IMG/VR virus record: IMGVR_UViG_3300025151_004056
Direction: 5' to 3' (one strand)
Length of the DNA stretch: 64,000 nucleotides
DNA from: an uncultured virus (IMG/VR IMGVR_UViG_3300025151_004056)
Lineage: Duplodnaviria; Heunggongvirae; Uroviricota; Caudoviricetes
Of this stretch, positions 1 through 64,000 are shown piece by piece. The stretch's first letter is position 1; every line of letters begins with the position of its first letter. A model generated the notes under the pieces. The model saw only the letters and a program-made list of their open reading frames with translations. It had not been told where the DNA came from and searched no databases. The translations under genes were made by a program, and so were the position numbers.

Positions 1-336
1 TTCGTCAAGTTGTTCTGCTTCTTGCATTTCTTGACCGATTTGTAATTCGCCTTTATCGATTGCTTGTGACATTTGATTAGCAACTGCTGGATTGGTAACA
101 GTACCAATTGCTTGACCGTCTTTATGAATTGTTTGAGCACCAGGCTTCGCCGGCTCTAGTGAAAGTTCTTCAAACATATTTTTTAACGAAGGTACTTGAA
201 CTCCTTCGACAACTTCTACTGTTTCAACTTCAGTTGATTCAGTTAGTATGTCTGCTGGTTTGCTAGGAGTAGTTTCAATAACAGTTTCTTTTTCAGATAC
301 TTTATCGAACTTGTTTAAGATGTCTTTAAAATCCAT
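1..336 (-). CDS. Partial hypothetical, probably virion/head protein (runs off window start)
   Basis: ATG at 336 preceded by AAGGAAG; open frame MDFKDILNKFDKVSEKETVIE... to window edge; acidic. Confidence 0.7.
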   Translation of the reverse strand, partial: MDFKDILNKFDKVSEKETVIETTPSKPADILTESTEVETVEVVEGVQVPSLKNMFEELSLEPAKPGAQTIHKDGQAIGTVTNPAVANQMSQAIDKGELQIGQEMQEAEQLDE

Positions 337-346
337 AATGTCTTCC

Positions 347-973
347 TTAGTACCCTGCTGATGTCTCAGGTTTAGGTCCTCTTTTAATGTCAGTCATCGG
401 ACTCTTTTGACCTTTAATTGAATCATCTGACCAAGGCTTCCAAGGATCAAAAGAATCTTTAGTGTTCTTTTGATCTGCAGGTAAACCTACTTTACCTACG
501 TTTTTGTGTTCTGCATGTTTATGAATGCTGTCTAAGTACTTATCACCGTATGCTTCACTGGCTTCTTTTCCATTGTCATTCATTTCTTCATGTTGTAAGA
601 GAGGTGTGTCTTCCATTTCATTTTCGTATCCAACCATTTCTTTGTCGATACTATCATCAAATGCTGTATTAACTAATCTTACGTAATTAATATTATGACC
701 TAACAATTGTGCTAATTGTTGTACCATTGGTTCTGTTACGGGATATGCAAACTCACACTTAAAGATGTGTACTGGTTCGTTTGATAAATTAGGAAAACCA
801 TATGGTGATTTCATAATAGGAGTTGAAGTTGGGCCTTTGATTTCTTTAGGCTCAAACTTGTTTAAGTTATGTTTAAATAACTCTAAGAAATTTTTACTAC
901 AGTCGCCAGCAATTTTGATTGTACAATCGTAAGTGTGAACTGACTCTGCAATGTAATGTTTTAAACTTTTCAT
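347..973 (-). CDS. Hypothetical late protein, possible internal head protein
   Basis: 208 aa; N-terminus MKSLKHYIAE resembles T4 internal-protein capsid targeting sequence; late box upstream. Confidence 0.65.
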   Translation of the reverse strand: MKSLKHYIAESVHTYDCTIKIAGDCSKNFLELFKHNLNKFEPKEIKGPTSTPIMKSPYGFPNLSNEPVHIFKCEFAYPVTEPMVQQLAQLLGHNINYVRLVNTAFDDSIDKEMVGYENEMEDTPLLQHEEMNDNGKEASEAYGDKYLDSIHKHAEHKNVGKVGLPADQKNTKDSFDPWKPWSDDSIKGQKSPMTDIKRGPKPETSAGY

Positions 974-1001
974 ATTGTATAGTTCCCGTATAATATATTT
1001 A

Positions 1002-1487
1002 TCATTCTTCGTTGTTTTTTGTAGTTAGAACTCGCAGTAATTCATTGCGATCTAAATTTTGGGCGCCGTCCCCCAAAGGTATATTATCTATCTTTTCTTC
1101 CATTTTTGCTTGTCGTTGATCTAATGTTGCTTTCTTTAATTGTAGATCAATCATCTTTAACTTCTTGTTTAACTTAGCAGTTTTAGCGGTTATAGCATGA
1201 TTGAGCATATTACTAGCAACACTAAAAATGTCGCCACTAAAACGTGAATCAACTTGCATTCCTAAGTCCATTAAGTCTTGGAAACTAGTTTCTGCTTTCT
1301 TACTCAGTTCATCCATTTCTCTGTCTGATGCTTCTAGTCCTCTTACTGTGGGTAAAGCAGTTTCAATCTTTTCTAAATTAGTCAATGCTTCTTTAGTAAC
1401 TTCTTCTGCTACTCCTGGAATAGGTTCATTCAGTTCATTTTCTTCACTGGATGCAATATCAAATAATTCTTCAAGTTTCTTTGTCAT
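1002..1487 (-). CDS. Hypothetical helical/coiled-coil phage protein
   Basis: 161-aa ORF in morphogenesis cluster; late box 5 nt before ATG. Confidence 0.6.
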   Translation of the reverse strand: MTKKLEELFDIASSEENELNEPIPGVAEEVTKEALTNLEKIETALPTVRGLEASDREMDELSKKAETSFQDLMDLGMQVDSRFSGDIFSVASNMLNHAITAKTAKLNKKLKMIDLQLKKATLDQRQAKMEEKIDNIPLGDGAQNLDRNELLRVLTTKNNEE

Positions 1488-1499
1488 ATATCTATTTAG

Positions 1500-1946
1500 T
1501 TACTTTCCACGTCCATTGTAGAAAAGGTCATCTTCTGTAACTACTCTAAATTTAATACCCTGTGCTTTACAGAATGCTTGTGCTGATTTCCATTTAGCAT
1601 GATTAATAGCAATTGTTGCTCGTTGCTTTGCATTTTTAACTTTTTCTGTTATAATACTTTCTGCTTTAGGTTTTATTTCTATTAACTCTGCGTTTGTTCT
1701 TCCGTATTTGTCTTGGTAAACAATAAAAAAGTCTGGTACATAGTTAGTACGTCTGCCTTTAAAAGGATGCAAATAAGGAATAACGATAGATTCACTAGCC
1801 CACTTGATCACTTTGTCATTAGTATCGCAAAAGATCATAAATGTAAGTTCCCAGCCCGAACGATACTTGGGCTTACCTTTCCCTACATATTTGTGTGGAT
1901 TTCTTACAGTATAGATACCTTGTGCGTATTTTTTTCTACGAGGCAC
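1500..1946 (-). CDS. Head completion nuclease (T4 gp4-like, TnsA-type PD-(D/E)XK)
   Basis: KYVG..YRSGWE, WASE, YVPDF, LIEIKP, N.AKW..A, FRVVTE motifs. Confidence 0.9.
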   Translation of the reverse strand: MPRRKKYAQGIYTVRNPHKYVGKGKPKYRSGWELTFMIFCDTNDKVIKWASESIVIPYLHPFKGRRTNYVPDFFIVYQDKYGRTNAELIEIKPKAESIITEKVKNAKQRATIAINHAKWKSAQAFCKAQGIKFRVVTEDDLFYNGRGK

Positions 1947-1955
1947 TTGTTACCC

Positions 1956-2333
1956 CTATGGCAATATGTTGCGTTGTACTGCTTGATTAGGAGCAGGCAC
2001 TTTTGATACTCCATACAATGCTGTTTTTGACTTTAATAAATTGAGATAAAAAGCCATTTCTGTGTTAACTTGTATTGCTGTTTCTACATTAGTTTTAAAG
2101 TAATCCATAAAGATTTGAATGTTTGTGCCTGTTTGTTGCGATATTCTAAACAATGTTGTTGCAAACTGTGATGCAGTTTGTTTAGTTCTTTCTGATTCAG
2201 GATTGCCTTTTAAGACACCTAAGAAATATGAATAAACAGAGTCCCAATCACTAGCATTGACTTTTAATGGCACACTATAAAATGTGTCAAAAATTTCTAA
2301 TGTGTTTTCACGAGGTGTTAATTGTAATGCCAT
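1956..2333 (-). CDS. Hypothetical protein
   Basis: 125-aa ORF coupled to the upstream gene. Confidence 0.6.
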   Translation of the reverse strand: MALQLTPRENTLEIFDTFYSVPLKVNASDWDSVYSYFLGVLKGNPESERTKQTASQFATTLFRISQQTGTNIQIFMDYFKTNVETAIQVNTEMAFYLNLLKSKTALYGVSKVPAPNQAVQRNILP

Positions 2334-3508
2334 TATGTTGCGCCTCCCGTGCCGCCACTTTGTGCGCCTGCATTAGGCGGAGTTTCTTGTGTGTTGGCGT
2401 TATTGGCGCCAGTAACTATGCCTTGGTTAGCAATGTTTACCATCGATGGTGTTGCACCATCAGTAGGAGTTGCAGTATCTCCACTGTTTCCTAAACCTAA
2501 TGCACCTAAAACTGCATCAGTTATTCCATCTGTTGCCGCATCAATTGCACTATCTACGATTCCGTCTATGTTTTGCCCTATCTGTAATACGTCTCTGATA
2601 GTATCTAATGTGTCACCACTGCCTAAGTTTGATATTCTATCTATTAAATCAAAAGGATTATTTCCGCCTTGTTCAAGTGGGCTTTCTCTGCGGTCATAAC
2701 TATCTGGTCCTGCAAAACCTACTACTTCCTCTGATCCTTCACTGTCTGGACCTATGTCACCGATTTCTCCTGTATTATATACAACAGTTTCATAATCGAT
2801 AGTCATTCTATTTTGCATTGTGCCGCCACCGTCTCCATAATCATATGTGTCATGGTCAAATGATGTAATGATTGGATTAATTAAAGTGTACGCAATATAT
2901 TGACCTGCCCACAAACCATATACTGTAATATTATTAAAGAAAGGAACTTTTTCTCCGCCGTCTGCTCTATTGCCACCTTCGCCTCGGGCATCTCCCCTAT
3001 AACCATATTCAGTATCACCTGATATTGATGGATCATAAATGTTACGTCTATTATAATCTTTTACAGCCGGCGCATTAGCAAAAGGAGCAACAATAGGATT
3101 CCAAGAATCTGCATAATTATATCTGTAATATGCGTCCCACATTGCAGTAATTTGTGATGCATTATCATCATGGAAAGTTATTTCTATCGGTTGATATTTA
3201 ATTTTTGATTGAATCAAACGTTTTCTATTGTATTGATTCATTTCTGTTACATCCATGTTGAATGTAGGGAGTTTAATTTGTTTGACTAATAAGCCGTAGT
3301 TTTGTCCTGTTGGCGGTTCATATGCTGTAGGATTAATTTGAAACCAAGTATGGAAAGTAAATTTGACTTTACCTGCATTACCTTGTCCACCCGGCAAGAA
3401 ATTTTTTGCCGCATGTGAATAGTCACGCAGGTATACTCGACCCAATAACTGATCAAGTATTCCAGTCTGTACTGATTCTAATGCTCTATCTACTGGTCCT
3501 GATGCCAT
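2333..3508 (-). CDS. Tail tube-like baseplate/tube initiator protein (gp54/gp48-like)
   Basis: VKQIKLPTF..NQYNRKR..YQPIEITFHDD..MTIDYE tube-fold pattern; adjacent to tube gene. Confidence 0.65.
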   Translation of the reverse strand: MASGPVDRALESVQTGILDQLLGRVYLRDYSHAAKNFLPGGQGNAGKVKFTFHTWFQINPTAYEPPTGQNYGLLVKQIKLPTFNMDVTEMNQYNRKRLIQSKIKYQPIEITFHDDNASQITAMWDAYYRYNYADSWNPIVAPFANAPAVKDYNRRNIYDPSISGDTEYGYRGDARGEGGNRADGGEKVPFFNNITVYGLWAGQYIAYTLINPIITSFDHDTYDYGDGGGTMQNRMTIDYETVVYNTGEIGDIGPDSEGSEEVVGFAGPDSYDRRESPLEQGGNNPFDLIDRISNLGSGDTLDTIRDVLQIGQNIDGIVDSAIDAATDGITDAVLGALGLGNSGDTATPTDGATPSMVNIANQGIVTGANNANTQETPPNAGAQSGGTGGAT

Positions 3509-3550
3509 ATATTTCTCCTACAAGAGTATTTATCTAAACTATATACCCAT

Positions 3551-3578
3551 AAAAAAACCGGTCGAAACCGGCTTTTTT
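3551..3578 (-). terminator. Intrinsic terminator with UUCG loop after tail tube gene
   Basis: Minus strand GCCGGT-TTCG-ACCGGT followed by T run; A/T runs on both sides. Confidence 0.85.
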
Positions 3579-3598
3579 ATTTAAAATAATTCTAATAC

Positions 3599-4246
3599 TT
3601 ACGTAGCAGTACCAATCTGACTTGGGAATGTCTGTAAACCAGACTGTCCAACACCAGCACCCGGTACGCCGTTTAGATCGCCGCCAGCATTTGTCTGGAC
3701 TGCGTTATCGTAACGTAGAGTCATAGCAATAGTCACTGCATCAGATGTACCATAGTTTAGAGTCTGATAGTTTGCTTGTTGTAAGAAACAACCTGCTAAT
3801 GACCAGTTTTCTAATACTGTTGGTGTATTGATACCGTTACCACCGTCTAAGATTTGAATTTCAGTTTCAAATTTATAATCTCCGCCTGCTGCCGCTGAAG
3901 ACTGCTCGTAGAAATCTAATTGACGTTGTAACTGAGCACCAACTGCTTTGGATACATTACCAGAAGCATCGTCTCTGACGTTGATAGCAAGTGTTTGCCA
4001 TGTGTGTTTACCAGCAAGATAGACACGTGAGTTGTACACGTTCATAGTGATTTCATCAAACTGAACTTGTGGTCTCGCACAATCTACTACTTGTCTAGTA
4101 AGAATAAGTGAAGAATCATCGTCAAAACCAAAATTAATAAAGTTCACACGGAATCTATATTGAAGTTTTGGCATCAACAAGTTTTGGTTAGCGCCTCCCT
4201 CAGGTTGTACCGAAAGTTTTGCTAATGTATCTGAGGCTGTTGCCAT
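3599..4246 (-). CDS. Tail tube protein (gp19-like)
   Basis: PKLQYRFRV, YLAGKHTWQTLAINVRDD, MTLRYDNA; directly downstream of sheath. Confidence 0.85.
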   Translation of the reverse strand: MATASDTLAKLSVQPEGGANQNLLMPKLQYRFRVNFINFGFDDDSSLILTRQVVDCARPQVQFDEITMNVYNSRVYLAGKHTWQTLAINVRDDASGNVSKAVGAQLQRQLDFYEQSSAAAGGDYKFETEIQILDGGNGINTPTVLENWSLAGCFLQQANYQTLNYGTSDAVTIAMTLRYDNAVQTNAGGDLNGVPGAGVGQSGLQTFPSQIGTAT

Positions 4247-4296
4247 TGTTAATCTCCTGTTTTAATATATCTTAATATATATTTATCTTTTTAATT

Positions 4297-4318
4297 CAGA
4301 GAGGCCGAAGCCTCTCTG
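4297..4318 (-). terminator. C(UUCG)G hairpin between sheath and tube genes
   Basis: CAGAGAGGC-TTCG-GCCTCTCTG perfect 9-bp stem on minus strand; weak U tract, so may be a stability element. Confidence 0.7.
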
Positions 4319-4331
4319 TATATCTTTTTTA

Positions 4332-7300
4332 TTAAGATCCTGATAACTCACCAGTGTTGAATATTCTGACCGGAACGTAGATAAACTCAGCGGCTTTCAC
4401 GGGCTCTACTGCTATGTCAATCCAAAGTTCATTTCGATCAATTCTTGCTGGAGTGTTGTTAGAATCATCACAAACTACTGAGTAGTCATATAATCCTCGT
4501 TTTGAAACTAGATCCTGGAACAATGATTCGACTACTGCTTTAATAGACTTTCTTGTTTGAGGGTCATTAGGTTCAAAGACAAATGGTCTTGCGGCTAATA
4601 TTAATTGTCTACGTATGTAAGCAACTAATCTTGCTACGTTTACTCTGTCTAATGCAGATGATGAATCAAATGAAGTTTTGTTACCATAGTTCAATAATCC
4701 ATTACCTGTAAAGAATACCATTGGGTTAATAAAGTTAGTGTATAACACATCTCTAATACCAATACGTGTTCTGATTGAGTTAAACTCGCCTTCGTCATCG
4801 ATGTATCCGATGCTTGTAGCATTATCGATTATACCACGTCTAGTACCTGCTGGTGCTAACCAAGGATAAGCAATATTGTCATTACGCAACATAGTTCTTG
4901 TCATCATGTGTGATGATGGAACAGCAACTAAGTTACCTGATAGATCACTAGTGATACCTGATGGATAGAACAGACCCATATAAGTATTTCTACTTACAAG
5001 TCCGTCTTCACCTGTAGTTGTTGCACCTGCGGCGTTAGTTGCCCAAGCCTGAATTTCAGTTGCATCATCTTTCAATCTCATTGGTGTATCACCAACAATG
5101 TAAGAAGTCTCACCTCTATCAGAGTTCAATGCTATCATGTTAGGCTGTAGTTCAGGATAACCTGGAGTTGCTTGTAAGTTGAAGTAGTTATCTTCATCTC
5201 TGATTGCAACGTTAGAGTCAATTGCTGAACGTAATGCTTGTGTTACCATTGATCTTTGTGCTTTACGACCTGCGTTCATTGAACCGTCAGACGCATCGCC
5301 TGAAGCAGATACCCATGCATCTTTTTGTACTGGTAAAGTATCAGATGGGAATCTGTCACTGTTAAAGTAGTTTACACGATACTGCTTAACGTTGTATGAA
5401 GAACGTCTTGTGTTCCAAAGCAACATACCTTGTGGGTAGTTACCTGATAAAGGAGCATCAATATCTAAGTAATCACTTCCTAACAATGATTTGATAGTTG
5501 GTATCGGATCATTTGCAGGGTTAGTTGTTCCGTTAGTTGCCCAACGTGCATCTTTAAATAAGATACCTTGTGGTGTAGTTTGATCAGAGTTGTCGATTAA
5601 GACCCACTTATCAGTAGCACTACCGCCACCTGTTGCTGGAACTGACTGCCATCTGTATAGTAACGGATAGTTCTCTAAGTCAGAAGTATCTAACCAAAGA
5701 TCACCGTATACTAATGCTGAGCCGTCACTTTGAAGTGTAGGCTCACTAGCAGATACTAAAGGTCCTGCTGGATCAGTTGCATTTACGACTGATGGGCTAG
5801 GTAATCCGTTTGAATCATAACCTTGTTGACTATAACCTTTCCAACCACCGTCATAATTGATCATAATGTCTACTTGATCAGTTGATGAGTAGTACCAGTT
5901 AGTCATGTTGCTAGGTATTGCAGTTGGTGCACCTTCATTTGCTGTTAATGAATCAGCGCCTGTAGTAGTTAATGAGAACTCTCTCCAGTTAGATAACTGA
6001 GTTGTGAACGCATCTGCGCCAGTACCTGTGCTTAAAGTATAAGATGTAACAACACCTGCTGTAACACTTGTGACTTTTACTTGTAAATCATTTGCTGGTG
6101 AAGCACCGCCTAAGTCTGTACCTAAGAAAGTAACTACGTCACCTACAGCATGACCTGTACCACCGTTTACTACTGCATCTGGATCAAAGTCATAGTAACC
6201 ATAATCATTAGTTACTTGGATTGATAAACCAGTACCTGCGCCTGATGAAGAATCCTGTACAGGTTGAAACCCGATGTCATCTCTAAATGGTCCAGTCTTA
6301 CAACCTGCTGTGTTAACAGTAAATCCTGCTTCTGCAAATAAACCACTTGAAATACCTGTGTTGTTATCAAAATCATCTAAGATTATAACACCACCTGAAG
6401 TGTGTTGAATTTGAATTGAACCATCATCGTTTACACTTGCTGAAGTGTAAGGAATGTTCGCCGCTGACCATGCAGTTACAAAGTCAGATGCATCAGTAGC
6501 ATCACCTAAGTTAAATGTATAAGGGCTACTTAATGTAGATGAACCTGGAGTTGAAATTTGAACTCTTGCTACATATGGTCCTGAAGTAAAGTCTGGTGCA
6601 GTGTTTGTACCGTTAACTACTGTTGCGCCAGTTGCTATTCTATAGAAGTAGTATACTGGAGCCGCTGTGTACTCACCGTTAAATCCATATTGTGCATAAA
6701 CACTTCCTGCTGGAATTGCTTGTCCACCTGTTGAGTCTGCTGAATAGATTTGTGCCCAATCAGAGTCTGCAAAAGTAGGTGTCTTAGGAATGTATGAAGA
6801 TGATGTAGAATCATATTCAGCAATTACTGGTTGTAATCCTGTTCCGTCAACCTTAATCCATACAGAACCAGTTGGAGCAGGCTGAGCCTGTCCTGATTGC
6901 CATAATGGCTGTTGAGCAGATGTACCATATAATGCTCTTGGCTGGAAGCCAGTTACGTTAGTACCTGTAAATCCTAAGTCAGTAAAGATAGTACCTGTTG
7001 CGTTAGCAAGTCTAATGTAGAATGGTTGCTCAGGAGTACCTTGATCTCCACCTGTCTGTGAAGAATAAATTTCAAGTTTATTATCAATTACTGCCGCTGA
7101 AACATATTCCCAACCTAATGAGTTAATATCTGCCGCTAACTGAGAAATAGTATTGTTAGGAGCCGCTGATACAGTAAGTTGTGCTAAGTTTGTACCATTA
7201 ACGATCAGGTCAATTGTATCACCTTGTGTTAATGTAGGATTAGATGTAGGTGCTGTGATTGAAGGCCATGCCTTAAACCAATCTTCTGAATCTAAACCAA

Positions 7301-7940
7301 CCCATGTGTTCTGACGATTCTTGTACCAATATGTAGGTGCATTGTCGTTGTTAGGGTTTCTGTAATTAGGGATTGCAACTACTGCATAGTCACCGATGTT
7401 TCCTACTGATTGTAGAGGTGTACCTACTGACACTAAAGTAGAGTCAGAGATAACGATTGGTGCTTTTGCTGTAAATGCTCCTGTTGTTGAATTAAACTCA
7501 TTGATTCCCCATGTAGAAGAAGTTGTGTTTAACCAAAACGAACCGTTTTGAGGTGCCCCTGTTGGACGACCTGTTGATCCTACTAAACTTGCTAGATCAA
7601 CGTCTGCTCTTAATACAAATACTTGATTTGAAATACCAAGTGCTGAGTAAGCCGCTAATAGTCCATATTCATTTAACTCATAGCCTTGTAACGGAGTACC
7701 GTTTGCCGCTGTGTAAAAGAATGGGTTACCGTATAAAGTAACTAGATCACGTTGAGAAGTTACTCTGTATAATTTACCTGCGTTTGCGGCTGTTGTGGCT
7801 GCCGCAGTTGCTGTTGATGTTGGATCCGCTTTATCTTGTGCTGTTGCTAACAAGAAGAAGGGAATCGATGCTGTTGCGCCTGGCAAGTATTGACTTTCAT
7901 CAATGATGCTTACTTCTACGCCTGGTGATGTTAGTGCCAT
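4332..7940 (-). CDS. Contractile tail sheath protein (gp18-like) with large insertions
   Basis: N-term LTSPGVEVSIIDES; C-term PWLAPAGTRRG, ALDRVNVARL, FEPND, VVCDDSNNTPARIDRNEL, PVKAAEFIYV. Confidence 0.95.
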   Translation of the reverse strand: MALTSPGVEVSIIDESQYLPGATASIPFFLLATAQDKADPTSTATAAATTAANAGKLYRVTSQRDLVTLYGNPFFYTAANGTPLQGYELNEYGLLAAYSALGISNQVFVLRADVDLASLVGSTGRPTGAPQNGSFWLNTTSSTWGINEFNSTTGAFTAKAPIVISDSTLVSVGTPLQSVGNIGDYAVVAIPNYRNPNNDNAPTYWYKNRQNTWVGLDSEDWFKAWPSITAPTSNPTLTQGDTIDLIVNGTNLAQLTVSAAPNNTISQLAADINSLGWEYVSAAVIDNKLEIYSSQTGGDQGTPEQPFYIRLANATGTIFTDLGFTGTNVTGFQPRALYGTSAQQPLWQSGQAQPAPTGSVWIKVDGTGLQPVIAEYDSTSSSYIPKTPTFADSDWAQIYSADSTGGQAIPAGSVYAQYGFNGEYTAAPVYYFYRIATGATVVNGTNTAPDFTSGPYVARVQISTPGSSTLSSPYTFNLGDATDASDFVTAWSAANIPYTSASVNDDGSIQIQHTSGGVIILDDFDNNTGISSGLFAEAGFTVNTAGCKTGPFRDDIGFQPVQDSSSGAGTGLSIQVTNDYGYYDFDPDAVVNGGTGHAVGDVVTFLGTDLGGASPANDLQVKVTSVTAGVVTSYTLSTGTGADAFTTQLSNWREFSLTTTGADSLTANEGAPTAIPSNMTNWYYSSTDQVDIMINYDGGWKGYSQQGYDSNGLPSPSVVNATDPAGPLVSASEPTLQSDGSALVYGDLWLDTSDLENYPLLYRWQSVPATGGGSATDKWVLIDNSDQTTPQGILFKDARWATNGTTNPANDPIPTIKSLLGSDYLDIDAPLSGNYPQGMLLWNTRRSSYNVKQYRVNYFNSDRFPSDTLPVQKDAWVSASGDASDGSMNAGRKAQRSMVTQALRSAIDSNVAIRDEDNYFNLQATPGYPELQPNMIALNSDRGETSYIVGDTPMRLKDDATEIQAWATNAAGATTTGEDGLVSRNTYMGLFYPSGITSDLSGNLVAVPSSHMMTRTMLRNDNIAYPWLAPAGTRRGIIDNATSIGYIDDEGEFNSIRTRIGIRDVLYTNFINPMVFFTGNGLLNYGNKTSFDSSSALDRVNVARLVAYIRRQLILAARPFVFEPNDPQTRKSIKAVVESLFQDLVSKRGLYDYSVVCDDSNNTPARIDRNELWIDIAVEPVKAAEFIYVPVRIFNTGELSGS

Positions 7941-8065
7941 AATAATATTCCTTTTGTATGATTTTGAGGGTTACACCCTGATTGTTTTTTCATACTATTA
8001 TTTATCTTGTTGTACAAAAAATTATGGTTTAACATACCTTCGAAGGCATTTTCATAAATATAGTT

Positions 8066-8416
8066 ATGAGTTTACCTAGACCAATTTGCAAAGTCTGCAA
8101 CAGAAAAGTGTGTGCCATTAATTATATTAAGAATGGCAAACGTCATTACAGGAGTATGTGCAACCAATGTGGCAAGGTAAATAAAACAAGAAAGCCTATA
8201 TATCTTTGGCAACGAGCAGGATATGAAAAACAAGACACTTGCTTTTTATGTGGATTTAAAAGTTTATACTCTACGCAAATGGTAGTGTATCATATAGACG
8301 GAAGACCACAGAACACAGACTATACGAACTTAAGAACAATATGCTTAAATTGTATTGAAGTTGTAAAAAGAAAACATGTGATGTGGCACAGAGGAGATTT
8401 AACTGTTGACTATTAA
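8066..8416 (+). CDS. Zn-binding HNH-like protein
   Basis: Four CxxC pairs; HIDG...N...NLRTICLNC; HNH-like but final His absent. Confidence 0.6.
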   Translation: MSLPRPICKVCNRKVCAINYIKNGKRHYRSMCNQCGKVNKTRKPIYLWQRAGYEKQDTCFLCGFKSLYSTQMVVYHIDGRPQNTDYTNLRTICLNCIEVVKRKHVMWHRGDLTVDY

Positions 8417-9019
8417 CTCCATGTGTTTATGTAAGTCATCAATTGTGCCGTTGTTATCAACTTGATAATCATAATCTAATCCAACACTACTATACTCACT
8501 AGCATGAACTCCTAGATCGACTAATCTTGCTAGTGCCTGAGGATTTTCATAATAATTATAATCAACTGCATCATTTAACCATGCAGGCTGTTCTCCTCGA
8601 TTGACTCTGAGTGTAGTTCCACCTGCATTTTTAATTGCTTCTACTTCATTTTTAAATCTGCAATCAGTAATGACTACGTTATCTTCTATTTTACGTAATT
8701 GATTTTCGATAGATGATACCCAGATATCATTGTGAAATGATCGTCTGCCTACTTCAGTTCCCCAATACTGTAGTACCCAACGAGGAGTGAGATGAGGCAT
8801 GTCTAATCGTTTTGCCCACCACTCATCAACTTGTTCTCGCCACTCTCTACTAGATTGAGTTGTTCCTTCTAACATTTCTCTATCCCATCCAAAGATAGCA
8901 GATACGCAATCCTTTAGAGGACCTGCATAACTGAGTTTTCTGAAGCCGTGAAATCTTATAAGATAATCAGCCGCAGTATCTTTGCCACTGCTGATAAGTC
9001 CTGTAATGCCTATAATCAT
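8399..9019 (-). CDS. Deoxynucleoside monophosphate kinase (T4 gp1-like)
   Basis: IIGITGLISSGKDT P-loop, TPRWVLQYWGTE, VVITDCRFKNE, HASE. Confidence 0.92.
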   Translation of the reverse strand: MIIGITGLISSGKDTAADYLIRFHGFRKLSYAGPLKDCVSAIFGWDREMLEGTTQSSREWREQVDEWWAKRLDMPHLTPRWVLQYWGTEVGRRSFHNDIWVSSIENQLRKIEDNVVITDCRFKNEVEAIKNAGGTTLRVNRGEQPAWLNDAVDYNYYENPQALARLVDLGVHASEYSSVGLDYDYQVDNNGTIDDLHKHMELIVNS

Positions 9020-9046
9020 ATGGTAGTCCTGTAGTAAAGTAATAAC

Positions 9047-9075
9047 ATTGTACAGGATTTATAAAAGAATGTCAA
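9047..9075 (-). promoter_or_regulatory. sigma70-type early promoter for dNMP kinase
   Basis: TTGACA-17 nt-TACAAT on minus strand. Confidence 0.8.
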
Positions 9076-9776
9076 GTCTTTTTGGAAAAATGATTTAATA
9101 TTTTATCTATTGCAAACTCATTTATAATAGCGGTATTAGGATGTACGCCATCCTTGAATATATCTGGGTGTGATTTTTTTACGGATAAGATATTTTCATA
9201 CTTAGACATTTCACTTGTTAATATGTCTAAATCTTTAGTTTTGTATGGGTTATTATAATGATCGAAACTTTGAAAATGTGATGTAGGTACCTTATATCCT
9301 ACAATGTCTGACAACAAATCTTCCATTACAAAATCTGCCCAATCATAGTCATTTGGTCTATGTAGTGATGCATGTCCACCTACGATTGCCCACTTAGCAT
9401 TTGGACACATATTTCTTATTTCAGATACTGTCTTGTTAGTTTCAGTCTGCAACCAATCAAGGGTATCTGAAACACTTTCAGTTCCGAAACGGTGAACATA
9501 ATTTGGAATATGTATTGGAAGAAGTTCTTCTCTTCCTAACTCAGTATAAAACCAAATAATCAAATCAACTTCTTTGTACTTGAGCCTATCCTGCAAAAAA
9601 GTTTTCCCTTCATTGAGAGTCTGTAAATTAGTGCCTCCAAATATAGCACAGTTAAAGATTAAATGACCTTTGAATTGGAACCATCTAAGTTTATCATTCT
9701 TAGCACTCCATTGAGCATTGGGTTGTGAGTTGGCGAAATAACAACCCCAACTATCCCCGACAACTAGAATGTTCAT
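9072..9776 (-). CDS. SGNH/GDSL-hydrolase-like protein
   Basis: ILVVGDSW at N-terminus, G.TN block, DGVHPN at C-terminus. Confidence 0.7.
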   Translation of the reverse strand: MNILVVGDSWGCYFANSQPNAQWSAKNDKLRWFQFKGHLIFNCAIFGGTNLQTLNEGKTFLQDRLKYKEVDLIIWFYTELGREELLPIHIPNYVHRFGTESVSDTLDWLQTETNKTVSEIRNMCPNAKWAIVGGHASLHRPNDYDWADFVMEDLLSDIVGYKVPTSHFQSFDHYNNPYKTKDLDILTSEMSKYENILSVKKSHPDIFKDGVHPNTAIINEFAIDKILNHFSKKT

Positions 9777-11056
9777 TTAACAATCTTCCCAGAATATATT
9801 TCATCTTCGTCTAGGTGTATAGTCATTGCAGGTGGAATAACCCAAAGTCGTAAGATTTTATGTTTAGATATATGTTTTAATGGAGGACAAGATCGATATA
9901 GTAATTGCCATTCTTGGTCTAATACATATTGCCAATGTCTATAATTGTATTCAATATCTTCAATGATGCCCGGACTATAACCGTTTGCATTATCTAAAAA
10001 AGATATTATTCTTTCATGTGCGATATCAATATACTCTTGTTCTGATGTAGAAGTATCAGTGATTAAATCTGGTACACTTGTATATTTTCTAAATGTTTTA
10101 AATCCTAACCCTTCTAATGTTTTCTCCTGTAGATCATATTTACTGATTCCCATAAAAGGTTTTTTAGTTGCAATAGGTTTCCAAGTTTTTTCTGTAGTAG
10201 AGTAGATATCATGTTCCCAAAAAGGACGAACCTGAACGTCTTCGTTTACTTCTACTTCGGTATGTCCAGAGTTAGGATTATCAAACCATGTTTCAGGCAT
10301 AACAATCAATGATGCATCATTCCATTCATCAGGAAAAAGATAGTTAGCAACATCAAAAGAATTTACAAGACCTGCTTTGTTTACTTCACAAAATGAATCC
10401 CCGGGTAATGTTCGTTCTAGTTGACTATAAATATTTTTTAAATCTTCAAAACTTAAATCTTCATCAATCGCATCCAATATCGGTTGATAATCTTGTGATA
10501 TAGAATCTTTGAATGCACTATACTCATTTAACGAGTTTGTCAAAGAGTAATCTAATCTATCAAGTGTGTTTTCTTTGAAGAATTTATACAACAAAGGCAG
10601 TTTATGAACTCTACCTGAAATATCACCTATCAACCAAAGTGCTTTCCGATCTCTTGCATTACTCCAATCTCTAGTTGTGTCTAATCCATAACTTCTTTCT
10701 TCGGTTCCTTCGGACCTTAATAAAAAGTATCGAGGATTGTGACCAAAGACCATGTAATGATCAGGCAATTCATTTATGTTAACTCTAGTCCCTTCATGGA
10801 ATAGATACACATGTGTCAAGTTAGGAAACATTTGACTTGTATGTAAATATTCTAGTGTTTGTTTTGTAAACTTTGTATAGTCATAGCCAACTTGTGGCTC
10901 ATACAACATAAAACTAATAATTAAATGTTCGATATTTTGCGTGTCATAAGGTTCGACAGAATCAATGTGCCCGTCAAAGGGTACATTACGATCATGTCCG
11001 CATTCTACATTAATAGACCAAATTGTATCTGTGAATTGACAACTGTGAATCGTCAT
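9773..11056 (-). CDS. Hypothetical, putative glycosyltransferase-like protein
   Basis: C-terminal PET..TEKTWKPIATKKPF..LGFKTF motif shared with 60311..61624. Confidence 0.5.
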   Translation of the reverse strand: MTIHSCQFTDTIWSINVECGHDRNVPFDGHIDSVEPYDTQNIEHLIISFMLYEPQVGYDYTKFTKQTLEYLHTSQMFPNLTHVYLFHEGTRVNINELPDHYMVFGHNPRYFLLRSEGTEERSYGLDTTRDWSNARDRKALWLIGDISGRVHKLPLLYKFFKENTLDRLDYSLTNSLNEYSAFKDSISQDYQPILDAIDEDLSFEDLKNIYSQLERTLPGDSFCEVNKAGLVNSFDVANYLFPDEWNDASLIVMPETWFDNPNSGHTEVEVNEDVQVRPFWEHDIYSTTEKTWKPIATKKPFMGISKYDLQEKTLEGLGFKTFRKYTSVPDLITDTSTSEQEYIDIAHERIISFLDNANGYSPGIIEDIEYNYRHWQYVLDQEWQLLYRSCPPLKHISKHKILRLWVIPPAMTIHLDEDEIYSGKIVK

Positions 11057-11065
11057 GCAATGTGA

Positions 11066-11851
11066 TTAGCCCTGTATCCAAGTAAGAGGTTGAGAGTAAT
11101 CTACGTAATCACGTAAATCTTTGTGACATTGTTCTTGTGCCGCAAGACCTTCTGCTTTCATTGCCGCACCGTTGAGAGCAGTTCCACCTGCGGGTCCTGC
11201 AATAGTTGAGAATTTCTCACGTGCTTGACCTATAGTAATCATGCATGTTGCTAACACATAATTTTCTATCCAAGGTGCAATGCCTGGGTCTTGTAGTAAA
11301 GTTGTTTCTGGACGTAAAATGTCAGCCCAAATAAGAACCTGTTCTCCTGATCCTTTGAAGTCTCTAACAAATCTAATTGTTTTAGTTACTGGATCAAAAG
11401 TGTAGATAACAAATCCACCAAACATTCTAGCGGCTAGTTCTACATATCCTGCATAAAAGTCATATGTTGCTAAACCACCTGCATAGTTATAGTTCAACAG
11501 ATACGTGTTTAAGATAGCAGATGAAAATGGATCAAATGATGATGCGGCTGGACCTGTTTCAAGACCAATTGTACGTCTGAAACATTGTCTTACATTAATA
11601 AACTCGGTTGGTAGTGTGTAAGTATCTTGGTCTTTATCTATCGTCAATAAGGTATAAGACTCTTGTACTGAGTTTTCAGCACGTTGCCTATATACTTTAA
11701 TTGCATAGTTGTATGCCGCTTCGTAGTGTTCTGGATCTAATTCTAAATCTACAATGCCATCACCCAGCCTAAAACGAACCTGGTCGAACATATTCTCTTT
11801 GAGTTGTTCGAGGTTTTCTCCGTTTGGTACTGCTAGTTGTTCTGATGACAT
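11066..11851 (-). CDS. Neck protein (gp13-like)
   Basis: RLGDGIVDLELD, IGQAREKFSTIAGPAGGTALNG, PLTWIQG end. Confidence 0.85.
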   Translation of the reverse strand: MSSEQLAVPNGENLEQLKENMFDQVRFRLGDGIVDLELDPEHYEAAYNYAIKVYRQRAENSVQESYTLLTIDKDQDTYTLPTEFINVRQCFRRTIGLETGPAASSFDPFSSAILNTYLLNYNYAGGLATYDFYAGYVELAARMFGGFVIYTFDPVTKTIRFVRDFKGSGEQVLIWADILRPETTLLQDPGIAPWIENYVLATCMITIGQAREKFSTIAGPAGGTALNGAAMKAEGLAAQEQCHKDLRDYVDYSQPLTWIQG

Positions 11852-11884
11852 ATTGATAAATTCCTATTTCTAGTATTTATCAGT

Positions 11885-12643
11885 CTAAATGTTTTTCTGT
11901 TTTATATAATTGTTTAAATCAGTGGCTCTGGATAGATGTGCGTCTGCTCCATGATGACCATACTTAGCATTTGGGTTTATCATGCCTGCTTTTTTATACT
12001 TTTCATAGAAGCCGTAGTCATTGTCTCTGTACATGTAATAACGTTTAGCATCGATCTTTGATAGATAAGGTCTTAACCATTTCATGTTTCGATTGTTAAA
12101 AGCAACACCAGAGTTAGTCATTAGATATCTAATGTTTTCTGCTTTGAAAAAATATTGCAATGATAAAGCATCCTTAGCAGTCAAGCATTCAGTATAAATC
12201 TCTGAATATACCAAGAATCTTTGTGCTGTTAAAAACTGTTCCTTTTCTTGTGGAGCAACATGATGTGGATCTGTCATTGCATTTACTTGAACTGAACTTA
12301 AAAATGATGGGTCTGCCCAATCAGCACAAGTGTCTTGGTCAATACCTACATCGTGCGGGACAGGTGCTTCTATTCTACAACTCTCTGCCCAATTGACTAA
12401 AACAAAAAGGTTGTTTGCTTTATTTGACACCAAATCTTGGTTAAGTGTAAACCAATTTAGTACACTACGATGTATTGCACCATTAGAAGAACCGTTTCTT
12501 GCAATATTGATAGGAGTATGATCCATCATGTTTGCTAATTGGTTACCGAAACTTGCTTGACGATTTGCTGGGCTTGATAAGTTCCCATCGATTTCCGAAC
12601 CAGCGGCATGACTACACCCCGCAATCAACATATAATTTGCCAT
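11885..12643 (-). CDS. SGNH-like hypothetical protein
   Basis: IAGCSHAAG, NIARNGSSN, GHHG..AH. Confidence 0.6.
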   Translation of the reverse strand: MANYMLIAGCSHAAGSEIDGNLSSPANRQASFGNQLANMMDHTPINIARNGSSNGAIHRSVLNWFTLNQDLVSNKANNLFVLVNWAESCRIEAPVPHDVGIDQDTCADWADPSFLSSVQVNAMTDPHHVAPQEKEQFLTAQRFLVYSEIYTECLTAKDALSLQYFFKAENIRYLMTNSGVAFNNRNMKWLRPYLSKIDAKRYYMYRDNDYGFYEKYKKAGMINPNAKYGHHGADAHLSRATDLNNYIKQKNI

Positions 12644-12647
12644 ATAA

Positions 12648-13790
12648 TTAAAACGCCTTTAAAATAATCATTGAATCGTTGAAACGACCCTTCGGTTGAA
12701 CACCGACTGCTTTAATAGCATCAAAGAATTTACGTGCCGCAGGCTTGCTACCCATAATCTCTTTAATCTGTTCTTTGGGTTTACGTAATGTCTTAATTGC
12801 ACTTTTAGACTTGTCAAATCCATACAAAGTGTTACCCTTGACAAACATTTCTCCTGCCATTTCTTCTGCGACATAGTGATGAAGTTTTCTTTTAGAAGTA
12901 TCATAGCACCATGCTTCTTTAGACATGTGTAGTTCTGTTGGTCTGATACTTTCTAGTTTTAGTTTAGTTGCTTCACATTCAAAACTCTTTTGATACTTCA
13001 ACTTCTGTGTTGCTTTCTCAGGAGTAATTGGCTTAGTTTTGCGTTTAGCCCTGTTTTTAATCTTAAGAGCCTGATATGAATTCAACACTCCGATCATAGA
13101 GTCATATGCATTTATAATGCCTTTTAATTTTCTTTTGTTAAAGTGACTGTATGCTTCGACCAATTGCTCATCAGTGCCTTCAATTACTTCTTTGAATTCT
13201 TTCTGTTCTTTTGTATAACTATCGACTAGTTGAGGTATATGATTGGGTAAAGGATTGTATGAGTTTAACACTCGCATGATTGCTGTATTAAATTTAGCAT
13301 CTGCTTTAATCTCATCTTCAAAGAATTGATCCATGATGCCATCGATCTCTCCACCTGCTTCCATTAACTTGCCAAGCATGATTTCTTGTATAGAAGGACG
13401 ATTGGGTTTGTCTTTTGCTTTTTCTTCTTTTACTTGAGCAATCTTTTTACCTTTCTCTAACCATTCTTCTTTGAGTTTGGCAATATGATTTATATGCCCT
13501 TCTGGCATGTACCCAACTCTATTTAAAAAATAAACAGACGTACCAGTAGAGTTAAAGTTCCAATCTGGATTTCTAAGAATAATCTCTCTTTCTTCTTCAG
13601 TGTAGCCAGATTCTTTTTTGATCCAAGTTTTAAATTCAGTCAGTCTTTTCTTATCACTGATTTCTGTACGAATAAAATATTGGCAGTCTTGGTATGCCTT
13701 TGCCTGTCCTTCAGGGTCTTTGATGTCTTTGTACTTTTCCCAGTCAGGTTCGGGAGTTAAATAAACTGTCTTTTGTTTACGTCTTGCCAT
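12648..13790 (-). CDS. Hypothetical early protein
   Basis: 380-aa Lys-rich ORF with SD and sigma70-like promoter. Confidence 0.7.
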   Translation of the reverse strand: MARRKQKTVYLTPEPDWEKYKDIKDPEGQAKAYQDCQYFIRTEISDKKRLTEFKTWIKKESGYTEEEREIILRNPDWNFNSTGTSVYFLNRVGYMPEGHINHIAKLKEEWLEKGKKIAQVKEEKAKDKPNRPSIQEIMLGKLMEAGGEIDGIMDQFFEDEIKADAKFNTAIMRVLNSYNPLPNHIPQLVDSYTKEQKEFKEVIEGTDEQLVEAYSHFNKRKLKGIINAYDSMIGVLNSYQALKIKNRAKRKTKPITPEKATQKLKYQKSFECEATKLKLESIRPTELHMSKEAWCYDTSKRKLHHYVAEEMAGEMFVKGNTLYGFDKSKSAIKTLRKPKEQIKEIMGSKPAARKFFDAIKAVGVQPKGRFNDSMIILKAF

Positions 13791-13831
13791 TTTGTCCCTT
13801 AATGAATTTAATGTTCATACTTAGTGTTCGC

Positions 13832-13860
13832 ATTGTACACGGATTAATTTTCTAATTCAA
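13832..13860 (-). promoter_or_regulatory. sigma70-type promoter
   Basis: TTGAAT-17 nt-TACAAT. Confidence 0.65.
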
Positions 13861-13910
13861 CCTTTATTTACCCAAATTCTTCGTCTCATTGTATTGAGAT
13901 AAATATATAT

Positions 13911-15668
13911 ATGCCAAGATTAAGTTTATACCGGGAACAGAAACAAAACGATTACCGTTTTTTAGACAGAAGTATTTCTGAGCAGTTGACTGTTGGCGGT
14001 ACTGATCTCTATGTTCATAAGTACGCAGGGCCTTTAGACCAAGGACCATCTGCTGACTTCACACAACCTCAGTATAGTTCTATGGACCCAACAAATATAC
14101 AAGATTTGTTGTTCTTAGAGAATAGAGATAGAAAATATGAAAAGGATATTTATCGATTACGGGGCCATTATAACGTACAAAACTTAGACTTTGATCTAAG
14201 TCAGTTTGGCTTATTCTTAAGTAATGACACTATTTTTATCAACGTGCATTACAATGACATGATCGATATCATAGGCAGAAAGTTAATGGTAGGTGATGTT
14301 ATCGAACTACCTCACTTACTAGATTACAATCCCTTAGACGATGATGCTACAGAATTTCCAGTAGCATTAAAAAGATTTTATCAAGTCACAGATGCTAACT
14401 ATGGTAGTGAAGGTTTTTCACAAACATGGTATCCTCATCTATGGCGTATCAAATGTGAGAAACTAGTAGACAGCCAAGAGTTTGCAGATATCTTACGTCA
14501 ACCAACTGACAAAGACAATTACTTAGGTGATTGGGATAAAAACAAAACATACCCTGCAGGGTATACAATGACATTCGGTGACAAAAACTATATCGCACTA
14601 CAAGATGTACCACAAGGAACAAAACCCGGTGACACTGATCCAGATCCGTATTGGGAACTGGATACAGGTAAAACACTTAAAGATGTATTAGGTCGATATA
14701 ATGAAAATATTAGAATTAACGATGCTAACTTAAAAGAAGCAAAACGTATTGTACCGAAAGCCGGATATGATACATCTAATTTATATGTCGTACCTGGTTA
14801 TGGTATCTTTGAAGCAAACGGTGTACCATCTGACAAAGAAAATCAACCCGCACCTCCTGTCGATGTACGTTCATGGATGCCTGGCAATAGTCCACTGACT
14901 GCTACTGGACAAGTCATCACAATGAAAAGTGACAAATACAAATACGACTCAACTGGTATAAGAATACCTAAAGAAGTTATTGATGTGATGCAAGCCAAAC
15001 ATGGTGAGCAAGATATAGACTTAGAAGCAATGATAGCAAAGTTTGTACAAGCAAACTTGTCAATTGCAGTTGAAGCACCAGAGATGTCATCAACTGGCTC
15101 AGGTCAGATGGAAGGCACAAAATTATTAACAGTTAATATAAGTGGTCCTGTTACAGGTCCATATGGTACTGCTGACAACACTTATGCAACAGCAGACCAA
15201 GATCCTACTCAGCCAGGCTTTACAGGTACAGAGCCATACGGTCCAAATACAATGGACTATCGTGCTGACTGTGATCCTCGTTTTCAATACATTGCAAGAT
15301 ATACTCCACGTGACTTTGGTTATACATCAGGTTACTTATCAGGAGAAGGCACTCCGCCTAATGGTTTGCCGGCAGGCGCTGGTATTTCATTCCCGCAAAG
15401 TCCACAAGTTGGAGATTATTTCTTGCGTATAGATTATACACCCAATGTACTGTATCGATGGTCAGGAACTCTTTGGTTAAGAGTTAGTGAGAATGTAAGA
15501 ACATCTACAGGCTTCACTGAAGAAGATACATCACAACTTTCAGGATTTATAAATAACGATGCTGAAATATTCAGCAACAACGATGAGGCAAACGTACCAT
15601 CTGCTCAAGGACTAAGTGGAATCTTAGACATTGCACCAGATAACAATCCACCAAGTGACGGGACATAA
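13911..15668 (+). CDS. Neck/head-closure protein (gp14-like) with extensions
   Basis: IQDLLFLENRDRKY, LSQFGLFLSND, GDVIELPH, HLWRIKC; upstream of gp15-like gene. Confidence 0.7.
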   Translation: MPRLSLYREQKQNDYRFLDRSISEQLTVGGTDLYVHKYAGPLDQGPSADFTQPQYSSMDPTNIQDLLFLENRDRKYEKDIYRLRGHYNVQNLDFDLSQFGLFLSNDTIFINVHYNDMIDIIGRKLMVGDVIELPHLLDYNPLDDDATEFPVALKRFYQVTDANYGSEGFSQTWYPHLWRIKCEKLVDSQEFADILRQPTDKDNYLGDWDKNKTYPAGYTMTFGDKNYIALQDVPQGTKPGDTDPDPYWELDTGKTLKDVLGRYNENIRINDANLKEAKRIVPKAGYDTSNLYVVPGYGIFEANGVPSDKENQPAPPVDVRSWMPGNSPLTATGQVITMKSDKYKYDSTGIRIPKEVIDVMQAKHGEQDIDLEAMIAKFVQANLSIAVEAPEMSSTGSGQMEGTKLLTVNISGPVTGPYGTADNTYATADQDPTQPGFTGTEPYGPNTMDYRADCDPRFQYIARYTPRDFGYTSGYLSGEGTPPNGLPAGAGISFPQSPQVGDYFLRIDYTPNVLYRWSGTLWLRVSENVRTSTGFTEEDTSQLSGFINNDAEIFSNNDEANVPSAQGLSGILDIAPDNNPPSDGT

Positions 15669-17263
15669 TGGCACAATATTTTTACGACAATCAGATAAGA
15701 AGATTTTTATTACAGTTTGCTAAAATTTTTAGTAACTGGTATGTAACTGCAGGGAATGATCCTAATGGTAATCCTATTCTTGTTAGAGTACCTATTCAAT
15801 ATGGAGATGCAAGTAGACAAGCATCAACAATTATTGCAAACAACTCAGCAAGTAATCTTCCTTCTGCGCCTTTGATAACTTACTTTATCAATGGATTAGA
15901 ATACGATCAAAGACGTACACAAGAACCTTATTTTGTAGAGAAACAAAATGTACGTCAAAGAGACTATGATCCAACTACAGCCTCATACGGAGAGACACAG
16001 GGTCAAGCATTTACTGTTGAAAAGTTGATGCCAGTTCCGTATACACTTAGACTACAAGTAGACTTTTGGACAACTAACTATCAACAAAAATTAGAATTGA
16101 TTGAGCAGTTAGGTACACTATTCAATCCATCATTAGAAATTCAAAACACTGATAACTTTATTGACTGGACATCTTTAACAGTTGTATATCAGGATGGACT
16201 GACGTTCTCATCTCGTACTATACCACAAGGTACAGGTAATCCTATTGATGTTATGTCATGGAAATTCTATTTGCCCATGTGGTTAACAACATCTGCTAAA
16301 CTTAAAAAGTATGGTGTTATTAATAAGATTATTACTTCTATCTTTGAGGGTAAAACACAAGAAGATATGAAAGATGATGACTTGTTATTAGGTACAAGAC
16401 AAAAGATATCTCCATATGGTTATCAAGTATTGTTTATAGGCAATTCATTACAGTTATTACCACAAGATCAACCAGATCAACCTTCTAATTTCTCATTAGA
16501 TAAACCAGAGAATCCAGATACTGATATCTATTGGTCATCTATCTTAAACATGTATGGTGCATACCGCGGAGGTATTTCACAAGTTGCATTACAAAATCCA
16601 TATATGGATACAGAGATTATGGGTACAATTGTTATTGATCCTCTTGATGATCGTTATCTAATTTATAATGTCGATGAAGATACATTACCACAGAATACAT
16701 TAGACCCTGTAACATCAGTTATTAATCCTCAAGTATCAGGACCAAACAACGGACTACCTGGACCTATTCCTAATGTGAGATATTTGTTAACACAAGATAT
16801 AGGTTCTAGCACATCATCTTGGGGTACAATTATAGGCAGTCAAACAGGTACATCAACATTACCTGAATCACAAGTTGCAACAACAATGACTCCCGGTACA
16901 TTATATCAAATTGCTACTATAGGTACAACTGATTTTAGATTCTATGGTGCTCCAGATAATAATATAGGTACTCAGTTTACAATGAACAATGTACAGCCAG
17001 AAGGTACAGGCACAGTTTATACTGTTGTAGAAGCAAAAGCAAATGACATTATACAATTCAATGCAGATATTATGACTTGGTTTGTTGCATTTGATTCTGT
17101 CATCAACCAAGATGAACTTGAGTATGTAACTAACTTAACTACAGAAATTCAATATCGTTGGGCATCTACTCCTCCTGATTCAGTTCAGCCTGGTTTGCCT
17201 GCACAATGGATGAAGTCTTACGAAGGTTATTATAACGAAGGCGATTACAGTATAGTTATTTAA
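15668..17263 (+). CDS. Tail terminator/sheath stabiliser (gp15-like) with C-terminal extension
   Basis: YFYDNQIRRFLLQFAKIFS, RVPIQYG, MPVPYTL, LIEQLGTLFNPS. Confidence 0.8.
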   Translation: MAQYFYDNQIRRFLLQFAKIFSNWYVTAGNDPNGNPILVRVPIQYGDASRQASTIIANNSASNLPSAPLITYFINGLEYDQRRTQEPYFVEKQNVRQRDYDPTTASYGETQGQAFTVEKLMPVPYTLRLQVDFWTTNYQQKLELIEQLGTLFNPSLEIQNTDNFIDWTSLTVVYQDGLTFSSRTIPQGTGNPIDVMSWKFYLPMWLTTSAKLKKYGVINKIITSIFEGKTQEDMKDDDLLLGTRQKISPYGYQVLFIGNSLQLLPQDQPDQPSNFSLDKPENPDTDIYWSSILNMYGAYRGGISQVALQNPYMDTEIMGTIVIDPLDDRYLIYNVDEDTLPQNTLDPVTSVINPQVSGPNNGLPGPIPNVRYLLTQDIGSSTSSWGTIIGSQTGTSTLPESQVATTMTPGTLYQIATIGTTDFRFYGAPDNNIGTQFTMNNVQPEGTGTVYTVVEAKANDIIQFNADIMTWFVAFDSVINQDELEYVTNLTTEIQYRWASTPPDSVQPGLPAQWMKSYEGYYNEGDYSIVI

Positions 17264-17293
17264 GAAGCACCCTGTCACCTACTAAATAATTGT

Positions 17294-17710
17294 ATGGCGA
17301 TTATTATAAATCAATCTGCTGGTATTTTCTTTTATTGTAAGTCTACCAAACGATCTCTATATCTTTTAAGAAACGAATCTAAAAATCCTACGTGGTCTAT
17401 ACCAGGTGGCAAGATAGAAAAGAATGAAACTCTATTAGCAGGATTAAAACGAGAATGCTTAGAAGAAATTGCATACTGGGAAGATGATTTAAAATTAGTG
17501 CCCATACAAAAATTTGTCAATAACACATTTGCATATCATACATTCTTTTGTGAGATAGAAGAAGAATTTCCCCCTATTTTAAATGATGAACATTGTGGGT
17601 ATGCTTGGGTAGGTGATGACAAATACCCAAAACCTCTACACCCCGGACTATTTTCTACAATTAATATCGATAATGTAGTAGAAAAGTTATCTAGTCTAAA
17701 GAATCTCTAA
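17294..17710 (+). CDS. NUDIX hydrolase
   Basis: Nudix box GGKIEKNETLLAGLKRECLEEI. Confidence 0.9.
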   Translation: MAIIINQSAGIFFYCKSTKRSLYLLRNESKNPTWSIPGGKIEKNETLLAGLKRECLEEIAYWEDDLKLVPIQKFVNNTFAYHTFFCEIEEEFPPILNDEHCGYAWVGDDKYPKPLHPGLFSTINIDNVVEKLSSLKNL

Positions 17711-17807
17711 TAGAAAGCCCTCAGAGACGTTCTAAGACGCATAGTTTACTTTTGTGAATAGATAGATGTCGTTGATCAACGTTGCTCAGAGGACGATTTA
17801 CACGGTC

Positions 17808-18530
17808 CTAGGAGCAGTAATCAGCACCATTTCGATCCAGCATTCTCAGTAATGCAGTCCAAAACAAGTTTACATGCTCGTCCGGTGAGTCATTAATTCG
17901 TCCTATTTTATCCCATTCTGCTTCAGAAGGAACTGATAGTTCTGCACCAGTACGCAGGACATCGACTTGAATTTTACAGGCGTTTTCAAGCATATAGAGA
18001 TTATAAAGAGCCTCTGGAATATTTTTGGCTACAGATAGTAAGCCATGATTTCGCATAATCAGCAAAGATTTATCGCCAATATCTTTTCCTAATTGGGCAC
18101 ATGATCTAGTATTAGGAACTTCGATACAATGGTAATCGTAATAGTTTATTTTGTTTTGTACTTCACCTGATTGTTGTGACAAGTTCATCAGTCCTTCTTT
18201 CATACATGAAACTGCGATTCCCGCACGGGTATGTGAATGCAAAATACAGTTTACATCTTGTCTAGTTTTCATTATTGCTGTATGAATTGCATGTCCTGCA
18301 TCCATATAAGATTCTCCTGCTAAGATTTTTCCATCGAAATCAACCTTAACAAGATTAGATGCAGTTACCTCATCAAACATTAAGCCATAAGGGGTAGTCA
18401 AGTAATGATTTTTATTTTGAGGTAGCCGAACACTTAAATGAGTAAAGATTACATCTGTCCAACCGAAATGATGAAAGAGGTGATGGCAAGCGGCGAGATC
18501 GCATCTTAATTTCCATTCAGTATCTTCCAT
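17808..18530 (-). CDS. Class II aldolase/adducin family protein
   Basis: HLSVR, PYGLMFDEVTASNLVKVD, IHTAI, HSHT, MRNHGLL, LENACKIQ. Confidence 0.9.
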   Translation of the reverse strand: MEDTEWKLRCDLAACHHLFHHFGWTDVIFTHLSVRLPQNKNHYLTTPYGLMFDEVTASNLVKVDFDGKILAGESYMDAGHAIHTAIMKTRQDVNCILHSHTRAGIAVSCMKEGLMNLSQQSGEVQNKINYYDYHCIEVPNTRSCAQLGKDIGDKSLLIMRNHGLLSVAKNIPEALYNLYMLENACKIQVDVLRTGAELSVPSEAEWDKIGRINDSPDEHVNLFWTALLRMLDRNGADYCS

Positions 18531-18546
18531 ATCATTTATTTAACCC

Positions 18547-18576
18547 AAAAAGAAAGGGTGACTAGCACCCTTTCTT
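18547..18576 (-). terminator. Intrinsic terminator
   Basis: AAGAAAGGGTG-CTAGT-CACCCTTTCTTTT stem-loop. Confidence 0.75.
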
Positions 18577-18590
18577 AACCTAAATAAAAT

Positions 18591-18920
18591 TTAGTGTGAC
18601 ATCCAAAACTCAATGACTGAATAGCCTAGAGTTCCTGCCACCATACCTGCTCCGATAAGCATCCATCTCCAACGTTCTAATGCAGTAATCTTAGTTGCCA
18701 TTAGATCGTGTGACTCTTGGTTTGACTTTTGAAAGTCATGTAAGAGTTTATGAGTTGATGCATTGCCTTCTTTAATTAATGTTTCACATTCTTTAATATC
18801 ATGCTTAACATCATTTAATGCAGTATCAAACTTTTCATCCAAGTTTTTAAATTCGACTTTGAGAACCGCAATTTCAGTGTCGTACTGTTGTAATTGCTTT
18901 TGTGCGTTACTCTGTGCCAT
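18591..18920 (-). CDS. Coiled-coil protein with C-terminal TM helix (XhlA/holin-like)
   Basis: Heptad region then LERWRWMLIGAGMVAGTLGY. Confidence 0.55.
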   Translation of the reverse strand: MAQSNAQKQLQQYDTEIAVLKVEFKNLDEKFDTALNDVKHDIKECETLIKEGNASTHKLLHDFQKSNQESHDLMATKITALERWRWMLIGAGMVAGTLGYSVIEFWMSH

Positions 18921-18939
18921 GATTTAAATACCCCTTAGA

Positions 18940-19392
18940 TTATAAAGATTCGACAGTTACAATCGGATATGGTTGTCCACCGTATGTGTCTGCAGGGTAT
19001 GCGGTATTGAAAGATATAATGTAAGGGTTGCCAGAAAAGTCTAATGCTCGTCCTGAACCTTTAATTCTTTCTAATCGTACAGTACTCGCATCGTCTAACG
19101 TTACAGTAACAGTCATAGTGTTGTCTGCTAATGCGCCATCAGCCGAATCGGCTAAAGTACAAATACCGGTATTGCCGGATCCATCATCAACAAGATACTT
19201 TCTCGCACCTTTTTGTCTGATAATAAAGCCGTCACCTTCTATGTTAGAGCCTACTTTGCATCTACATACAGTTTGAGGCCCTGTCTGAGTTGTGTTACCA
19301 GCAACAATACGATAGGTATTTGATAAACCTGCAGGGTTGTTATATGTGGTATCAACATCAGAATTTTTCGATGTTTTCATTGGTCGTCCCAT
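18940..19392 (-). CDS. Hypothetical virion structural protein
   Basis: MGRP..., GFIIRQKGARKYLV; strong SD AAGGAG; perfect TATAAATA upstream. Confidence 0.6.
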   Translation of the reverse strand: MGRPMKTSKNSDVDTTYNNPAGLSNTYRIVAGNTTQTGPQTVCRCKVGSNIEGDGFIIRQKGARKYLVDDGSGNTGICTLADSADGALADNTMTVTVTLDDASTVRLERIKGSGRALDFSGNPYIISFNTAYPADTYGGQPYPIVTVESL

Positions 19393-19499
19393 TTTTTGAT
19401 CTCCTTATATAATATTAGTGAGTGACGTTCTAGGTCTACGCGGCGGGCACCGCATAAGTCTCGTTTGATGTTATCTTACAAAACAAGAACATTCATATG

Positions 19500-19507
19500 T
19501 ATTTATA
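19500..19507 (-). promoter_or_regulatory. T4-type late promoter TATAAATA (representative of ~20 (A/C/T)TAAATA boxes)
   Basis: Exact match here; variants upstream of genes starting at 973, 1487, 3508, 4246, 7940, 8066, 11851, 13911, 17294, 22087, 24042, 25223, 26224, 26662, 29406, 32679, 47138, 55721, 57301, 59804, 60278. Confidence 0.85.
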
Positions 19508-19528
19508 GTTTTTGCGTAAAAACGTTGG

Positions 19529-22087
19529 TTAGAGACGACCGACTGCTACCTCAATAATAGACATTTCTTTGCTAGTTTTGTCTTCGATAGCCTTGCCTAC
19601 AGTCATGCCAGGATGCATTATAGTAGCAACATGATACCAAGCAGTTGCACCGCCTTGACCATCACTTACCATAATATCTCCTTTTTCACACGTGCCTGTC
19701 ACTTTACATGGTACTCGACCTTGTAATGCAATAGCAACTTTGTGACCAGGGCATTCTGCATTCATAAGATATGCTGGATTAGTTGACACTACACCTGCTA
19801 CTCGTCTAGTACCTACTTCATTAGAAAGATGAACTTCTTTAGTGCCACCGAAACTTACTACTGTACCTTCTTCGTAGTCTGCTTCTCCTTCATAGTATTC
19901 TGCTAAGTCAGCATATGTTGCTTCTAATTTAGATCCTGCACCCAATGACCAATTACCTATAATAGCACCCGTTGTATTTGCATTTGCTGTTGCTGGATCG
20001 GTTCCAGCATGTAATTCTGTAGTGTAAACTTCGTTGAATATGCCGAAGTTAGAACCTGATACGTTACCACCTGATACGTTACCAGTTGCGGCAATATTTG
20101 CAATACCAGTAAGATTAACACTTCCATTACCTGCGATGTTACCACCAGATGGCATTGAAAGTCCACCAGTTCCTGTAATAACTTCCGTACCTTCTATTGT
20201 TGGGGCAAATACTTTTCCTGTTGCATTAACATTTCCCGCATCAACATTTGCAGAAACAGTTAATGATGATAGTGTACCAACTGATGTAATGTTGGCTTGT
20301 GCGGCACCTGACACTGTAGCGGCTACTGATGCTAATGCTACAGTACCTGATACATTTGCGCCAGCAACTGCATTAGCAGTCGCGGCAAAGTTAACTTGAC
20401 CTGCAACGTTTGCTCCTTGCACGTTTGAAATGTTGCCTGCATCTCCTGATAAAATACCTACAACGTTCCCTATGAACTGATCTGCGGCTACTCTATTAGT
20501 AAATGTTGTGTGCGTTGCATTTGATGTGATTTCTTGGAAGCCTAAAGTGATAGACGACCCTGAAAGATATAAATCTCTAAATCTATTTGTATTGTTTCCT
20601 AAATCATAAGAAACATTTGCATCTGGTGTAATGTCTCCTGCTACTTCTAAACTTGAAAGTGTGCCGAGACTAGTAACATTTGGTTGTGCGGCTGTTGTAA
20701 GTGCACCAGTCAATGTTGAACCTGAAACATCATATGTTGCTTCGACATTACCTGATACGAATTTTGCATTAGCAGTATCAAATGTATAACTACCGCTGAC
20801 ATTAAGTGGTTTATTACCTGTTGCAGAAGTAGATACTAATGCTGGGAAGTAATTTCCTGTAGTAAGATTTCCTACTACACTGTTGTCTGCTACATTAGCA
20901 TAATCAACATTTAAATTTGCTACACGTGTAGTAGAGTCTACGACAATAGGTGTCGTACCTGTTGCTACATTTGAAAATAGTCTGGATGATGTGACTGCTC
21001 CAGTTGCATTTAAGTTTCCTACGTTTGCATTACCATTAACAGTTAAAGTTTTACCTGCACTAAAGTCCCAAGTAAAATCTCCATCGCCATCGATGACACC
21101 TGAGTTATTATATTGCACACTTGTATTACTACCCTGAGCCGCTGATCCACCTGTTCCACCGCCTACTGATGCAACTGCTCTACCACCAACACCATATACA
21201 TTTGCTGTTAATCCTGTTGTTGTGCCAATTGGCTTTTCAGGTCCTGCAACACCATTTGCATAAAGAGTATCAGAAAGTACAATAGTTGTTGTTGTAGGTA
21301 ATGCATTAATATAGTAAGTGCTAATCGTATCTATTAATGAAGTTGCACTATCCATGTTACCTGTAAATCTAACAGGGTCATTCAATGAAAATACTTGTGA
21401 ATTACCTACAGTAATTCTTTTGTTTGAAGTATCTGTTGATGCAACACTTGAAAATGCATAATCAGTAAATGCTGAGGTATCTACTGGAGTTGTTAAACTT
21501 GTATCTGAATATAATGAGAATGTATTTGCAGTCAAAACGTTAGCATAATATGTGCCACCGTTTAATTCAGTCATACCAACTGCGCCAGTGATTGTAACTT
21601 CTTGTCCTGATGTTAAAAAGTTTTCTGTTGTTGAAGTAACAACGCCAGGGTTGGCTTGTGATACATCTTCTATGTATGCTGTAATTGTTCCTTTAGGTGT
21701 CCAAGATAAATTACCTAGACCATCAGTTTCAATTGTATAACCAACTGAACCGCCGTCTATTTGAACATTGCTAATCTCTCCTAAGTCAACTAATCCGCCG
21801 GCGTCTCCGCCTCTGTTGACCCAGTTAGTACCGTCAAATGCTAAGACTTGTCCGTCTGCGACTGTACTATTTGATATGTTTAAGTTACCAACTGATCCGT
21901 CGATTTGACTGAATGTGATATCAGAGTATGAAGTTAAAACTTCAATATTTTCTAATCCACTAGTAGTTTTACCTATAAAGACTCTTTTTGCATCACTGGC
22001 AAAACCGATTTCTGCTTCGTCTAATTGTGGTAAATCAACTAGGTTACCAGCCCTTTGTTGAATTTTAGAGATTTGTATAATGCTCAT
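19529..22087 (-). CDS. Tail fibre protein with probable C-terminal chaperone/autocleavage domain
   Basis: N-term IQQRAG..LPQLDEAEIGFASDAKRVFIG; FCCH-like module; AAQxNxTSxGTLSSL repeats; C-term ADLAEYY..VAGVVSTNP..ALQGRVPCKV. Confidence 0.8.
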   Translation of the reverse strand: MSIIQISKIQQRAGNLVDLPQLDEAEIGFASDAKRVFIGKTTSGLENIEVLTSYSDITFSQIDGSVGNLNISNSTVADGQVLAFDGTNWVNRGGDAGGLVDLGEISNVQIDGGSVGYTIETDGLGNLSWTPKGTITAYIEDVSQANPGVVTSTTENFLTSGQEVTITGAVGMTELNGGTYYANVLTANTFSLYSDTSLTTPVDTSAFTDYAFSSVASTDTSNKRITVGNSQVFSLNDPVRFTGNMDSATSLIDTISTYYINALPTTTTIVLSDTLYANGVAGPEKPIGTTTGLTANVYGVGGRAVASVGGGTGGSAAQGSNTSVQYNNSGVIDGDGDFTWDFSAGKTLTVNGNANVGNLNATGAVTSSRLFSNVATGTTPIVVDSTTRVANLNVDYANVADNSVVGNLTTGNYFPALVSTSATGNKPLNVSGSYTFDTANAKFVSGNVEATYDVSGSTLTGALTTAAQPNVTSLGTLSSLEVAGDITPDANVSYDLGNNTNRFRDLYLSGSSITLGFQEITSNATHTTFTNRVAADQFIGNVVGILSGDAGNISNVQGANVAGQVNFAATANAVAGANVSGTVALASVAATVSGAAQANITSVGTLSSLTVSANVDAGNVNATGKVFAPTIEGTEVITGTGGLSMPSGGNIAGNGSVNLTGIANIAATGNVSGGNVSGSNFGIFNEVYTTELHAGTDPATANANTTGAIIGNWSLGAGSKLEATYADLAEYYEGEADYEEGTVVSFGGTKEVHLSNEVGTRRVAGVVSTNPAYLMNAECPGHKVAIALQGRVPCKVTGTCEKGDIMVSDGQGGATAWYHVATIMHPGMTVGKAIEDKTSKEMSIIEVAVGRL

Positions 22088-22151
22088 AAGTCTAATCTTT
22101 TCCTTTGATTATACTTATTTATCATTGATTTTAAATCAATGTGGCATTTTA

Positions 22152-22841
22152 TCAGATGTACTTAGTGTAGTATTCTTCTAACTTCTTTAGCCATTGTTGA
22201 TGATACTTATCAAACTCATTGCCTTCTACAATAAACTCTTGGTATTCATAGTCTTTGCTACACATAAACACGACACCTTTCTTAATCTTTGTGCCATATA
22301 AGATGTTGTGTGCATCTGCATATGCGGCTAACTGAATAAAATAATCATCAATCCATTCACGTTTCTTGGGTCTATTCGTTTGCTTGTGATCCATGATTGC
22401 TTCATCACCTTTATGTAAACCAACTAAGTCAGTTGTGCCTGCATAAATTTCAGGATAGTATAATGTAACTTCAGTTCCCCAAAATTCTTCACAGTTGACT
22501 AGACCTTTGTCAACAATTTCTTGTGCCATAATATGACTTTGTTTGCTGTATGGATTAGATCCGTATTGTCCCATGTCTCCAGTGTCACTTAACACATAGT
22601 TTTCTAACCATTTATGCATACGTGTTCCGCGTCCTGCGGCTTCAGTAGTGATCTCTTGTGCCTTTTTATGTCCAACTCTGTTACGCCATTCTTGTAATGA
22701 TTTTTTCTTTTCTTCAGATTGTGTAGCAGATAAGATAGTCGTTACACTAGGAAGTTTACCTCCGTCTGGTGTAAGATATTTACGTGAACCATCAAAGTTT
22801 TTCTTTTTTAATTCTTGGTATGGATATTTTTGTGTTATCAT
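22152..22841 (-). CDS. PD-(D/E)XK exonuclease (Cas4/RecB-like phage nuclease)
   Basis: LPSVTTIL, GTRMH, YAGTTDL, IMDHKQ, QLAAY. Confidence 0.88.
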   Translation of the reverse strand: MITQKYPYQELKKKNFDGSRKYLTPDGGKLPSVTTILSATQSEEKKKSLQEWRNRVGHKKAQEITTEAAGRGTRMHKWLENYVLSDTGDMGQYGSNPYSKQSHIMAQEIVDKGLVNCEEFWGTEVTLYYPEIYAGTTDLVGLHKGDEAIMDHKQTNRPKKREWIDDYFIQLAAYADAHNILYGTKIKKGVVFMCSKDYEYQEFIVEGNEFDKYHQQWLKKLEEYYTKYI

Positions 22842-23728
22842 TATGGCCTCATATGATCTGTTTCTGGTTTGCCTGCCCAGTTTTTATTTAAGTAATCTAA
22901 TCCCAATTCATTGAAGTAATAGACGTTTCTGCAAAATTCTAGTGGGTAATAATTTAGTGCATTGTTAGGATTATGTTGCACTTCTTTTTCTGTTTCTGGA
23001 GTATGTATTAATATGTCATGTAACTTGGCATGTTTACAATCAGTCACTTCAATTTCATCATAACGTTCTGCAATTTCTGCCAAAACAAAATCTGCAAGAT
23101 GTTTGTGTCCTTCTACTGTTTCATGTAAGCAAGGGGTCTTTTCAAAATCTTGGGTGATTTCATTAAAATTACGTAGTTTTCCCGGATGCAATTCTAATTC
23201 ATTTGCTAAAATTGTTTCATGCTTGTCAATAAACTCATTTACTAATCCATTAGTAACTGGCATATAATCACTCATTAAATGAGGAATATTATGAGAGTCT
23301 AGTAAACTATTAATGCTTGACCAACGATGTAATTTGTCTTGTTCCATTAAACAATAATAGTGATCATCGGAGTTTAAAATTATTTCTTTTTCTAACTGAG
23401 TGTGGGTACTATAACCGTCAACAATATAAAAATGATGAGGTAACTGATTCGGTGGCACTTGTGACAAATAGCATTCTCTACGTGATGATTGGGTGTATGC
23501 ATGTATATAGAAAGGATTATTGTCATGCAAAAGGTCTTTATAAAAGTATTGCATCGTTCTACGAAAGATTGCTTGATTACCCTGTCCGGGTATAGAAAGA
23601 TTAACTAACGGAACACCTAAACGTTTTGCAATGATAGAGGCCCAACCATCTTTGATTGGATCTGAGATTCCGTGTCCATATGTGTAACTACAGCCGTTAA
23701 CGACTAAGTGTGATATTTTTAATTTCAA
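22841..23728 (-). CDS. SGNH-like hypothetical protein
   Basis: VVNGCSYTYG, NLSIPGQGN, LHETVEGH; likely TTG start overlapping the iscA stop (TTGA). Confidence 0.6.
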   Translation of the reverse strand: MKLKISHLVVNGCSYTYGHGISDPIKDGWASIIAKRLGVPLVNLSIPGQGNQAIFRRTMQYFYKDLLHDNNPFYIHAYTQSSRRECYLSQVPPNQLPHHFYIVDGYSTHTQLEKEIILNSDDHYYCLMEQDKLHRWSSINSLLDSHNIPHLMSDYMPVTNGLVNEFIDKHETILANELELHPGKLRNFNEITQDFEKTPCLHETVEGHKHLADFVLAEIAERYDEIEVTDCKHAKLHDILIHTPETEKEVQHNPNNALNYYPLEFCRNVYYFNELGLDYLNKNWAGKPETDHMRP

Positions 23729-24042
23729 ATTGTAAAACTCTCTCCACAACCACAACGTGCTTTTTCTAAAGGATTTATGAATTCAAAACCTTCATTTAAT
23801 CCTTGTTTTTGATAGTCTACTGTGATTCCTTCAAGTATAGTGTTAGCCTTTGGATCAATTAGTATTGAAAACCCATCGTATTCATTAATGATGTCTTCTT
23901 CATTAATAGAATCTGCAAATTCAAGTTTATAAGCATATCCACTACATCCTGTAGTTTCGATACCTATACGAATTCCAACGCCTTTACCGCGTTTGTCTAA
24001 ATGGGCTTTAATTTTGTCTTTTGCGATTTCTGTAACTTCCAT
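23725..24042 (-). CDS. iscA: Fe-S cluster assembly A-type carrier (IscA/HesB)
   Basis: TGCSGYAY and C-terminal RCGCGESF. Confidence 0.95.
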   Translation of the reverse strand: MEVTEIAKDKIKAHLDKRGKGVGIRIGIETTGCSGYAYKLEFADSINEEDIINEYDGFSILIDPKANTILEGITVDYQKQGLNEGFEFINPLEKARCGCGESFTI

Positions 24043-24108
24043 ACTTGTATTTAATACCTTAATATGTTATTATAAAGTAATTTATATTACGTGTAAAGTG
24101 GATTGGGT

Positions 24109-24480
24109 TTATATTTTGAAGGCGCCGCGATCTTTTTTCATTGCAGACTTTGCCATTTTATCAACAGTCTTTTCACTATCAGATTGCTTGTCTTGACCTG
24201 GCTGAATGTTAACAGGTTCATGCCCTTTGAATATTACTTTATCGCCTTGAATATTTGAGATTACACTTTTAAGAAGTGGTTTTTCTAACATCTTATACAG
24301 GTCTTGTACGTCAAGTATGATGTCATTGTCTTGGAATGTGTCGAGTAATTGATCTACAGTAAAGTTGTCAGCATCAATGGATCCGTCTTCAACGTGTTGT
24401 TTTAGTTGATTGGAAACAGCCACGATGCTGGCTGCCATTGCATTGCTGTCCTGAGCATCGACAAACTCGTAAAGCCTCAT
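24109..24480 (-). CDS. Hypothetical, possible internal head protein
   Basis: 123 aa, MRLYEF N-terminus. Confidence 0.6.
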   Translation of the reverse strand: MRLYEFVDAQDSNAMAASIVAVSNQLKQHVEDGSIDADNFTVDQLLDTFQDNDIILDVQDLYKMLEKPLLKSVISNIQGDKVIFKGHEPVNIQPGQDKQSDSEKTVDKMAKSAMKKDRGAFKI

Positions 24481-24485
24481 GTGCT

Positions 24486-25223
24486 TTACCTTCTTGCTCT
24501 ACCGACTGGTCCTGTTGATACGTCTACGTCTACGTCTTCGATGTCTCCAACAACTTCTGGAGCATTAACATCTACTACGTCAGTGCCTTCATCACCTGTT
24601 ACATTGATTGCAGGGTCAGAAACATCCATACTGTCAACACCAACTTCGCCGTCACCTAAACCTGAGTCTACATCACCGTCGAATGCGTCTACGACATTTC
24701 CACCTGTGATACCTGCTAATGCTTGATCAAGTTGACCTTTAACAGATACTAAACACTGATTTAATTCTGCGAGACCTTGTCCTGCTGTCTGATCAAATGC
24801 TTGTGCTTCGTTAACACCGATTTCTGTTTGAACAGAGTCAACTAATGCAGGCATTTCTTTGACTAACATGTCTGAAACTTCTTCTAACATTTTCTGTACA
24901 GAGTCAACCATGTCTTGTGCGGCTAAGATTACTTGTGATCTATTAACTTCTTCGTTTTCTGTAATGACTTTAGTTCTAGGTGCTTCAGGAGCAGTTTTAT
25001 AATGCTCTCTAAGCGCCTGTTCAACAAACACTAACTTCATATATGATGGATATTCAGCGCCAAAGTTCTTAGATTCTTTTGCTTCAGCAATTAGACCTTT
25101 TACTTTGTTATGCATGGTTTGAGTTTGGACTTTGTTTAAGCCCTTAACTTTAAAGTCAACTTCAAAGTTTTCTTTCAAAGCCTTGACCGCAACTTCTTGT
25201 GTGTTTAAATCATTAAGTTTCAT
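24486..25223 (-). CDS. Hypothetical acidic late protein (scaffold/core-like)
   Basis: 245 aa, helical with acidic tail; late box upstream. Confidence 0.55.
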   Translation of the reverse strand: MKLNDLNTQEVAVKALKENFEVDFKVKGLNKVQTQTMHNKVKGLIAEAKESKNFGAEYPSYMKLVFVEQALREHYKTAPEAPRTKVITENEEVNRSQVILAAQDMVDSVQKMLEEVSDMLVKEMPALVDSVQTEIGVNEAQAFDQTAGQGLAELNQCLVSVKGQLDQALAGITGGNVVDAFDGDVDSGLGDGEVGVDSMDVSDPAINVTGDEGTDVVDVNAPEVVGDIEDVDVDVSTGPVGRARR

Positions 25224-25232
25224 ATTAAATTC

Positions 25233-25793
25233 CTAGTAATCTCTCATAGATATATTGTATTTATCTTGTTCCGCAGAATTTCTGGATTTTTTATACCGAT
25301 TCTTTTTGTGTTCCTCAAAGATTCTACGTTGTTGTTCTTTAGATGTATTTATTAGTCTTTCTAAGTTATACACAATTTGTTTTTTGCGACCCAAGTCATC
25401 TTGTAATTTCGTTAATTGAATTAGTCTGTGATCTAATCCTTTATCTGATGTTTTATATCCTCTGGTATGTACAGCAATATCTAAATTAATGGATGCCATC
25501 TTTCCGTCTAGGCTATATACTTCATTTGCTCTTTCAGTATTACGATTATGAGAAAACACACAGTATGCCATTGCATTTCTAGCATTTATAAATTCGTAAT
25601 TATGCTCCCAATCATTCGATGATACTGTATACAATGCAGTTTTGTCGTCTTTGCGTATTCTATATTTGCCAAAGGCTTTAATGCCATACTTATCATTACT
25701 GATATAAAGATTCTTTAATTCTTTAATCAATTCTCCTTTAAACATCGCCTTGATTTTATTACGAGCATCTTCTACATTTGTTTTCTTTTTCAT
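25233..25793 (-). CDS. Hypothetical protein
   Basis: 186-aa ORF overlapping upstream gene by 4 nt. Confidence 0.6.
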   Translation of the reverse strand: MKKKTNVEDARNKIKAMFKGELIKELKNLYISNDKYGIKAFGKYRIRKDDKTALYTVSSNDWEHNYEFINARNAMAYCVFSHNRNTERANEVYSLDGKMASINLDIAVHTRGYKTSDKGLDHRLIQLTKLQDDLGRKKQIVYNLERLINTSKEQQRRIFEEHKKNRYKKSRNSAEQDKYNISMRDY

Positions 25794-26224
25794 ACATTCT
25801 CCATAAAGTATATATTATTTAATTCAGGTGTAGTGTCTAAAAAGTTAGGCAAATCTACACTTTCGGTACCACATTTAATCATAGGTATTTCATGGCAATC
25901 TTTTACAAGATAGCCTAAAGCATCTAAGGTGTCATCAAAAACTGAATTGTTCTGTACTTTAAAATCAAACTTCCAATAATGAAAGTTACTGTCGTCTATT
26001 AAGAATCCAAATGGAGAGTCTTCTGCGTTTGCCTCTATACGATGAGGGTAATGTAATATTTCTGGGTTGCCTCGCAAACTTATGCATTGCAATATAGTAT
26101 CAAAGTTTGCTTGTGAATTTCTTTGAACTTGCCATAACTGATGGTTGTCCCCAACAGGCTTTGACCTGTTAAGAACATTAGTATGAGTAATGTCAAACAA
26201 TGTGAAGCAAGTTATGGTTTTCAT
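25790..26224 (-). CDS. Hypothetical protein
   Basis: 144 aa; TLFDIT..QRNSQANFDTILQCISLR; late box 5 nt before ATG. Confidence 0.65.
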   Translation of the reverse strand: MKTITCFTLFDITHTNVLNRSKPVGDNHQLWQVQRNSQANFDTILQCISLRGNPEILHYPHRIEANAEDSPFGFLIDDSNFHYWKFDFKVQNNSVFDDTLDALGYLVKDCHEIPMIKCGTESVDLPNFLDTTPELNNIYFMENV

Positions 26225-26241
26225 GTTAGTATTTAGTAGCC

Positions 26242-26272
26242 AAAAAAAAGCCTCTAATAAAAGAGGCTTTTT
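26242..26272. terminator. Bidirectional intrinsic terminator
   Basis: AAAAAAAAGCCTCT-AATAAA-AGAGGCTTTTT. Confidence 0.8.
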
Positions 26273-26290
26273 AATTCTTTAACTAAAAAC

Positions 26291-26662
26291 TTAGTTAGTG
26301 AATGTTGCTGATGCTACAACTGTTGATGTTCCACCAGTTGCTGTATCGATAGCAGATGCTAAAGTAGTTGTGTCCCAAGCGCCAGTAGGATATACTGCGA
26401 TTGAAAGATCATCTGTTGCATCATTAGTAAACTCGTAGATGTAAACAATTGCTTTCTGCTGAATTGTTAACATTGCGATGTTTGCTAAAGTTGTGTTTGC
26501 GGCGATGTCTGCTAACTCAATGTTAAAGAAGTCTAACTTCGGTCCTTGAGGCTGAACAGTTTTTGCTGATTCAACTGCGTTAACGCCAGGGTTTGAATAT
26601 CCAGTTGCGTCTAAACGTAATACTGGATAAAAGTCACCATTTGCTCTTGTAAATTGTGCCAT
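26291..26662 (-). CDS. Small virion structural protein (putative)
   Basis: 123 aa Ala/Thr-rich; own late promoter, SD and terminator. Confidence 0.55.
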   Translation of the reverse strand: MAQFTRANGDFYPVLRLDATGYSNPGVNAVESAKTVQPQGPKLDFFNIELADIAANTTLANIAMLTIQQKAIVYIYEFTNDATDDLSIAVYPTGAWDTTTLASAIDTATGGTSTVVASATFTN

Positions 26663-26773
26663 TTTTCTATTCCTTTTTTGTAAGACTCGTTCCGAGCCTG
26701 TAATATTTGTTGTCCCTCACCATGAGGTTCATACTATTATTTATTCCGATTGCGAAAAAAACTGGTGATATTA

Positions 26774-27922
26774 TTACTTTGCGGCGAGATTTTGAGCAGA
26801 AAAGCCCATTCTGTTGACAAATTTGAGTCCATTAGCAACGAAACCTTCATGTGTTTCACTGCCATCATCTAAGTATCCTTTAACAGGACTAGCCTCTGCG
26901 GCTTTGTCTAATTGATCTACGATGTTCTGTTTTAGATTATACAATGCAATCCAAATCTTAAATGCACCTATGACACCGTCTTTGTGAGCATTGAAATGGT
27001 TAGTAATTTTAGTACGCATTGAGTCAGTCATTGGACGTTGCTCAATGAATTGAAGGAAATCATTATATAAGTTAGATAAGTCTTTTGCTACAATCTTTTT
27101 ATTAATGAATACAGTAAACAAAGAGTTGAATGCATTACGTGCTTGTGGTGCTGAGTTCATTAAAATGCGAACAGCATCACCATGTTGAGCAATTTCTGCT
27201 TCTGCTTGTGACTTTAACTTAGTAGGCATCTTAATCTTAGGTGTGATTGGCATTTTACTAGGTACAATTGCAACATCACTATTGTTATGTAAGTTGCCTA
27301 TTGTGCCGTCAAGTGATACTGACTCATCTGTAGTTTCTGCATTTGCTGGAATAAATGTGTGTACACCTACCCCTGCTGTTTTGCCTTTAAGCATATGTCC
27401 AACTTCACTGTCTGCTTTAACTTTATAAGCAATACCATTTGGATTCATTTTAAATGAATAATAACCATCTTGGTCTTCCAATGGTTTTGCAAATAACAAA
27501 TCTCCCCAATAGTAACCTACTGAGCCTCGGTCTGCTTTTTCTAACCCAGGCCAAATATTGTCAATTAACTGATATAAGTCACCTCGATTGACACCTCTAT
27601 TTTCATCATATTTTCTAAATTCTTGTGGGGAATAGACTCGTCTACCTGTACCGTCTTGTTTATTGAACATGTGTTTGTCCATGATAGAAAATCTACCTTT
27701 CTGATCACGTCCAAAGATAAGAGCAGGATATCCGTCCCACTTAATTGTGATTGTGCCTGGTTGTGCTATTGTTTGTTCTATTGCACTGATTGCTTGTCTA
27801 GCACCCTGAACGTCGCCTAAGAACACTAAATCTTCTGGATGATCTAAGTGTCCTTTTGCTTCGACTAAATTGATTTTTTCTAATGTACGTAAAGTATTAG
27901 ATAATGATTCACTGAGGTTCAT
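26774..27922 (-). CDS. Conserved-type phage protein with ligase-like nucleotidyltransferase motifs
   Basis: HLDHPED, TIKWDG (KxDG), GDLLF, HEGFV, LKFVNR. Confidence 0.55.
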   Translation of the reverse strand: MNLSESLSNTLRTLEKINLVEAKGHLDHPEDLVFLGDVQGARQAISAIEQTIAQPGTITIKWDGYPALIFGRDQKGRFSIMDKHMFNKQDGTGRRVYSPQEFRKYDENRGVNRGDLYQLIDNIWPGLEKADRGSVGYYWGDLLFAKPLEDQDGYYSFKMNPNGIAYKVKADSEVGHMLKGKTAGVGVHTFIPANAETTDESVSLDGTIGNLHNNSDVAIVPSKMPITPKIKMPTKLKSQAEAEIAQHGDAVRILMNSAPQARNAFNSLFTVFINKKIVAKDLSNLYNDFLQFIEQRPMTDSMRTKITNHFNAHKDGVIGAFKIWIALYNLKQNIVDQLDKAAEASPVKGYLDDGSETHEGFVANGLKFVNRMGFSAQNLAAK

Positions 27923-27924
27923 GC

Positions 27925-29157
27925 TTACCTCGATTTCAGTAATGCTACTTTTTCTGCTCTAATTGCTGATTGAGTTTTAGATTCTTTAACCGCTTGTTTT
28001 TGTGGGAGTTTTGCTTGATAGAAGGTTTTAGGATCCATCGCATACATTTTTGAATACTTTTGTTGATCTTCTGCTGATAACGCCTTACCACTAGAATCAA
28101 TCCACTGTTCTCCGTTATAAAAATATTCTGTTCCACCTGCATCTTTAATTGCTATGCCTGCAGGTATCTGTACAGGCTTCATTGGTGTTTCTTTTGATTT
28201 TAATTCAGGTTCTTTTGCACCTTGGGCTTGTACTGATTTCTGTATTACTTCTGCGCCAGGAGCATTCTTTGCTCCTATAGGAGTGACCCCTACTGTAGAA
28301 GTTGCCGCCCAAGCACCGTCTGCTAATTGAATTAATATGTCTCTATCAATATCTGGTTTACTTGGATTTTTTGAGTTATTATAAACATGTTCTAAGTTAT
28401 CGATGATTTGATATAATACATCTTTACTTTTAGTATAGTCTACATTTTGCATCCACTGACCAAACCAGTCTCTCATAAAAACACTAAGCATTCTACCGCC
28501 TGATGTTTCTACGTCTGTTTCTTGTGCTTGTTCGTCTATGATACTTTCTAAGACCATATTCATTTCGACAAACTTGACCCATTCGTTAAGATTACCGTTC
28601 CAACCTGGATATGCCCTTCTAATTTCTTGTGTAGTCAAACCTTTATCAACTAAATCTTTAATACTGTATTGTTGCCATTTCATTCTACGTTTAGTTGGCT
28701 TTAAGGGCCTGTTGAAGCCGTCTGTTTCTTTACCGTAATTTGACATGTCAGGCTTATACTCACCGTATTTTTCATGTCCCTTCATTTTAGGATTAAACAT
28801 TCTTCTCATTTTTTCTTGGAAGCCAGGCATCAAACGTTGTTTGTTATCTGGATCCATGTTTCCTTGAGAATCTGGATTGTCATCACCAGTTGCTGAACTT
28901 GGACCTAAGGGTGGGTTAATTAATCCTGCTTTAAGCCCTGAATCAAGTGTACTCAATGCATCACTAACAAAATCTCTTACAAATAATTTGTATGCTAATT
29001 TATCTTGTCTTGTTAGTCCACCTTTAAGTCCTAGACTAGGCGCTTTTACTGTTGGTCCACCTGTACCGCCCATCCCACCTTGACCGCGGTATCGTTTGTC
29101 TCCAAACATCCAGTTACTTAATTTGTTTTCGTTGATAATGACTTCATCAAACTTCAT
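27925..29157 (-). CDS. Hypothetical, possible internal head protein
   Basis: 410 aa, MKFDEVIINE N-terminus. Confidence 0.6.
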   Translation of the reverse strand: MKFDEVIINENKLSNWMFGDKRYRGQGGMGGTGGPTVKAPSLGLKGGLTRQDKLAYKLFVRDFVSDALSTLDSGLKAGLINPPLGPSSATGDDNPDSQGNMDPDNKQRLMPGFQEKMRRMFNPKMKGHEKYGEYKPDMSNYGKETDGFNRPLKPTKRRMKWQQYSIKDLVDKGLTTQEIRRAYPGWNGNLNEWVKFVEMNMVLESIIDEQAQETDVETSGGRMLSVFMRDWFGQWMQNVDYTKSKDVLYQIIDNLEHVYNNSKNPSKPDIDRDILIQLADGAWAATSTVGVTPIGAKNAPGAEVIQKSVQAQGAKEPELKSKETPMKPVQIPAGIAIKDAGGTEYFYNGEQWIDSSGKALSAEDQQKYSKMYAMDPKTFYQAKLPQKQAVKESKTQSAIRAEKVALLKSR

Positions 29158-29163
29158 TAGTAC

Positions 29164-29406
29164 TTACCCTTGATATTTTTTAATCGTTTTTGAAAAACGA
29201 GTCTTGTCTCTTCCTCGGATAGCACTTAGCAGTTTCTTTTCTAACTGTTCAGCCTGAACGTCATCATAATTGCGTTGGATGAATTCGATTAGATTAACCG
29301 CACTAGTAATGATATTGTTGCCACGAGACTCGACAATATGTGGGATATCTCGGTTGCTACCAAAATTTTCTAGTTCTTCTAAAAGGCTTTTAGTTTTTTT
29401 CTGCAT
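29164..29406 (-). CDS. Hypothetical protein
   Basis: 80 aa, SD and late box upstream. Confidence 0.65.
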   Translation of the reverse strand: MQKKTKSLLEELENFGSNRDIPHIVESRGNNIITSAVNLIEFIQRNYDDVQAEQLEKKLLSAIRGRDKTRFSKTIKKYQG

Positions 29407-29454
29407 AAGTATAATTCCTTACTACTATTTAGTCTACCATGACCATTTTGGATA

Positions 29455-30870
29455 TTATTTGTCTTTTAAAGTATTGAGTAATGACTTTAATTTTGTACTT
29501 TGGACATCACCATTTACTCGTTTTTGCTCGGGCTCTACTTGATTTTCTACTATTTCATTAGTCTGCCCTACTTGTGATGTTGTTTTAAACTTATCCATGA
29601 TAGATTGTGCAGATGGTTGTGATGTGTTGTGCGTTGGTGCATTAGTTCCTGGGTCTGTAATACGCAATGTTTCTATATCGAATGCTAATTCTACTTTTTG
29701 TCCTACCCCTGAACTTGATCTTGTCTTCATTAACTGAATTTGATACTGACCACGTTCTCTCATGCTACGTGATGTAAAGATACCGAACACGTTATCTGCT
29801 GTATTGATTTTTGATATACCACCTGAGATATGACTGTGATCAAATTCAATTTCATCAACTGAACTTCTGTTTAACTGTGATGCAGTTACGAATACTAAAT
29901 CAAACTCTTTCGCCAAGTTACGTAATTCTTCTGATACATATTTGTCTTTAACAAACAAGTCACTAGGACTTACTTTAGCACTTACTGGCATTAACAAATC
30001 CAAATAGTCAACGCACATAAAGTCTAGTTTCATACCTGTTTGTATTTGTAATTCTTTGACATATGCTCTCAAATCATTTACTGTAGATTGAGCAGGCATA
30101 TATTTAATTCTAAAGTTACCTGCGGCTTTTTGTTTCATCTTAACTTTCATTTCAACATTGTCTAAGTCTTTAAATACTTCCTTAGACTTTGTATCAGTCA
30201 ACATAGAATCGATACGCATTGCTGATAGTTCTTCACTCAATTCTAGTGTGATGTATACGCCTGATAAGCCTTGCTCTACCCAATTGACTGATAGATTTTG
30301 CATGAACAATGACTTACCTGAACCCGAACCCCCAGCAAAGATTTGCAGTTCACCTTTATTAAAACCCCCATAGAGTTTTTGATCTAAGCAGGGCCAACCA
30401 CATGATACTTGACCGTTGCTAGATTTAAGATGCATAAGACGAGCCCTAGGATCTTCAAAGTAATCGATACCTAAGTCTCTTTGTAATGATATTTGTACTG
30501 CATCTTTAATTAACTTTTCAACAGGATCATAATCACCTTTCTCTAATAAGTCTGCTGATGACATGATTGCTCTTTCTAATTCTTGTCTGCGAGTAAACGA
30601 TTCAAACTCAGTCATAAACCATTCGTAATGACCATCATCTAATTCATCAACTGTGTCGATTGTTTCGCCTGTTGTTGCTTTGATTTGCGTAGAGTCAGGC
30701 AATACCTTATATTGCTCTGAATGTTCTCTCATAAACTCTGCGACAGGTCTTAATCTTCTATCAAAGTTTTCTGCGTTAAAGATATTATTGACCCTAACAA
30801 ACAACTCTGCGTTTGTTATCATCATTCGCAAGAATAATTCTTGTACTTCTACGTTAAATTCTTTTAGCAA
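29455..30870 (-). CDS. Replicative DnaB-like helicase (gp41)
   Basis: GGSGSGKS Walker A, YITLELSE, VDYLDL, TASQLNR, MKTRSS. Confidence 0.95.
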   Translation of the reverse strand: MLKEFNVEVQELFLRMMITNAELFVRVNNIFNAENFDRRLRPVAEFMREHSEQYKVLPDSTQIKATTGETIDTVDELDDGHYEWFMTEFESFTRRQELERAIMSSADLLEKGDYDPVEKLIKDAVQISLQRDLGIDYFEDPRARLMHLKSSNGQVSCGWPCLDQKLYGGFNKGELQIFAGGSGSGKSLFMQNLSVNWVEQGLSGVYITLELSEELSAMRIDSMLTDTKSKEVFKDLDNVEMKVKMKQKAAGNFRIKYMPAQSTVNDLRAYVKELQIQTGMKLDFMCVDYLDLLMPVSAKVSPSDLFVKDKYVSEELRNLAKEFDLVFVTASQLNRSSVDEIEFDHSHISGGISKINTADNVFGIFTSRSMRERGQYQIQLMKTRSSSGVGQKVELAFDIETLRITDPGTNAPTHNTSQPSAQSIMDKFKTTSQVGQTNEIVENQVEPEQKRVNGDVQSTKLKSLLNTLKDK

Positions 30871-31828
30871 TTTTATTCCTCATAACTTCTACTTTAATTT
30901 TGCTGTTTGTTGCGGAGTCTAATATACTTAGTAGAGTATTCAGACGACCATATTTAATTACAGCATCATTTGCATCTTTAATATCTTCTGACCAGTTAGG
31001 TAAAGACACATCAAAACCTAGTTCTAATGCTCTTTCGCATATACCTAATCCTGTTTTATCCTGATCAGGAACAACAATAACACGTTTACCCAATTTGTTA
31101 ATGACAGCAACTTGATTGTCATTAATTGTGTCATGTGTCAGTGCTAAACCATTCATTGAGATAGCATCAAAAATACCTTCAAAAACTAATACGACTTCCC
31201 ATTCATCTTTTTGTAAATCAGTACCAAATACATATCCTTGTTGCTGATCATTTATGAACTTAGGATTTCTGTCGTCCATAAATCTTATTGTACTACCAAC
31301 AACTTTATTTTCATATGTATAAGGGATAATTATACCCTGTGCTTGTCTACCCTCTGCATTAGGATTGACCATAAAAGGATAGTCGTTGTGTTGCAATCCT
31401 CTCTTGTTTAAGTAGTCAATGTATACTTGATGATTTTTATTAGCAGTATAAATCAACTCACCTTCTGGCATCGGCTGTTCTTTAAATTTAGGCAACTTCT
31501 GCTGTTTCTTTTTGTGTAAAATAGATTCTAACAAATCTTTATGTTGTATAGAATGCAAAGACCATTTATTAATATCTTGGTCTGGCATATTACACCACGT
31601 TAAGAAGTTACGTGTACGTTTACTAATTGCTCTGCCTAGTTTGAAACCACACTTAAAGCCACAATTAAAACAATGATAGTTCCAATCATCACCATCTGCT
31701 TTAATTCCCCCTCGCATTCTTTTGTCAGGGTTATGCCCATTGTGATGGCAACAAGGCGCATTGAATGAAGTCCATCCACTCTGCGTCTGCTTCTTTTTGC
31801 CTGGGACAATCGTAAGTATATCAAACAT
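30854..31828 (-). CDS. DNA primase (gp61-like)
   Basis: Zn finger (PCC..HCFNC), TOPRIM VFEGIFDA, PDQDKTG, KDAND. Confidence 0.9.
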   Translation of the reverse strand: MFDILTIVPGKKKQTQSGWTSFNAPCCHHNGHNPDKRMRGGIKADGDDWNYHCFNCGFKCGFKLGRAISKRTRNFLTWCNMPDQDINKWSLHSIQHKDLLESILHKKKQQKLPKFKEQPMPEGELIYTANKNHQVYIDYLNKRGLQHNDYPFMVNPNAEGRQAQGIIIPYTYENKVVGSTIRFMDDRNPKFINDQQQGYVFGTDLQKDEWEVVLVFEGIFDAISMNGLALTHDTINDNQVAVINKLGKRVIVVPDQDKTGLGICERALELGFDVSLPNWSEDIKDANDAVIKYGRLNTLLSILDSATNSKIKVEVMRNKIAKRI

Positions 31829-31835
31829 ATCTGAT

Positions 31836-31864
31836 ATTATATACGAAAAATAGAGTTAAAACAA
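31836..31864 (-). promoter_or_regulatory. sigma70-type promoter, near-leaderless primase mRNA
   Basis: TTGTTT-17-TATAAT, then 7 nt to ATG. Confidence 0.55.
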
Positions 31865-31878
31865 GTAAACAGGGTAAC

Positions 31879-32679
31879 TTATCTAGCCAAAATAGTAACT
31901 ATGTTACCCACATTCGATTCAAATTTTATTTTAATGAATGGATGATATCCGGCAATCGTGTAACCTATAGTCTTAGATTCACTTTCTCCTGATTCTGCAT
32001 TACCATATGAATGTGTTTCAATATCATAAAAGGCTGAATCAACTAAAGTTGATCCTTGTATAGTAATGTTGCCTACGTAGTTCGCATAATCTATTGAAGT
32101 AGTAAGTACAGGATTATCTTGTGTATTGATAATACTTGAATAGAATGTTACTGCTTCTGAATTTGCGTTTGCATTCGCATTAGGAAATGGTTGATCGTTT
32201 GGAATCGTTACATTCTGCGACGGTACAAACGAAGGTAGTATTGAGTCAACAATATTTAAATCACCTCTAGCACCTGCTTTAGAATCTACAAAGACAGGTA
32301 AGTTAAGATTACCACTTGGCCATTCTAATGAGTAATAACATTTCTGTGATTCAATATCTTCAATCTCAGCCGCTGTAGTGTTTAATTGAAATATACCATT
32401 GATATCAAGTACAGGTGTCAATGCCTTTCTGAAAAGGACTTCGGTACCATCTGAGTTGATGGCTCTAAATGATATTTGTTGACCTTCAGTTGCAATATAT
32501 GACAAGTCTACAGGCTTTTGCTCCTGATTCAGAAACTGAAATTGCAATTGATTATCAACACCTTTATTTAAGGTTAATGGTTTTGAATAAACTGGCATAT
32601 ATTTCCTCGGGCTTGTGCCTGACAAAACCACAACGATTTGTCTGACTGTATAAGTATATACTGATGTAGTGTAAGACAC
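31879..32679 (-). CDS. Putative virion structural (beta-rich, baseplate-associated) protein
   Basis: LNKGVDNQLQFQFLNQEQKPVDL; late box and GGAG SD. Confidence 0.5.
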   Translation of the reverse strand: MSYTTSVYTYTVRQIVVVLSGTSPRKYMPVYSKPLTLNKGVDNQLQFQFLNQEQKPVDLSYIATEGQQISFRAINSDGTEVLFRKALTPVLDINGIFQLNTTAAEIEDIESQKCYYSLEWPSGNLNLPVFVDSKAGARGDLNIVDSILPSFVPSQNVTIPNDQPFPNANANANSEAVTFYSSIINTQDNPVLTTSIDYANYVGNITIQGSTLVDSAFYDIETHSYGNAESGESESKTIGYTIAGYHPFIKIKFESNVGNIVTILAR

Positions 32680-32771
32680 AAATTTTAATCTCCTATAGAA
32701 TATATTTATCTCTACATGTACTAACCAAGAAATTTGACCATTTTTTTCATGGTACTAAATACTTTACATAC

Positions 32772-33164
32772 ATGACAGATTCAAAGAAACCAATCGACTT
32801 TTTCGTAAAACTGACAGAGACTCACCCTTTTATTTCGGTGTTGCAATACGCCGGGTCGGACTTTGTTGGCATCGTTCAGAACCGCGATGATCTTGTTACA
32901 ACTATATATGATTACGGTGCAATTGTTGATACAGAAAAACGATTGAAGTTTTTAGAGTTAGGAGACGTTTGGTGGTGGGAGTCGAATCGTCAAATACCTA
33001 TTCATTTATTTCTTAAACAAGAGTGGGCTATGTTTAAGCCTTTCTTAAGAACATTCAATAACAAATCATTGACATTGTTACATGGACCTGTTGTATCAAT
33101 GACTGACTTTCAAAAGAAAAGAGTTAAAAGAAAATCGATTACTTTGGTGAAGAGACCTTACTAA
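32772..33164 (+). CDS. Hypothetical protein
   Basis: 130 aa, WWWESNRQIPI; late box upstream. Confidence 0.65.
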   Translation: MTDSKKPIDFFVKLTETHPFISVLQYAGSDFVGIVQNRDDLVTTIYDYGAIVDTEKRLKFLELGDVWWWESNRQIPIHLFLKQEWAMFKPFLRTFNNKSLTLLHGPVVSMTDFQKKRVKRKSITLVKRPY

Positions 33165-33696
33165 GTCTTTTAGCCATCTTAGCAATTTGACGTTTCTTTT
33201 TTGCTCTGCGTTTCTTAGCCAATTCTAAACTAAGTTTGCTTTGCACACGTTCTTCAAACGTAACGCCTAATAGGTGATCATACTCATGCAAAAATACACG
33301 TGCTTGAATACCAGTAAGATGTTTTTCTTTAACGATTTCACCATCGATTTGTTGATATGAAACTACGCATTCAGGTTGTCTTGGGACATGCAACCATAGA
33401 TCAGGATAACTTAAGCACCCTTCTAAGAATAATTCCTTTTCTCCTCTAAGTTCATCTACTTGAGGATTAATAAAAGCCATTAACTTTTCATCTGTGCCCA
33501 TGATGAATATATTTTTCATTACGCCACACTGTGGTGCCGCTAAACCGATACCAGGATGATTAGGGTTAAACATCACTTTAGTCATTGCTTTAATTAAATC
33601 AGTTGGATCACCGTCAAGTTTAAAGTCCCATGGTTCACAAGGTTCCTTTAGTTTAGGATCATTCTCTGATAACAATGTTAAAGTAAGTTCTTCCAT
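33139..33696 (-). CDS. def: Peptide deformylase
   Basis: GIGLAAPQ, EGCLS, HEYDH motifs; basic C-terminal tail. Confidence 0.95.
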   Translation of the reverse strand: MEELTLTLLSENDPKLKEPCEPWDFKLDGDPTDLIKAMTKVMFNPNHPGIGLAAPQCGVMKNIFIMGTDEKLMAFINPQVDELRGEKELFLEGCLSYPDLWLHVPRQPECVVSYQQIDGEIVKEKHLTGIQARVFLHEYDHLLGVTFEERVQSKLSLELAKKRRAKKKRQIAKMAKRLSKVSSPK

Positions 33697-33968
33697 TATG
33701 TTTGCCTTGTGTATGCGTCAAGTAAGGCTTGACCAGTTAGTTTAGTTCCAATTATTTCTGTTTTGCCTGATGCAATATACTGTCTTTGAACTGTGCCGTC
33801 AAAATATTCAGTATCAATTACACGCAAATCATCACCAGTTCTATCTGGATTGTTCTCATACCACATTGTAGTAAACGAATGTGCATGGACGCACTTAACT
33901 CCTCTTGACCACTCTTCGGCTTTTATCATTTGTCTTTGTCTCTCAACGACTTCATCATATTGACTCAT
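33696..33968 (-). CDS. Hypothetical protein
   Basis: 90-aa ORF with GAGG SD, coupled to neighbours. Confidence 0.6.
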   Translation of the reverse strand: MSQYDEVVERQRQMIKAEEWSRGVKCVHAHSFTTMWYENNPDRTGDDLRVIDTEYFDGTVQRQYIASGKTEIIGTKLTGQALLDAYTRQT

Positions 33969-34536
33969 CTTGCTCCTCTAGTAAATTCATATGCACTACA
34001 ACTAATTGTGCATATGCCACTGCATGTGACTTTTTAAACGTGTATCCTGTATTGTTGTCAATCCACACAGTTTTACTTATCTCTTTCCATGTCTTCCCAA
34101 TAAGATTTCTTTTTGCTGGACGAATTACTGCCAAGAACATTGCAAGTCTTGGGATACTATTGATAGGTTCTGGCATTTGTTGCATAACATCAAACTGTTT
34201 GTTTAAATGCAACAACACCGATACAAAATTTCTTTCTTTTAATCGATCCCAATTAGGTTCTGTCATAAGACTAATCAAATGTAGTTCATCTTTTACTGCT
34301 TTGTAGATGTTAACGTTCAACAAGTCTAATTTAAAATACCCTCGTTCATCTGCTTCTTTGTAATCTAAGTTGCACATGTCATTTACAGGGTCGTAGGGAA
34401 CATCTGTAATGTATACACCAGTAGGATGTTTCTTCATCGGTTCTACATCACGCATCGCCGCAGGAACATGTTTGATTAATTTGAGTAGTTGATTTCTATC
34501 ACCGAAATCTATGTCAATGTCTGACTGTATACTCAT
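33955..34536 (-). CDS. Miniature DNA polymerase III alpha (DnaE)-like protein
   Basis: DIDIDF, KHPTGVY, GYFKLDLL, LAVIRP, YTFKKSHAVAYA in 193 aa. Confidence 0.8.
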   Translation of the reverse strand: MSIQSDIDIDFGDRNQLLKLIKHVPAAMRDVEPMKKHPTGVYITDVPYDPVNDMCNLDYKEADERGYFKLDLLNVNIYKAVKDELHLISLMTEPNWDRLKERNFVSVLLHLNKQFDVMQQMPEPINSIPRLAMFLAVIRPAKRNLIGKTWKEISKTVWIDNNTGYTFKKSHAVAYAQLVVVHMNLLEEQDESI

Positions 34537-35075
34537 TTAAGTCCTGCTTGTTTAAGTTTCTGATATGCACGTTGTACAACTACTGCTTGATGTTCGGCAT
34601 CTTCTACTGCTTTGTGAGACGTTACTGCTTGACCATCTTTAAGAGATACGTTACAAAGATCATAAATTGTTCTTGTATCTCTAATAGTATAGAAGGGCCA
34701 AGGTATCGGCATTTCTAATTGCCTAAAGGCGTTTTCTGCCACAACAATATCAAAACCAGCACCGTTAGACCAAACTGCTCTACGGTTCCAGCAGAACTTG
34801 TACAGTATATCCATAGCCTCTGCGAAAGGGATTCTACCGTTGTCGCCCATTGCTTCATTAATCGCATCTTCACTTTGCTCTCCCCACCACCTTAATGTAT
34901 CTGGATTTATGTGTCTGTTAAATTTTTCAGTTTGTGAATCTATTTCAGGACGTAGTTCTAGTTTTTCTGCGACTCCATTACCCATAGGATCAAAACGAAC
35001 AGCACCGATTGTTAAGATAACACAATCAGGGTCTGTACTCAGAGTCTCCATATCTATCATTACGTCATTTGCCAT
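34533..35075 (-). CDS. DEDDh 3'-5' exonuclease (DexA/RNase T-like)
   Basis: MIDMETL, WSNGAGFD, RDTRT, HKAVEDA. Confidence 0.9.
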   Translation of the reverse strand: MANDVMIDMETLSTDPDCVILTIGAVRFDPMGNGVAEKLELRPEIDSQTEKFNRHINPDTLRWWGEQSEDAINEAMGDNGRIPFAEAMDILYKFCWNRRAVWSNGAGFDIVVAENAFRQLEMPIPWPFYTIRDTRTIYDLCNVSLKDGQAVTSHKAVEDAEHQAVVVQRAYQKLKQAGLK

Positions 35076-35871
35076 TACTACTCCACACGTTATCTTCGTT
35101 TCTTATTTCTTTTATTATATCATTTCTGAGGTAATTAATCAATAGAATGGAACGTTTTTTGGGTAAATGCAATGGCATAGTAGAATGCATTAAACGAGTA
35201 TTATAAAACAAGATACTACCTTTTGGCATGTCATACTGTTCTGCATTCTCTAAAAAGTATTCATCATGCAAACCTTCATAGCAATCTTGTATATCCCAAT
35301 CTTGTTGATGACTGTAAGGGATAAGTCCAGTTGCTCCTGTGTCTTTGTCTAAGTCATCAAGCGGAATGATAACTTGTATGCCACAGATATCGTTGTTTTC
35401 TCTTTTATTATATTTTTTAAATCGATGTGGTGTATCAATGTGAGGTCCTACCCATCTGCTTGGACCATTGATTGTTACGATATCACTTGCATAAAATGTT
35501 GCATCAGTTAAATGTTTTTTGATTTCAGGATAGATAAGTTCATGTATCTCTTTTACTTCGTCCCAATCATCTGTAAGTTGACTCCACCATACAGCAATGC
35601 CAAACAGTTTTTTACATGCCTCTGCTTCTGCATACTGCTTCTTATGTGTGGATGCTCGTACAGGGTAGAGTTCGTCCTTTCTGTCGTTTATACGTTGAAT
35701 AAGGTCGTCTGATATGATATCATTTATGATATCAAAACCCCTGCCTTCATGTGATAATTGATCATTAATGATATCTTTTTTACCGAAGATACGATCATAG
35801 TTAGCGGCATAGGCTTTTTGATTTTCTGTCTTTCTAGGTGCGGATCCTTTTCCACCGTGCCACTGACTCAT
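35065..35871 (-). CDS. Phytanoyl-CoA dioxygenase-family 2OG-Fe(II) oxygenase
   Basis: PHID (HxD), IPLDD..TGATGLIPYSH, GSILFY..LMH..R; start MSQW overlaps upstream stop. Confidence 0.85.
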   Translation of the reverse strand: MSQWHGGKGSAPRKTENQKAYAANYDRIFGKKDIINDQLSHEGRGFDIINDIISDDLIQRINDRKDELYPVRASTHKKQYAEAEACKKLFGIAVWWSQLTDDWDEVKEIHELIYPEIKKHLTDATFYASDIVTINGPSRWVGPHIDTPHRFKKYNKRENNDICGIQVIIPLDDLDKDTGATGLIPYSHQQDWDIQDCYEGLHDEYFLENAEQYDMPKGSILFYNTRLMHSTMPLHLPKKRSILLINYLRNDIIKEIRNEDNVWSSNGK

Positions 35872-36260
35872 TGCCACCTCGTTTCTAGCCACACACGTTC
35901 TTCGTCACCTGCTAGATATATTCTACGTTGCTTATGATCTTCTTCATTAGACCAACACCAGTTTTCATTCAGTGTATCGTATGTACTGTCGTTGTATTGT
36001 GCTAGGCTCATAAAGTTTGATAGTTCATGTACTCTGTCGTAATCTTTCATATCACAACTAGGTCCCCATGTATCCCAACACCAATCTCGTACTTTATTAA
36101 AATTTATGATAGAAGACAAATCAGTATGTGCTAAAGGTCTAGGATGAAAACGTTCATATCTGGGAGGAGTTTTAGTGACACAACACCACTTGAATATGTC
36201 ATGTCCTTTCCATCGACCATCTAGTTCATAGAATTGTAAATGTACTTCTACTGTATTCAA
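35868..36260 (-). CDS. Hypothetical Trp-rich protein
   Basis: 130 aa, RDWCWDTWGPS. Confidence 0.6.
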   Translation of the reverse strand: MNTVEVHLQFYELDGRWKGHDIFKWCCVTKTPPRYERFHPRPLAHTDLSSIINFNKVRDWCWDTWGPSCDMKDYDRVHELSNFMSLAQYNDSTYDTLNENWCWSNEEDHKQRRIYLAGDEERVWLETRWQ

Positions 36261-36967
36261 TACCCTGCTTGCCTCAATAACTCTTTTACTTCAACTACAA
36301 CTTCTGCATCACGGTTAAATTTAATCGCCCACTTCTCAGGGTCAATATATTCTAATACCATTTTTTGTTGTACTTCATCTAACTTACTTAGAAACTCTGC
36401 ACCAGACTCACTCTGATACAACGACCAAGGCGATACTCTTCCTGTTGTGACTTCATAACAGATTCTATTTGGAGCACCATATCTAAATGCATCTTTACTT
36501 TCTATCTGATCATCTTTACAAATTTCGATAAGAGTCTCCATGCTACGAGCAATTGCATCTAATGGATCTTCTTGTCTAAGATATTCAACAATAAACTTAG
36601 TGTAGTTTTTATCACTAGTCCAACTGTCGATTCTAATTTGATTTCTAAGCAACCAATCAGCATAACGATTTACATTGATACATCTTGTGTTGACACAATA
36701 ATGACCGAACTTAACAAAGGCTAGATAATAAGAACTTTTAGTAAAGTCCACATAAGTCTTTTGCTTTTTGCTAGAAGTGTTTTGTGCATAGAAGTTCAAC
36801 CATGCATTAAAACCTATACGATTACCTTTAAGGTTCCTATCACCATATCTGCGTTTCTGTTCGCAAAGATGTTTTTCAATAGTACTCTCTTTTGCAAAAC
36901 TTCTTCCGCAAAAATCGCAACCAAACTTTTTAGTTGCCGAGTTCTTTTTCGTATTCTTCGATTTCAT
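36257..36967 (-). CDS. Hypothetical protein with N-terminal Zn finger
   Basis: CDFCGRSF..EKHLC; start uncertain, overlaps upstream gene. Confidence 0.65.
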   Translation of the reverse strand: MKSKNTKKNSATKKFGCDFCGRSFAKESTIEKHLCEQKRRYGDRNLKGNRIGFNAWLNFYAQNTSSKKQKTYVDFTKSSYYLAFVKFGHYCVNTRCINVNRYADWLLRNQIRIDSWTSDKNYTKFIVEYLRQEDPLDAIARSMETLIEICKDDQIESKDAFRYGAPNRICYEVTTGRVSPWSLYQSESGAEFLSKLDEVQQKMVLEYIDPEKWAIKFNRDAEVVVEVKELLRQAGY

Positions 36968-37517
36968 TATCTGTAACGAGTTCACTAAGTAATTCTACCT
37001 CATCAAATTTTAGTTCTGGAAACTTTTCTGCTAGATACATTTTGCGTTTGTGTTGTTCACAAAACAATTTTGCTATCTCAGTAAGTTCTCCTGCTGTTAG
37101 TTTAGGATATACTTTTTTATAGTAATCTTTTATATCTTTAGGCTTTGCAGTATCTTTTAACTTGCTTACGCCTGCTTTAATGTGAGGGATCCATTGATGA
37201 TATTGTTTACCAATACCTGGACTCGCCGCACACAACATCAACCATTGTAATTTAGGATGATGCATTATGTTTTCATTAAACAAATGTGTGTTGGCATGAT
37301 AGTCAACACTCTGTAAATAGTATTGCGACAACTCACGTTTACCTTTTACTACACTAATCCAATGTAGCATCATAAACGGAACAAACTTCTTTTGTTGTTC
37401 AGCAGTTAGTCTGTCGTAATAACCATAATCTTTTTTATCGATTGCCGCTATAGCCTCAAACAAGTTAAAGTCTTGCTTTTCAAACTTTTCATCTTTTGGA
37501 GTTTTTGCTCTAGCCAA
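36930..37517 (-). CDS. Putative clamp loader small subunit (gp62-like)
   Basis: FNLFEAIAAIDKKD..PFMMLHWIS..LQW..WIP pattern; TTG start after GAGG. Confidence 0.5.
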   Translation of the reverse strand: MARAKTPKDEKFEKQDFNLFEAIAAIDKKDYGYYDRLTAEQQKKFVPFMMLHWISVVKGKRELSQYYLQSVDYHANTHLFNENIMHHPKLQWLMLCAASPGIGKQYHQWIPHIKAGVSKLKDTAKPKDIKDYYKKVYPKLTAGELTEIAKLFCEQHKRKMYLAEKFPELKFDEVELLSELVTDNEIEEYEKELGN

Positions 37518-37665
37518 AATAACCTCTTGCAAACCACCCTACTGCAATTGAGAGGGGTGCTATAATAAACAAATCAACTATCCAATGCAATGCAATAGAC
37601 AGTGTAACTATTTCTTTCCAATGTATTTTGCAGACATTCTTCCAATGATCAAAAGACTTGAGCAT
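37510..37665 (-). CDS. Small membrane protein (51 aa, not in ORF track)
   Basis: MLKSFDHWKNVCKIHWKEIVTLSIALHWIVDLFIIAPLSIAVGWFARGYFG fills the gap and overlaps both neighbours. Confidence 0.55.
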   Translation of the reverse strand: MLKSFDHWKNVCKIHWKEIVTLSIALHWIVDLFIIAPLSIAVGWFARGYFG

Positions 37666-38149
37666 AATCTACAACTTCACAATTTCTACTAATTTCTTTA
37701 ACAAAGTAGATACATCTTGGCTTGGGACCATCGTCTAAAGGCACACATAAGAACTGACCGTTACGTAGTCTTGGTGCGTACCATGTTACATCTGAATAAA
37801 TGTCTACAATCTCTATTGGGAGAAAGCCTGGAGAGAATGACGATAACGGATTAAATGAGAAGACTGAAAAGCCTCTGTCATTCAAAGATGAGAGAGGAAG
37901 TGTTTCTAAGTCTCCACCTTCTTCATCACCGATCAACACTTGCCAATCAACTGGCATCTTAATCTGCTTGTCACCAACTTGCAATACAACTGCTGGAGCA
38001 TTGAATGACTCTAAAAAGATAAGCGGAATGTAATAGTAATCCACGAATGTAGGATTAGAATTATCTAAAATTGCAAATCGAAGGTCATCGATTTCTTCTG
38101 GTAACGTTTCTAAATTATAGTATTGGTCTTCTAATGTTAGTATTCTCAT
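37649..38149 (-). CDS. Hypothetical beta-rich protein
   Basis: 166-aa ORF after uvsW with own promoter. Confidence 0.65.
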   Translation of the reverse strand: MRILTLEDQYYNLETLPEEIDDLRFAILDNSNPTFVDYYYIPLIFLESFNAPAVVLQVGDKQIKMPVDWQVLIGDEEGGDLETLPLSSLNDRGFSVFSFNPLSSFSPGFLPIEIVDIYSDVTWYAPRLRNGQFLCVPLDDGPKPRCIYFVKEISRNCEVVDYAQVF

Positions 38150-38155
38150 TTTGTT

Positions 38156-38184
38156 ATTATACTGCTCCTTGCAGAATTATTCAA
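38156..38184 (-). promoter_or_regulatory. sigma70-type promoter giving leaderless mRNA
   Basis: TTGAAT-17-TATAAT-6 nt-ATG(38149). Confidence 0.65.
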
Positions 38185-38198
38185 GTTAATCGGTAAAA

Positions 38199-39659
38199 TC
38201 ATTTGTAGTTTAATTTTTCTACAACAAACGGATAGTTTGCTTCCCTGTAGAAATGTTTACGTTGAGTTAGATGTCTCTTTGCGAAACGACAAGAACTTGT
38301 TAAGTCCCAAATTTGAACAAAGTCTTTATCTTCTGCTTTACGAATGCCACGACCGATTGACTGTATGACACGAACAAAAGACTTACCTGGCTCAATGAGT
38401 ACAAGATTAAAAATCCTAGGAATATTGATACCAGTAGAAGCCACGCCATAAGTAGCAACAATGATTTTATTATCACTAATGGCAACGTCATCATATTCTT
38501 CTTTTCTGTCATTTACTTTCATGCCTCCCGATACAAAAACTGCATCATCTAAACGTTCAACAAGGGCATGTCCTGCCGCGATACGATCAACAAGAATCAA
38601 AGTATTACCCGACTCTTGTATTGTATCGATCAGACTTGCCATCTTATCTAATCGTTTTTCATCACTGAGCAAATGCTTTAGTTCACTTTGATAGTTACTG
38701 AACTCCTGTTCGTCTTGTAACTGTACTATGTTCACGTGACACTTAGCAAGTACTCCTTTATCTTGCAATTCTTTTGCAGATAGTTTATTAATAACAGGAC
38801 CTAAACTTACTTGCAAAGCAATTGATTCATACTTTGCTTTGGGTACTGTTCCTGTTAGTCCCCATCTGATGGGAACATGGGCCATTACACCTGTTAACAG
38901 TTGCTTCAATGCATCTGCTTTTGCCATATGTACTTCATCTACAATGACACAAACAACACCTTCAATGAACTCTCCTATAGTACAATCTACTTCACCTCTT
39001 TTCGTATTCTTTAACAGAATGTTTAGAGATTGCCAAGTACAAATAGTATGTTGTTTAAAATATTCTTTACGATCACCAAAGTATACACCTACATCTAAAC
39101 CCATGTTGATGTAATCTTCTTCAGTTTGTGATACTAAACTTTTGTTAGGTACGATCACAATACTTCGACCATATGATTCTACACTCTTACTTAGTGCGGC
39201 TGTCATAATAGTCTTTCCTGCGCCTGTAGCCACTTCTTGTATCGATTGAGGATTCTTTAAGAACTCATTAACAACTTGAACTTGATAGTCTCTAAGTTCA
39301 ATTGGTTGCCCCTCACAGACATGTCCTTTAGGCCACAGAACATCTTTAAATGAATCTTTCTGAACTTCTTCAAATTGAAATTGCGTTTGATACTCACGCA
39401 TGTCTTCCAATTCAATCGAATAGTTTAGTTCTTCTAATATTGGAATGATTTCTTCCAATAGATTAATATAAGTAGAACCGGCAAGACTACAATAACTAAC
39501 CTTGCCGTTCCACCTCCCCAACTTAACACTGGGCATGTATCTTGCGCCTGGAACCTCAAACTCAAACTTTTGCATTAGTGCCCTTCTAGCATCTAATTCA
39601 AGTCCGGCAATCTTTAGATTGACTTCATCTTTAATTTGTAGTGTTGCGATTCCTGGCAT
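38199..39659 (-). CDS. uvsW: SF2 DNA helicase UvsW
   Basis: LRDYQ, ATGAGKT, DEVH, GLTGT, QSIGRGIR; WNGK N-domain. Confidence 0.92.
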   Translation of the reverse strand: MPGIATLQIKDEVNLKIAGLELDARRALMQKFEFEVPGARYMPSVKLGRWNGKVSYCSLAGSTYINLLEEIIPILEELNYSIELEDMREYQTQFQFEEVQKDSFKDVLWPKGHVCEGQPIELRDYQVQVVNEFLKNPQSIQEVATGAGKTIMTAALSKSVESYGRSIVIVPNKSLVSQTEEDYINMGLDVGVYFGDRKEYFKQHTICTWQSLNILLKNTKRGEVDCTIGEFIEGVVCVIVDEVHMAKADALKQLLTGVMAHVPIRWGLTGTVPKAKYESIALQVSLGPVINKLSAKELQDKGVLAKCHVNIVQLQDEQEFSNYQSELKHLLSDEKRLDKMASLIDTIQESGNTLILVDRIAAGHALVERLDDAVFVSGGMKVNDRKEEYDDVAISDNKIIVATYGVASTGINIPRIFNLVLIEPGKSFVRVIQSIGRGIRKAEDKDFVQIWDLTSSCRFAKRHLTQRKHFYREANYPFVVEKLNYK

Positions 39660-39662
39660 CGA

Positions 39663-41264
39663 TTAAGGCCTATATTGTAGTGTTATGAAGTATTCTAATC
39701 CACCTGCTCTGTAGTTAGGTACTAATTCAAATTCATCATCTAGTATATCTCTTACAGTAAATGATAGCAAGTATTTAGGAATAATTTGCCTTTCGATTTT
39801 GTAGTCAATTGAACTTACATCATCTAGCATTTCTGTACCATCGTATGGACCAGGCGTTCTGTTAAACAATCCAGTATATCTAAATGAAATATCATAACCA
39901 CCTAAGTAAGTTGTAGATGATATGATTGCTTTGTATTCAGGAATACGTGGTTGATCAGAGTTTGTGTATCCTAACTCAATACCTACTAGAGTAGTATTAA
40001 GTCTTTCAACAATAAAACTGTTTACATATCTAACACCTTCAGTGTCGTATGATCCAGTGTTAACAAACTGTGAGTCTGCAAAACTATAATCAATACCTTC
40101 ACTAAATTTGTATTTGAATACTGTAAAGTTCTTGTATCCAATCTCTCCACCTACTGCTTCTTCAGGGTCTAAACTTTTATTAGGTAAAGTCCAAGCATCA
40201 CCATTCAGTTCATAAAGAGTTGGGTTACGATATGATGTACCGAAACTACCAAACCAATCATTAGATTCTGCACCTATACGATATACAAATGCATCTTCAC
40301 TTAATCTAAAACCTAGATCAAACAGATCGAATGATGTTAAAGAGTAAACTGATAATTGAGTTTGGCTAAAGTCTTCATACTTTTCATTTTCAGCAGTTGC
40401 ACCCAGTAGTGTGTTTCCAACTTGATGTCTAGTATCTGCATAAAATCTTTCTGCATCACTCTTATATGTTTCTACACTTTCTGTTTTATAGTTAGCATTG
40501 TTAAATGAGTAACCAAATGTGTAGTTATCATTCCTTATTGATAAGGAACCTTTATCTCCTGATTGTACGCAATCATTTGACTGTGAGAAACTTGCAGTAT
40601 AGCAGTTATCATAGTCATACTCGTATGATGTACCTGATAGATTTACTTTCCAGTCACCGAATTCTTTCTGTCCTTTGACTGTTAAATTGTTATAACTATC
40701 CTTTTCATCGTTGTCTGTTCTAACACTATCATTCTTTGCATCAAAGTAACTTAGATTAAAACCACTGCCTGTATGACTTACAAATGTATTACTACCATAT
40801 CTGATAAGAGATCCATCTTTAAGATCATCAGTAATAAAAATAGCACCACCTAAACTACCAGATCCATATAGGACTGAAGTTGGACCATTGACTATTTTTA
40901 CATTTTCGTTTCCAGTAGCAAAGTCATGACCAAAGTCATACCAACCACTACCTGCATCATTTGCCGGCACACCATTTCTGAAAATAGTCGTGTGAATCGT
41001 TTGTGTTCCTCTTTCTGTATAACCTAAAAAAGAACCATAACCACCTGAAGTTGTTGCTTCGGGTATAATTGATTCTAATACGTTAACATCAGTCGAAGGA
41101 TCTGATTCTGTTTCATATATGGTTGCGCCTGTGACGACTATTTCTTCAATCTCTTGCGATTGTGTTTCGTTAGCCCACAACATTAGTAGCATGAATACTG
41201 CTACTGCATATAAAGGACTAAAATTTATGTGGAAGTTTTTTTCTTCTTCTGATAATTTAAACAT
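39663..41264 (-). CDS. TonB-dependent outer-membrane receptor (BtuB-like, compact)
   Basis: Signal peptide, EEIVVTG TonB-box region, plug motif NGVPAND..IVNGPTSVLYGSGSLGG, YRNPTLYEL, LDPEE, VRDILDDEF. Confidence 0.85.
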   Translation of the reverse strand: MFKLSEEEKNFHINFSPLYAVAVFMLLMLWANETQSQEIEEIVVTGATIYETESDPSTDVNVLESIIPEATTSGGYGSFLGYTERGTQTIHTTIFRNGVPANDAGSGWYDFGHDFATGNENVKIVNGPTSVLYGSGSLGGAIFITDDLKDGSLIRYGSNTFVSHTGSGFNLSYFDAKNDSVRTDNDEKDSYNNLTVKGQKEFGDWKVNLSGTSYEYDYDNCYTASFSQSNDCVQSGDKGSLSIRNDNYTFGYSFNNANYKTESVETYKSDAERFYADTRHQVGNTLLGATAENEKYEDFSQTQLSVYSLTSFDLFDLGFRLSEDAFVYRIGAESNDWFGSFGTSYRNPTLYELNGDAWTLPNKSLDPEEAVGGEIGYKNFTVFKYKFSEGIDYSFADSQFVNTGSYDTEGVRYVNSFIVERLNTTLVGIELGYTNSDQPRIPEYKAIISSTTYLGGYDISFRYTGLFNRTPGPYDGTEMLDDVSSIDYKIERQIIPKYLLSFTVRDILDDEFELVPNYRAGGLEYFITLQYRP

Positions 41265-42394
41265 TATGATATATTTACGGTTCTCCTATTTGTAATTATA
41301 ATTATTTTGCCATTGCGATCTGCCCCGTGACATTGTTCGGGTTCAACAATTGAGTTAAATTGCACTAAAACAGGAAGACTGGTACTACTTGGTTCTTCAT
41401 CTGAGTAAGCACTTTCACTATCAAGTAAGTCTTTACTCTTATACATGGCAAACCCATGTTCTTTAAAAGCAGTCCGTGCTTCTTTAAAGATTTCTAAGCC
41501 TGCCGTACGACCAGTCACTCGTTCTAGTGGGCCGGATTGTGGGCTGCCACGTCCTAACAGAATTTCATCCACATCCAACTCTTTGAGCCACTCACACCAA
41601 TTGTTGATATCATCTATATCGCATTCTACAATATAAGATGATGCGAACAATAATTTCTCATCGTTCTGTGTGACTGACTCATCAACCTTTATACCTAATT
41701 GTGACATTCGGTATAAACATTTTGCACTGTTGTCTAAAGTTACTCCTGCAAGTAACTCATCTAATACTGAATTAGATTTGACAACAGTATATTGTCCATT
41801 AGTTAAGACCAACGTAGGTTCTTTGTATTCTACTTTGGTTTGTTCTAATGTCTCAATTACGTCTTTTATTTCATTGTGATACACTGTTGTAAAGTACTCA
41901 GGTAAAATATTGTATGCTAGTTTCAAAGATGATGTGCTTGGATCTGCTTCATATCTTTTGCGTTCACTATTCCATACCCAAGGTTGTGAGTTATCTATTG
42001 GACCATAATCATCAATAGGAAAAAAGGTTGTCATTTCCTTTCTGAAGTTAGATATAAATTCTTTTTTGAATGGAACTCTGATAACCATTTTATTCACACT
42101 ATCGTCCCAATCAACATTTGCATTTGTATACTTAGGAAGACTTGGTACAACTACACACTTCCATGTTAAGGTTTCTAACTCATCGACTGTGTATCCGTTA
42201 GTAGCAAATTGCTTTCTGTACTTGTGCAAAAGTTTATCAAACAACTCTGCTTGACCAGATGTAATCTGCTTTTTGTCTTGGGTCAATGATTGCATGTTGG
42301 ATATGAATTTGTGATCATAGTGAGACAAACTAATGGAAGTGGTCAACATAAAGTAGATCACTTGTTCTTTAGATGTAAATTCAATCTTTTGCAT
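41264..42394 (-). CDS. Hypothetical protein
   Basis: ~376 aa; likely start MQKIEF 6 nt after TATAAT. Confidence 0.65.
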   Translation of the reverse strand: MQKIEFTSKEQVIYFMLTTSISLSHYDHKFISNMQSLTQDKKQITSGQAELFDKLLHKYRKQFATNGYTVDELETLTWKCVVVPSLPKYTNANVDWDDSVNKMVIRVPFKKEFISNFRKEMTTFFPIDDYGPIDNSQPWVWNSERKRYEADPSTSSLKLAYNILPEYFTTVYHNEIKDVIETLEQTKVEYKEPTLVLTNGQYTVVKSNSVLDELLAGVTLDNSAKCLYRMSQLGIKVDESVTQNDEKLLFASSYIVECDIDDINNWCEWLKELDVDEILLGRGSPQSGPLERVTGRTAGLEIFKEARTAFKEHGFAMYKSKDLLDSESAYSDEEPSSTSLPVLVQFNSIVEPEQCHGADRNGKIIIITNRRTVNIS

Positions 42395-42442
42395 GTTTAT
42401 ATTATACTTCCTTTTGTACACTTAACCTATCAAAACGGTAAC

Positions 42443-42469
42443 AAAAAAGGGGCGACCTAAGCCGCCCCC
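42443..42469 (-). terminator. Intrinsic terminator after AAA ATPase gene
   Basis: GGGGCGG-CTTAG-GTCGCCCC-TTTTTT on minus strand. Confidence 0.8.
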
Positions 42470-42485
42470 AACTCCTGACACAGAG

Positions 42486-43526
42486 TTATCTGATTTTCAT
42501 GCAAGTTGACTCTGCTAACACTTTCCAGTTATTAACACCAGTCACTTTGAATAAGTCAGCAATCTTAAGAGCCATTCTCATTGAGATTTCTCTAAGTTTG
42601 TGAGCATTCTCTTCCATGAAGTCAAAGATTTCTTGACCTTGACCATCGTTGAAGTCGTAGTCTTTGAACAAACCACCGTCACTGTCTCTGTCAACCTGCT
42701 TGATTCTAAGCATTTTGTCTCTAGCACTGTCGATAGTCAGATCCAAGAAGTGACACCTTGACTGAAGGGCTTCTAAGTGATCCTGCAACTTCTTAGACTT
42801 CAAGTGTTCAAACTTCAAGTTAGTAATGAAGATACATGAACCTTTGAACTCAAAAGAGTTTGGAATACCTTCTCTGTTAAGAAGACTAGAATCAGAGTTC
42901 CAGCAAATCCTTCTGCTTTTGCCTGAGTCAAGGGCTGCCTTAAGAATGTTAAGAGCAAGATCGTCCTGAAAAACAGAGTCACAGTCATCAAACACTAAAA
43001 CGTTTTTAGCATCAGAATACTTGTAAAGAACTGCGTAAAGACCTAGAGCAGTCATTGCACCTTTGACAACTTCATACCTAGTTCTGCTGTTAGTCAGTTG
43101 ATCAAACAATGAAGCCTTCTCCATTTGTTGCTCAACACCGTAAGACTTACCTACACCTGGAGGGCCTGAAACGATCATTGCTCTAATGTCGCCTGCGATA
43201 GTAGCCTTAGCCATATCATCAAGGATGTCGAATCTAGTTTTGATTCTGTCCATAGCCTCAGTTTCTGTCTCAGTCACCTCGGGTGCTAGTTCTTCAACTG
43301 CTTGATTAGCCATAATTGGTTTCTCAGTTCCCCATGTGATATCGTTAATGTTGTTAACTTTGATTTTAACATTAGCAATTTGAACTTGGGGAAACTTACC
43401 GTCATTTTTGACAGTAACAAATCCACCGCGTTTGCCTTCTGCGTAGCCTTTAACCAACTCAAATTGTTGATTAACTACTGGTTGATTTCTGTACTCTCCG
43501 TACTTTACTGTGATAGTCTGTGTCAT
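42486..43526 (-). CDS. AAA+ ATPase (early gene)
   Basis: GPPGVGKS Walker A, LVFDDCD Walker B, FITN, ALQSR. Confidence 0.85.
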   Translation of the reverse strand: MTQTITVKYGEYRNQPVVNQQFELVKGYAEGKRGGFVTVKNDGKFPQVQIANVKIKVNNINDITWGTEKPIMANQAVEELAPEVTETETEAMDRIKTRFDILDDMAKATIAGDIRAMIVSGPPGVGKSYGVEQQMEKASLFDQLTNSRTRYEVVKGAMTALGLYAVLYKYSDAKNVLVFDDCDSVFQDDLALNILKAALDSGKSRRICWNSDSSLLNREGIPNSFEFKGSCIFITNLKFEHLKSKKLQDHLEALQSRCHFLDLTIDSARDKMLRIKQVDRDSDGGLFKDYDFNDGQGQEIFDFMEENAHKLREISMRMALKIADLFKVTGVNNWKVLAESTCMKIR

Positions 43527-43561
43527 ATTAACTCCGTTGTGTCAGTTTAAGTTATACAATA

Positions 43562-43590
43562 ATTATACTACCTAATGGTAGTAATGTCAA
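43562..43590 (-). promoter_or_regulatory. Consensus sigma70 promoter (proximal)
   Basis: TTGACA-17-TATAAT. Confidence 0.9.
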
Positions 43591-43649
43591 GCCTTTGGGC
43601 AAACTTTTTTAAGATTTTTTTGTTTGCTTTTTTACTTTTCATACTATCT

Positions 43650-43678
43650 ATTATACGGAAAAAGGTACCAAATGTCAA
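43650..43678 (-). promoter_or_regulatory. Consensus sigma70 promoter (distal)
   Basis: TTGACA-17-TATAAT. Confidence 0.9.
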
Positions 43679-43733
43679 GCCTTTTTACCATTATTTTACC
43701 ATTATTTCGCCTAGTAAAATCAATGACTTACGA

Positions 43734-44192
43734 CTAATCTACTTGAATATCTTCCATACCAGCAGTTCTGAGACGTACAATATGTCCCATTTGCCACTGT
43801 TTTGCGTCTAGGCCTTTCATTATGCCCAGATACTTGTTTCTAAGCAGGGCTACTTCGTTGATAAGATACTCAAAGTCTATCACTTCATCTTCTCCATCTA
43901 CATACTTTTCAGCATCACGTGATGTCAAGGCTCGTTGATATTTCTCTAAGTATTTTTGAAAATGAGTTCTACGTATCTTACGCAGTTTGATGTTAAGAAG
44001 GTTGAGCACCGCTTCAATCTCTTGTAGTTGATTGAAACGATGTTCTGTTATGCCTGGCAGTGCTGATATATGTTTTTCAACATAACCACTGACAATGCAA
44101 TCCTTTTTACTAGACAATAGTTCTGCTTCGTAATGAGCAATAAAGTCAGGTATTACTGACAAGTCATGGCTAATACGTGTATACCAATTCAA
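43734..44192 (-). CDS. uvsY: Recombination mediator UvsY
   Basis: Helical, AEKYVDGE..KGLDAKQWQMGHIVRLRTAG; downstream of uvsX. Confidence 0.75.
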   Translation of the reverse strand: MNWYTRISHDLSVIPDFIAHYEAELLSSKKDCIVSGYVEKHISALPGITEHRFNQLQEIEAVLNLLNIKLRKIRRTHFQKYLEKYQRALTSRDAEKYVDGEDEVIDFEYLINEVALLRNKYLGIMKGLDAKQWQMGHIVRLRTAGMEDIQVD

Positions 44193-44201
44193 GTAATACT
44201 C

Positions 44202-44453
44202 CTAGTCCCACTCATCATCAACATCTTCATAGTCATCTTCGTCCTCTTCCCAAACTTCATCTTCGTCCTCTGAAAAGTAAGACAATGCTTCCTTGATCTT
44301 TTTATCATCTTTGAAGGCTTTCTTTATTTCTTGTGCAGTCATGCCTTCATCGATTAAATGATTGACTAGTACGTCAGCCGCTTCGTGTATGTCACCGTCT
44401 TCGACTGAAGGTTTGATGACTTCCCATACTCTGGCTAGATCGTTTAAATTCAT
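44202..44453 (-). CDS. Small acidic hypothetical protein
   Basis: 83 aa with D/E-rich tail. Confidence 0.65.
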   Translation of the reverse strand: MNLNDLARVWEVIKPSVEDGDIHEAADVLVNHLIDEGMTAQEIKKAFKDDKKIKEALSYFSEDEDEVWEEDEDDYEDVDDEWD

Positions 44454-44456
44454 ATG

Positions 44457-45533
44457 TTATTCCTCTACTGTTTCTAATGCATCTTCATCGTTATTTACTT
44501 TATCCAATGCACTTTTAACTTCAGAGTATTCTGACATAAGCATATCCAAACATCCGTCTTCGTTTGCTTCCCAAGGCTTTCTAAACTTGAGAACTTCTTC
44601 GCCAGATTGAGTGATATACTTTAAACGATTGCCTTGCTTAGTTAGTAAGCCTGATTTCTCAAACAAATCAACTAAACCAGAATAAGGATTCATACCTGTT
44701 TCATAAGGAATCTTCACTTGCACACCCTCGAAAGGTTTTGCATAACGAGTCTTCATTACTTTACAGCCTGCACGAATACCTCTTACATCAGAGATTTTAT
44801 TCCCTGCGGCGTCTTCTTTTAGTTTCATTTTCTTCATAGCAACAACGATACTTGATGCATAGATAAAGCCTTGACCACCAGAGATTTTATCATCTGGGTC
44901 AAACATATCTTGTGATGCGTAAGTATGATTCGTTGCAACTAATCCAACGTTGTAACTACCGAACATGTTAACTGAGTTCCTAACTAAAGCAGTCAATGCC
45001 TTAGGCTTACGACCCATGTCACCTTTCATATCACCTTTGTCAAATTGATCAACATCAGTTGGTGTCAGTAACATACCTAATGAATCGATTACAAACAACA
45101 CTTTAGGACGTTCTTCGTCTGCCATGTCTTTATAATCTTTCATAAAGGTTGAGATAGTTTTTGCTACATCGTCAATCATACTCATGCTCAACTTCAAAAG
45201 TTTTTCTTCTGAAGTATCGACACCCAATGCATGTAGCCAAGTTTCATCAAGTGCATTCTCTGAGTCAATTAAGACTACAAAGATACCCTGATCTTGTGCT
45301 GACTTTACAATGTTGCCTGCGGCAAAGTATGATTTACCTGCGCCTGATTCTCCTGCAAATACAGTAACCTTACCTAAAGGAACACCTTGATGGAAATCAC
45401 CTGAGATAAGATAGTTGAGTGCATAAGAACCCGTTGAGATCCAGTCAGTTGGATCATTAAATCCTATTGACAAGCCGTCAATGGATTTGGTTATGTCTTT
45501 CCTAAATTTGGAAATGTCAAATGGTTTTGCCAC
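44457..45533 (-). CDS. uvsX: RecA-like recombinase UvsX
   Basis: AGESGAGKS, IDSENA, VIDSLGML, ISGGQG, KTRYAKP. Confidence 0.95.
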   Translation of the reverse strand: MAKPFDISKFRKDITKSIDGLSIGFNDPTDWISTGSYALNYLISGDFHQGVPLGKVTVFAGESGAGKSYFAAGNIVKSAQDQGIFVVLIDSENALDETWLHALGVDTSEEKLLKLSMSMIDDVAKTISTFMKDYKDMADEERPKVLFVIDSLGMLLTPTDVDQFDKGDMKGDMGRKPKALTALVRNSVNMFGSYNVGLVATNHTYASQDMFDPDDKISGGQGFIYASSIVVAMKKMKLKEDAAGNKISDVRGIRAGCKVMKTRYAKPFEGVQVKIPYETGMNPYSGLVDLFEKSGLLTKQGNRLKYITQSGEEVLKFRKPWEANEDGCLDMLMSEYSEVKSALDKVNNDEDALETVEE

Positions 45534-45541
45534 AATTACTC

Positions 45542-45778
45542 CTATTGATTAGATTGTTTGTTATTAATTCTACTAGAGTTAGAAGGCTTTTGCAAGATTT
45601 CTGGGCAGGCTTCTGCCATATCATCTAAATCGAAATCAGCAGGGTAATGTCTCAACGCCGCTCTTGCTCTATCTCTGATAAGGCTAGGAACACGTGGAGT
45701 TTTACCTGGATCACAAAGTTCTTCTAATAATTTCTTCCCTTGTTTAAGGGCTCTAAATCTTTCGTCTGGTAGTGTCAT
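45542..45778 (-). CDS. Small protein resembling BPSL0761 family
   Basis: MTLPDERFRAL..TPRVP..IRDRARAALRHYP; family recalled, not searched. Confidence 0.6.
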   Translation of the reverse strand: MTLPDERFRALKQGKKLLEELCDPGKTPRVPSLIRDRARAALRHYPADFDLDDMAEACPEILQKPSNSSRINNKQSNQ

Positions 45779-45800
45779 TTTAATTTTCTCCTACAAAATA

Positions 45801-45820
45801 TGGGGGAGTTGCCTCCCCCA
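45801..45820 (-). terminator. GC hairpin after ssb gene
   Basis: TGGGGGAG-GCAA-CTCCCCCA with GNRA loop on minus strand. Confidence 0.65.
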
Positions 45821-45829
45821 GACTAACAA

Positions 45830-46825
45830 TTAAGAATTGTTTTGTCTTGCACGTATCATTGCTAGAATGTCTTGTGCTTTATCACTTGATGGTTCAGAAC
45901 TCTCTGCTGGAGCCGCTGAAGGAGTTTCTACTGCTGGTGCAGTTTCTGCTACTGGTTCTGCGACTGGGGCAGGTGTTTCAACTGCGGGTGCTGGTGCACT
46001 AGAAGTTGATTCATCTACTTTAGCAGTGTCAGGTGCATCGATACCGAAAGGACGATAGTATGCTCCAAACTTGTCAGTGTCATATGGACGACCATCTACT
46101 GATGCCTCGAACATTTCTTTAATGACTCTGAGTTCTGCTTCTGAAGGCTTCTTAGGTAAGAAGTCTGCTAGATTAAATAGACCATGTGCTTCAATAGCCG
46201 CTTGTTCTACATCTGTTAGTGCAGATTCTTTCCTAGACCATGACGATGTTGAATAATCAGCATACTGACCTTTTGTAGTCTTTCTGATATTAAAATCAAG
46301 ACCACGCATTACATCAGTTGGCAATTCTTCAATCTCAGGATCCATCAATGAACTTTTGATAGTCTGAAAGATTTGAGGTGAAATAACAAATCTACGAATA
46401 GGATTCGCAGGGGTACTGTCTTCCCCAATTGGATTTTGACGAACAAAACCTTGGAAGATATATGATCTTTTCTTCCAGTATTTGTTTGCCATTTCTTTGA
46501 GAGTTTCGTCTTTGTACCAAGGACGAACTTCTGCTAATACAGGACAATTCTCACCGAACATTTCTACGCACGGTACTTGTACTGTTACTTGTCTCACATT
46601 TGGATCACCTTTCACGCCATTAAACGGAAGTTTAATAACTTGTCTCTCAATCCAAAAGAACGAATTATTTGAATCCGCATCAGGTAAGAAACGTAGTGAG
46701 CAAGATGCTCCTTCGTCCATTTTCCAATGTGGATAGATCGCTCCATCAGATGTTGGATACTTAGATCCAGATGATTTATTTTCTTGTGCCGCGAGACGGG
46801 CACGGATGTCTGCTAGACTGGCCAT
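45830..46825 (-). CDS. Single-stranded DNA-binding protein (gp32-like)
   Basis: LRFLPD, CVEMFGENCPV, YWKKRSY, GLDF.I.K...YADYSTS; Pro/Ala/acidic tail. Confidence 0.9.
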   Translation of the reverse strand: MASLADIRARLAAQENKSSGSKYPTSDGAIYPHWKMDEGASCSLRFLPDADSNNSFFWIERQVIKLPFNGVKGDPNVRQVTVQVPCVEMFGENCPVLAEVRPWYKDETLKEMANKYWKKRSYIFQGFVRQNPIGEDSTPANPIRRFVISPQIFQTIKSSLMDPEIEELPTDVMRGLDFNIRKTTKGQYADYSTSSWSRKESALTDVEQAAIEAHGLFNLADFLPKKPSEAELRVIKEMFEASVDGRPYDTDKFGAYYRPFGIDAPDTAKVDESTSSAPAPAVETPAPVAEPVAETAPAVETPSAAPAESSEPSSDKAQDILAMIRARQNNS

Positions 46826-46929
46826 AATGTTTTCTCCTATAATGTATGCCTAAGTTTAGTTCTATATGTGTTGTCGCAAGACCGAAGTCTCACTTGTTTA
46901 GTTTTGTTAAAAACATGACACATGAACAT

Positions 46930-46958
46930 ATTATATTGTATAAATGTTCCTATGTCAA
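46930..46958 (-). promoter_or_regulatory. Consensus sigma70 promoter for ssb (late box also at 46963-46969)
   Basis: TTGACA-17-TATAAT. Confidence 0.9.
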
Positions 46959-47137
46959 TAAGTATTTATGCCTGATTTACCCATTTATAAAAAACTTATG
47001 AAAGTGCGATCTCCAAGTTTAGGGACCTGAGTAACAACAATCTCTGCTTCATATGCATCTTCAGGGTTAGAGAAGATAAATGACCCAAAATCATAAATAC
47101 TAGTGCGAACTAACTTACGATTAAGGATACATAAATT

Positions 47138-48511
47138 ATGCATATGAGACATTTGAAAATCGCACTAATTTTATTTAGTGTGGGTTTTGCCAGCCCAAAT
47201 ATTTTTGCACAGGCGACTGGCACCTGTACGGCAGGTACTGAAAATTGTACAGCATCAACTACAACGACTACCTCCACAAATACCAATAATAATACCAATA
47301 CTAACACTAATACTACAACTAGTACTTCGACCAGTACCAATACCAATACTAATAATAATACTAACAATAATACCAATACCAACACCAATACTAACACCAA
47401 CACTAATACCAATACTAACACCAATACTAACACCAACAACAATACCAACAATAACACCAATGTAAACACTAACACTAATACCAGCACATCTACGAATACC
47501 AATACCAATACCAATACTAACACCAATACCAATAACAATACCAACAATAATACTACCAATTATACTGGTACTAGCACCAACACGAACAATAACAATAACA
47601 CTAATAACACCACAAGTAACAATACCAATACCAATACGAACACCAATTATAATACTAACAATACCACAAGTAACAACACCAATACCAACAATAATACCAA
47701 TACCAACAATACAACGGTAAACAGTACTTCCAATAACACGAATACTAATAACAACAATTCTAACATTAACCAGAACGTGAATAGCAACAGCAATTCTACG
47801 TCAACCAACACGAACAATAACAATAACAATACGACCTCGAATAATACTAATACCAATAACAATAACAACACTTCGACTAGTACAAGTGATTCCAATGTTA
47901 CGACTAACAACAAGTCTGAAAACACGAACACCAATACTAACAATAACACCAACATAAACAAAACTGATCAGACTATTAAACAAGAGATCACTACAAAGGC
48001 TCCACCTGCTAGTGCAATTGCACCAAGCATAGGGTCAAGTTATTCGCAAGATTTATGTACAACTGGTGTGTCTGGTGCGTTTCAGGGGCAAGTATTCGGT
48101 ATCTCAGGTGGTAAATCTGTTAGAGACATGAATTGTGAACGTATTAAACTATCAAAGACAATCTATGATATGGGTATGAAAGTGGCCGCAGTATCATTAA
48201 TGTGTCAGGATCCTAGAGTGTTTAGAGCAATGGAAATGGCAGGTACACCTTGTCCATATATGGGTGCTATTGGTCCAGCCGCTTCTGAGCAATGGGAAGA
48301 GAATGAAGAAAGAAGACCTGACTCAAGTGCAAGTACTAAAGACAAGTTTTTGGGTTTATTTACAAACAATGATGAAATAGAAGAAGATAATATTTCTAAT
48401 GTGACTGCTGATCAAGCCGCTTTCATCGAAAAATGTACTAGACCTGACTTTAAAGGAAGACGTAAATCTAGTAGGACTTGTGAGAGAGAATGGTTCGAAT
48501 TAAACTCTTAA
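47138..48511 (+). CDS. Exported protein with long Thr/Asn repeat and Cys-containing C-terminal domain
   Basis: Signal peptide, CxxxxxxC, ~230 aa of T/N, then PPASAIAP..DLC..CERIKL..MCQDPRV..GTPCP. Confidence 0.8.
   Translation: MHMRHLKIALILFSVGFASPNIFAQATGTCTAGTENCTASTTTTTSTNTNNNTNTNTNTTTSTSTSTNTNTNNNTNNNTNTNTNTNTNTNTNTNTNTNTNNNTNNNTNVNTNTNTSTSTNTNTNTNTNTNTNNNTNNNTTNYTGTSTNTNNNNNTNNTTSNNTNTNTNTNYNTNNTTSNNTNTNNNTNTNNTTVNSTSNNTNTNNNNSNINQNVNSNSNSTSTNTNNNNNNTTSNNTNTNNNNNTSTSTSDSNVTTNNKSENTNTNTNNNTNINKTDQTIKQEITTKAPPASAIAPSIGSSYSQDLCTTGVSGAFQGQVFGISGGKSVRDMNCERIKLSKTIYDMGMKVAAVSLMCQDPRVFRAMEMAGTPCPYMGAIGPAASEQWEENEERRPDSSASTKDKFLGLFTNNDEIEEDNISNVTADQAAFIEKCTRPDFKGRRKSSRTCEREWFELNS
47258..47960 (+). 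repeat. Low-complexity (AAY-ACY)n coding repeat
   Basis: Degenerate hexanucleotide repeats, almost G-free on plus strand. Confidence 0.95.
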
Positions 48512-51339
48512 TATTATTACTATTAACATTACCTAACTTTGCAGTAGCCGGTAACGGCACTGCATGGACAACAGGGACAGGCCAATACCAATACTCCCTA
48601 GAAACGAATGCTGATGGTACAGATACGGTTTACGAAATTAGTAATACGTTTGGAGATTTATACAATCTTTATGACAGACAAGCCGCAGGAGAAACAGGCA
48701 TTAATGGTTGTTGGAATTCCAACAATAGTGCCAGCAGTGGATATTTTAGTGATGACGGCGGTTGTGCTACTAAAGTAGATTTTGGTTTTTCATGGGAGTG
48801 GCACAACGACTCATTTACTGGTGGTTACATGAGTACTAATGGTTGTTTTATGTTAACTAAAGCAAACGAGGGGCCTAGATATTGTTCAGACTATACACCA
48901 GATCAATTAAACACACAGAGCGGAGGACAATGGGGCTGGTACGATGTTCTTTTTCCTTTCTACACTGACCTAATTGGTACTAATAGTAACAGTGCATTAT
49001 TATACAAAACATTTGATGACTATGTTATATTAGGGTGGTACAATTTAAAAGAATATCATAGAACTTCTAATAATAGTTTTGAAGTTTACATATACGATTA
49101 TAATGATTCTTTAGAAAAATGCGGTACAGACCGTTGTACTGATGCTGAAAGAGCAGAAGTTAATATGCCTGACAATTATACATTTGCTTATGGTGATTTA
49201 GATATTGCAAACCATGATGTTTTAATTGGAGAGAAAAAAGATAATTCAAATTATACTCAATATGTATTTTATGATGATAATACAAATGGTAACTCTACAT
49301 GGGACCAGTTCGACGGCGGATACTTAGAAGATGGTGGTGCCATATATTACCATGAAGGCAACGATGGACAATCTTTACTTGACCCTTGTACCTCTGATCC
49401 GTTATCAAGTACTGAATGTTCTGGTTATGAACAAGCATACTTCGATCAACAATGTAATTTAGATGCCCAATACGATTCTCAATGTCCTGGGTACGTTGAA
49501 TATACTGAGCCAGAAGACGATCAATGTGATATTAATCCTTTAAGTGATCCTTCATGTCCCAACTATCAAACTGCATTAGCAGAATCATCTGGTTCAGAGT
49601 ATGATTCTTCGACAGGAGAGTACGGATATGACGATGACGATTACGGTTATGATGATGATGACGATTACGGTTACGAGGATGAATACAGTGAATACAATGA
49701 TGACGGCTCTGATCTAGGTTTTGTAAGCAATGATGGGTCAGATGACGGAGCAATGACTGGGAACGAAACTTTTGAAGATGATTATACTGGTACATCTGAT
49801 GATGGTTTATATATTGAAGAAGAAATGTCAGGGGAAATGTTTACATCGACAGGAGTCGAACTAGTTGCAGTATCAGGAGAAGATTTATCAATAGACTCTG
49901 GAGTTGAATTATTTGAGGTTAATAGTGCAGGTAGCATAGATGACATAATCGCCGGTTACGATGATGACGATGCAATTATGGAAATGAACATGCCTGTTGA
50001 AGAATTTCAACAGCAACAAGCAGAACAAGAAATCGTATTAATAGAAACATATGAAGTTGAAACATATGAAGTTGAAACAACAGTATACCAACAAGAAGAA
50101 AATACAGTTGATTATGAACTTTATGTAGCAGGTGCACCCGAAGAAGAAGTTTGGGTAGCAAATGAAGAAGTTTCCGAAGAACCTATATTCGTAGAGTCGG
50201 AAGAAGTGTTTAACGTTTTAGCAGACGAGGATGAGGCTTTAGCAGAATTAATCAGTGAAGATGAATTAGAAGAATTAATAGAAGAAGAATCTGTTGAAGA
50301 AATTATTGAAGAAGTAGAAGAAGAAGCCGAAGAACTTGAAGTTGCTGAAGAACAAGAAGAAATTAAAGAAGAAATTAAAGAAGAAATTGCTAAGGTTGAA
50401 AAAGAAGTAGCACAGGCTAAAAGCAGTTCTTCAACATCATCTAAGAAACCAGCATCTCAATCTGTTGCTATTGCACAGGTTCTTACTGAGGTCTCTGATG
50501 ATACACAAACCGCTAACGTTATTGAAAGTGTAATATCTGATGGCAGTTCTGGATCAGTTCAAGTGGATTCAGGCGCATCACAAAGTTTCGCAGGTCAAGA
50601 CGGTGGTAGTTTTAATAACACTGGTTCCTCAGGTAGTGAGTCAACCGGTGTAATTGCAGATGATTCTAGCCAACAACAATTTGAACAAGTTACTGGTCAA
50701 GTTGATACATCAATTGATGCGGCTAATACATCTGTAGATGTCGTACAAACTTCTGCGTTCCAAGTTGCTGAACAGCAACAAGAACAATTGCAAGAAGAAC
50801 CTTTATTTGTAGACTCATTTGATGATGGTTCAGGTGGTATTAGTCAGACTGATGCTGATTTTGGTGACAGTTTAACTGAAGCACTATCTACAGGTACAGG
50901 GTTGACTGAGTTTTTAAGTCAACAAACACCAAACTTTCAAAGGTTTGAGGTACAGAATTCTGTACAAGAACAACGTACTACTCAAGCAGTCGAAAGTCTA
51001 GCAGACAAAGTTGGGTCGCAAGTTGCTTCACAAAACTTACAAGAGCAATTACAAAATATTCAGGACGGAGGACCTACTGAAGATGGCGGATATGCAGACC
51101 AAACTGTTGCTGTTGCTTATATAGGTTACACAGCAGGCTTTAGTGCGTATACAGGTGCACAAGTGTATGCTGATAATACAAATCAATGGTACGACAATAA
51201 ACAAATGCCAGATGGTAAGATAGATGACAACAAAATGGGATTCTATCGTATGGCTGGCAATACACAAGAAAAGTTGTATAAGATGGTTCTTATGCAATAT
51301 GGAATAAACCCAGATGAAGAAACACAGGAGCAAAAATAA
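48490..51339 (+). CDS. Large exported acidic protein (NIDO-like N-domain, Cys repeats, D/E-rich stalk)
   Basis: Signal peptide; MSTNGC..PFYTDL..GWYNL..NSFEV; three Cxx(D/N)xxxxxxCxxY repeats. Confidence 0.75.
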   Translation: MVRIKLLILLLLTLPNFAVAGNGTAWTTGTGQYQYSLETNADGTDTVYEISNTFGDLYNLYDRQAAGETGINGCWNSNNSASSGYFSDDGGCATKVDFGFSWEWHNDSFTGGYMSTNGCFMLTKANEGPRYCSDYTPDQLNTQSGGQWGWYDVLFPFYTDLIGTNSNSALLYKTFDDYVILGWYNLKEYHRTSNNSFEVYIYDYNDSLEKCGTDRCTDAERAEVNMPDNYTFAYGDLDIANHDVLIGEKKDNSNYTQYVFYDDNTNGNSTWDQFDGGYLEDGGAIYYHEGNDGQSLLDPCTSDPLSSTECSGYEQAYFDQQCNLDAQYDSQCPGYVEYTEPEDDQCDINPLSDPSCPNYQTALAESSGSEYDSSTGEYGYDDDDYGYDDDDDYGYEDEYSEYNDDGSDLGFVSNDGSDDGAMTGNETFEDDYTGTSDDGLYIEEEMSGEMFTSTGVELVAVSGEDLSIDSGVELFEVNSAGSIDDIIAGYDDDDAIMEMNMPVEEFQQQQAEQEIVLIETYEVETYEVETTVYQQEENTVDYELYVAGAPEEEVWVANEEVSEEPIFVESEEVFNVLADEDEALAELISEDELEELIEEESVEEIIEEVEEEAEELEVAEEQEEIKEEIKEEIAKVEKEVAQAKSSSSTSSKKPASQSVAIAQVLTEVSDDTQTANVIESVISDGSSGSVQVDSGASQSFAGQDGGSFNNTGSSGSESTGVIADDSSQQQFEQVTGQVDTSIDAANTSVDVVQTSAFQVAEQQQEQLQEEPLFVDSFDDGSGGISQTDADFGDSLTEALSTGTGLTEFLSQQTPNFQRFEVQNSVQEQRTTQAVESLADKVGSQVASQNLQEQLQNIQDGGPTEDGGYADQTVAVAYIGYTAGFSAYTGAQVYADNTNQWYDNKQMPDGKIDDNKMGFYRMAGNTQEKLYKMVLMQYGINPDEETQEQK

Positions 51340-51746
51340 TGAGTGACAAAGAAAACATCGAAATCGAGGGCGGCGATGGGGTCGTTCAAAATTTAGACTT
51401 AGACAAATATACTGATCTACTTCTAAAACTAGACGAGGCTAATGACAAAATCAGAGAGATGGAAGCATTAACTCAGGACTTAAGAAAAGTTTCCCATGAA
51501 GTAAAACCAAAAGAAAAGTTCAAATTTAGTGATCTATTTATGGACGATAATAAAATCAATGAGAAATCAATCATTGGATTTATATCGTTTATTATGATGG
51601 TTATATTTGGAATTGTAGACTTAGCAACAGGATTTAACGGACAAGATTTAGTCATCTCAGACTTTATCTATACGTCTTTTGTTATTGTAACACTAGGCTC
51701 ATTTGGTATATCTGAAGCAGGGAAAGCATTTAGCAGTAAACAATAG
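51339..51746 (+). CDS. Two-TM membrane protein with N-terminal coiled coil
   Basis: INEKSIIGFISFIMMVIFGIVD and YTSFVIVTLGSFGI helices. Confidence 0.7.
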   Translation: MSDKENIEIEGGDGVVQNLDLDKYTDLLLKLDEANDKIREMEALTQDLRKVSHEVKPKEKFKFSDLFMDDNKINEKSIIGFISFIMMVIFGIVDLATGFNGQDLVISDFIYTSFVIVTLGSFGISEAGKAFSSKQ

Positions 51747-51755
51747 GAGCATATT

Positions 51756-52187
51756 ATGGCAAGTGTAGAATATGAAGGCATAAAGATGAGTGGTAGCAAA
51801 CTGCTATTCATTTTACCCTTACTAGGAACATTAATTGGTGGTTTGTGGGGAGGCTTTGAACTCTACAATAGACTGCTTGAAGCAGAAGAAAAACTAGAAG
51901 CATTACAACCAGAGACAATCGAACAAGAAATTATTAGATTAACTGAACTTACAGAAGTTATTAAAGAAAATCTGCAAGGTGAAATTACAGAAGCCTCTCG
52001 TTTAGCACGTAGAGTTGATAGTGAATCTGCTAAAACTCAACGTGAAGTACGTGATGATGTCTATGAGATGGAACGTGAGATGCAAGAACGTTTCAAAGAG
52101 CAAGACAAAGAAATGCGTGAAATGAGAAGGGAGTTAGAAGAAAGAATTCAAACGATCTTAGAAAATCCTTTGAATGATGTAGAATAA
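51756..52187 (+). CDS. Membrane-anchored coiled-coil protein
   Basis: LLFILPLLGTLIGGLWGGF TM then charged heptads. Confidence 0.7.
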   Translation: MASVEYEGIKMSGSKLLFILPLLGTLIGGLWGGFELYNRLLEAEEKLEALQPETIEQEIIRLTELTEVIKENLQGEITEASRLARRVDSESAKTQREVRDDVYEMEREMQERFKEQDKEMREMRRELEERIQTILENPLNDVE

Positions 52188-52877
52188 TTAATTAAGTTTT
52201 TTATTCTCTACTGGCCAACTATAAATGTAAGAGCCTGCAAAGTCTTTTACTAAGCAGAAGATTTGATCTTTATACTCATAAACACGAATATCTGCTTCAT
52301 ACCCGGGGAGGATTCTATCGAATCTCATTTCATAGTCTCCTCTTCGTTGCCCATATGTATCAACCATACCAGCAACAGCATTTAGTTCTCGTTGCTCGTT
52401 TGGTCCTTGATTTCCTAAATTAGCAAGAACATTAATTTCATCAATCGGAGTTGCTGTTAAAGATGCAAAAACTTTTTGACCCATCATACGAATAGCATCA
52501 TCTAAGTAACCGGGTAGATTCTCTACAGAATGAAACCTTGCTGTCACATCACCATGTGTTCTTAAGTCTTGTCTAATTTCTTGTGGTAGTGTATTTGGTT
52601 CTTCGATTGTTACACCTACACCTTCTTCCTCTTCTTCATCATCAACAGGAACAAGATCAGTCATTTCATCATCTGTGTATTGATAGATTAAGTCTTTGTT
52701 TTGAGCAAGTTGAGCCATGCGATCATCCATGCCCTGTATCTCACTTGTATCTACATTTGCGATGGCATCTACAGTATCATCTTTTGATACGACATCTCTG
52801 GATTTGATATCCATTGGAGGAATATTTCTTTTTTTCTCTAGGTCGTTTTCTTCTGTAAAGAAATCTTTGAATCTCAC
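52188..52877 (-). CDS. Hypothetical, possible internal head protein
   Basis: 229 aa, MRFKDFFTEE N-terminus. Confidence 0.65.
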   Translation of the reverse strand: MRFKDFFTEENDLEKKRNIPPMDIKSRDVVSKDDTVDAIANVDTSEIQGMDDRMAQLAQNKDLIYQYTDDEMTDLVPVDDEEEEEGVGVTIEEPNTLPQEIRQDLRTHGDVTARFHSVENLPGYLDDAIRMMGQKVFASLTATPIDEINVLANLGNQGPNEQRELNAVAGMVDTYGQRRGDYEMRFDRILPGYEADIRVYEYKDQIFCLVKDFAGSYIYSWPVENKKLN

Positions 52878-52886
52878 AACAAATCC

Positions 52887-53090
52887 TTATTTAGAATGAG
52901 GGGGTAGTTTTGCTTCTACAAACCACTCATGTTTTCTTTTAACCGGATTGTACTTTTTAAGTTTTAACTTAGTATTGTTTACGGTTAAATTTTTTGTTTT
53001 GATAGCAGTGTAATGATATGTATGATGATCTCTAGTTTCACCTTCGGGTATCAGATAAATCTTTGACTGTTTCTTTTTCTTGTCCGCCAT
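52887..53090 (-). CDS. rpmG: Ribosomal protein bL33 homolog (Cys-free type)
   Basis: KIYL..YHYTAIK..KLKLKKYNPVKRKHEWFVEAK matches the bL33 pattern (KLELKKFDP..RQHV.YKEAK). Confidence 0.8.
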   Translation of the reverse strand: MADKKKKQSKIYLIPEGETRDHHTYHYTAIKTKNLTVNNTKLKLKKYNPVKRKHEWFVEAKLPPHSK

Positions 53091-53187
53091 TGAATTTACC
53101 CTCTACTGCTTGTTGACTTACTACAAAGGTAAAACCACCACAGATCATCGGTAGCATCATTAGAATTAATACAAAAATTAGTTCCAC
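53038..53187 (-). CDS. Possible small TM peptide (49 aa, GTG start)
   Basis: MELIFVLILMMLPMICGGFTFVV...; alternative 33-aa frame at 53096..53197. Confidence 0.3.
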   Translation of the reverse strand: MELIFVLILMMLPMICGGFTFVVSQQAVEGKFNGGQEKETVKDLSDTRR

Positions 53188-53203
53188 TTTCTATCATTAT
53201 CTC

Positions 53204-53254
53204 TTAGCAACAAGTGCAGTTACAACATGAACAACAATTACATTTAGTATTCAT
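53204..53254 (-). CDS. Cys-rich micropeptide MNTKCNCCSCCNCTCC
   Basis: AAGGAG SD 6 nt before ATG; 8 Cys in 16 aa; TAA stop. Confidence 0.65.
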   Translation of the reverse strand: MNTKCNCCSCCNCTCC

Positions 53255-53264
53255 AGCAATCTCC

Positions 53265-55721
53265 TTAACTCTGATACTTCTCATATCCACTTAAACGTAA
53301 GATATCTTCTAACATATTGTCAGGTGCATGATCACGTGATTTGTCGTTTGCAACTTCTTCTGCGTGATCTCTATCTGCTTTAACATCTTTAACATCTACA
53401 TTCAGGTAATCTGCTAAATCTTCATCAGACATTTGACTAACAGACATTTCATCATGTGCATGTTTGCTTTCAGCGCCAACTAAGTCACCTACTTTTGCAG
53501 GTCTTCCTTTAGTCTTACCTGTGTTTTTCCATTGTCCGGCTTGACCTGTTTTATAGTCTCCGGCAAAATCAAATCCACCTGCTTTAGTTTCATCTATTTC
53601 TTCTTCTTTGATAGGATGACCTGGGTTGTAACCGCTAGTTGGTATCTCTCCGTGTTCATCTTTATAATCACTATACATTTGAGTAATTGTAGGACCTTCT
53701 GCAGGATAATTCATTGCGACCATGATATCATAGTAATCATCAAATCCAAGTGGGCCACCATATATATTAAATGGCTCTCCATTCAATATTGAATATTCTA
53801 CTTCTTTACCTGTTGTTGGGCTTTTAATTCTTTCGATTGGATAGTTTCCTTCTTCTAAATTATCAGGCTCGTTCTGTGTTTTGTAGATTGCTCTTTTAAC
53901 TCCTGGATGCTCAGACAATCCTGCTTTGATACCTTCGATTGCTTTAATTGCCCCAGTTTGATTACCGCCTTTATATCTAGGATCATTTAAAATGCCATAT
54001 GCCATTTTAATTTCTTTATCTGAAAAATCTTTTTCATCGATAACTGACTCTTCACCTAACAGTCCTGCTAAAGCAGTACCGATAGTTACTTTGTCTGCTG
54101 GTCTTGTATATGGTTCAGATTTCTTGTTTAATATTCTATCTGCTTCAATTCTTGAGGCATCTTTTGCATTTTTTGCTGAACTGGCTTTATTAAAATCATA
54201 TTGATTTTTGAACTTTTCGTACTCTCTAATTTCTGAGCCTAACTGTTTACGTTTTACTGGGTCACTTTCTTTTGGAATTTGCAGTTTACGATCTCTAATT
54301 CTTTGCTTGATTACTTCTTCATATGATTTAGCATTTCCAGAGGCTTGTTGTATTTGCTTTATGTCTGCATGAATTAAACTTCTCCAGTCATCATTTTCTG
54401 TTAAATCTAATTCTTGTTGCTTAGGACTTTCTATTTTATCTTTTAAGTCTTCTTCACTAAATGCGGCTAGAATGTCATCATATCTATGAGCCATAGTAGG
54501 ATGCTTCTCAGCAAATTCTTTCTCACTCATTTCTAATGCATCTACAACTAACTTATTATGTTTGCCTTCTTCTAAGTGTTCATCATCTGGATCGAACGGA
54601 TGAGGTCTAATTCTTTTGCCTGTCTTTGGATCATGGTTCTTGCCAGATTCTTCATCTCTTAACTCATCATCTTCAATACTACTGTTTTCTTTTTCTTCGT
54701 CTAATTCTTCCATTTCAGTAATAGACTTTGCCCATTGATCTAACTCATTAACTTCTTCGATTTCGTTAATGATATTACTATTAAGTTTGTTTAAGATAGG
54801 TAAAACACTTTCAATTCTTGGGTCGATTGATTCTTGTGAAAACATTTCTGCAATGCTTGTATGATCAGCATCGTCTTCCATAAGAGCAGGAGTCCATGAC
54901 TCAAAATAGTGGTTGTATCCTCTATGGCTTTGCATCTTTTGCAGTGTTTCTTTTATTGATCTATGATGTTTGACACCTTCTGCTATGAGTTGGGCGACAG
55001 ATTCATTAAATTCTCCTCTGCGTGTAGCACGAATAAATCCAGCCATCTTAGTATATTCTTCTACTAACTGAGTAATGTGCTTGCCTCTTTCATCATATGG
55101 AGTTCCACCTTCTGCTACGTGTCTACCATATACACGTGCAATGCCTGGCATTCTAGTTGGGACTGCAAAACGTTCGCCTTCAGTATTTTCAACAAAAATC
55201 TTGTGTACGTTTCTCCAACGTTGCTCTCCTTCACCGATTTGTCTGTCATGTTGAATTACAACTTTTACGTTAGGTATGTTATCGTTATATGATGTCATCT
55301 TATTAACAGCATGATAACCTTCTGTCATCTTTTCTTTCATTTTATAATAATCCCTCTGACGCATATCGTCACCTAAACGATCACTGTCATGTAAGCCAAA
55401 GTTTAGTTGTTTAGATAATGCCCATTGCTTTAAATGTTTTAGTAATCCAGACCAAGAATCATCATAATCCATGCCTTTTGTTTGTCCTGGAGGACTGCCT
55501 GCTTGATTATCATCATAGTATAGGTTTAATGATGATGTTTTATCAATAGTTGCCCATGCTTTACCGTAGTTTTCACCGTCTTTAATAAATTGAAACTCAA
55601 AAACATCTGCTGTTTCTGGATTAGTTCTTTCGTTTTTTGAGTCTTTAGGCGATGGTTTGTATCCACGAGTTTTTAAGATATCGTAGAGTCGTTTATTGAA
55701 GGATTCCTGATCAATTGCCAT
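53265..55721 (-). CDS. Large late protein downstream of terminase, probable head-associated protein
   Basis: 818 aa; modular acidic C-half with repeated (L/I)xE sites; ends EDILRLSGY. Confidence 0.65.
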   Translation of the reverse strand: MAIDQESFNKRLYDILKTRGYKPSPKDSKNERTNPETADVFEFQFIKDGENYGKAWATIDKTSSLNLYYDDNQAGSPPGQTKGMDYDDSWSGLLKHLKQWALSKQLNFGLHDSDRLGDDMRQRDYYKMKEKMTEGYHAVNKMTSYNDNIPNVKVVIQHDRQIGEGEQRWRNVHKIFVENTEGERFAVPTRMPGIARVYGRHVAEGGTPYDERGKHITQLVEEYTKMAGFIRATRRGEFNESVAQLIAEGVKHHRSIKETLQKMQSHRGYNHYFESWTPALMEDDADHTSIAEMFSQESIDPRIESVLPILNKLNSNIINEIEEVNELDQWAKSITEMEELDEEKENSSIEDDELRDEESGKNHDPKTGKRIRPHPFDPDDEHLEEGKHNKLVVDALEMSEKEFAEKHPTMAHRYDDILAAFSEEDLKDKIESPKQQELDLTENDDWRSLIHADIKQIQQASGNAKSYEEVIKQRIRDRKLQIPKESDPVKRKQLGSEIREYEKFKNQYDFNKASSAKNAKDASRIEADRILNKKSEPYTRPADKVTIGTALAGLLGEESVIDEKDFSDKEIKMAYGILNDPRYKGGNQTGAIKAIEGIKAGLSEHPGVKRAIYKTQNEPDNLEEGNYPIERIKSPTTGKEVEYSILNGEPFNIYGGPLGFDDYYDIMVAMNYPAEGPTITQMYSDYKDEHGEIPTSGYNPGHPIKEEEIDETKAGGFDFAGDYKTGQAGQWKNTGKTKGRPAKVGDLVGAESKHAHDEMSVSQMSDEDLADYLNVDVKDVKADRDHAEEVANDKSRDHAPDNMLEDILRLSGYEKYQS

Positions 55722-55738
55722 ACTATTATTTATCTCTT

Positions 55739-57301
55739 TTAGTTAATCACAGCAAAGAACGGCAATGGAGCAACCATCTCATCATGGTCTCGCATATGTT
55801 CAGTTAAGTCACTGTGAAAGTCTGTAATGTCTTGTAGAATGCGTACTACTAGCAATGTAGCCATAACTAAGTCATCGTTATCTCCGATCTTTGCTTGATA
55901 ACTACCACCAGATGCAACGAATGTTTTTAACTCACTAATTAATGCTTTGCTTCTTACATTCATTTTCTTGCTTTCCATCAGTGTTTTAAACTTAGCACAT
56001 GCGGCTAGTTTTACTTTCTGTGTTGTGTTGTATCCTCTACGTTTTTTACCTTTTTCACTTAAGAAAATACCTTGAATATTTGCTTCACCGTATTCTGCTA
56101 GTGAGATTAATGCGGCTTCTCCGATAGAATTGTTTTCTAGTGAGTAGTATATGTTGTTTGGTTCGCCTGTTTCTTCTGCTATGTATTGTGTAATTTGTCC
56201 TAATAACTTAATTTGTCTAGGAATATCTGTTTTGTTGTCTTTCCATTCACCAACTTGTGTAGTAGTGTTTGCTTCAAAAATTTGTATTGCGGCTGGATCT
56301 CCGCCTGTACCCAATGATGGATCTAGTCCTACACAGTATACCATACCTTTCTTGGGCTTTTGAAACCATCTGACTTGACCCATTCTATCTGTAGGTTCTA
56401 CTGATTCTAACATGATTAACGTATTAGGATTGATTAATGTTTCATCTGCAATTAAGAATTCACAACCGATTTCACGTGCAAATCTGTCGTCTCCTAACTG
56501 TGCTTTGATTTCTTCTGCCCACTTCTCATCACGTCCGGGTTGCTCATGCCAATATGATCTAAAAGGTTTAAATCCATTAACACCTAGTTCTGTTTCTTCT
56601 CCGTTAGCATCTGTATTTTTATTTGCTTGTTTCCAAATGAGAGCAAACTGATCTTCATCAGAGTTCGGAGTAGATGTGATGATTGCTTTACCACCTGTTG
56701 CTAGTGTTGGTGTGATAGAAGTCCAAAACTGTTCGGCAATTGTAGGTCTTACGAATGCAAACTCATCCAGATACAAGAGTGTGATCGACATACCACGACC
56801 CGTATTCTCTGTAGTCGTTGCTGACACAATACGAGAGCCATTCTCAAAGTCTAACGATCCTTTGTTGTATGTAACAACACCTGCTTTGATATGTGTAGGG
56901 CAGTTTTCATATGCATATCTGATACGTTGCATAATCTCTTGTGAACCTGTGTACTTATGTGCGGCAATTAGAATAGTAGCATCAGGTACAAACATAGCAT
57001 ACCAAAGCAAATAGCCTGCGGCTGATGTAGACTTACCTGACTGTCTAGGCATAAGAGCAATTGAATATCTATAATTATGATAAGTGTCGATTAAACGTTC
57101 TTGGTATTCATAAGGATGATATTGAATTGAACCTTGCGTTGGATGCTGAATATAAAAGAAGTTATCCATAAAGTATAGATAACCAGTTTCAGGATCACAA
57201 CATTTTACAAAGTCATCAATCTCTGTTTGATTTTTAAATGCTGTTTTCTTATAAGCAGGTTTGACTAATTCGCCCGTTCCGCTTGTATTAAAGTTGCTCA
57301 T
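55739..57301 (-). CDS. terL: Terminase large subunit (gp17-like)
   Basis: YEYQ, PRQSGKS, YLDEFAF, ITSTPN, GLDPSLG, ENNSIG, DDLVMA. Confidence 0.97.
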   Translation of the reverse strand: MSNFNTSGTGELVKPAYKKTAFKNQTEIDDFVKCCDPETGYLYFMDNFFYIQHPTQGSIQYHPYEYQERLIDTYHNYRYSIALMPRQSGKSTSAAGYLLWYAMFVPDATILIAAHKYTGSQEIMQRIRYAYENCPTHIKAGVVTYNKGSLDFENGSRIVSATTTENTGRGMSITLLYLDEFAFVRPTIAEQFWTSITPTLATGGKAIITSTPNSDEDQFALIWKQANKNTDANGEETELGVNGFKPFRSYWHEQPGRDEKWAEEIKAQLGDDRFAREIGCEFLIADETLINPNTLIMLESVEPTDRMGQVRWFQKPKKGMVYCVGLDPSLGTGGDPAAIQIFEANTTTQVGEWKDNKTDIPRQIKLLGQITQYIAEETGEPNNIYYSLENNSIGEAALISLAEYGEANIQGIFLSEKGKKRRGYNTTQKVKLAACAKFKTLMESKKMNVRSKALISELKTFVASGGSYQAKIGDNDDLVMATLLVVRILQDITDFHSDLTEHMRDHDEMVAPLPFFAVIN

Positions 57302-57319
57302 ACTACTATTTAGTAGTGT

Positions 57320-57532
57320 TTAGTGGGCTTTTTTATAATCTTGGTAATCTAAGAAGAATCCTGTAGCAACTAATATGTTCATTCCTAACGATGCAATGAT
57401 CATATGTATGTCTTGGTATACATCCATTTTAAGACTAAGATGCAAATGTCCTACTGCCCAAAATGGAATAGCCAATTGCTGACTAATCCATGACAGAGTA
57501 TATCTTACAAAAGTAAACTTACTTGATATCAA
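57320..57532 (-). CDS. Small hydrophobic hypothetical protein
   Basis: 70 aa with two hydrophobic stretches, fills gap. Confidence 0.5.
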   Translation of the reverse strand: MISSKFTFVRYTLSWISQQLAIPFWAVGHLHLSLKMDVYQDIHMIIASLGMNILVATGFFLDYQDYKKAH

Positions 57533-58226
57533 GACCTTTTGCCTTAGTTGCTATAATACAGTAGTAATGTTCTCTCATTGCGATAGGTTCACCTTCTGGG
57601 TCTTCAGGGTTTTGATGATTCAAATCAAACTCTAAGTTGTTGAACTGATCAATTTGAAATCCAGTACGTTGTAAGAGTGCGGCTAATTGTGTAGCACCAA
57701 AGATACTGTAATGATTTAAGTTAAATTCATGTTTACGATCATTATCAGGAGCAGGTACTTCAATATAAATCTTTGAACCTTGCTTTAGAATACGATTGTA
57801 TTCCATTAAACTAAAGATCGGATAAGGTGAATGTTCTAATGCGTGTCGTAAGAAAATAAAATCTACACTTTCATCATGGTAACCATCTTTTTGTGGTAAG
57901 AATGACAAATCATATCCTTTAGTCTTGTGACCTTTTTCTTCACACAGTTTAATATCTCCAGGAGACAATGTGATACCTAATACGTCTTCAAACCCTCTTT
58001 CTTTCATTTCATCTAAGAAATATCCTGGGCCGCATCCTAAATCTAAGATTTTAGAATCTTTAGGTAGTGCTAGTGGATCAACATATGTTTCAACTACTTG
58101 TTTTGTTAGGTCTTTATGAAATGGGCTGTCCCCTTCATCGTAAATGTGAGCAGTATATAGCCACTCGTTGTAAAATTTTAACTTGACTAAATCAAGTGTG
58201 TTATTAATATCATATGGGATTTCCAT
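57519..58226 (-). CDS. Class I SAM-dependent methyltransferase
   Basis: ILDLGCGPG, RHALEHS, RILKQGSKIYIEVP. Confidence 0.9.
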   Translation of the reverse strand: MEIPYDINNTLDLVKLKFYNEWLYTAHIYDEGDSPFHKDLTKQVVETYVDPLALPKDSKILDLGCGPGYFLDEMKERGFEDVLGITLSPGDIKLCEEKGHKTKGYDLSFLPQKDGYHDESVDFIFLRHALEHSPYPIFSLMEYNRILKQGSKIYIEVPAPDNDRKHEFNLNHYSIFGATQLAALLQRTGFQIDQFNNLEFDLNHQNPEDPEGEPIAMREHYYCIIATKAKGLDIK

Positions 58227-58300
58227 TCATTGCTCCTTCGTGCAGATATAAGAAATAGTATGATAATATTTAGTGACAGAAACTGTCTAAGAATTATTTT

Positions 58301-58855
58301 TTATGTCCAAGGTCTGCTAGATGCTAATGGAACTGTTGAAGTGGGGGTTGCTGTATTTCCAACATACTTAGCAGGAAGTAAATTAAGATCAGCAGTGTTT
58401 AATGCATTGTAACCGGGTAAACTAACATTACCACTAGCACCGCCCTTTCTATTTAATTGTGCTATATTTGCTACTCTTAATTCTTGTCTGAATTGTAAAT
58501 CTGTAGCAGGAGCACTTGCAGTAGATGCTGGTGTAGTAAGAAATATATCTGTTGCTGGAATAGTTGTTTGTGTTGCATTATCAAATGTCTCACTAACAAT
58601 AGCGCCTGAGGCGAAAGGATCAGTGCCTGTAGCGCCTACAAAGTTCATTGAAGCAAGTGTAGCAGTTGGAGTATCGTTATCATTAATACTTGTATCTCTG
58701 ACTAATGCTAAGTTATAATAGTTGCCTGCGGCTATGCCATCAGATGCTACGATTGATGCTAATACATCTGCGACAGTAGTTGTCGCATCATCAGCATAAT
58801 TAAAGATTGTTATTAATCCTGTTAATCCTTTAACTGGTACGTTGACGGCTGCCAT
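58301..58855 (-). CDS. Hypothetical Ala/Thr-rich virion protein
   Basis: 184 aa; LLPAKYVGN..RPWT C-terminus. Confidence 0.55.
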   Translation of the reverse strand: MAAVNVPVKGLTGLITIFNYADDATTTVADVLASIVASDGIAAGNYYNLALVRDTSINDNDTPTATLASMNFVGATGTDPFASGAIVSETFDNATQTTIPATDIFLTTPASTASAPATDLQFRQELRVANIAQLNRKGGASGNVSLPGYNALNTADLNLLPAKYVGNTATPTSTVPLASSRPWT

Positions 58856-59238
58856 TATCTTTCATACCCTTTGAAACCTTCTACTGGACTTTGTTTATTG
58901 ATTGAAGGTAGTTCTGAAGATTTTAAATCACCATCATTTAAATCTTCCCATTCAGAGCCTACTGCTCTATATGCTGACTTTAACATGTTTGCTTCTACTT
59001 CAGTATATGGTACAGCCATGTTGCTTGTGCCGATCCAACTCTCTGAATCTAAATCAATCTTTTCATGGTCTGATTCACCGTTTGCTTGTGCAAGAGCCAT
59101 CATTACACGATTTAATTCATAGATTCTATCTCTACCTTCTTCGTCTTGGAACTTATGCATTCCTCTTGAACCGTAACGTTGTCGTTTAGTTAGTTTGCCA
59201 GGTGCATTGTCTTCGTTTAAGAATTCTCTTGCTCTCAT
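58855..59238 (-). CDS. Hypothetical, possible internal head protein
   Basis: MRAREFLNED N-terminus. Confidence 0.6.
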   Translation of the reverse strand: MRAREFLNEDNAPGKLTKRQRYGSRGMHKFQDEEGRDRIYELNRVMMALAQANGESDHEKIDLDSESWIGTSNMAVPYTEVEANMLKSAYRAVGSEWEDLNDGDLKSSELPSINKQSPVEGFKGYER

Positions 59239-59804
59239 TATGGTGTTTCTTCAGTTGTAATTGTTTCGTCTACTTCAGTTGCAAGTTCAGAATCTACATA
59301 ACCATCAAGTGCGATCGGCAATCCTGCTGGTGCTTCTCCTTGGAACATAACTGAAGAATTAATAAAATGAAATAGTGTTTGTGAACCAGTAACGTTTGCA
59401 GTATCAGGATCAATTAAGATTCTAACATTGCCAGAGTTGACATCCATGTCATAACCGTCTCCAGGTATTAACACATTTCCCCATTGTGTAGATGAGTATG
59501 CTGAAAACTTGATGTTTGCTGAATTAGCACTTAGTTGAGCATCAAGTCTCACATCTTGTTGGTCTATTGTACCTGGATCATTAGACTTAATGAAAAATGA
59601 ACCCAATGTAAATGCATTTGCTGGGTACTCCCAAATAACTTGTTGTGCTGTATTGCCTGTTGTATATGTGTTAGATGATATAACAGCAGTAGAATATAGG
59701 TTTGCAAAGTTGTTATTGATCTTATCAAAGGCAACTCTTAACGGATCACCAGAACCGTCGTTTGGTAATGCACCAATGTTAATAATTTCGTAATTTACTG
59801 CCAT
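59238..59804 (-). CDS. Baseplate/tail protein with gp9/gp10-like N-terminus
   Basis: INIGALPNDGSGDPLRVAFDKINNNFANLY. Confidence 0.75.
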   Translation of the reverse strand: MAVNYEIINIGALPNDGSGDPLRVAFDKINNNFANLYSTAVISSNTYTTGNTAQQVIWEYPANAFTLGSFFIKSNDPGTIDQQDVRLDAQLSANSANIKFSAYSSTQWGNVLIPGDGYDMDVNSGNVRILIDPDTANVTGSQTLFHFINSSVMFQGEAPAGLPIALDGYVDSELATEVDETITTEETP

Positions 59805-59855
59805 ATTTTTATCCCAGTCTTATATTGTATTTATGCGATTGGGCATGTAACAATG

Positions 59856-60278
59856 TTATTGTTTTGGTGGAGTAGCCTTCATATTCTCTCTGGCTAATCC
59901 GTTCATTTTTTCAAAACTACGCATACCACCTAGACCTAACATAGACAATGTAAGTGTCATCAAACCTTCTGTTTGTATGACTGGTAGGGTAACATCTGCT
60001 CCACTTACTACAACTGCCCAGTTAGCAACTGGTGCTAGAACATAAGACCATGCTAGTCCAAATGCACATATCCACATGATTGCTGGCCTCGCGCCTGCTA
60101 CAAAAATGCTTGGATGTTTTGCTTGTTCTAAGTTAATTTGATTTTGTTGTAGATTTGCATTATGTAACACCATCTTAAGTTCGTGTTCCATTTCTGCTTT
60201 CTTGTCTTTGTCAACAATAAATTTGTCTAATATTGGGCTTGCGGCTCCGATAACTGATTCAATAATTCCTAATCCCAT
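59856..60278 (-). CDS. Holin (GTA 3TM-holin-like)
   Basis: ILDKFIVDKD..N.EQAKH.S.FVAGARPAIMW..MLGLGGMRSFEK. Confidence 0.8.
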   Translation of the reverse strand: MGLGIIESVIGAASPILDKFIVDKDKKAEMEHELKMVLHNANLQQNQINLEQAKHPSIFVAGARPAIMWICAFGLAWSYVLAPVANWAVVVSGADVTLPVIQTEGLMTLTLSMLGLGGMRSFEKMNGLARENMKATPPKQ

Positions 60279-60310
60279 TAGAAACCTCCTCTATAATATA
60301 CTACTATTTA

Positions 60311-61624
60311 TCATCGCCACTTATAAATGGAGTCTTGTACATGTTTGCGATTATGGTCTAGTATAGGTCTCATGTCTTTATAGATGTCTCTTAATTCAGT
60401 AATTGTCTTACTTTCGATGTATTTTATAACTTCAAATATCTTATACAAACGTTCTTCATGGTTAGTACAGTCATCATATGACTCGTCCCAAAAGTCACTG
60501 AAAGTCTTATAGCCTTGTTCATGTAGATACTTTAATGTACCTGGGGGCGCCATAAGAATAAAAGGTTTTCGATACCACATTGGTTGATGTACTTTTTCAC
60601 TGTAGTTTGGAGTAGGTTGTGCAAACCTAGATTCAGTAACAACATCACAAAATATATCTTTATAATATTTTTCTATAGGGGTAATTTGATCTTCAGAAGG
60701 GTCAAAGTGATCATCAACTGTAGTGTTAACTGGATAAGGAGTCTTTTCTATGTCTAGTAATTCTTCAAAATTTACATCTACGTTTAAAGGTCCCTCATTA
60801 TCTATTGTATCCAAACCTTCATATAAACGTGTCTTATATTTCTTAGGACACTTTCTGATATCGAACCAAGGTAAAGTCTGTAGTATCGATATATTAGTTT
60901 TAAAAACAAAACTAACAGTTGCATCACTATTGGCAAGAAATGCGGCTATAAGATTTCTATGTGGCGTCCATCTCCAATTTAAATTAATAAACTTTTTTGT
61001 AAAGTTTTTAGAGGCTATACCCAAGATGTCCTCATTCTCATATGAATCATCATGGACATTAACTAACACAGCATTTTTAATAAAAGTGTCTTCGCATGTT
61101 ACTGTCATCCATTTCTTATAATAAGGAAATATGTTTTCTGAGTTATAGTCGCATGTTTTTACTTTAACATTTGTAAGGTTATTTCTAGTAATGTAATCAC
61201 GTATGCAATCTAATTCATCACTACGCATATAGTCTGGATTTTCTTTGCCAGTAAATTCTGAATAAAATACCAATGTATGCCCCATTCCTGTTTTTAGAGT
61301 ATTATAGATACACATAGGTTCGTTTAGATAGAATGTTACACCTGTTTCATTTAACTGTTCTACAATCTCTGGGGTATGATTTATGCTTTCTAATTCTGAC
61401 ATACGACCATTGTACATATATACATATGTTGGCTTGTAATCATTATAGTTTACACTAGGTAAGATACGTTCTTTTAATTGTTCGTCTTGTGATGCAGGTC
61501 TTTCTGCTAAGTCAGGAAAATAAAACCAGTGTAGTTTATCCCAAATCCATAAATCATCTTTGCCGTCTGTTGAAATATCGACACCTTCCCTTCCCTCTAA
61601 GATTTCTTGCGATAAATGTTTCAT
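60311..61624 (-). CDS. Hypothetical, putative glycosyltransferase-like protein
   Basis: VVTES..SEKVHQP..KPF..GTLKYL..GYKTFSDFWDESYD; start MKHLSQ after late box. Confidence 0.55.
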   Translation of the reverse strand: MKHLSQEILEGREGVDISTDGKDDLWIWDKLHWFYFPDLAERPASQDEQLKERILPSVNYNDYKPTYVYMYNGRMSELESINHTPEIVEQLNETGVTFYLNEPMCIYNTLKTGMGHTLVFYSEFTGKENPDYMRSDELDCIRDYITRNNLTNVKVKTCDYNSENIFPYYKKWMTVTCEDTFIKNAVLVNVHDDSYENEDILGIASKNFTKKFINLNWRWTPHRNLIAAFLANSDATVSFVFKTNISILQTLPWFDIRKCPKKYKTRLYEGLDTIDNEGPLNVDVNFEELLDIEKTPYPVNTTVDDHFDPSEDQITPIEKYYKDIFCDVVTESRFAQPTPNYSEKVHQPMWYRKPFILMAPPGTLKYLHEQGYKTFSDFWDESYDDCTNHEERLYKIFEVIKYIESKTITELRDIYKDMRPILDHNRKHVQDSIYKWR

Positions 61625-61634
61625 ACAGTATTTA

Positions 61635-62744
61635 TTAGGGCTCGTAGAAGACGCAAATTTCGTCTGCAACTTTCTCAACCTCTGCATCAGTTAACTCAGG
61701 ATACATAGGCAAACTTAATAGTGATCGTGTAAGCAGTGTACTAGTAGACATAAGATCAGGCTTCTCTAAATTTTCTGCAATTGGAAGTTCACTCAATGCT
61801 GTCTTATAATGTATTTTTGTTTCTACTTCTTTATGATTCAACCAGGCTTCTAATTGCTGACGTTCGGCGCCTGCATTAACTACAAACTTTGAATCAGCAT
61901 GAGTTTCAAACCCTTCACTTAAACATTTTAATGGTTGGATATGTTTAAATCTGTCTATATAGTATTCTCTAATTTGCTTTCTACGTGCTTGCCATTCATC
62001 TATATACTTTGTTCTTACCATTAAATGAGAACAATCTAGTTCACTCATTTTAGAGTTTGTACCAGAATAAAAATGATATGGCTTTCCGTTATCTTTCCAT
62101 TGACTAGCAAATTCATATAATGCTTGATTGTTTGTAACGATGGCTCCGCCGTTTCCTGAAGCATTTAAATTTTTAGTAGGATCAAAACTAATTGCCATTG
62201 CAGTTCCTATGTTACCGTCTGCGATCAACCAATGTTGTGCTCCGTCTACAATTGCAATGTTGTTGTTTAATACTGCTACACCATTATCACTTTCAACTGC
62301 TACTGTAGGGGCGCCGAATAAACCAACATGACATTCAATCTTTTGTAATTCATCTTCTGGTTGTGGAAGAATAATACCATTTCTATCAGTGTCTACAAGT
62401 TCTACGTTTAATCCAGCACTTAAGAATGCGTTCATTGTTGCAGGATATGTCAGATTAGGAACTCTGATTGTTCTGTAAACGTCTTTATCATATTCCCATG
62501 ATGTGTAAGGATCTTGGTCTGGAGACGTATCTCTTTCATAACGTGCAATTATCTCTAATGCTTGTGTTCCACTATGACACAGTATGACATAATGTGCCTT
62601 TGTTTTTATAGATAACCAATCTGCAAATTTCTTTGAATACTCACCGTCATTAAGACTGCCACTAGAAAGAACTGAATCGGTTGCATCAAGCAATTCATCT
62701 TTAATATTTTTATATTGTCTATCTAATCCAAAATACTTAACCAT
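61635..62744 (-). CDS. DegT/DnrJ/EryC1/StrS PLP-dependent sugar aminotransferase
   Basis: SGTQAL, TYPAT, DGAQ, SFDPTKNL..GNGGA, GTNSKM, LSLPMYPEL. Confidence 0.92.
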   Translation of the reverse strand: MVKYFGLDRQYKNIKDELLDATDSVLSSGSLNDGEYSKKFADWLSIKTKAHYVILCHSGTQALEIIARYERDTSPDQDPYTSWEYDKDVYRTIRVPNLTYPATMNAFLSAGLNVELVDTDRNGIILPQPEDELQKIECHVGLFGAPTVAVESDNGVAVLNNNIAIVDGAQHWLIADGNIGTAMAISFDPTKNLNASGNGGAIVTNNQALYEFASQWKDNGKPYHFYSGTNSKMSELDCSHLMVRTKYIDEWQARRKQIREYYIDRFKHIQPLKCLSEGFETHADSKFVVNAGAERQQLEAWLNHKEVETKIHYKTALSELPIAENLEKPDLMSTSTLLTRSLLSLPMYPELTDAEVEKVADEICVFYEP

Positions 62745-63954
62745 GTTCTTTTAGCATTGTATGTAATTCTTCATTACAATCAACTAATGCTTGTCCTCTG
62801 TGTTCGTCTAACAAATTATTAAACTTAATATATTCTTGTAACATGTTTATGTCTTTGCTTTCTTCTTGGCACTTATCTTTTAATGCATTTATTGTATCTT
62901 TAAAAATCTGTGATTGCCATTTACAATCATTTAACATCCACATAAATATTTTTGCAAAGGCTTTTTGTTTAAAGTCTTTAGGTAGATAATCGATATTCAA
63001 GTGTTGCGGGTCTTGTAACAATATCGGTCTTATATCAATTAAAGGTTTGTTTTCTTTAATGTTGATGTCTTCAAAGTATTTAAACAGATCAACTATCTTG
63101 TTTAAATTTCCTATTTGAATAACTGGCGTCGCCCAAAGTTTAACGTTTTGCATTGTAATTAGTTTTTGTATGCTTTCATCAATCTGACTGAACTTGCTAG
63201 GATATCTCAAATACTCTTGTACCCCTTCGTATCCGTCAATGCTTAATTGTAGTATGACTGATTTAAAGTTGGGCAAATACTGATAGAATTTTGGATTGGT
63301 GTTTGTAAGATTTGTATTAATAATTAATGTAATATCTTTACTTTTGTCTAACTCTATTAACTCCTGTAATATTTCAAAGTTCTTTTCGATGACAGTAGGT
63401 TCTCCACCTGTCATATAAATTGTATCGATATTATCTATTTGACTTTTAATGTTTGAATCAAACGTATCTGTTTCCCACCAGTAATTACTTTCTACATCAA
63501 ACTGCGGATAAAATCTAGTGTATTCTGTATTATTAATTTCTAAGATTTCTTTTTCTATCTGACTACTATTTGTAGGATTGCAACTTCTACATTTTAGATT
63601 ACATAGATTACCAAAACGCAAATCAAAAAATTTAATTTTAAGATCACTTTTAGTTGTAGTTGGAATAATGTCTTTGTATTGTTCGTTGTTGATTAGTCTG
63701 CGACTTTGACGACCATACTTTTCATTGTGATAACATACATCGCATCCAGAGATATACTCTCCGTCTAACATCTTTTGTCTTAAATTAACAAAGTCTTTGC
63801 TGTTGTAGATATCATCTATATTATCATAGCCTAAGTTAAACTTAGTACCATCATCTTTTGTAATATAGTCATGTGAAATACAACAAGGCTTGATTGCACC
63901 GTCGGGGTCAACTGTAATGTTTACCCAAGGCAAAACACAAAACGACTCCGTCAT
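62737..63954 (-). CDS. Radical SAM protein with N-terminal SPASM/twitch-like domain
   Basis: CNLKCRSC (CxxxCxxC), TGGEP, NTN, SIDG; N-term CVLPW..PCC..CDVC. Confidence 0.92.
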   Translation of the reverse strand: MTESFCVLPWVNITVDPDGAIKPCCISHDYITKDDGTKFNLGYDNIDDIYNSKDFVNLRQKMLDGEYISGCDVCYHNEKYGRQSRRLINNEQYKDIIPTTTKSDLKIKFFDLRFGNLCNLKCRSCNPTNSSQIEKEILEINNTEYTRFYPQFDVESNYWWETDTFDSNIKSQIDNIDTIYMTGGEPTVIEKNFEILQELIELDKSKDITLIINTNLTNTNPKFYQYLPNFKSVILQLSIDGYEGVQEYLRYPSKFSQIDESIQKLITMQNVKLWATPVIQIGNLNKIVDLFKYFEDINIKENKPLIDIRPILLQDPQHLNIDYLPKDFKQKAFAKIFMWMLNDCKWQSQIFKDTINALKDKCQEESKDINMLQEYIKFNNLLDEHRGQALVDCNEELHTMLKEHG

Positions 63955-64000
63955 TTTTTCGGCTTTGCTTTTGCTCTAGGTTTTCTTGTTGCCTTTGGTT

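Follow-up and report, generated by a model that had tools for sequence, protein, structure and literature searches.

A variant bL33 gene in a marine T4-like phage and its counterpart in bacteria of the SAR86 order

Introduction

Ribosomal protein genes carried by phages have been described as a class from uncultivated aquatic viruses (Mizuno et al., 2019, Nat Commun 10:752, PMC6375957). The text of that study reports bL33 on 12 uncultivated aquatic viral contigs (pN/pS, 0.09), gives three host calls for bL33 on the basis of k-mers (i.e., two Alphaproteobacteria and one SAR86), and infers at least two bL33 transfers between hosts and viruses. It also shows uptake of phage bS21 and bL12 into E. 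coli ribosomes, counts bL33 among the exchangeable, loosely bound ribosomal proteins, and argues that phages of this class supply an exchangeable protein during infection. A paper on pelagimyophages mentions S21 and L12, and L33 has no occurrence in it. A cultivated example is the jumbo cyanophage PhiMa05, for which a later report describes bL33 as one of six encoded ribosomal proteins, together with two Vampirovibrio genomes that contain those six proteins only inside PhiMa05-like prophages (ISME J 2026, PMC13157829).

Here we describe a bL33 gene in a 64-kb stretch of DNA from an uncultured virus (IMG/VR record IMGVR_UViG_3300025151_004056), which is referred to below, at its full length, as the window. 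The gene adds a member to the class of phage ribosomal proteins that Mizuno et al. (2019) described. Within the reach of our literature search, two findings are new, namely the variant family that it shares with SAR86 and the rpmG displacement in half of the SAR86 order; the SAR86 variant was not found in the full-text literature on SAR86 rpmG/L33 and on phage-driven xenologous displacement of ribosomal proteins.

Results

Phage genome and local gene string

The window is phage throughout, with structural, packaging, and replication genes on both sides of the bL33 gene. Its products include a 1202-aa tail sheath, tail tube proteins, a head closure protein, a large terminase subunit (TerL), and a holin, as well as a set of replication products (i.e., a DnaB-like helicase, the products of other helicase genes, a primase, UvsX, UvsY, a gp32-like SSB, and a peptide deformylase). 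The bL33 gene is part of a tightly packed, co-directional string that runs from the terminase through an 818-aa protein, a 16-aa mini-ORF, and bL33 to a 229-aa acidic protein (Table 1). No PHROG or Pfam family matched the 818-aa and 229-aa neighbors. The order TerL, 818-aa protein, bL33 is conserved across loci L001 to L019, and the 229-aa acidic protein lies downstream of bL33 in most of them.

Table 1. Features of the window that bear on the bL33 gene (positions are those of the window)
Feature	Position	Strand	Basis or remark
Large terminase subunit (TerL)	55739..57301	-	phrog_36964, E = 4.3e-105; heads the local gene string
818-aa protein, no known family	53265..55721	-	ORF call; upstream neighbor in the co-directional string
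Cys-rich mini-ORF (16 aa, 10 Cys, AAGGAG site)	53204..53254	-	Upstream of bL33; read from sequence
Shine-Dalgarno-like GAGGG	53099..53103	-	8 nt 5' of the bL33 ATG; read from sequence
bL33 (rpmG-like) CDS, variant type	52887..53090	-	67 aa, ATG start; ORF call
229-aa acidic protein, no known family	52188..52877	-	Starts 9 nt after the bL33 stop
Phage peptide deformylase	33139..33696	-	Replication module
Radical SAM/SPASM enzymes and DegT-type aminotransferase	61635..63954	-	Radical SAM/SPASM enzymes at 62737..63954

The window TerL is 48 to 49% identical to those of Pseudomonas phage PA5oct, Sinorhizobium phage Phosso, and Agrobacterium phage Atu_ph07, and the tail sheath is 41 to 46% identical to those of the same three jumbo phages. 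The nearest related record (G001) is a 34.7-kb fragment without a bL33 gene and is rated 10% complete, which would fit a genome of a few hundred kilobases. The source of the window is a marine T4-like myovirus, probably of the jumbo kind. An assignment to HTVC008M-like pelagimyophages of SAR11 was considered and dropped, because the nearest relatives of both TerL and the tail sheath are those of PA5oct, Atu_ph07, and Phosso. S21 or another additional ribosomal protein was absent from the 8 small ORFs scanned out of 13 (the rest being bL33 and four others), and no tRNA gene was found in the 64-kb window.

The product of the mini-ORF upstream of bL33 ends in CCSCCNCTCC. Seven of the 68 related viral loci (L005, L007, L008, L011, L012, L014, and L016) have a relative ending in CCxCCNCTCC upstream of bL33, and four of these seven relatives start 55 to 58 nt upstream and end a few bases before the bL33 start. 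The mini-ORF is a variable accessory gene of the bL33 string; its product may bind metal, or may serve as a precursor for the nearby radical SAM/SPASM enzymes. Such enzymes and the DegT-type aminotransferase recur near bL33 in L028, L184, and L186.

Identity of the bL33 gene product

A sequence-only reading of this ORF had proposed a phage-encoded bL33 that lacks Cys, carries PEGETRDHHT as an insertion, ends in PPHSK, and is preceded by a GAGGG Shine-Dalgarno site. The family assignment and each of these elements were borne out, with PEGETRDHHT at residues 15 to 24 and PPHSK as the tail, but the extent of the insertion was not. Compared with the canonical bL33 of the SAR86 order, the window protein has four additional residues in loop 1 (R20-H23), two in loop 2, and four near the C terminus. 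PEGETRDHHT is therefore not an insertion as a whole, since only R20-H23 is inserted in loop 1. The variant family also has a longer N terminus than canonical bL33. None of the 67 residues is Cys, so that the two CxxC knuckles (i.e., four Cys) of the Zn-ribbon (C+) type are missing, and the viral and SAR86 relatives have zero or one Cys each.

An HMM search, which the same reading had named as a check, matched NCBIfam TIGR01023 (rpmG_bact) over residues 1 to 61 at 28 bits (cutoff, 23.95), and Pfam PF00471 was matched at 24 bits (E = 4.9e-5), 1 bit short of its cutoff of 25. All 30 matches in a PDB sequence search with the window protein were bL33 chains, as were all 27 matches obtained with a profile of 27 relatives (best E = 1.7e-6). 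The core motif K-[YF]-[DN]-P-x-x-[RK]-x-H-x-x-[FY]-x-E is present, and KKYNPVKRKHEWFVEAK of the window aligns to KKFDPVVRKHVIYTEAK of canonical bL33. An AF2 model built on the alignment of the relatives (mean pLDDT, 69.8) has strands at residues 9 to 15, 27 to 31, 43 to 48, and 53 to 60, which form the small beta ribbon typical of bL33. The top 50 Foldseek matches of this model were all chains of ribosome entries (best E = 4.8e-3; E values above 0.001 are weak here because the protein is so small), and the target-normalized TM-score against bacterial bL33 chains was 0.74 to 0.82 (rmsd, about 2.2 Å). The fold matches include 6v39_0, 7unr_5, 8rd8_bk, 9h91_1, and 6spb_3, which the PDB sequence and profile searches name as bL33. 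Searches of phage collections returned nothing: the protein had no family in PHROGs and no tblastn match in 50,697 phage records, among which no isolate relative was seen, and 6 kb of window DNA had no megablast match in phage records. Taken together with the selection on its viral copies described below, these data confirm that the window ORF is an intact, selected phage gene for ribosomal protein bL33.

Viral relatives, gene contexts, and selection

A search of a protein collection yielded 180 relatives (E ≤ 0.01), the best 120 of which are 66 to 97% identical to the window protein and come largely from marine metagenomes. In IMG/VR, we found 68 close loci, all with an intact reading frame, and 22 more distant ones; the variant family is thus present on at least 90 IMG/VR contigs and in several gene contexts. 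Besides the terminase string, at least four phage contexts occur among the IMG/VR loci. The bL33 gene adjoins SSB/UvsX/UvsY genes in one of these contexts, is flanked by glycosyltransferase and peptide deformylase genes in another, and in others lies between an endolysin/nuclease pair and QueD or between Hsp20 and a ClpS-like gene that is followed by Suf-like genes (one phage lineage; L032, L039, L045, L047, L049, and L054). The Suf-like genes of this lineage (phrog_12033 twice, an ABC ATPase, and phrog_12787, within 5 to 10 kb around bL33) resemble Fe-S cluster assembly genes and may form an auxiliary module. Among the distant types, the bL33 gene of one myovirus contig (L235) lies within a gp13-gp14-gp15 module, with the small-terminase gene on one side and, on the other, a nuclease gene ahead of the large-terminase gene; others adjoin MazG, endolysin, or radical SAM genes on myovirus contigs. 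The P0175 type of bL33 was not found in IMG/VR.

The viral bL33 gene is under purifying selection. The median dN/dS of 330 viral pairs was 0.084 (maximum, 0.22), with dS saturated (median, 1.3) and dN at 0.12. The corresponding dN/dS of cellular copies was 0.011. The viral copies are thus about eightfold less constrained, which leaves room for a shifted function. The viral set has 23 invariant columns, including columns of the loop and the tail.

The same variant in SAR86

A scan of 185,579 species genomes (one per species) detected 364 relatives of the window bL33. The best 80 of the 364 were all in records titled SAR86 cluster, Gammaproteobacteria, or Proteobacteria, and they matched over their full length at 72 to 80% identity, several on contigs longer than 1 Mb. 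In our alignment, the SAR86 variant is 73 to 77% identical to the window protein. The loop IPEGETRD.HTYHY and the tail PPHS(K) are common to the SAR86 variant and the phage bL33, and the columns that are invariant in the viral set, loop 1 and tail included, are all kept in SAR86. The two sets differ in that all SAR86 copies have KKFNP, versus KKYNP in most viral copies.

The surroundings of the SAR86 variant are cellular (e.g., an MFS transporter, glycosyl hydrolases, and an indoleamine dioxygenase), and no recognizable prophage lies around the gene. Between the flanking ORFs of the 68 viral loci and the SAR86 chromosomal flanks, no match was found except for frames antisense to bL33 at four loci. 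Each of four variant-type SAR86 genomes checked has a single bL33 place, occupied by the variant, which argues that this type works in ribosomes. A few SAR86 assemblies carry two variant copies (JAYQKD010000004.1 [L122 and L136], G710:C4, G624, and G655), which lie 5.8 kb apart on one contig in some and on two contigs in others; these are candidates for real duplications or for assembly artifacts.

When an even sample of 151 Gammaproteobacteria was searched with the family profile, two genomes scored 127 bits and the next best scored 37 bits, with the core alone matching. Among 401 Pseudomonadota, a match reaching the tail was found only in a SAR86 genome. (The first tally takes in the unpublished genomes G044 and G146, and the second takes in the unpublished genome G531.) In our searches, the variant family was confined to contigs of marine myoviruses and, as the cellular bL33, to about half of the SAR86 order. 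Pseudomonadota and viruses occur together in ESM Atlas clusters close to a distant member (P0269), so that other cellular holders may exist.

Canonical and variant rpmG in the SAR86 order

We surveyed 266 genomes of the order to which G002 belongs (i.e., the SAR86 order). The variant bL33 was detected in 132 of them and the canonical bL33 in 87 (PF00471, 58 to 65 bits); neither type was detected in 47, and no genome had both. The canonical protein (51 aa) is encoded directly behind rpmB at all 10 loci examined (L216 to L218 and L220 to L226), where the rpmB stop and the rpmG start are adjacent. The same placement behind rpmB was seen in 28 of 28 other Gammaproteobacteria. The variant was near rpmB at none of 87 loci, and no rpmG remnant was found behind rpmB in five of five variant-type genomes (L187 to L191), which have a convergent gene there instead. 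The bL28 proteins of the canonical and variant groups are 68 to 76% identical, whereas their bL33 proteins are 39 to 41% identical. This pattern reads as the signature of gene displacement rather than of gradual divergence. The variant gene of SAR86 sits among sugar-metabolism genes. The two main variant subclades have downstream neighbor families in common, which suggests one ancestral locus.

Phylogenetic analysis

In a first tree (104 rows and 67 columns), the SAR86 and viral sequences grouped together in one clade (100/100), with a stem of 1.34 changes per column leading to it. All 35 distinct SAR86 sequences fell into a single clade (99/89), which was joined (98/91) by the group of the window (10 viral rows; 98/92); the other 29 viral rows lay outside. 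A 78-row tree that included distant members placed the canonical bL33 of the SAR86 order among other Gammaproteobacteria (97/93) and the SAR86 variant clade (99/91) within successive viral or unassigned clades (98/90 and 96/80). Phage sequences nested within host diversity, the arrangement taken as a mark of acquisition from a host, were not what we found; the SAR86 clade lies among viral clades. Approximately unbiased (AU) tests rejected neither viral monophyly (p = 0.445) nor a tree in which SAR86 branches outside every viral and unassigned row (p = 0.139; log-likelihood difference, 12.5), and the trees therefore do not fix the direction of transfer. Long-branch attraction is a real risk with 67 columns and fast-evolving phage rows. 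No viral sequence fell inside the SAR86 crown in these trees, which indicates that the transfer is old.

Expression signals

The motif TATAAATA, which we take to be the T4 late-promoter motif, was not enriched in the window (3 sites versus 7.4 expected), and scans for sigma-70-like promoters and terminator-like structures gave results at chance level. The position of bL33, co-directional behind the terminase gene, is the sole pointer to late expression, at which it hints. An SD-like motif precedes bL33 at 14 of the 68 related viral loci.

At 13 of the 68 viral loci (L028 to L031, L033 to L035, L055, L057 to L059, L062, and L063), the end of TATAAATA lies exactly 5 nt ahead of the bL33 ATG, and an SD motif is missing. 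An SD-like motif was found at none of 80 loci of the SAR86 variant, and three of the four SAR86 loci displayed (L079, L132, and L100) have a TATAAT -10-like box about 12 nt before the ATG, which reads TGTGTATAAT in two of them. Such motifs or boxes so close to the ATG would give leaderless or nearly leaderless bL33 mRNAs. Contigs from three marine metatranscriptome runs (one sample) and from one other run cover parts of positions 52714 to 52976 and flanking sequence, with almost nil RNA-library cover of positions 52973 to 53081, and contigs of this kind cannot show transcription or strand.

Host prediction

To our knowledge, no phage has been isolated on SAR86. When 20 kb of window DNA was compared with the SAR86-order genomes, the bL33 gene was the only part to match (71 to 79% nucleotide identity; 72 of 266 genomes), with one exception. 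Genome G782 includes contigs that resemble the window helicase (69%) and terminase (66%) at the nucleotide level, and its TerL relatives are 55 to 58% identical to the window TerL at the protein level. At least three contigs of a related phage (C4, C6, and C19; loci L211, L213, and L246) are present in this genome, which has a single, cell-type bL33. They could provide a lead to a direct phage-host link and could equally be a binning artifact.

The G+C content of the window (36.5%) is close to that of the SAR86 loci (32.9%). The window peptide deformylase has no SAR86 signal (G002 gave no match at E = 1e-15) and is 32 to 41% identical to the gammaproteobacterial peptide deformylases that passed this threshold (26 of 151 genomes); it probably represents an old phage lineage of the enzyme. 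Our best guess for the host, based mainly on bL33 itself, is a SAR86 bacterium with the variant bL33; a different lineage that has this bL33 type could, in principle, be the present host. The variant architecture would then serve as a lineage tag that ties at least 68 IMG/VR contigs of uncultured marine myoviruses (possibly jumbo phages) to SAR86.

Discussion

Origin of the shared variant

Judged by their sequences, the phage and SAR86 bL33 genes share one origin. For the direction in which the gene moved, we give a transfer from the SAR86 stem to phages close to an even chance. A transfer from phages to SAR86 is also a serious possibility, though we would put it below even, and the remaining odds fall to a third party. 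The phage-to-SAR86 route draws on the mutual exclusivity of the canonical and variant types, the loss of rpmG from behind rpmB, the conservation of bL28, and the position of the SAR86 clade inside a largely phage-borne radiation. Long-branch attraction caused by fast phage evolution, unsampled cellular holders, and relocation followed by rapid divergence within SAR86 could still account for these observations in place of a phage origin. It is conceivable, with somewhat less than even probability, that the variant bL33 evolved in marine T4-like phages, passed to the ancestor of about half of the SAR86 order, and displaced rpmG there.

If this scenario is true, abundant ocean bacteria build their ribosomes with a core protein derived from phages, and the window gene belongs to the donor lineage. 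A phage-to-cell transfer would make viruses donors of ribosome parts to free-living bacteria, not just borrowers. The nearest relatives of the bL33 gene that replaces rpmG in SAR86 are phage genes, and the rpmG split gives a clear-cut natural example of ribosomal gene displacement within one bacterial order.

Function in infection

The explanation that we consider likely is that the window gene is a marine myovirus variant of bL33, of common origin with that of SAR86, which provides SAR86 ribosomes with a like-for-like protein during infection. In an infected SAR86 cell, the phage would make a near-equivalent of the host bL33. This protein would sit where bL33 normally sits on the 50S subunit, close to the E site, and a loosely bound, exchangeable protein would thereby be kept in supply to ribosomes while host gene expression fails. 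Both the entry into the host 50S subunit and the supply role are inferred here by analogy with the phage ribosomal proteins described previously.

A role away from the ribosome is the improbable alternative that fares best. The phage protein would in that case be a small RNA-binding protein derived from bL33, which, for example, binds phage RNA or titrates a host factor. The higher dN/dS of the viral copies, the varied phage contexts of the gene, and the near-fixed difference between KKYNP and KKFNP are in keeping with such a role. However, the columns invariant in viruses, including those of loop 1 and the tail, are kept in SAR86 bL33 as a shared ribosome binding site predicts, and the protein has no extra domain and a full predicted bL33 fold.

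The sequence-only reading had suggested an analogy with zinc limitation and a remodeling of host ribosomes late in infection. Cys-free bL33 paralogs replace Zn-binding bL33 under zinc limitation in other bacteria, and a zinc-sparing or ribosome-remodeling paralog that replaces a Zn-binding host bL33 would fit both the Cys-free window protein and the Cys-rich mini-ORF upstream of it. We nevertheless regard this possibility as very unlikely. All 57 canonical proteobacterial bL33 sequences extracted were Cys-free (28 of 28 from other Gammaproteobacteria, 19 of 19 from Alphaproteobacteria, and 10 of 10 from the SAR86 order), and the zinc analogy has no footing because a Cys-free bL33 is the norm in the proteobacteria examined. 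Furthermore, the variant-type SAR86 genomes hold one Cys-free bL33 place (four of four) and hence contain no Zn form that could be replaced. The phage bL33 is not a zinc-sparing paralog. Remodeling is unproven; the loop insertion and the tail are common to SAR86, and the phage protein, at 73 to 77% identity, appears nearly equivalent to that of the host and probably builds no differently behaving ribosome.

Finally, although cellular contamination sometimes accounts for ribosomal protein genes on "viral" contigs, we give almost no weight to the view that the gene is a passenger (i.e., a functionless recent fragment of a host or part of a cellular contig mistaken for phage), against which stand the phage content of the whole window, the intact frame at every one of the 68 IMG/VR loci, the saturated dS at low dN among viral copies, and the lack of any viral locus with SAR86 chromosomal flanks.

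Comparison with known systems

The closest cellular counterpart of the window gene is the SAR86 variant (L079, L132, and L142), with 73 to 77% protein and 71 to 79% nucleotide identity, the loop-1 insertion, the PPHS(K) tail, and no Cys. Unlike the phage copy, this variant is a cellular, single-copy gene that has no SD motif and a TGTGTATAAT-like -10 box; it is also about eight times more constrained than the viral copies and has KKFNP in place of KKYNP. The canonical gammaproteobacterial bL33 resembles the window protein in its fold, its core motif (K-[YF]-[DN]-P-x-x-[RK]-x-H), and the absence of Cys, but it is shorter (50 to 66 aa in other Gammaproteobacteria and 51 aa in the SAR86 order), has neither the loop insertion nor the tail, and is 39 to 48% identical. 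The zinc-independent (C-) bL33 proteins of Zur regulons, such as the mycobacterial AltRP and the Bacillus RpmG, are induced by a lack of zinc and coexist with a Cys-containing copy. Their likeness to the window protein lies in being Cys-free. No Cys-containing copy is present in the phage or in the SAR86 lineage, in which one bL33 place was found in four of four genomes and both forms of the order are Cys-free, in contrast to the coexistence of C- and C+ copies in the Zur type.

The bS21 of Pelagibacter phage HTVC008M, as presented in the text of Mizuno et al. (2019), is likewise a small, exchangeable, host-like protein of a marine T4-like myovirus. It is a different protein of the other subunit and was shown there to enter ribosomes, whereas the window bL33 is known from its sequence. 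The bS21 tree in that study places the phage gene inside host diversity, consistent with a host-to-phage transfer, whereas in our bL33 trees a cellular clade lies among phages. The PhiMa05-like prophages of Vampirovibrio, as reported (ISME J 2026, PMC13157829), offer a precedent for a cell that relies on phage-borne genes for ribosomal proteins; unlike those genes, the SAR86 gene is not inside a recognizable prophage, and the window bL33 had no tblastn match in the phage collection. We saw no account of the variant architecture, or of its match to the bL33 of SAR86 itself, in the text of Mizuno et al. (2019), where the trees appear only as figures. The viral bL33 genes of that study and the one described here are alike in lying on marine viral contigs and in being under purifying selection (pN/pS of 0.09 there versus dN/dS of 0.084 here). 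Whereas 12 contigs were reported there, the family described here counts 68 close IMG/VR loci plus 22 that are more distant, spread over several gene contexts.

Follow-up and report, generated by a model that had tools for sequence, protein, structure and literature searches.

In a stretch of viral DNA from an uncultured tailed phage (IMG/VR record IMGVR_UViG_3300025151_004056), a reading frame of 16 codons, eight of them for cysteine, precedes the gene for a cysteine-free homologue of ribosomal protein bL33. The locus raises the question of whether so small a frame is a gene at all and, if so, what its product might do. The initial annotation offered three options, namely an ultra-small metallothionein capturing Zn or Cu (perhaps Zn freed by exchange of the host bL33), a Cys-tRNA-sensing leader peptide, and a precursor peptide modified by the radical SAM/SPASM enzyme of the phage. 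The whole analysed stretch, 64,000 nucleotides in length, is referred to as the window.

The micro-gene and its neighbours in the window

The micro-ORF is located on the minus strand, starts with ATG at 53254-53252, ends with TAA at 53206-53204 and codes for MNTKCNCCSCCNCTCC, a product of 16 aa including 8 Cys. Its Shine-Dalgarno sequence AAGGAG overlaps the stop codon with which the upstream 818-codon gene ends (TAA, 53267-53265), and the spacer ATTGCT (53260-53255) separates it from the ATG. The originally described order of AAGGAG, 6 nt, ATG and a 16-aa frame with 8 Cys was thus confirmed at 53204-53266 on the minus strand, as was the use of both Cys codons (six TGT, two TGC). The micro-ORF had also been described as missed by the ORF listing, which is correct for the 16-aa form but not for the frame as such, since the latter is listed, solely in a GTG-extended form of 28 aa (53204-53290). 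The following features surround it:

53265..55721, minus strand: 818-codon gene, no Pfam or PHROG match, 26 related loci
53261..53266, minus strand: Shine-Dalgarno sequence AAGGAG of the micro-gene, 6 nt ahead of the ATG
53204..53254, minus strand: micro-gene, 16 codons plus TAA
53038..53187, minus strand: 49-codon hydrophobic ORF, single-TM-like, between micro-gene and L33 gene, overlapping the L33 start
52887..53090, minus strand: bL33 homologue, cysteine-free (C-minus type), same operon, downstream of the micro-gene

The 818-codon gene sits directly downstream of the gene for the large terminase (55739-57301). The L33 start codon (ATG at 53090) follows 113 nt past the stop of the micro-ORF on the same strand, in agreement with the roughly 110 nt upstream of rpmG given before. 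The earlier account of this interval did not include the conserved 49-codon hydrophobic ORF, which is independent of the micro-gene, because either is found without the other among relatives. An alternative 33-aa frame (53197-53096) was rejected, as the substitutions between the window and two related loci (L027, L033) are radical in this frame and conservative in the 49-aa frame, a pattern judged by eye from these three sequences. The bL33 homologue scores 24 bits against the Pfam L33 model (cut-off 25) and passes NCBIfam TIGR01023 (28 bits versus 23.95). It contains no Cys and hence lacks the CxxC pairs, which together with the family match identifies it as a C-minus form; some copies in relatives have one Cys.

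The window contains the codon pattern for the eight Cys a single time, and none of 100 dinucleotide shuffles contains it. ATG-initiated ORFs of up to 30 aa with 8 Cys were likewise absent from 200 shuffles, the maximum being 7 Cys, reached in 5 of them. Conservation in other phages makes a stronger case for a real gene than these shuffle statistics.

A family of micro-genes in uncultured ocean phages

At least 53 distinct micro-gene sequences with 47 cores and 42 peptide variants of 13-18 aa were found in marine viral and metagenome contigs. They conform to the pattern M-x(0-5)-C-x-CC-x-CC-[NSTK]-C-[TNSDE]-CC-[G/S/E]?-stop, and C-x-CC-x-CC-x-C-x-CC, with 8 Cys in 12 residues, is invariant in all 42 peptide variants listed. 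Conservation of the frame, the loss of which had been named as an argument against a gene, was therefore upheld. Linker residues between the Cys are confined to K, E, T, N, Q, S, D and R in the 47 distinct cores, none of which has an aromatic or hydrophobic linker; one member (L107) carries YY in its N-terminal extension. Start Met and first Cys are separated by 0-5 residues in all 53 sequences listed.

Coding signatures extend across the family. An SD-like 4-mer at positions -18 to -4 precedes 46 of 53 members, compared to 164 of 964 (17 %) control ATGs of the same loci. Codon differences among members amount to 4740 at the wobble position versus 1334 and 1464 at positions 1 and 2, respectively, a count in which the search patterns had fixed the first two positions of every Cys codon. 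TGT and TGC interchange freely at Cys codons, and one member starts with GTG where its twin has ATG. Retrieval by way of L33, which is blind to the micro-ORF, yielded 5 peptide variants with all 8 Cys kept, and retrieval via two other neighbouring proteins yielded further variants, every one with 8 of 8 Cys and no decayed copies among them.

Matches were kept if their linkers were free of Cys, if a start lay within 8 codons and if no more than 1 residue followed the last CC, a filter that removed 487 pattern matches as junk as well as 25 of the 78 remaining contexts. Loose patterns (7 Cys, free linkers) were swamped by poly-Cys low-complexity matches, so that the family total represents a lower bound. 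Fused forms of the Cys8 motif did not occur among the DNA-pattern matches listed. Among 185,579 representative prokaryote genomes, the strict pattern has no genuine copy; its sole match in genome contigs was dismissed as chance, being antisense to a real ORF and devoid of a start. A 20-aa relative (P0001) had no family match at E <=10 in Pfam, NCBIfam and PDB, nor had the GTG-extended 28-aa frame of the window in Pfam and NCBIfam, searches of low power at such lengths. Literature searches outside subscription journals turned up neither a phage cysteine micro-peptide nor a peptide of this kind with a part in Fe-S assembly. Taken together, the micro-ORF is a genuine gene of uncultured ocean phages, conserved as well as mobile.

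A presence/absence cassette

The micro-gene and its own RBS form a presence/absence cassette of ~68 nt. Identical flanks with and without it were observed in three comparisons (L039 versus L040; L027-30 versus the window; L380/381/384/385 versus L375/379). The tight coupling of the flanking genes persists where the cassette is absent, from which it appears that the cassette is inserted between genes without disrupting their translational coupling. Each of five long micro-gene-positive records contains one copy (5/5). The nearest record to the window (G001), a 35-kb fragment, is free of the micro-gene pattern. In three loci (L386-388), a different Cys-rich micro-ORF, MCKCESCKCDPCTCSN, fills the same slot, which suggests that cysteine chemistry rather than a particular sequence is selected.

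The micro-gene-free allele was also encountered in four public sequencing runs (X15 and X16, RNA; X4 and X5, DNA), none of the contigs from which covers 53174-53255. One contig of the RNA library X15 joins 53160 to 53283 via 51 other letters and represents an allele without micro-gene; loose ends at 53160 and 53283 in X4 and X5 point to the same allele. The four runs are therefore silent on expression of the micro-gene either way. Three other DNA runs (X1-X3) appear to contain the micro-gene-positive allele. Isolate phages are remote from the window: its 3.5-kb region had no match in a DNA search against them, a tblastn search with L33 against the same collection found none, and TerL matches among isolates were all distant (~49 % identity; PA5oct-, Atu_ph07- and Phosso-type jumbo phages).

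Association with bL33

A search for Cys-rich micro-ORFs near phage rpmG, proposed as a check in the initial annotation, did detect the micro-gene, in 7 of 68 L33 loci in IMG/VR, all of one lineage. In the lineage of the window, either L33 or the TM ORF plus L33 always follows shortly downstream of the micro-gene, even with a different upstream gene (L040). A 99%-complete phage record of 170 kb harbours the micro-gene and no L33, and L33 is found in none of five other long micro-gene-positive records (0/5, the 99%-complete one included). Conversely, the micro-gene pattern is wholly absent from 15 L33-bearing records, and the closest relatives of the window phage keep L33 without the micro-gene. 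The association is lineage-specific, and the proposed tie to a Zn-free bL33 does not stand as a general rule.

Association with Fe-S cluster biogenesis genes

Two further genes of the window relate to Fe-S clusters or their use:

23725..24042, minus strand: A-type Fe-S carrier of the IscA type (PF01521, 60 bits)
62737..63954, minus strand: radical SAM protein with N-terminal twitch domain (NF033640, 328.5 bits versus 170)

The IscA protein matches TIGR02011 (1.7e-38, under the equivalog cut-off) and TIGR00049 (106.7 bits versus 58.8). Its gene lies 29 kb from the micro-gene and is thus not adjacent, but shows that the window phage carries Fe-S biogenesis cargo.

Elsewhere in the family, Fe-S genes are immediate neighbours of the micro-gene in 9 of the 53 sequences listed, corresponding to ~4 of 25 arrangement types (authors' grouping). 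The neighbour is NfuA in five loci (L560, L540, L573, L612, L581) and IscA in three (L118, L257, L651), and one operon (L554) has the order micro-gene-IscU-IscA. This recurrent adjacency lay beyond what could be seen from the window at the time of the initial annotation. Compared to the ~4 Fe-S arrangements observed, 0.12-0.56 were expected (Poisson P 9e-6 to 3e-3), with base rates of adjacency taken from rough gene counts on fragments of other phage groups, and with phylogenetically clustered contexts that leave few (3-4) independent events. Among 131 flank ORFs (>=110 aa, within 1.5-2.5 kb, 36 representative loci), 6 are Fe-S genes, versus 3 in ~1,220 control genes (Fisher P = 5e-5).

All five long micro-gene-positive records tested for IscU or NfuA have one of the two. 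The distance from micro-gene to IscU is 7-49 kb in G002, G003 and G008. On the other hand, 2 of 5 NfuA-anchored contexts are without micro-gene, and a micro-gene-negative relative (G011) retains IscA. Since many contexts share one insertion hot spot (DUF6267 / cytidylyltransferase / DUF5824), part of the Fe-S adjacency may reflect co-localisation in an island.

With respect to ISC and NFU operons, the micro-gene resembles their members in being on the same strand as, and translationally coupled to, IscU, IscA or NfuA in the 9 sequences mentioned, and differs from them in that the adjacency is facultative. We know of no ISC or SUF component that is a Cys8 peptide of 13-18 aa. Marine T4-like viral genomes are described in one publication as stacking IscU and carriers of the A-type together with as many as 12 radical SAM genes; cysteine and any Cys8-type gene go unmentioned there (PMC5332604).

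Comparison with known systems and alternative explanations

The initially suggested metallothionein-like nature fits best among the three options, in view of the invariant Cys, the hydrophilic linkers and the stand-alone cassette. Like metallothioneins, the Cys8 peptides are very small, consist of Cys to 50-60 % (8 Cys in 13-18 aa, against the ~20-30 % or more expected of the class), have hydrophilic linkers and a core free of aromatics, and the motif invariant in the 42 variants is built from C-x-C and C-C, which along with C-x-x-C are the Cys arrangements of metallothioneins; by analogy, the chemistry to be expected is that of a metal-thiolate cluster. The shortest fungal Cu-thioneins have ~25 residues, and the alpha-domain of vertebrate metallothionein contains a CC-x-CC stretch. 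To our knowledge, the Cys8 peptides are half the size of the smallest known metallothioneins, from which they also differ in being phage-encoded on a mobile cassette and in lacking detectable homology: curated metallothionein models or solved structures were not matched in Pfam, NCBIfam and PDB, at low power for this length. Also unlike metallothioneins, the micro-gene has no metal-responsive regulator nearby, and its neighbours indicate Fe-S assembly rather than Zn/Cu detoxification. A general mini-metallothionein that would buffer or scavenge Zn, Cu or Cd, including Zn freed by the bL33 swap, and that had no special Fe-S role, would account for the composition and the CxC/CC motifs, for the constant position ahead of L33 in the lineage of the window and for the metal-dependent enzymes among other neighbours (dCMP deaminase, MBL-fold protein). 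The excess of IscU, IscA and NfuA neighbours is left unexplained by it, and its L33-based form conflicts with the restriction to one lineage, with the long records devoid of L33 and with the 15 L33-bearing records devoid of the pattern; we regard it as rather unlikely. Another thiol-based role (store of persulfide or sulfane sulfur, redox or ROS sink, inhibitor or decoy of a host thiol enzyme or defence) is considered unlikely and has nothing specific in its favour. Mobile accessory cassettes are typical of phage cargo with host-directed functions and a peroxiredoxin is encoded in one flank, but no neighbour of such kind recurs and the searches with P0001 and the 28-aa frame of the window provided no family match.

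The leader-peptide option, by which eight Cys codons would gate coupled downstream translation according to the supply of charged tRNA-Cys, draws on the likeness to attenuator leaders (his, trp, Cys-rich), in which codons for a single amino acid crowd a short ORF upstream of a gene. Such control would be logical for Fe-S genes, cysteine being the sulfur donor, and the micro-ORF is upstream in 3 of 4 Fe-S arrangements. In most contexts, moreover, a gap of 0-16 nt separates its stop from the start that follows, and several of the genes behind it lack a separate SD (TAAATG precedes NfuA in L581 and the next gene in L303, and TAAATAATG precedes IscA in L118 and L257). In the NfuA-first arrangement, however, the Fe-S gene is upstream, in L107 a terminator hairpin comes after the micro-gene and no gene is coupled to it, and flanking genes are tightly coupled even without the cassette. 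Unlike attenuator leaders, the micro-gene is not positioned ahead of cysteine biosynthesis genes; the genes that follow it vary widely and have no connection with the supply of cysteine (L33, TM ORF, IscU, IscA, NfuA, cytidylyltransferase, DUF5824, exonuclease, FabF-like, unknowns). Neither alternative hairpins nor a terminator of the attenuator kind were detected in the window region, where the only terminator-like match is weak and inside the TM ORF, and where 154 of 200 shuffles of the 201-nt sequence fold as well (z = +0.75). Exact Cys spacing, an indel-free core and exclusively hydrophilic linkers argue for selection on the peptide itself, rendering a Cys-tRNA-sensing function distinctly improbable. 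Still less credible is a RiPP precursor cross-linked by a phage radical SAM/SPASM-type enzyme. Cys-rich peptides are classic substrates of radical SAM enzymes, as in SCIFF/ranthipeptides and sactipeptides, which the micro-gene product resembles in being a small Cys-rich peptide from a genome with radical SAM genes; these phages are rich in the latter, with 9 family matches in G002 (8 over the cut-off) and one each in G003, G004, G005 and the window. Unlike these precursors, the Cys8 peptide, about a third of SCIFF length, has no leader to be recognised ahead of its core, because just 0-5 residues separate start Met and first Cys, and no adjacent maturase: Radical_SAM (PF04055) was detected in 0 of 131 flank ORFs from the 36 loci, radical SAM genes come no closer than 5 kb (G002), 12 kb (G003) or 9.5 kb (window), and one micro-gene-bearing fragment (G006) has no radical SAM match. 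The radical SAM protein of the window, of the N-terminal twitch type, was rejected as maturase given its distance and its location beside a DegT-type sugar aminotransferase (61635-62744).

Proposed function

The product of the micro-gene is probably a tiny peptide that binds metal or clusters. More specifically, we propose, at a rough probability of 0.5 and on the basis of sequence and gene context, a metallothionein-like thiolate micro-protein, independently translated and mobile, that would serve the Fe-S cluster supply of the phage. The predicted product is essentially one block of eight Cys thiolates kept apart by hydrophilic residues, which in the reducing cytoplasm of the infected cell would bind metal in a thiolate cluster in the manner of metallothioneins. 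Its task would then belong to the Fe-S kit of the phage, comprising the IscU scaffold, the carriers IscA and NfuA and many radical SAM enzymes. The peptide could store iron or a labile Fe-S cluster until hand-over, or else shield scaffold and carriers from thiophilic competitors (Zn, Cu). One point against this proposal is that closely packed CC pairs are nearer to metallothionein clusters than to known Fe-S ligand spacings. In the window, the micro-gene would simply share an operon with the downstream genes for a small membrane protein and bL33.

A more far-reaching reading, which we consider possible though doubtful, is that the Cys8 peptide represents an unrecognised virus-borne component of Fe-S assembly and the smallest natural Fe-S or iron/thiolate carrier known, encoded on a ~68-nt cassette moving between marine T4-like and jumbo phages; as such, it would head micro-gene-IscU-IscA operons or flank NfuA and IscA. 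Should metal or Fe-S clusters indeed be bound by the peptide, it would rank as the smallest gene-encoded representative of such chemistry and add a new part to the Fe-S toolkit by which abundant ocean phages re-equip their hosts, with a bearing on the use of iron and trace metals during infection. Irrespective of function, the family shows that as few as 13-18 codons can make up a gene that is under strong selection, mobile and widespread, yet invisible to gene callers and protein databases. Because natural populations vary in whether the micro-gene is present, they lend themselves to comparisons of fitness.

Micro-gene and its surroundings

The 16-codon, eight-cysteine micro-gene (C-x-CC-x-CC-x-C-x-CC) was reported in the initial annotation with the correct coordinates, peptide sequence and 113-nt distance to the bL33 homologue (L33). 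Its location on the minus strand and an intervening hydrophobic ORF were left unmentioned, and the local layout is as follows:

53254–53204, minus: micro-gene of 16 codons (ATG at 53254, TAA at 53206–53204), MNTKCNCCSCCNCTCC, eight Cys
53266–53261, minus: Shine-Dalgarno (SD) sequence AAGGAG of the micro-gene, overlapping the stop of the upstream gene, 6 nt before ATG
53267–53265, minus: TAA closing the 818-codon gene located just downstream of the large terminase gene
53187–53038, minus: 49-codon hydrophobic, single-TM-like ORF between micro-gene and L33
53090–52887, minus: cysteine-free bL33 homologue (Pfam and NCBIfam TIGR01023 profiles)

Six of the Cys codons are TGT and two TGC. The 8-Cys codon pattern occurs once in the window and in none of 100 shuffles, and 200 shuffles of the window yielded no ATG-initiated ORF of ≤30 aa with eight Cys. 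The bL33 homologue scores 24 bits on Pfam (cut-off 25) and passes TIGR01023 (28 vs 23.95 bits). The hydrophobic ORF overlaps the L33 start by ~50 nt, occurs in related loci (L027–L034) with or without the micro-gene, and displays conservative substitutions in the 49-codon frame only.

Conservation and family signature

Relatives were retrieved via neighbouring proteins, hence blind to the micro-ORF. Retrieval via L33 detected the micro-gene just upstream of L33 in seven distinct contigs among 68 L33 loci, the remaining loci being devoid of it. The variants (MNSKCKCCSCCNCTCC, MKCECCSCCNCTCC, MNTKCECCSCCNCTCC, MNTKCECCTCCNCTCC and MSKCTCCECCNCTCC) have lost no Cys, exchange TGT and TGC at several positions and confine residue changes to the linkers. 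Codon-pattern scans revealed the motif also in very different genomic contexts. Two further neighbour-anchored retrievals (cytidylyltransferase and DUF5824 protein as anchors) yielded copies with Asn replaced by S, T or K and an optional G, S or E after the last CC, all retaining 8/8 Cys and none decayed. After removal of low-complexity matches, the family comprises at least 53 distinct sequences, at least 47 distinct cores and at least 42 peptides of 13–18 aa.

Core differences amount to 4740 at wobble, 1334 at first and 1464 at second codon positions. As the search patterns fixed the first two bases of each Cys codon, only the neighbour-anchored sets test cysteine retention without bias. Among the matches listed, residues at the four linkers of the core are restricted to K, E, T, N, Q, S, D or R. 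An SD-like 4-mer precedes the start in 46 of the 53 family members listed, compared to 164 of 964 ATGs elsewhere in these loci, and two otherwise identical sequences start with GTG (L257) and ATG (L118), respectively. The micro-gene thus represents a conserved, selected and autonomously initiated gene, its frame being kept across relatives.

All contigs with the micro-gene have a G+C content of 31–40 % and stem from viral or metagenome records of marine type. The lone pattern match among 185,579 representative prokaryote genomes was rejected, since it lies antisense to a real ORF and lacks a start.

A mobile cassette

Loci L039 and L040 have both flanks in common, and 68 additional bases in L040 comprise SD, ORF and stop; the imperfect repeats AGAGTTA and AGAGATA delimit this insertion. 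The SD-containing string ahead of the micro-ORF, TAAGGAGATA, is echoed behind it as TAAGAGATA, and the insertion looks like recombination at ribosome-binding sites. In L027–L030 and L032 (L33 97–99 % identical), the 818-codon gene runs directly into the hydrophobic ORF and the micro-gene is absent; L037, L038 and L042 possess the micro-gene and lack the hydrophobic ORF. Upstream of the cytidylyltransferase gene, it is present in L375 and L379 and absent from L380, L381, L384 and L385.

Public sequencing runs sharing 54–73 % of the region's words contain no contig across the micro-ORF. In RNA-library run X15, one contig links 53160 to 53283 via 51 other letters, representing a micro-gene-less allele, to which loose ends at 53160 and 53283 point in DNA runs X4 and X5. 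These contigs show a natural presence/absence polymorphism and bear on the allele only, not on expression. Each of five long records (5/5) contains exactly one copy. The micro-gene behaves as a mobile cassette.

Many copies locate in one insertion hot spot among genes for DUF6267, a cytidylyltransferase-like protein and DUF5824/DUF6321. As a rule, the cytidylyltransferase-like gene, bearing a DUF6321 or DUF5824 tail, comes after the DUF6267 gene, and DUF6267 proteins (L379, 36–1130, and others) contain a K-Y-D-G string, which we take to resemble motif I of ATP-dependent ligases. The two genes may form a nucleic-acid repair or modification pair acting as insertion hot spot.

Relation to bL33 and phage type

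A link to the Zn-free bL33 had been suggested. Adjacency to L33 is, however, limited to one lineage; a 170-kb, 99 % complete record (G002) and four other long records carry the micro-gene without L33, and 15 L33-bearing records (1.10 Mb) contain no copy anywhere. The micro-gene is not a bL33 accessory.

Relatives of the window phage (records G011–G025, 43–130 kb) have CheckV completeness of 12–37 %, and TerL is ~49 % identical to those of PA5oct- and Atu_ph07-type phages, with Phosso-type also among the nearest. The lineage is on these grounds assigned to jumbo phages, and the window probably derives from an uncultured marine jumbo phage carrying bL33. Its further cargo includes:

39663–41264, minus: protein with TonB-dependent receptor plug domain
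35065–35892, minus: PhyH-type dioxygenase
33139–33696, minus: peptide deformylase
17808–18530, minus: class II aldolase

A further gene encodes a protein without Pfam match:

48490–51339, plus: 949-aa protein whose N-terminus is signal-like and which has long acidic stretches of low complexity, rich in D, E and Y

Neighbourhood of Fe-S biogenesis genes

Scanning of neighbours with Pfam, PHROG and NCBIfam identified Fe-S biogenesis proteins of three families as immediate same-strand neighbours. NfuA (PF01521 and PF01106; TIGR03341, 3e-71) is encoded upstream of the micro-gene in L560, L540, L573 and L612, whereas in L581 its gene comes after the micro-gene. Genes for IscA-type carriers follow the micro-gene in L118, L257 and L651, and L554 has the order micro-gene-IscU-IscA (IscU: PF01592, 1e-37; TIGR01999, 2.5e-47). 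Such immediate neighbours occur in 9 of the 53 sequences listed, corresponding to 4 of ~25 arrangement types (our grouping). Base rates were 3 Fe-S genes in 1.10 Mb of micro-gene-negative and 7 in 0.56 Mb of micro-gene-positive long records. Assuming one gene per 0.9 kb (gene numbers estimated), 0.12–0.56 Fe-S arrangements are expected vs 4 observed (Poisson P 9e-6 to 3e-3, contexts being related by descent). Likewise, 6 of 131 flank ORFs vs 3 of ~1,220 control genes (number estimated) are Fe-S genes (Fisher P = 5e-5). The family is thus enriched beside Fe-S scaffold and carrier genes, an adjacency more telling than the hot-spot location, with the caveat that cargo genes may accumulate in the hot spot.

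Adjacency is not obligatory: the micro-gene is missing from 2 of 5 NfuA-anchored contexts, 7–49 kb separate it from IscU in the long records G002, G003 and G008, and 29 kb from IscA in the window. The wider gene content agrees with this neighbourhood, as phages with the micro-gene encode IscU together with IscA or NfuA, as well as numerous radical SAM enzymes. Nine radical SAM family matches, eight over cut-off, were detected in G002 at 13.0–18.5 kb and elsewhere, five of them in a single cluster; IscU adjoins IscA at 89.9–90.6 kb of this genome. In L257, heme oxygenase and ferredoxin-dependent bilin reductase (4–1264, minus) are encoded ~1.2–2.5 kb from the micro-gene-IscA pair, indicating that the micro-gene also occurs in cyanophage-like genomes. 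Nishimura et al. (PMC5332604) described T4-like marine viral genomes of the same kind as these phages, in which up to 12 radical SAM genes accompany IscU and A-type carriers; a cysteine peptide is not mentioned there.

Proposed function and alternatives

The eight thiolates could form a metal-thiolate or Fe-S cluster, and the peptide might work with phage IscU, IscA and NfuA, serving as a minimal carrier or store for iron or a cluster or, alternatively, chelating Zn or Cu to keep them off these proteins. A general metallothionein, having its chemistry in common with the preferred Fe-S reading, remains a live alternative. Searches up to E = 10 gave no match for a 20-aa relative (Pfam, NCBIfam, PDB) or the window's 28-aa frame (Pfam, NCBIfam), power being low at these lengths. 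Phage Fe-S genes are already known, as are small metal peptides rich in Cys; no description of a 13–18-residue Cys8 gene, its cassette mobility or its Fe-S neighbourhood was found in the searchable literature.

Two other roles initially considered fared less well. A Cys-tRNA-sensing leader peptide would gate downstream genes, several of which lack an SD of their own and must therefore be coupled to the micro-ORF, so that a cysteine-gated effect may exist as a side property. Several results speak against a leader: the diversity of the downstream genes, a terminator hairpin at the end of one copy, the lack of an unusual fold in the window region (z = +0.75) and the selection acting on the peptide's spacing and hydrophilicity. 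A RiPP precursor modified by a radical SAM enzyme is likewise disfavoured, since only 0–5 residues separate the start Met from the first Cys, leaving no leader, none of the 131 flank ORFs contains a Radical_SAM domain, and the window's radical SAM enzyme is of the N-terminal twitch type and adjoins a sugar aminotransferase gene.

Other cysteine-rich micro-ORFs

Another micro-ORF, of 16 aa with 6 Cys, MCKCESCKCDPCTCSN, stands in the micro-gene's slot in L386–L388, ~75 nt ahead of the cytidylyltransferase start, which suggests that the cysteine chemistry of the encoded peptide is what matters. A 53-aa ORF with a similar CxCxxCxCxxCxC block was observed in L416, and in L168 a Cys-rich block (…SGGSCCDCCKCCCCK…) is fused with a hydrophobic segment within a 42-aa ORF.
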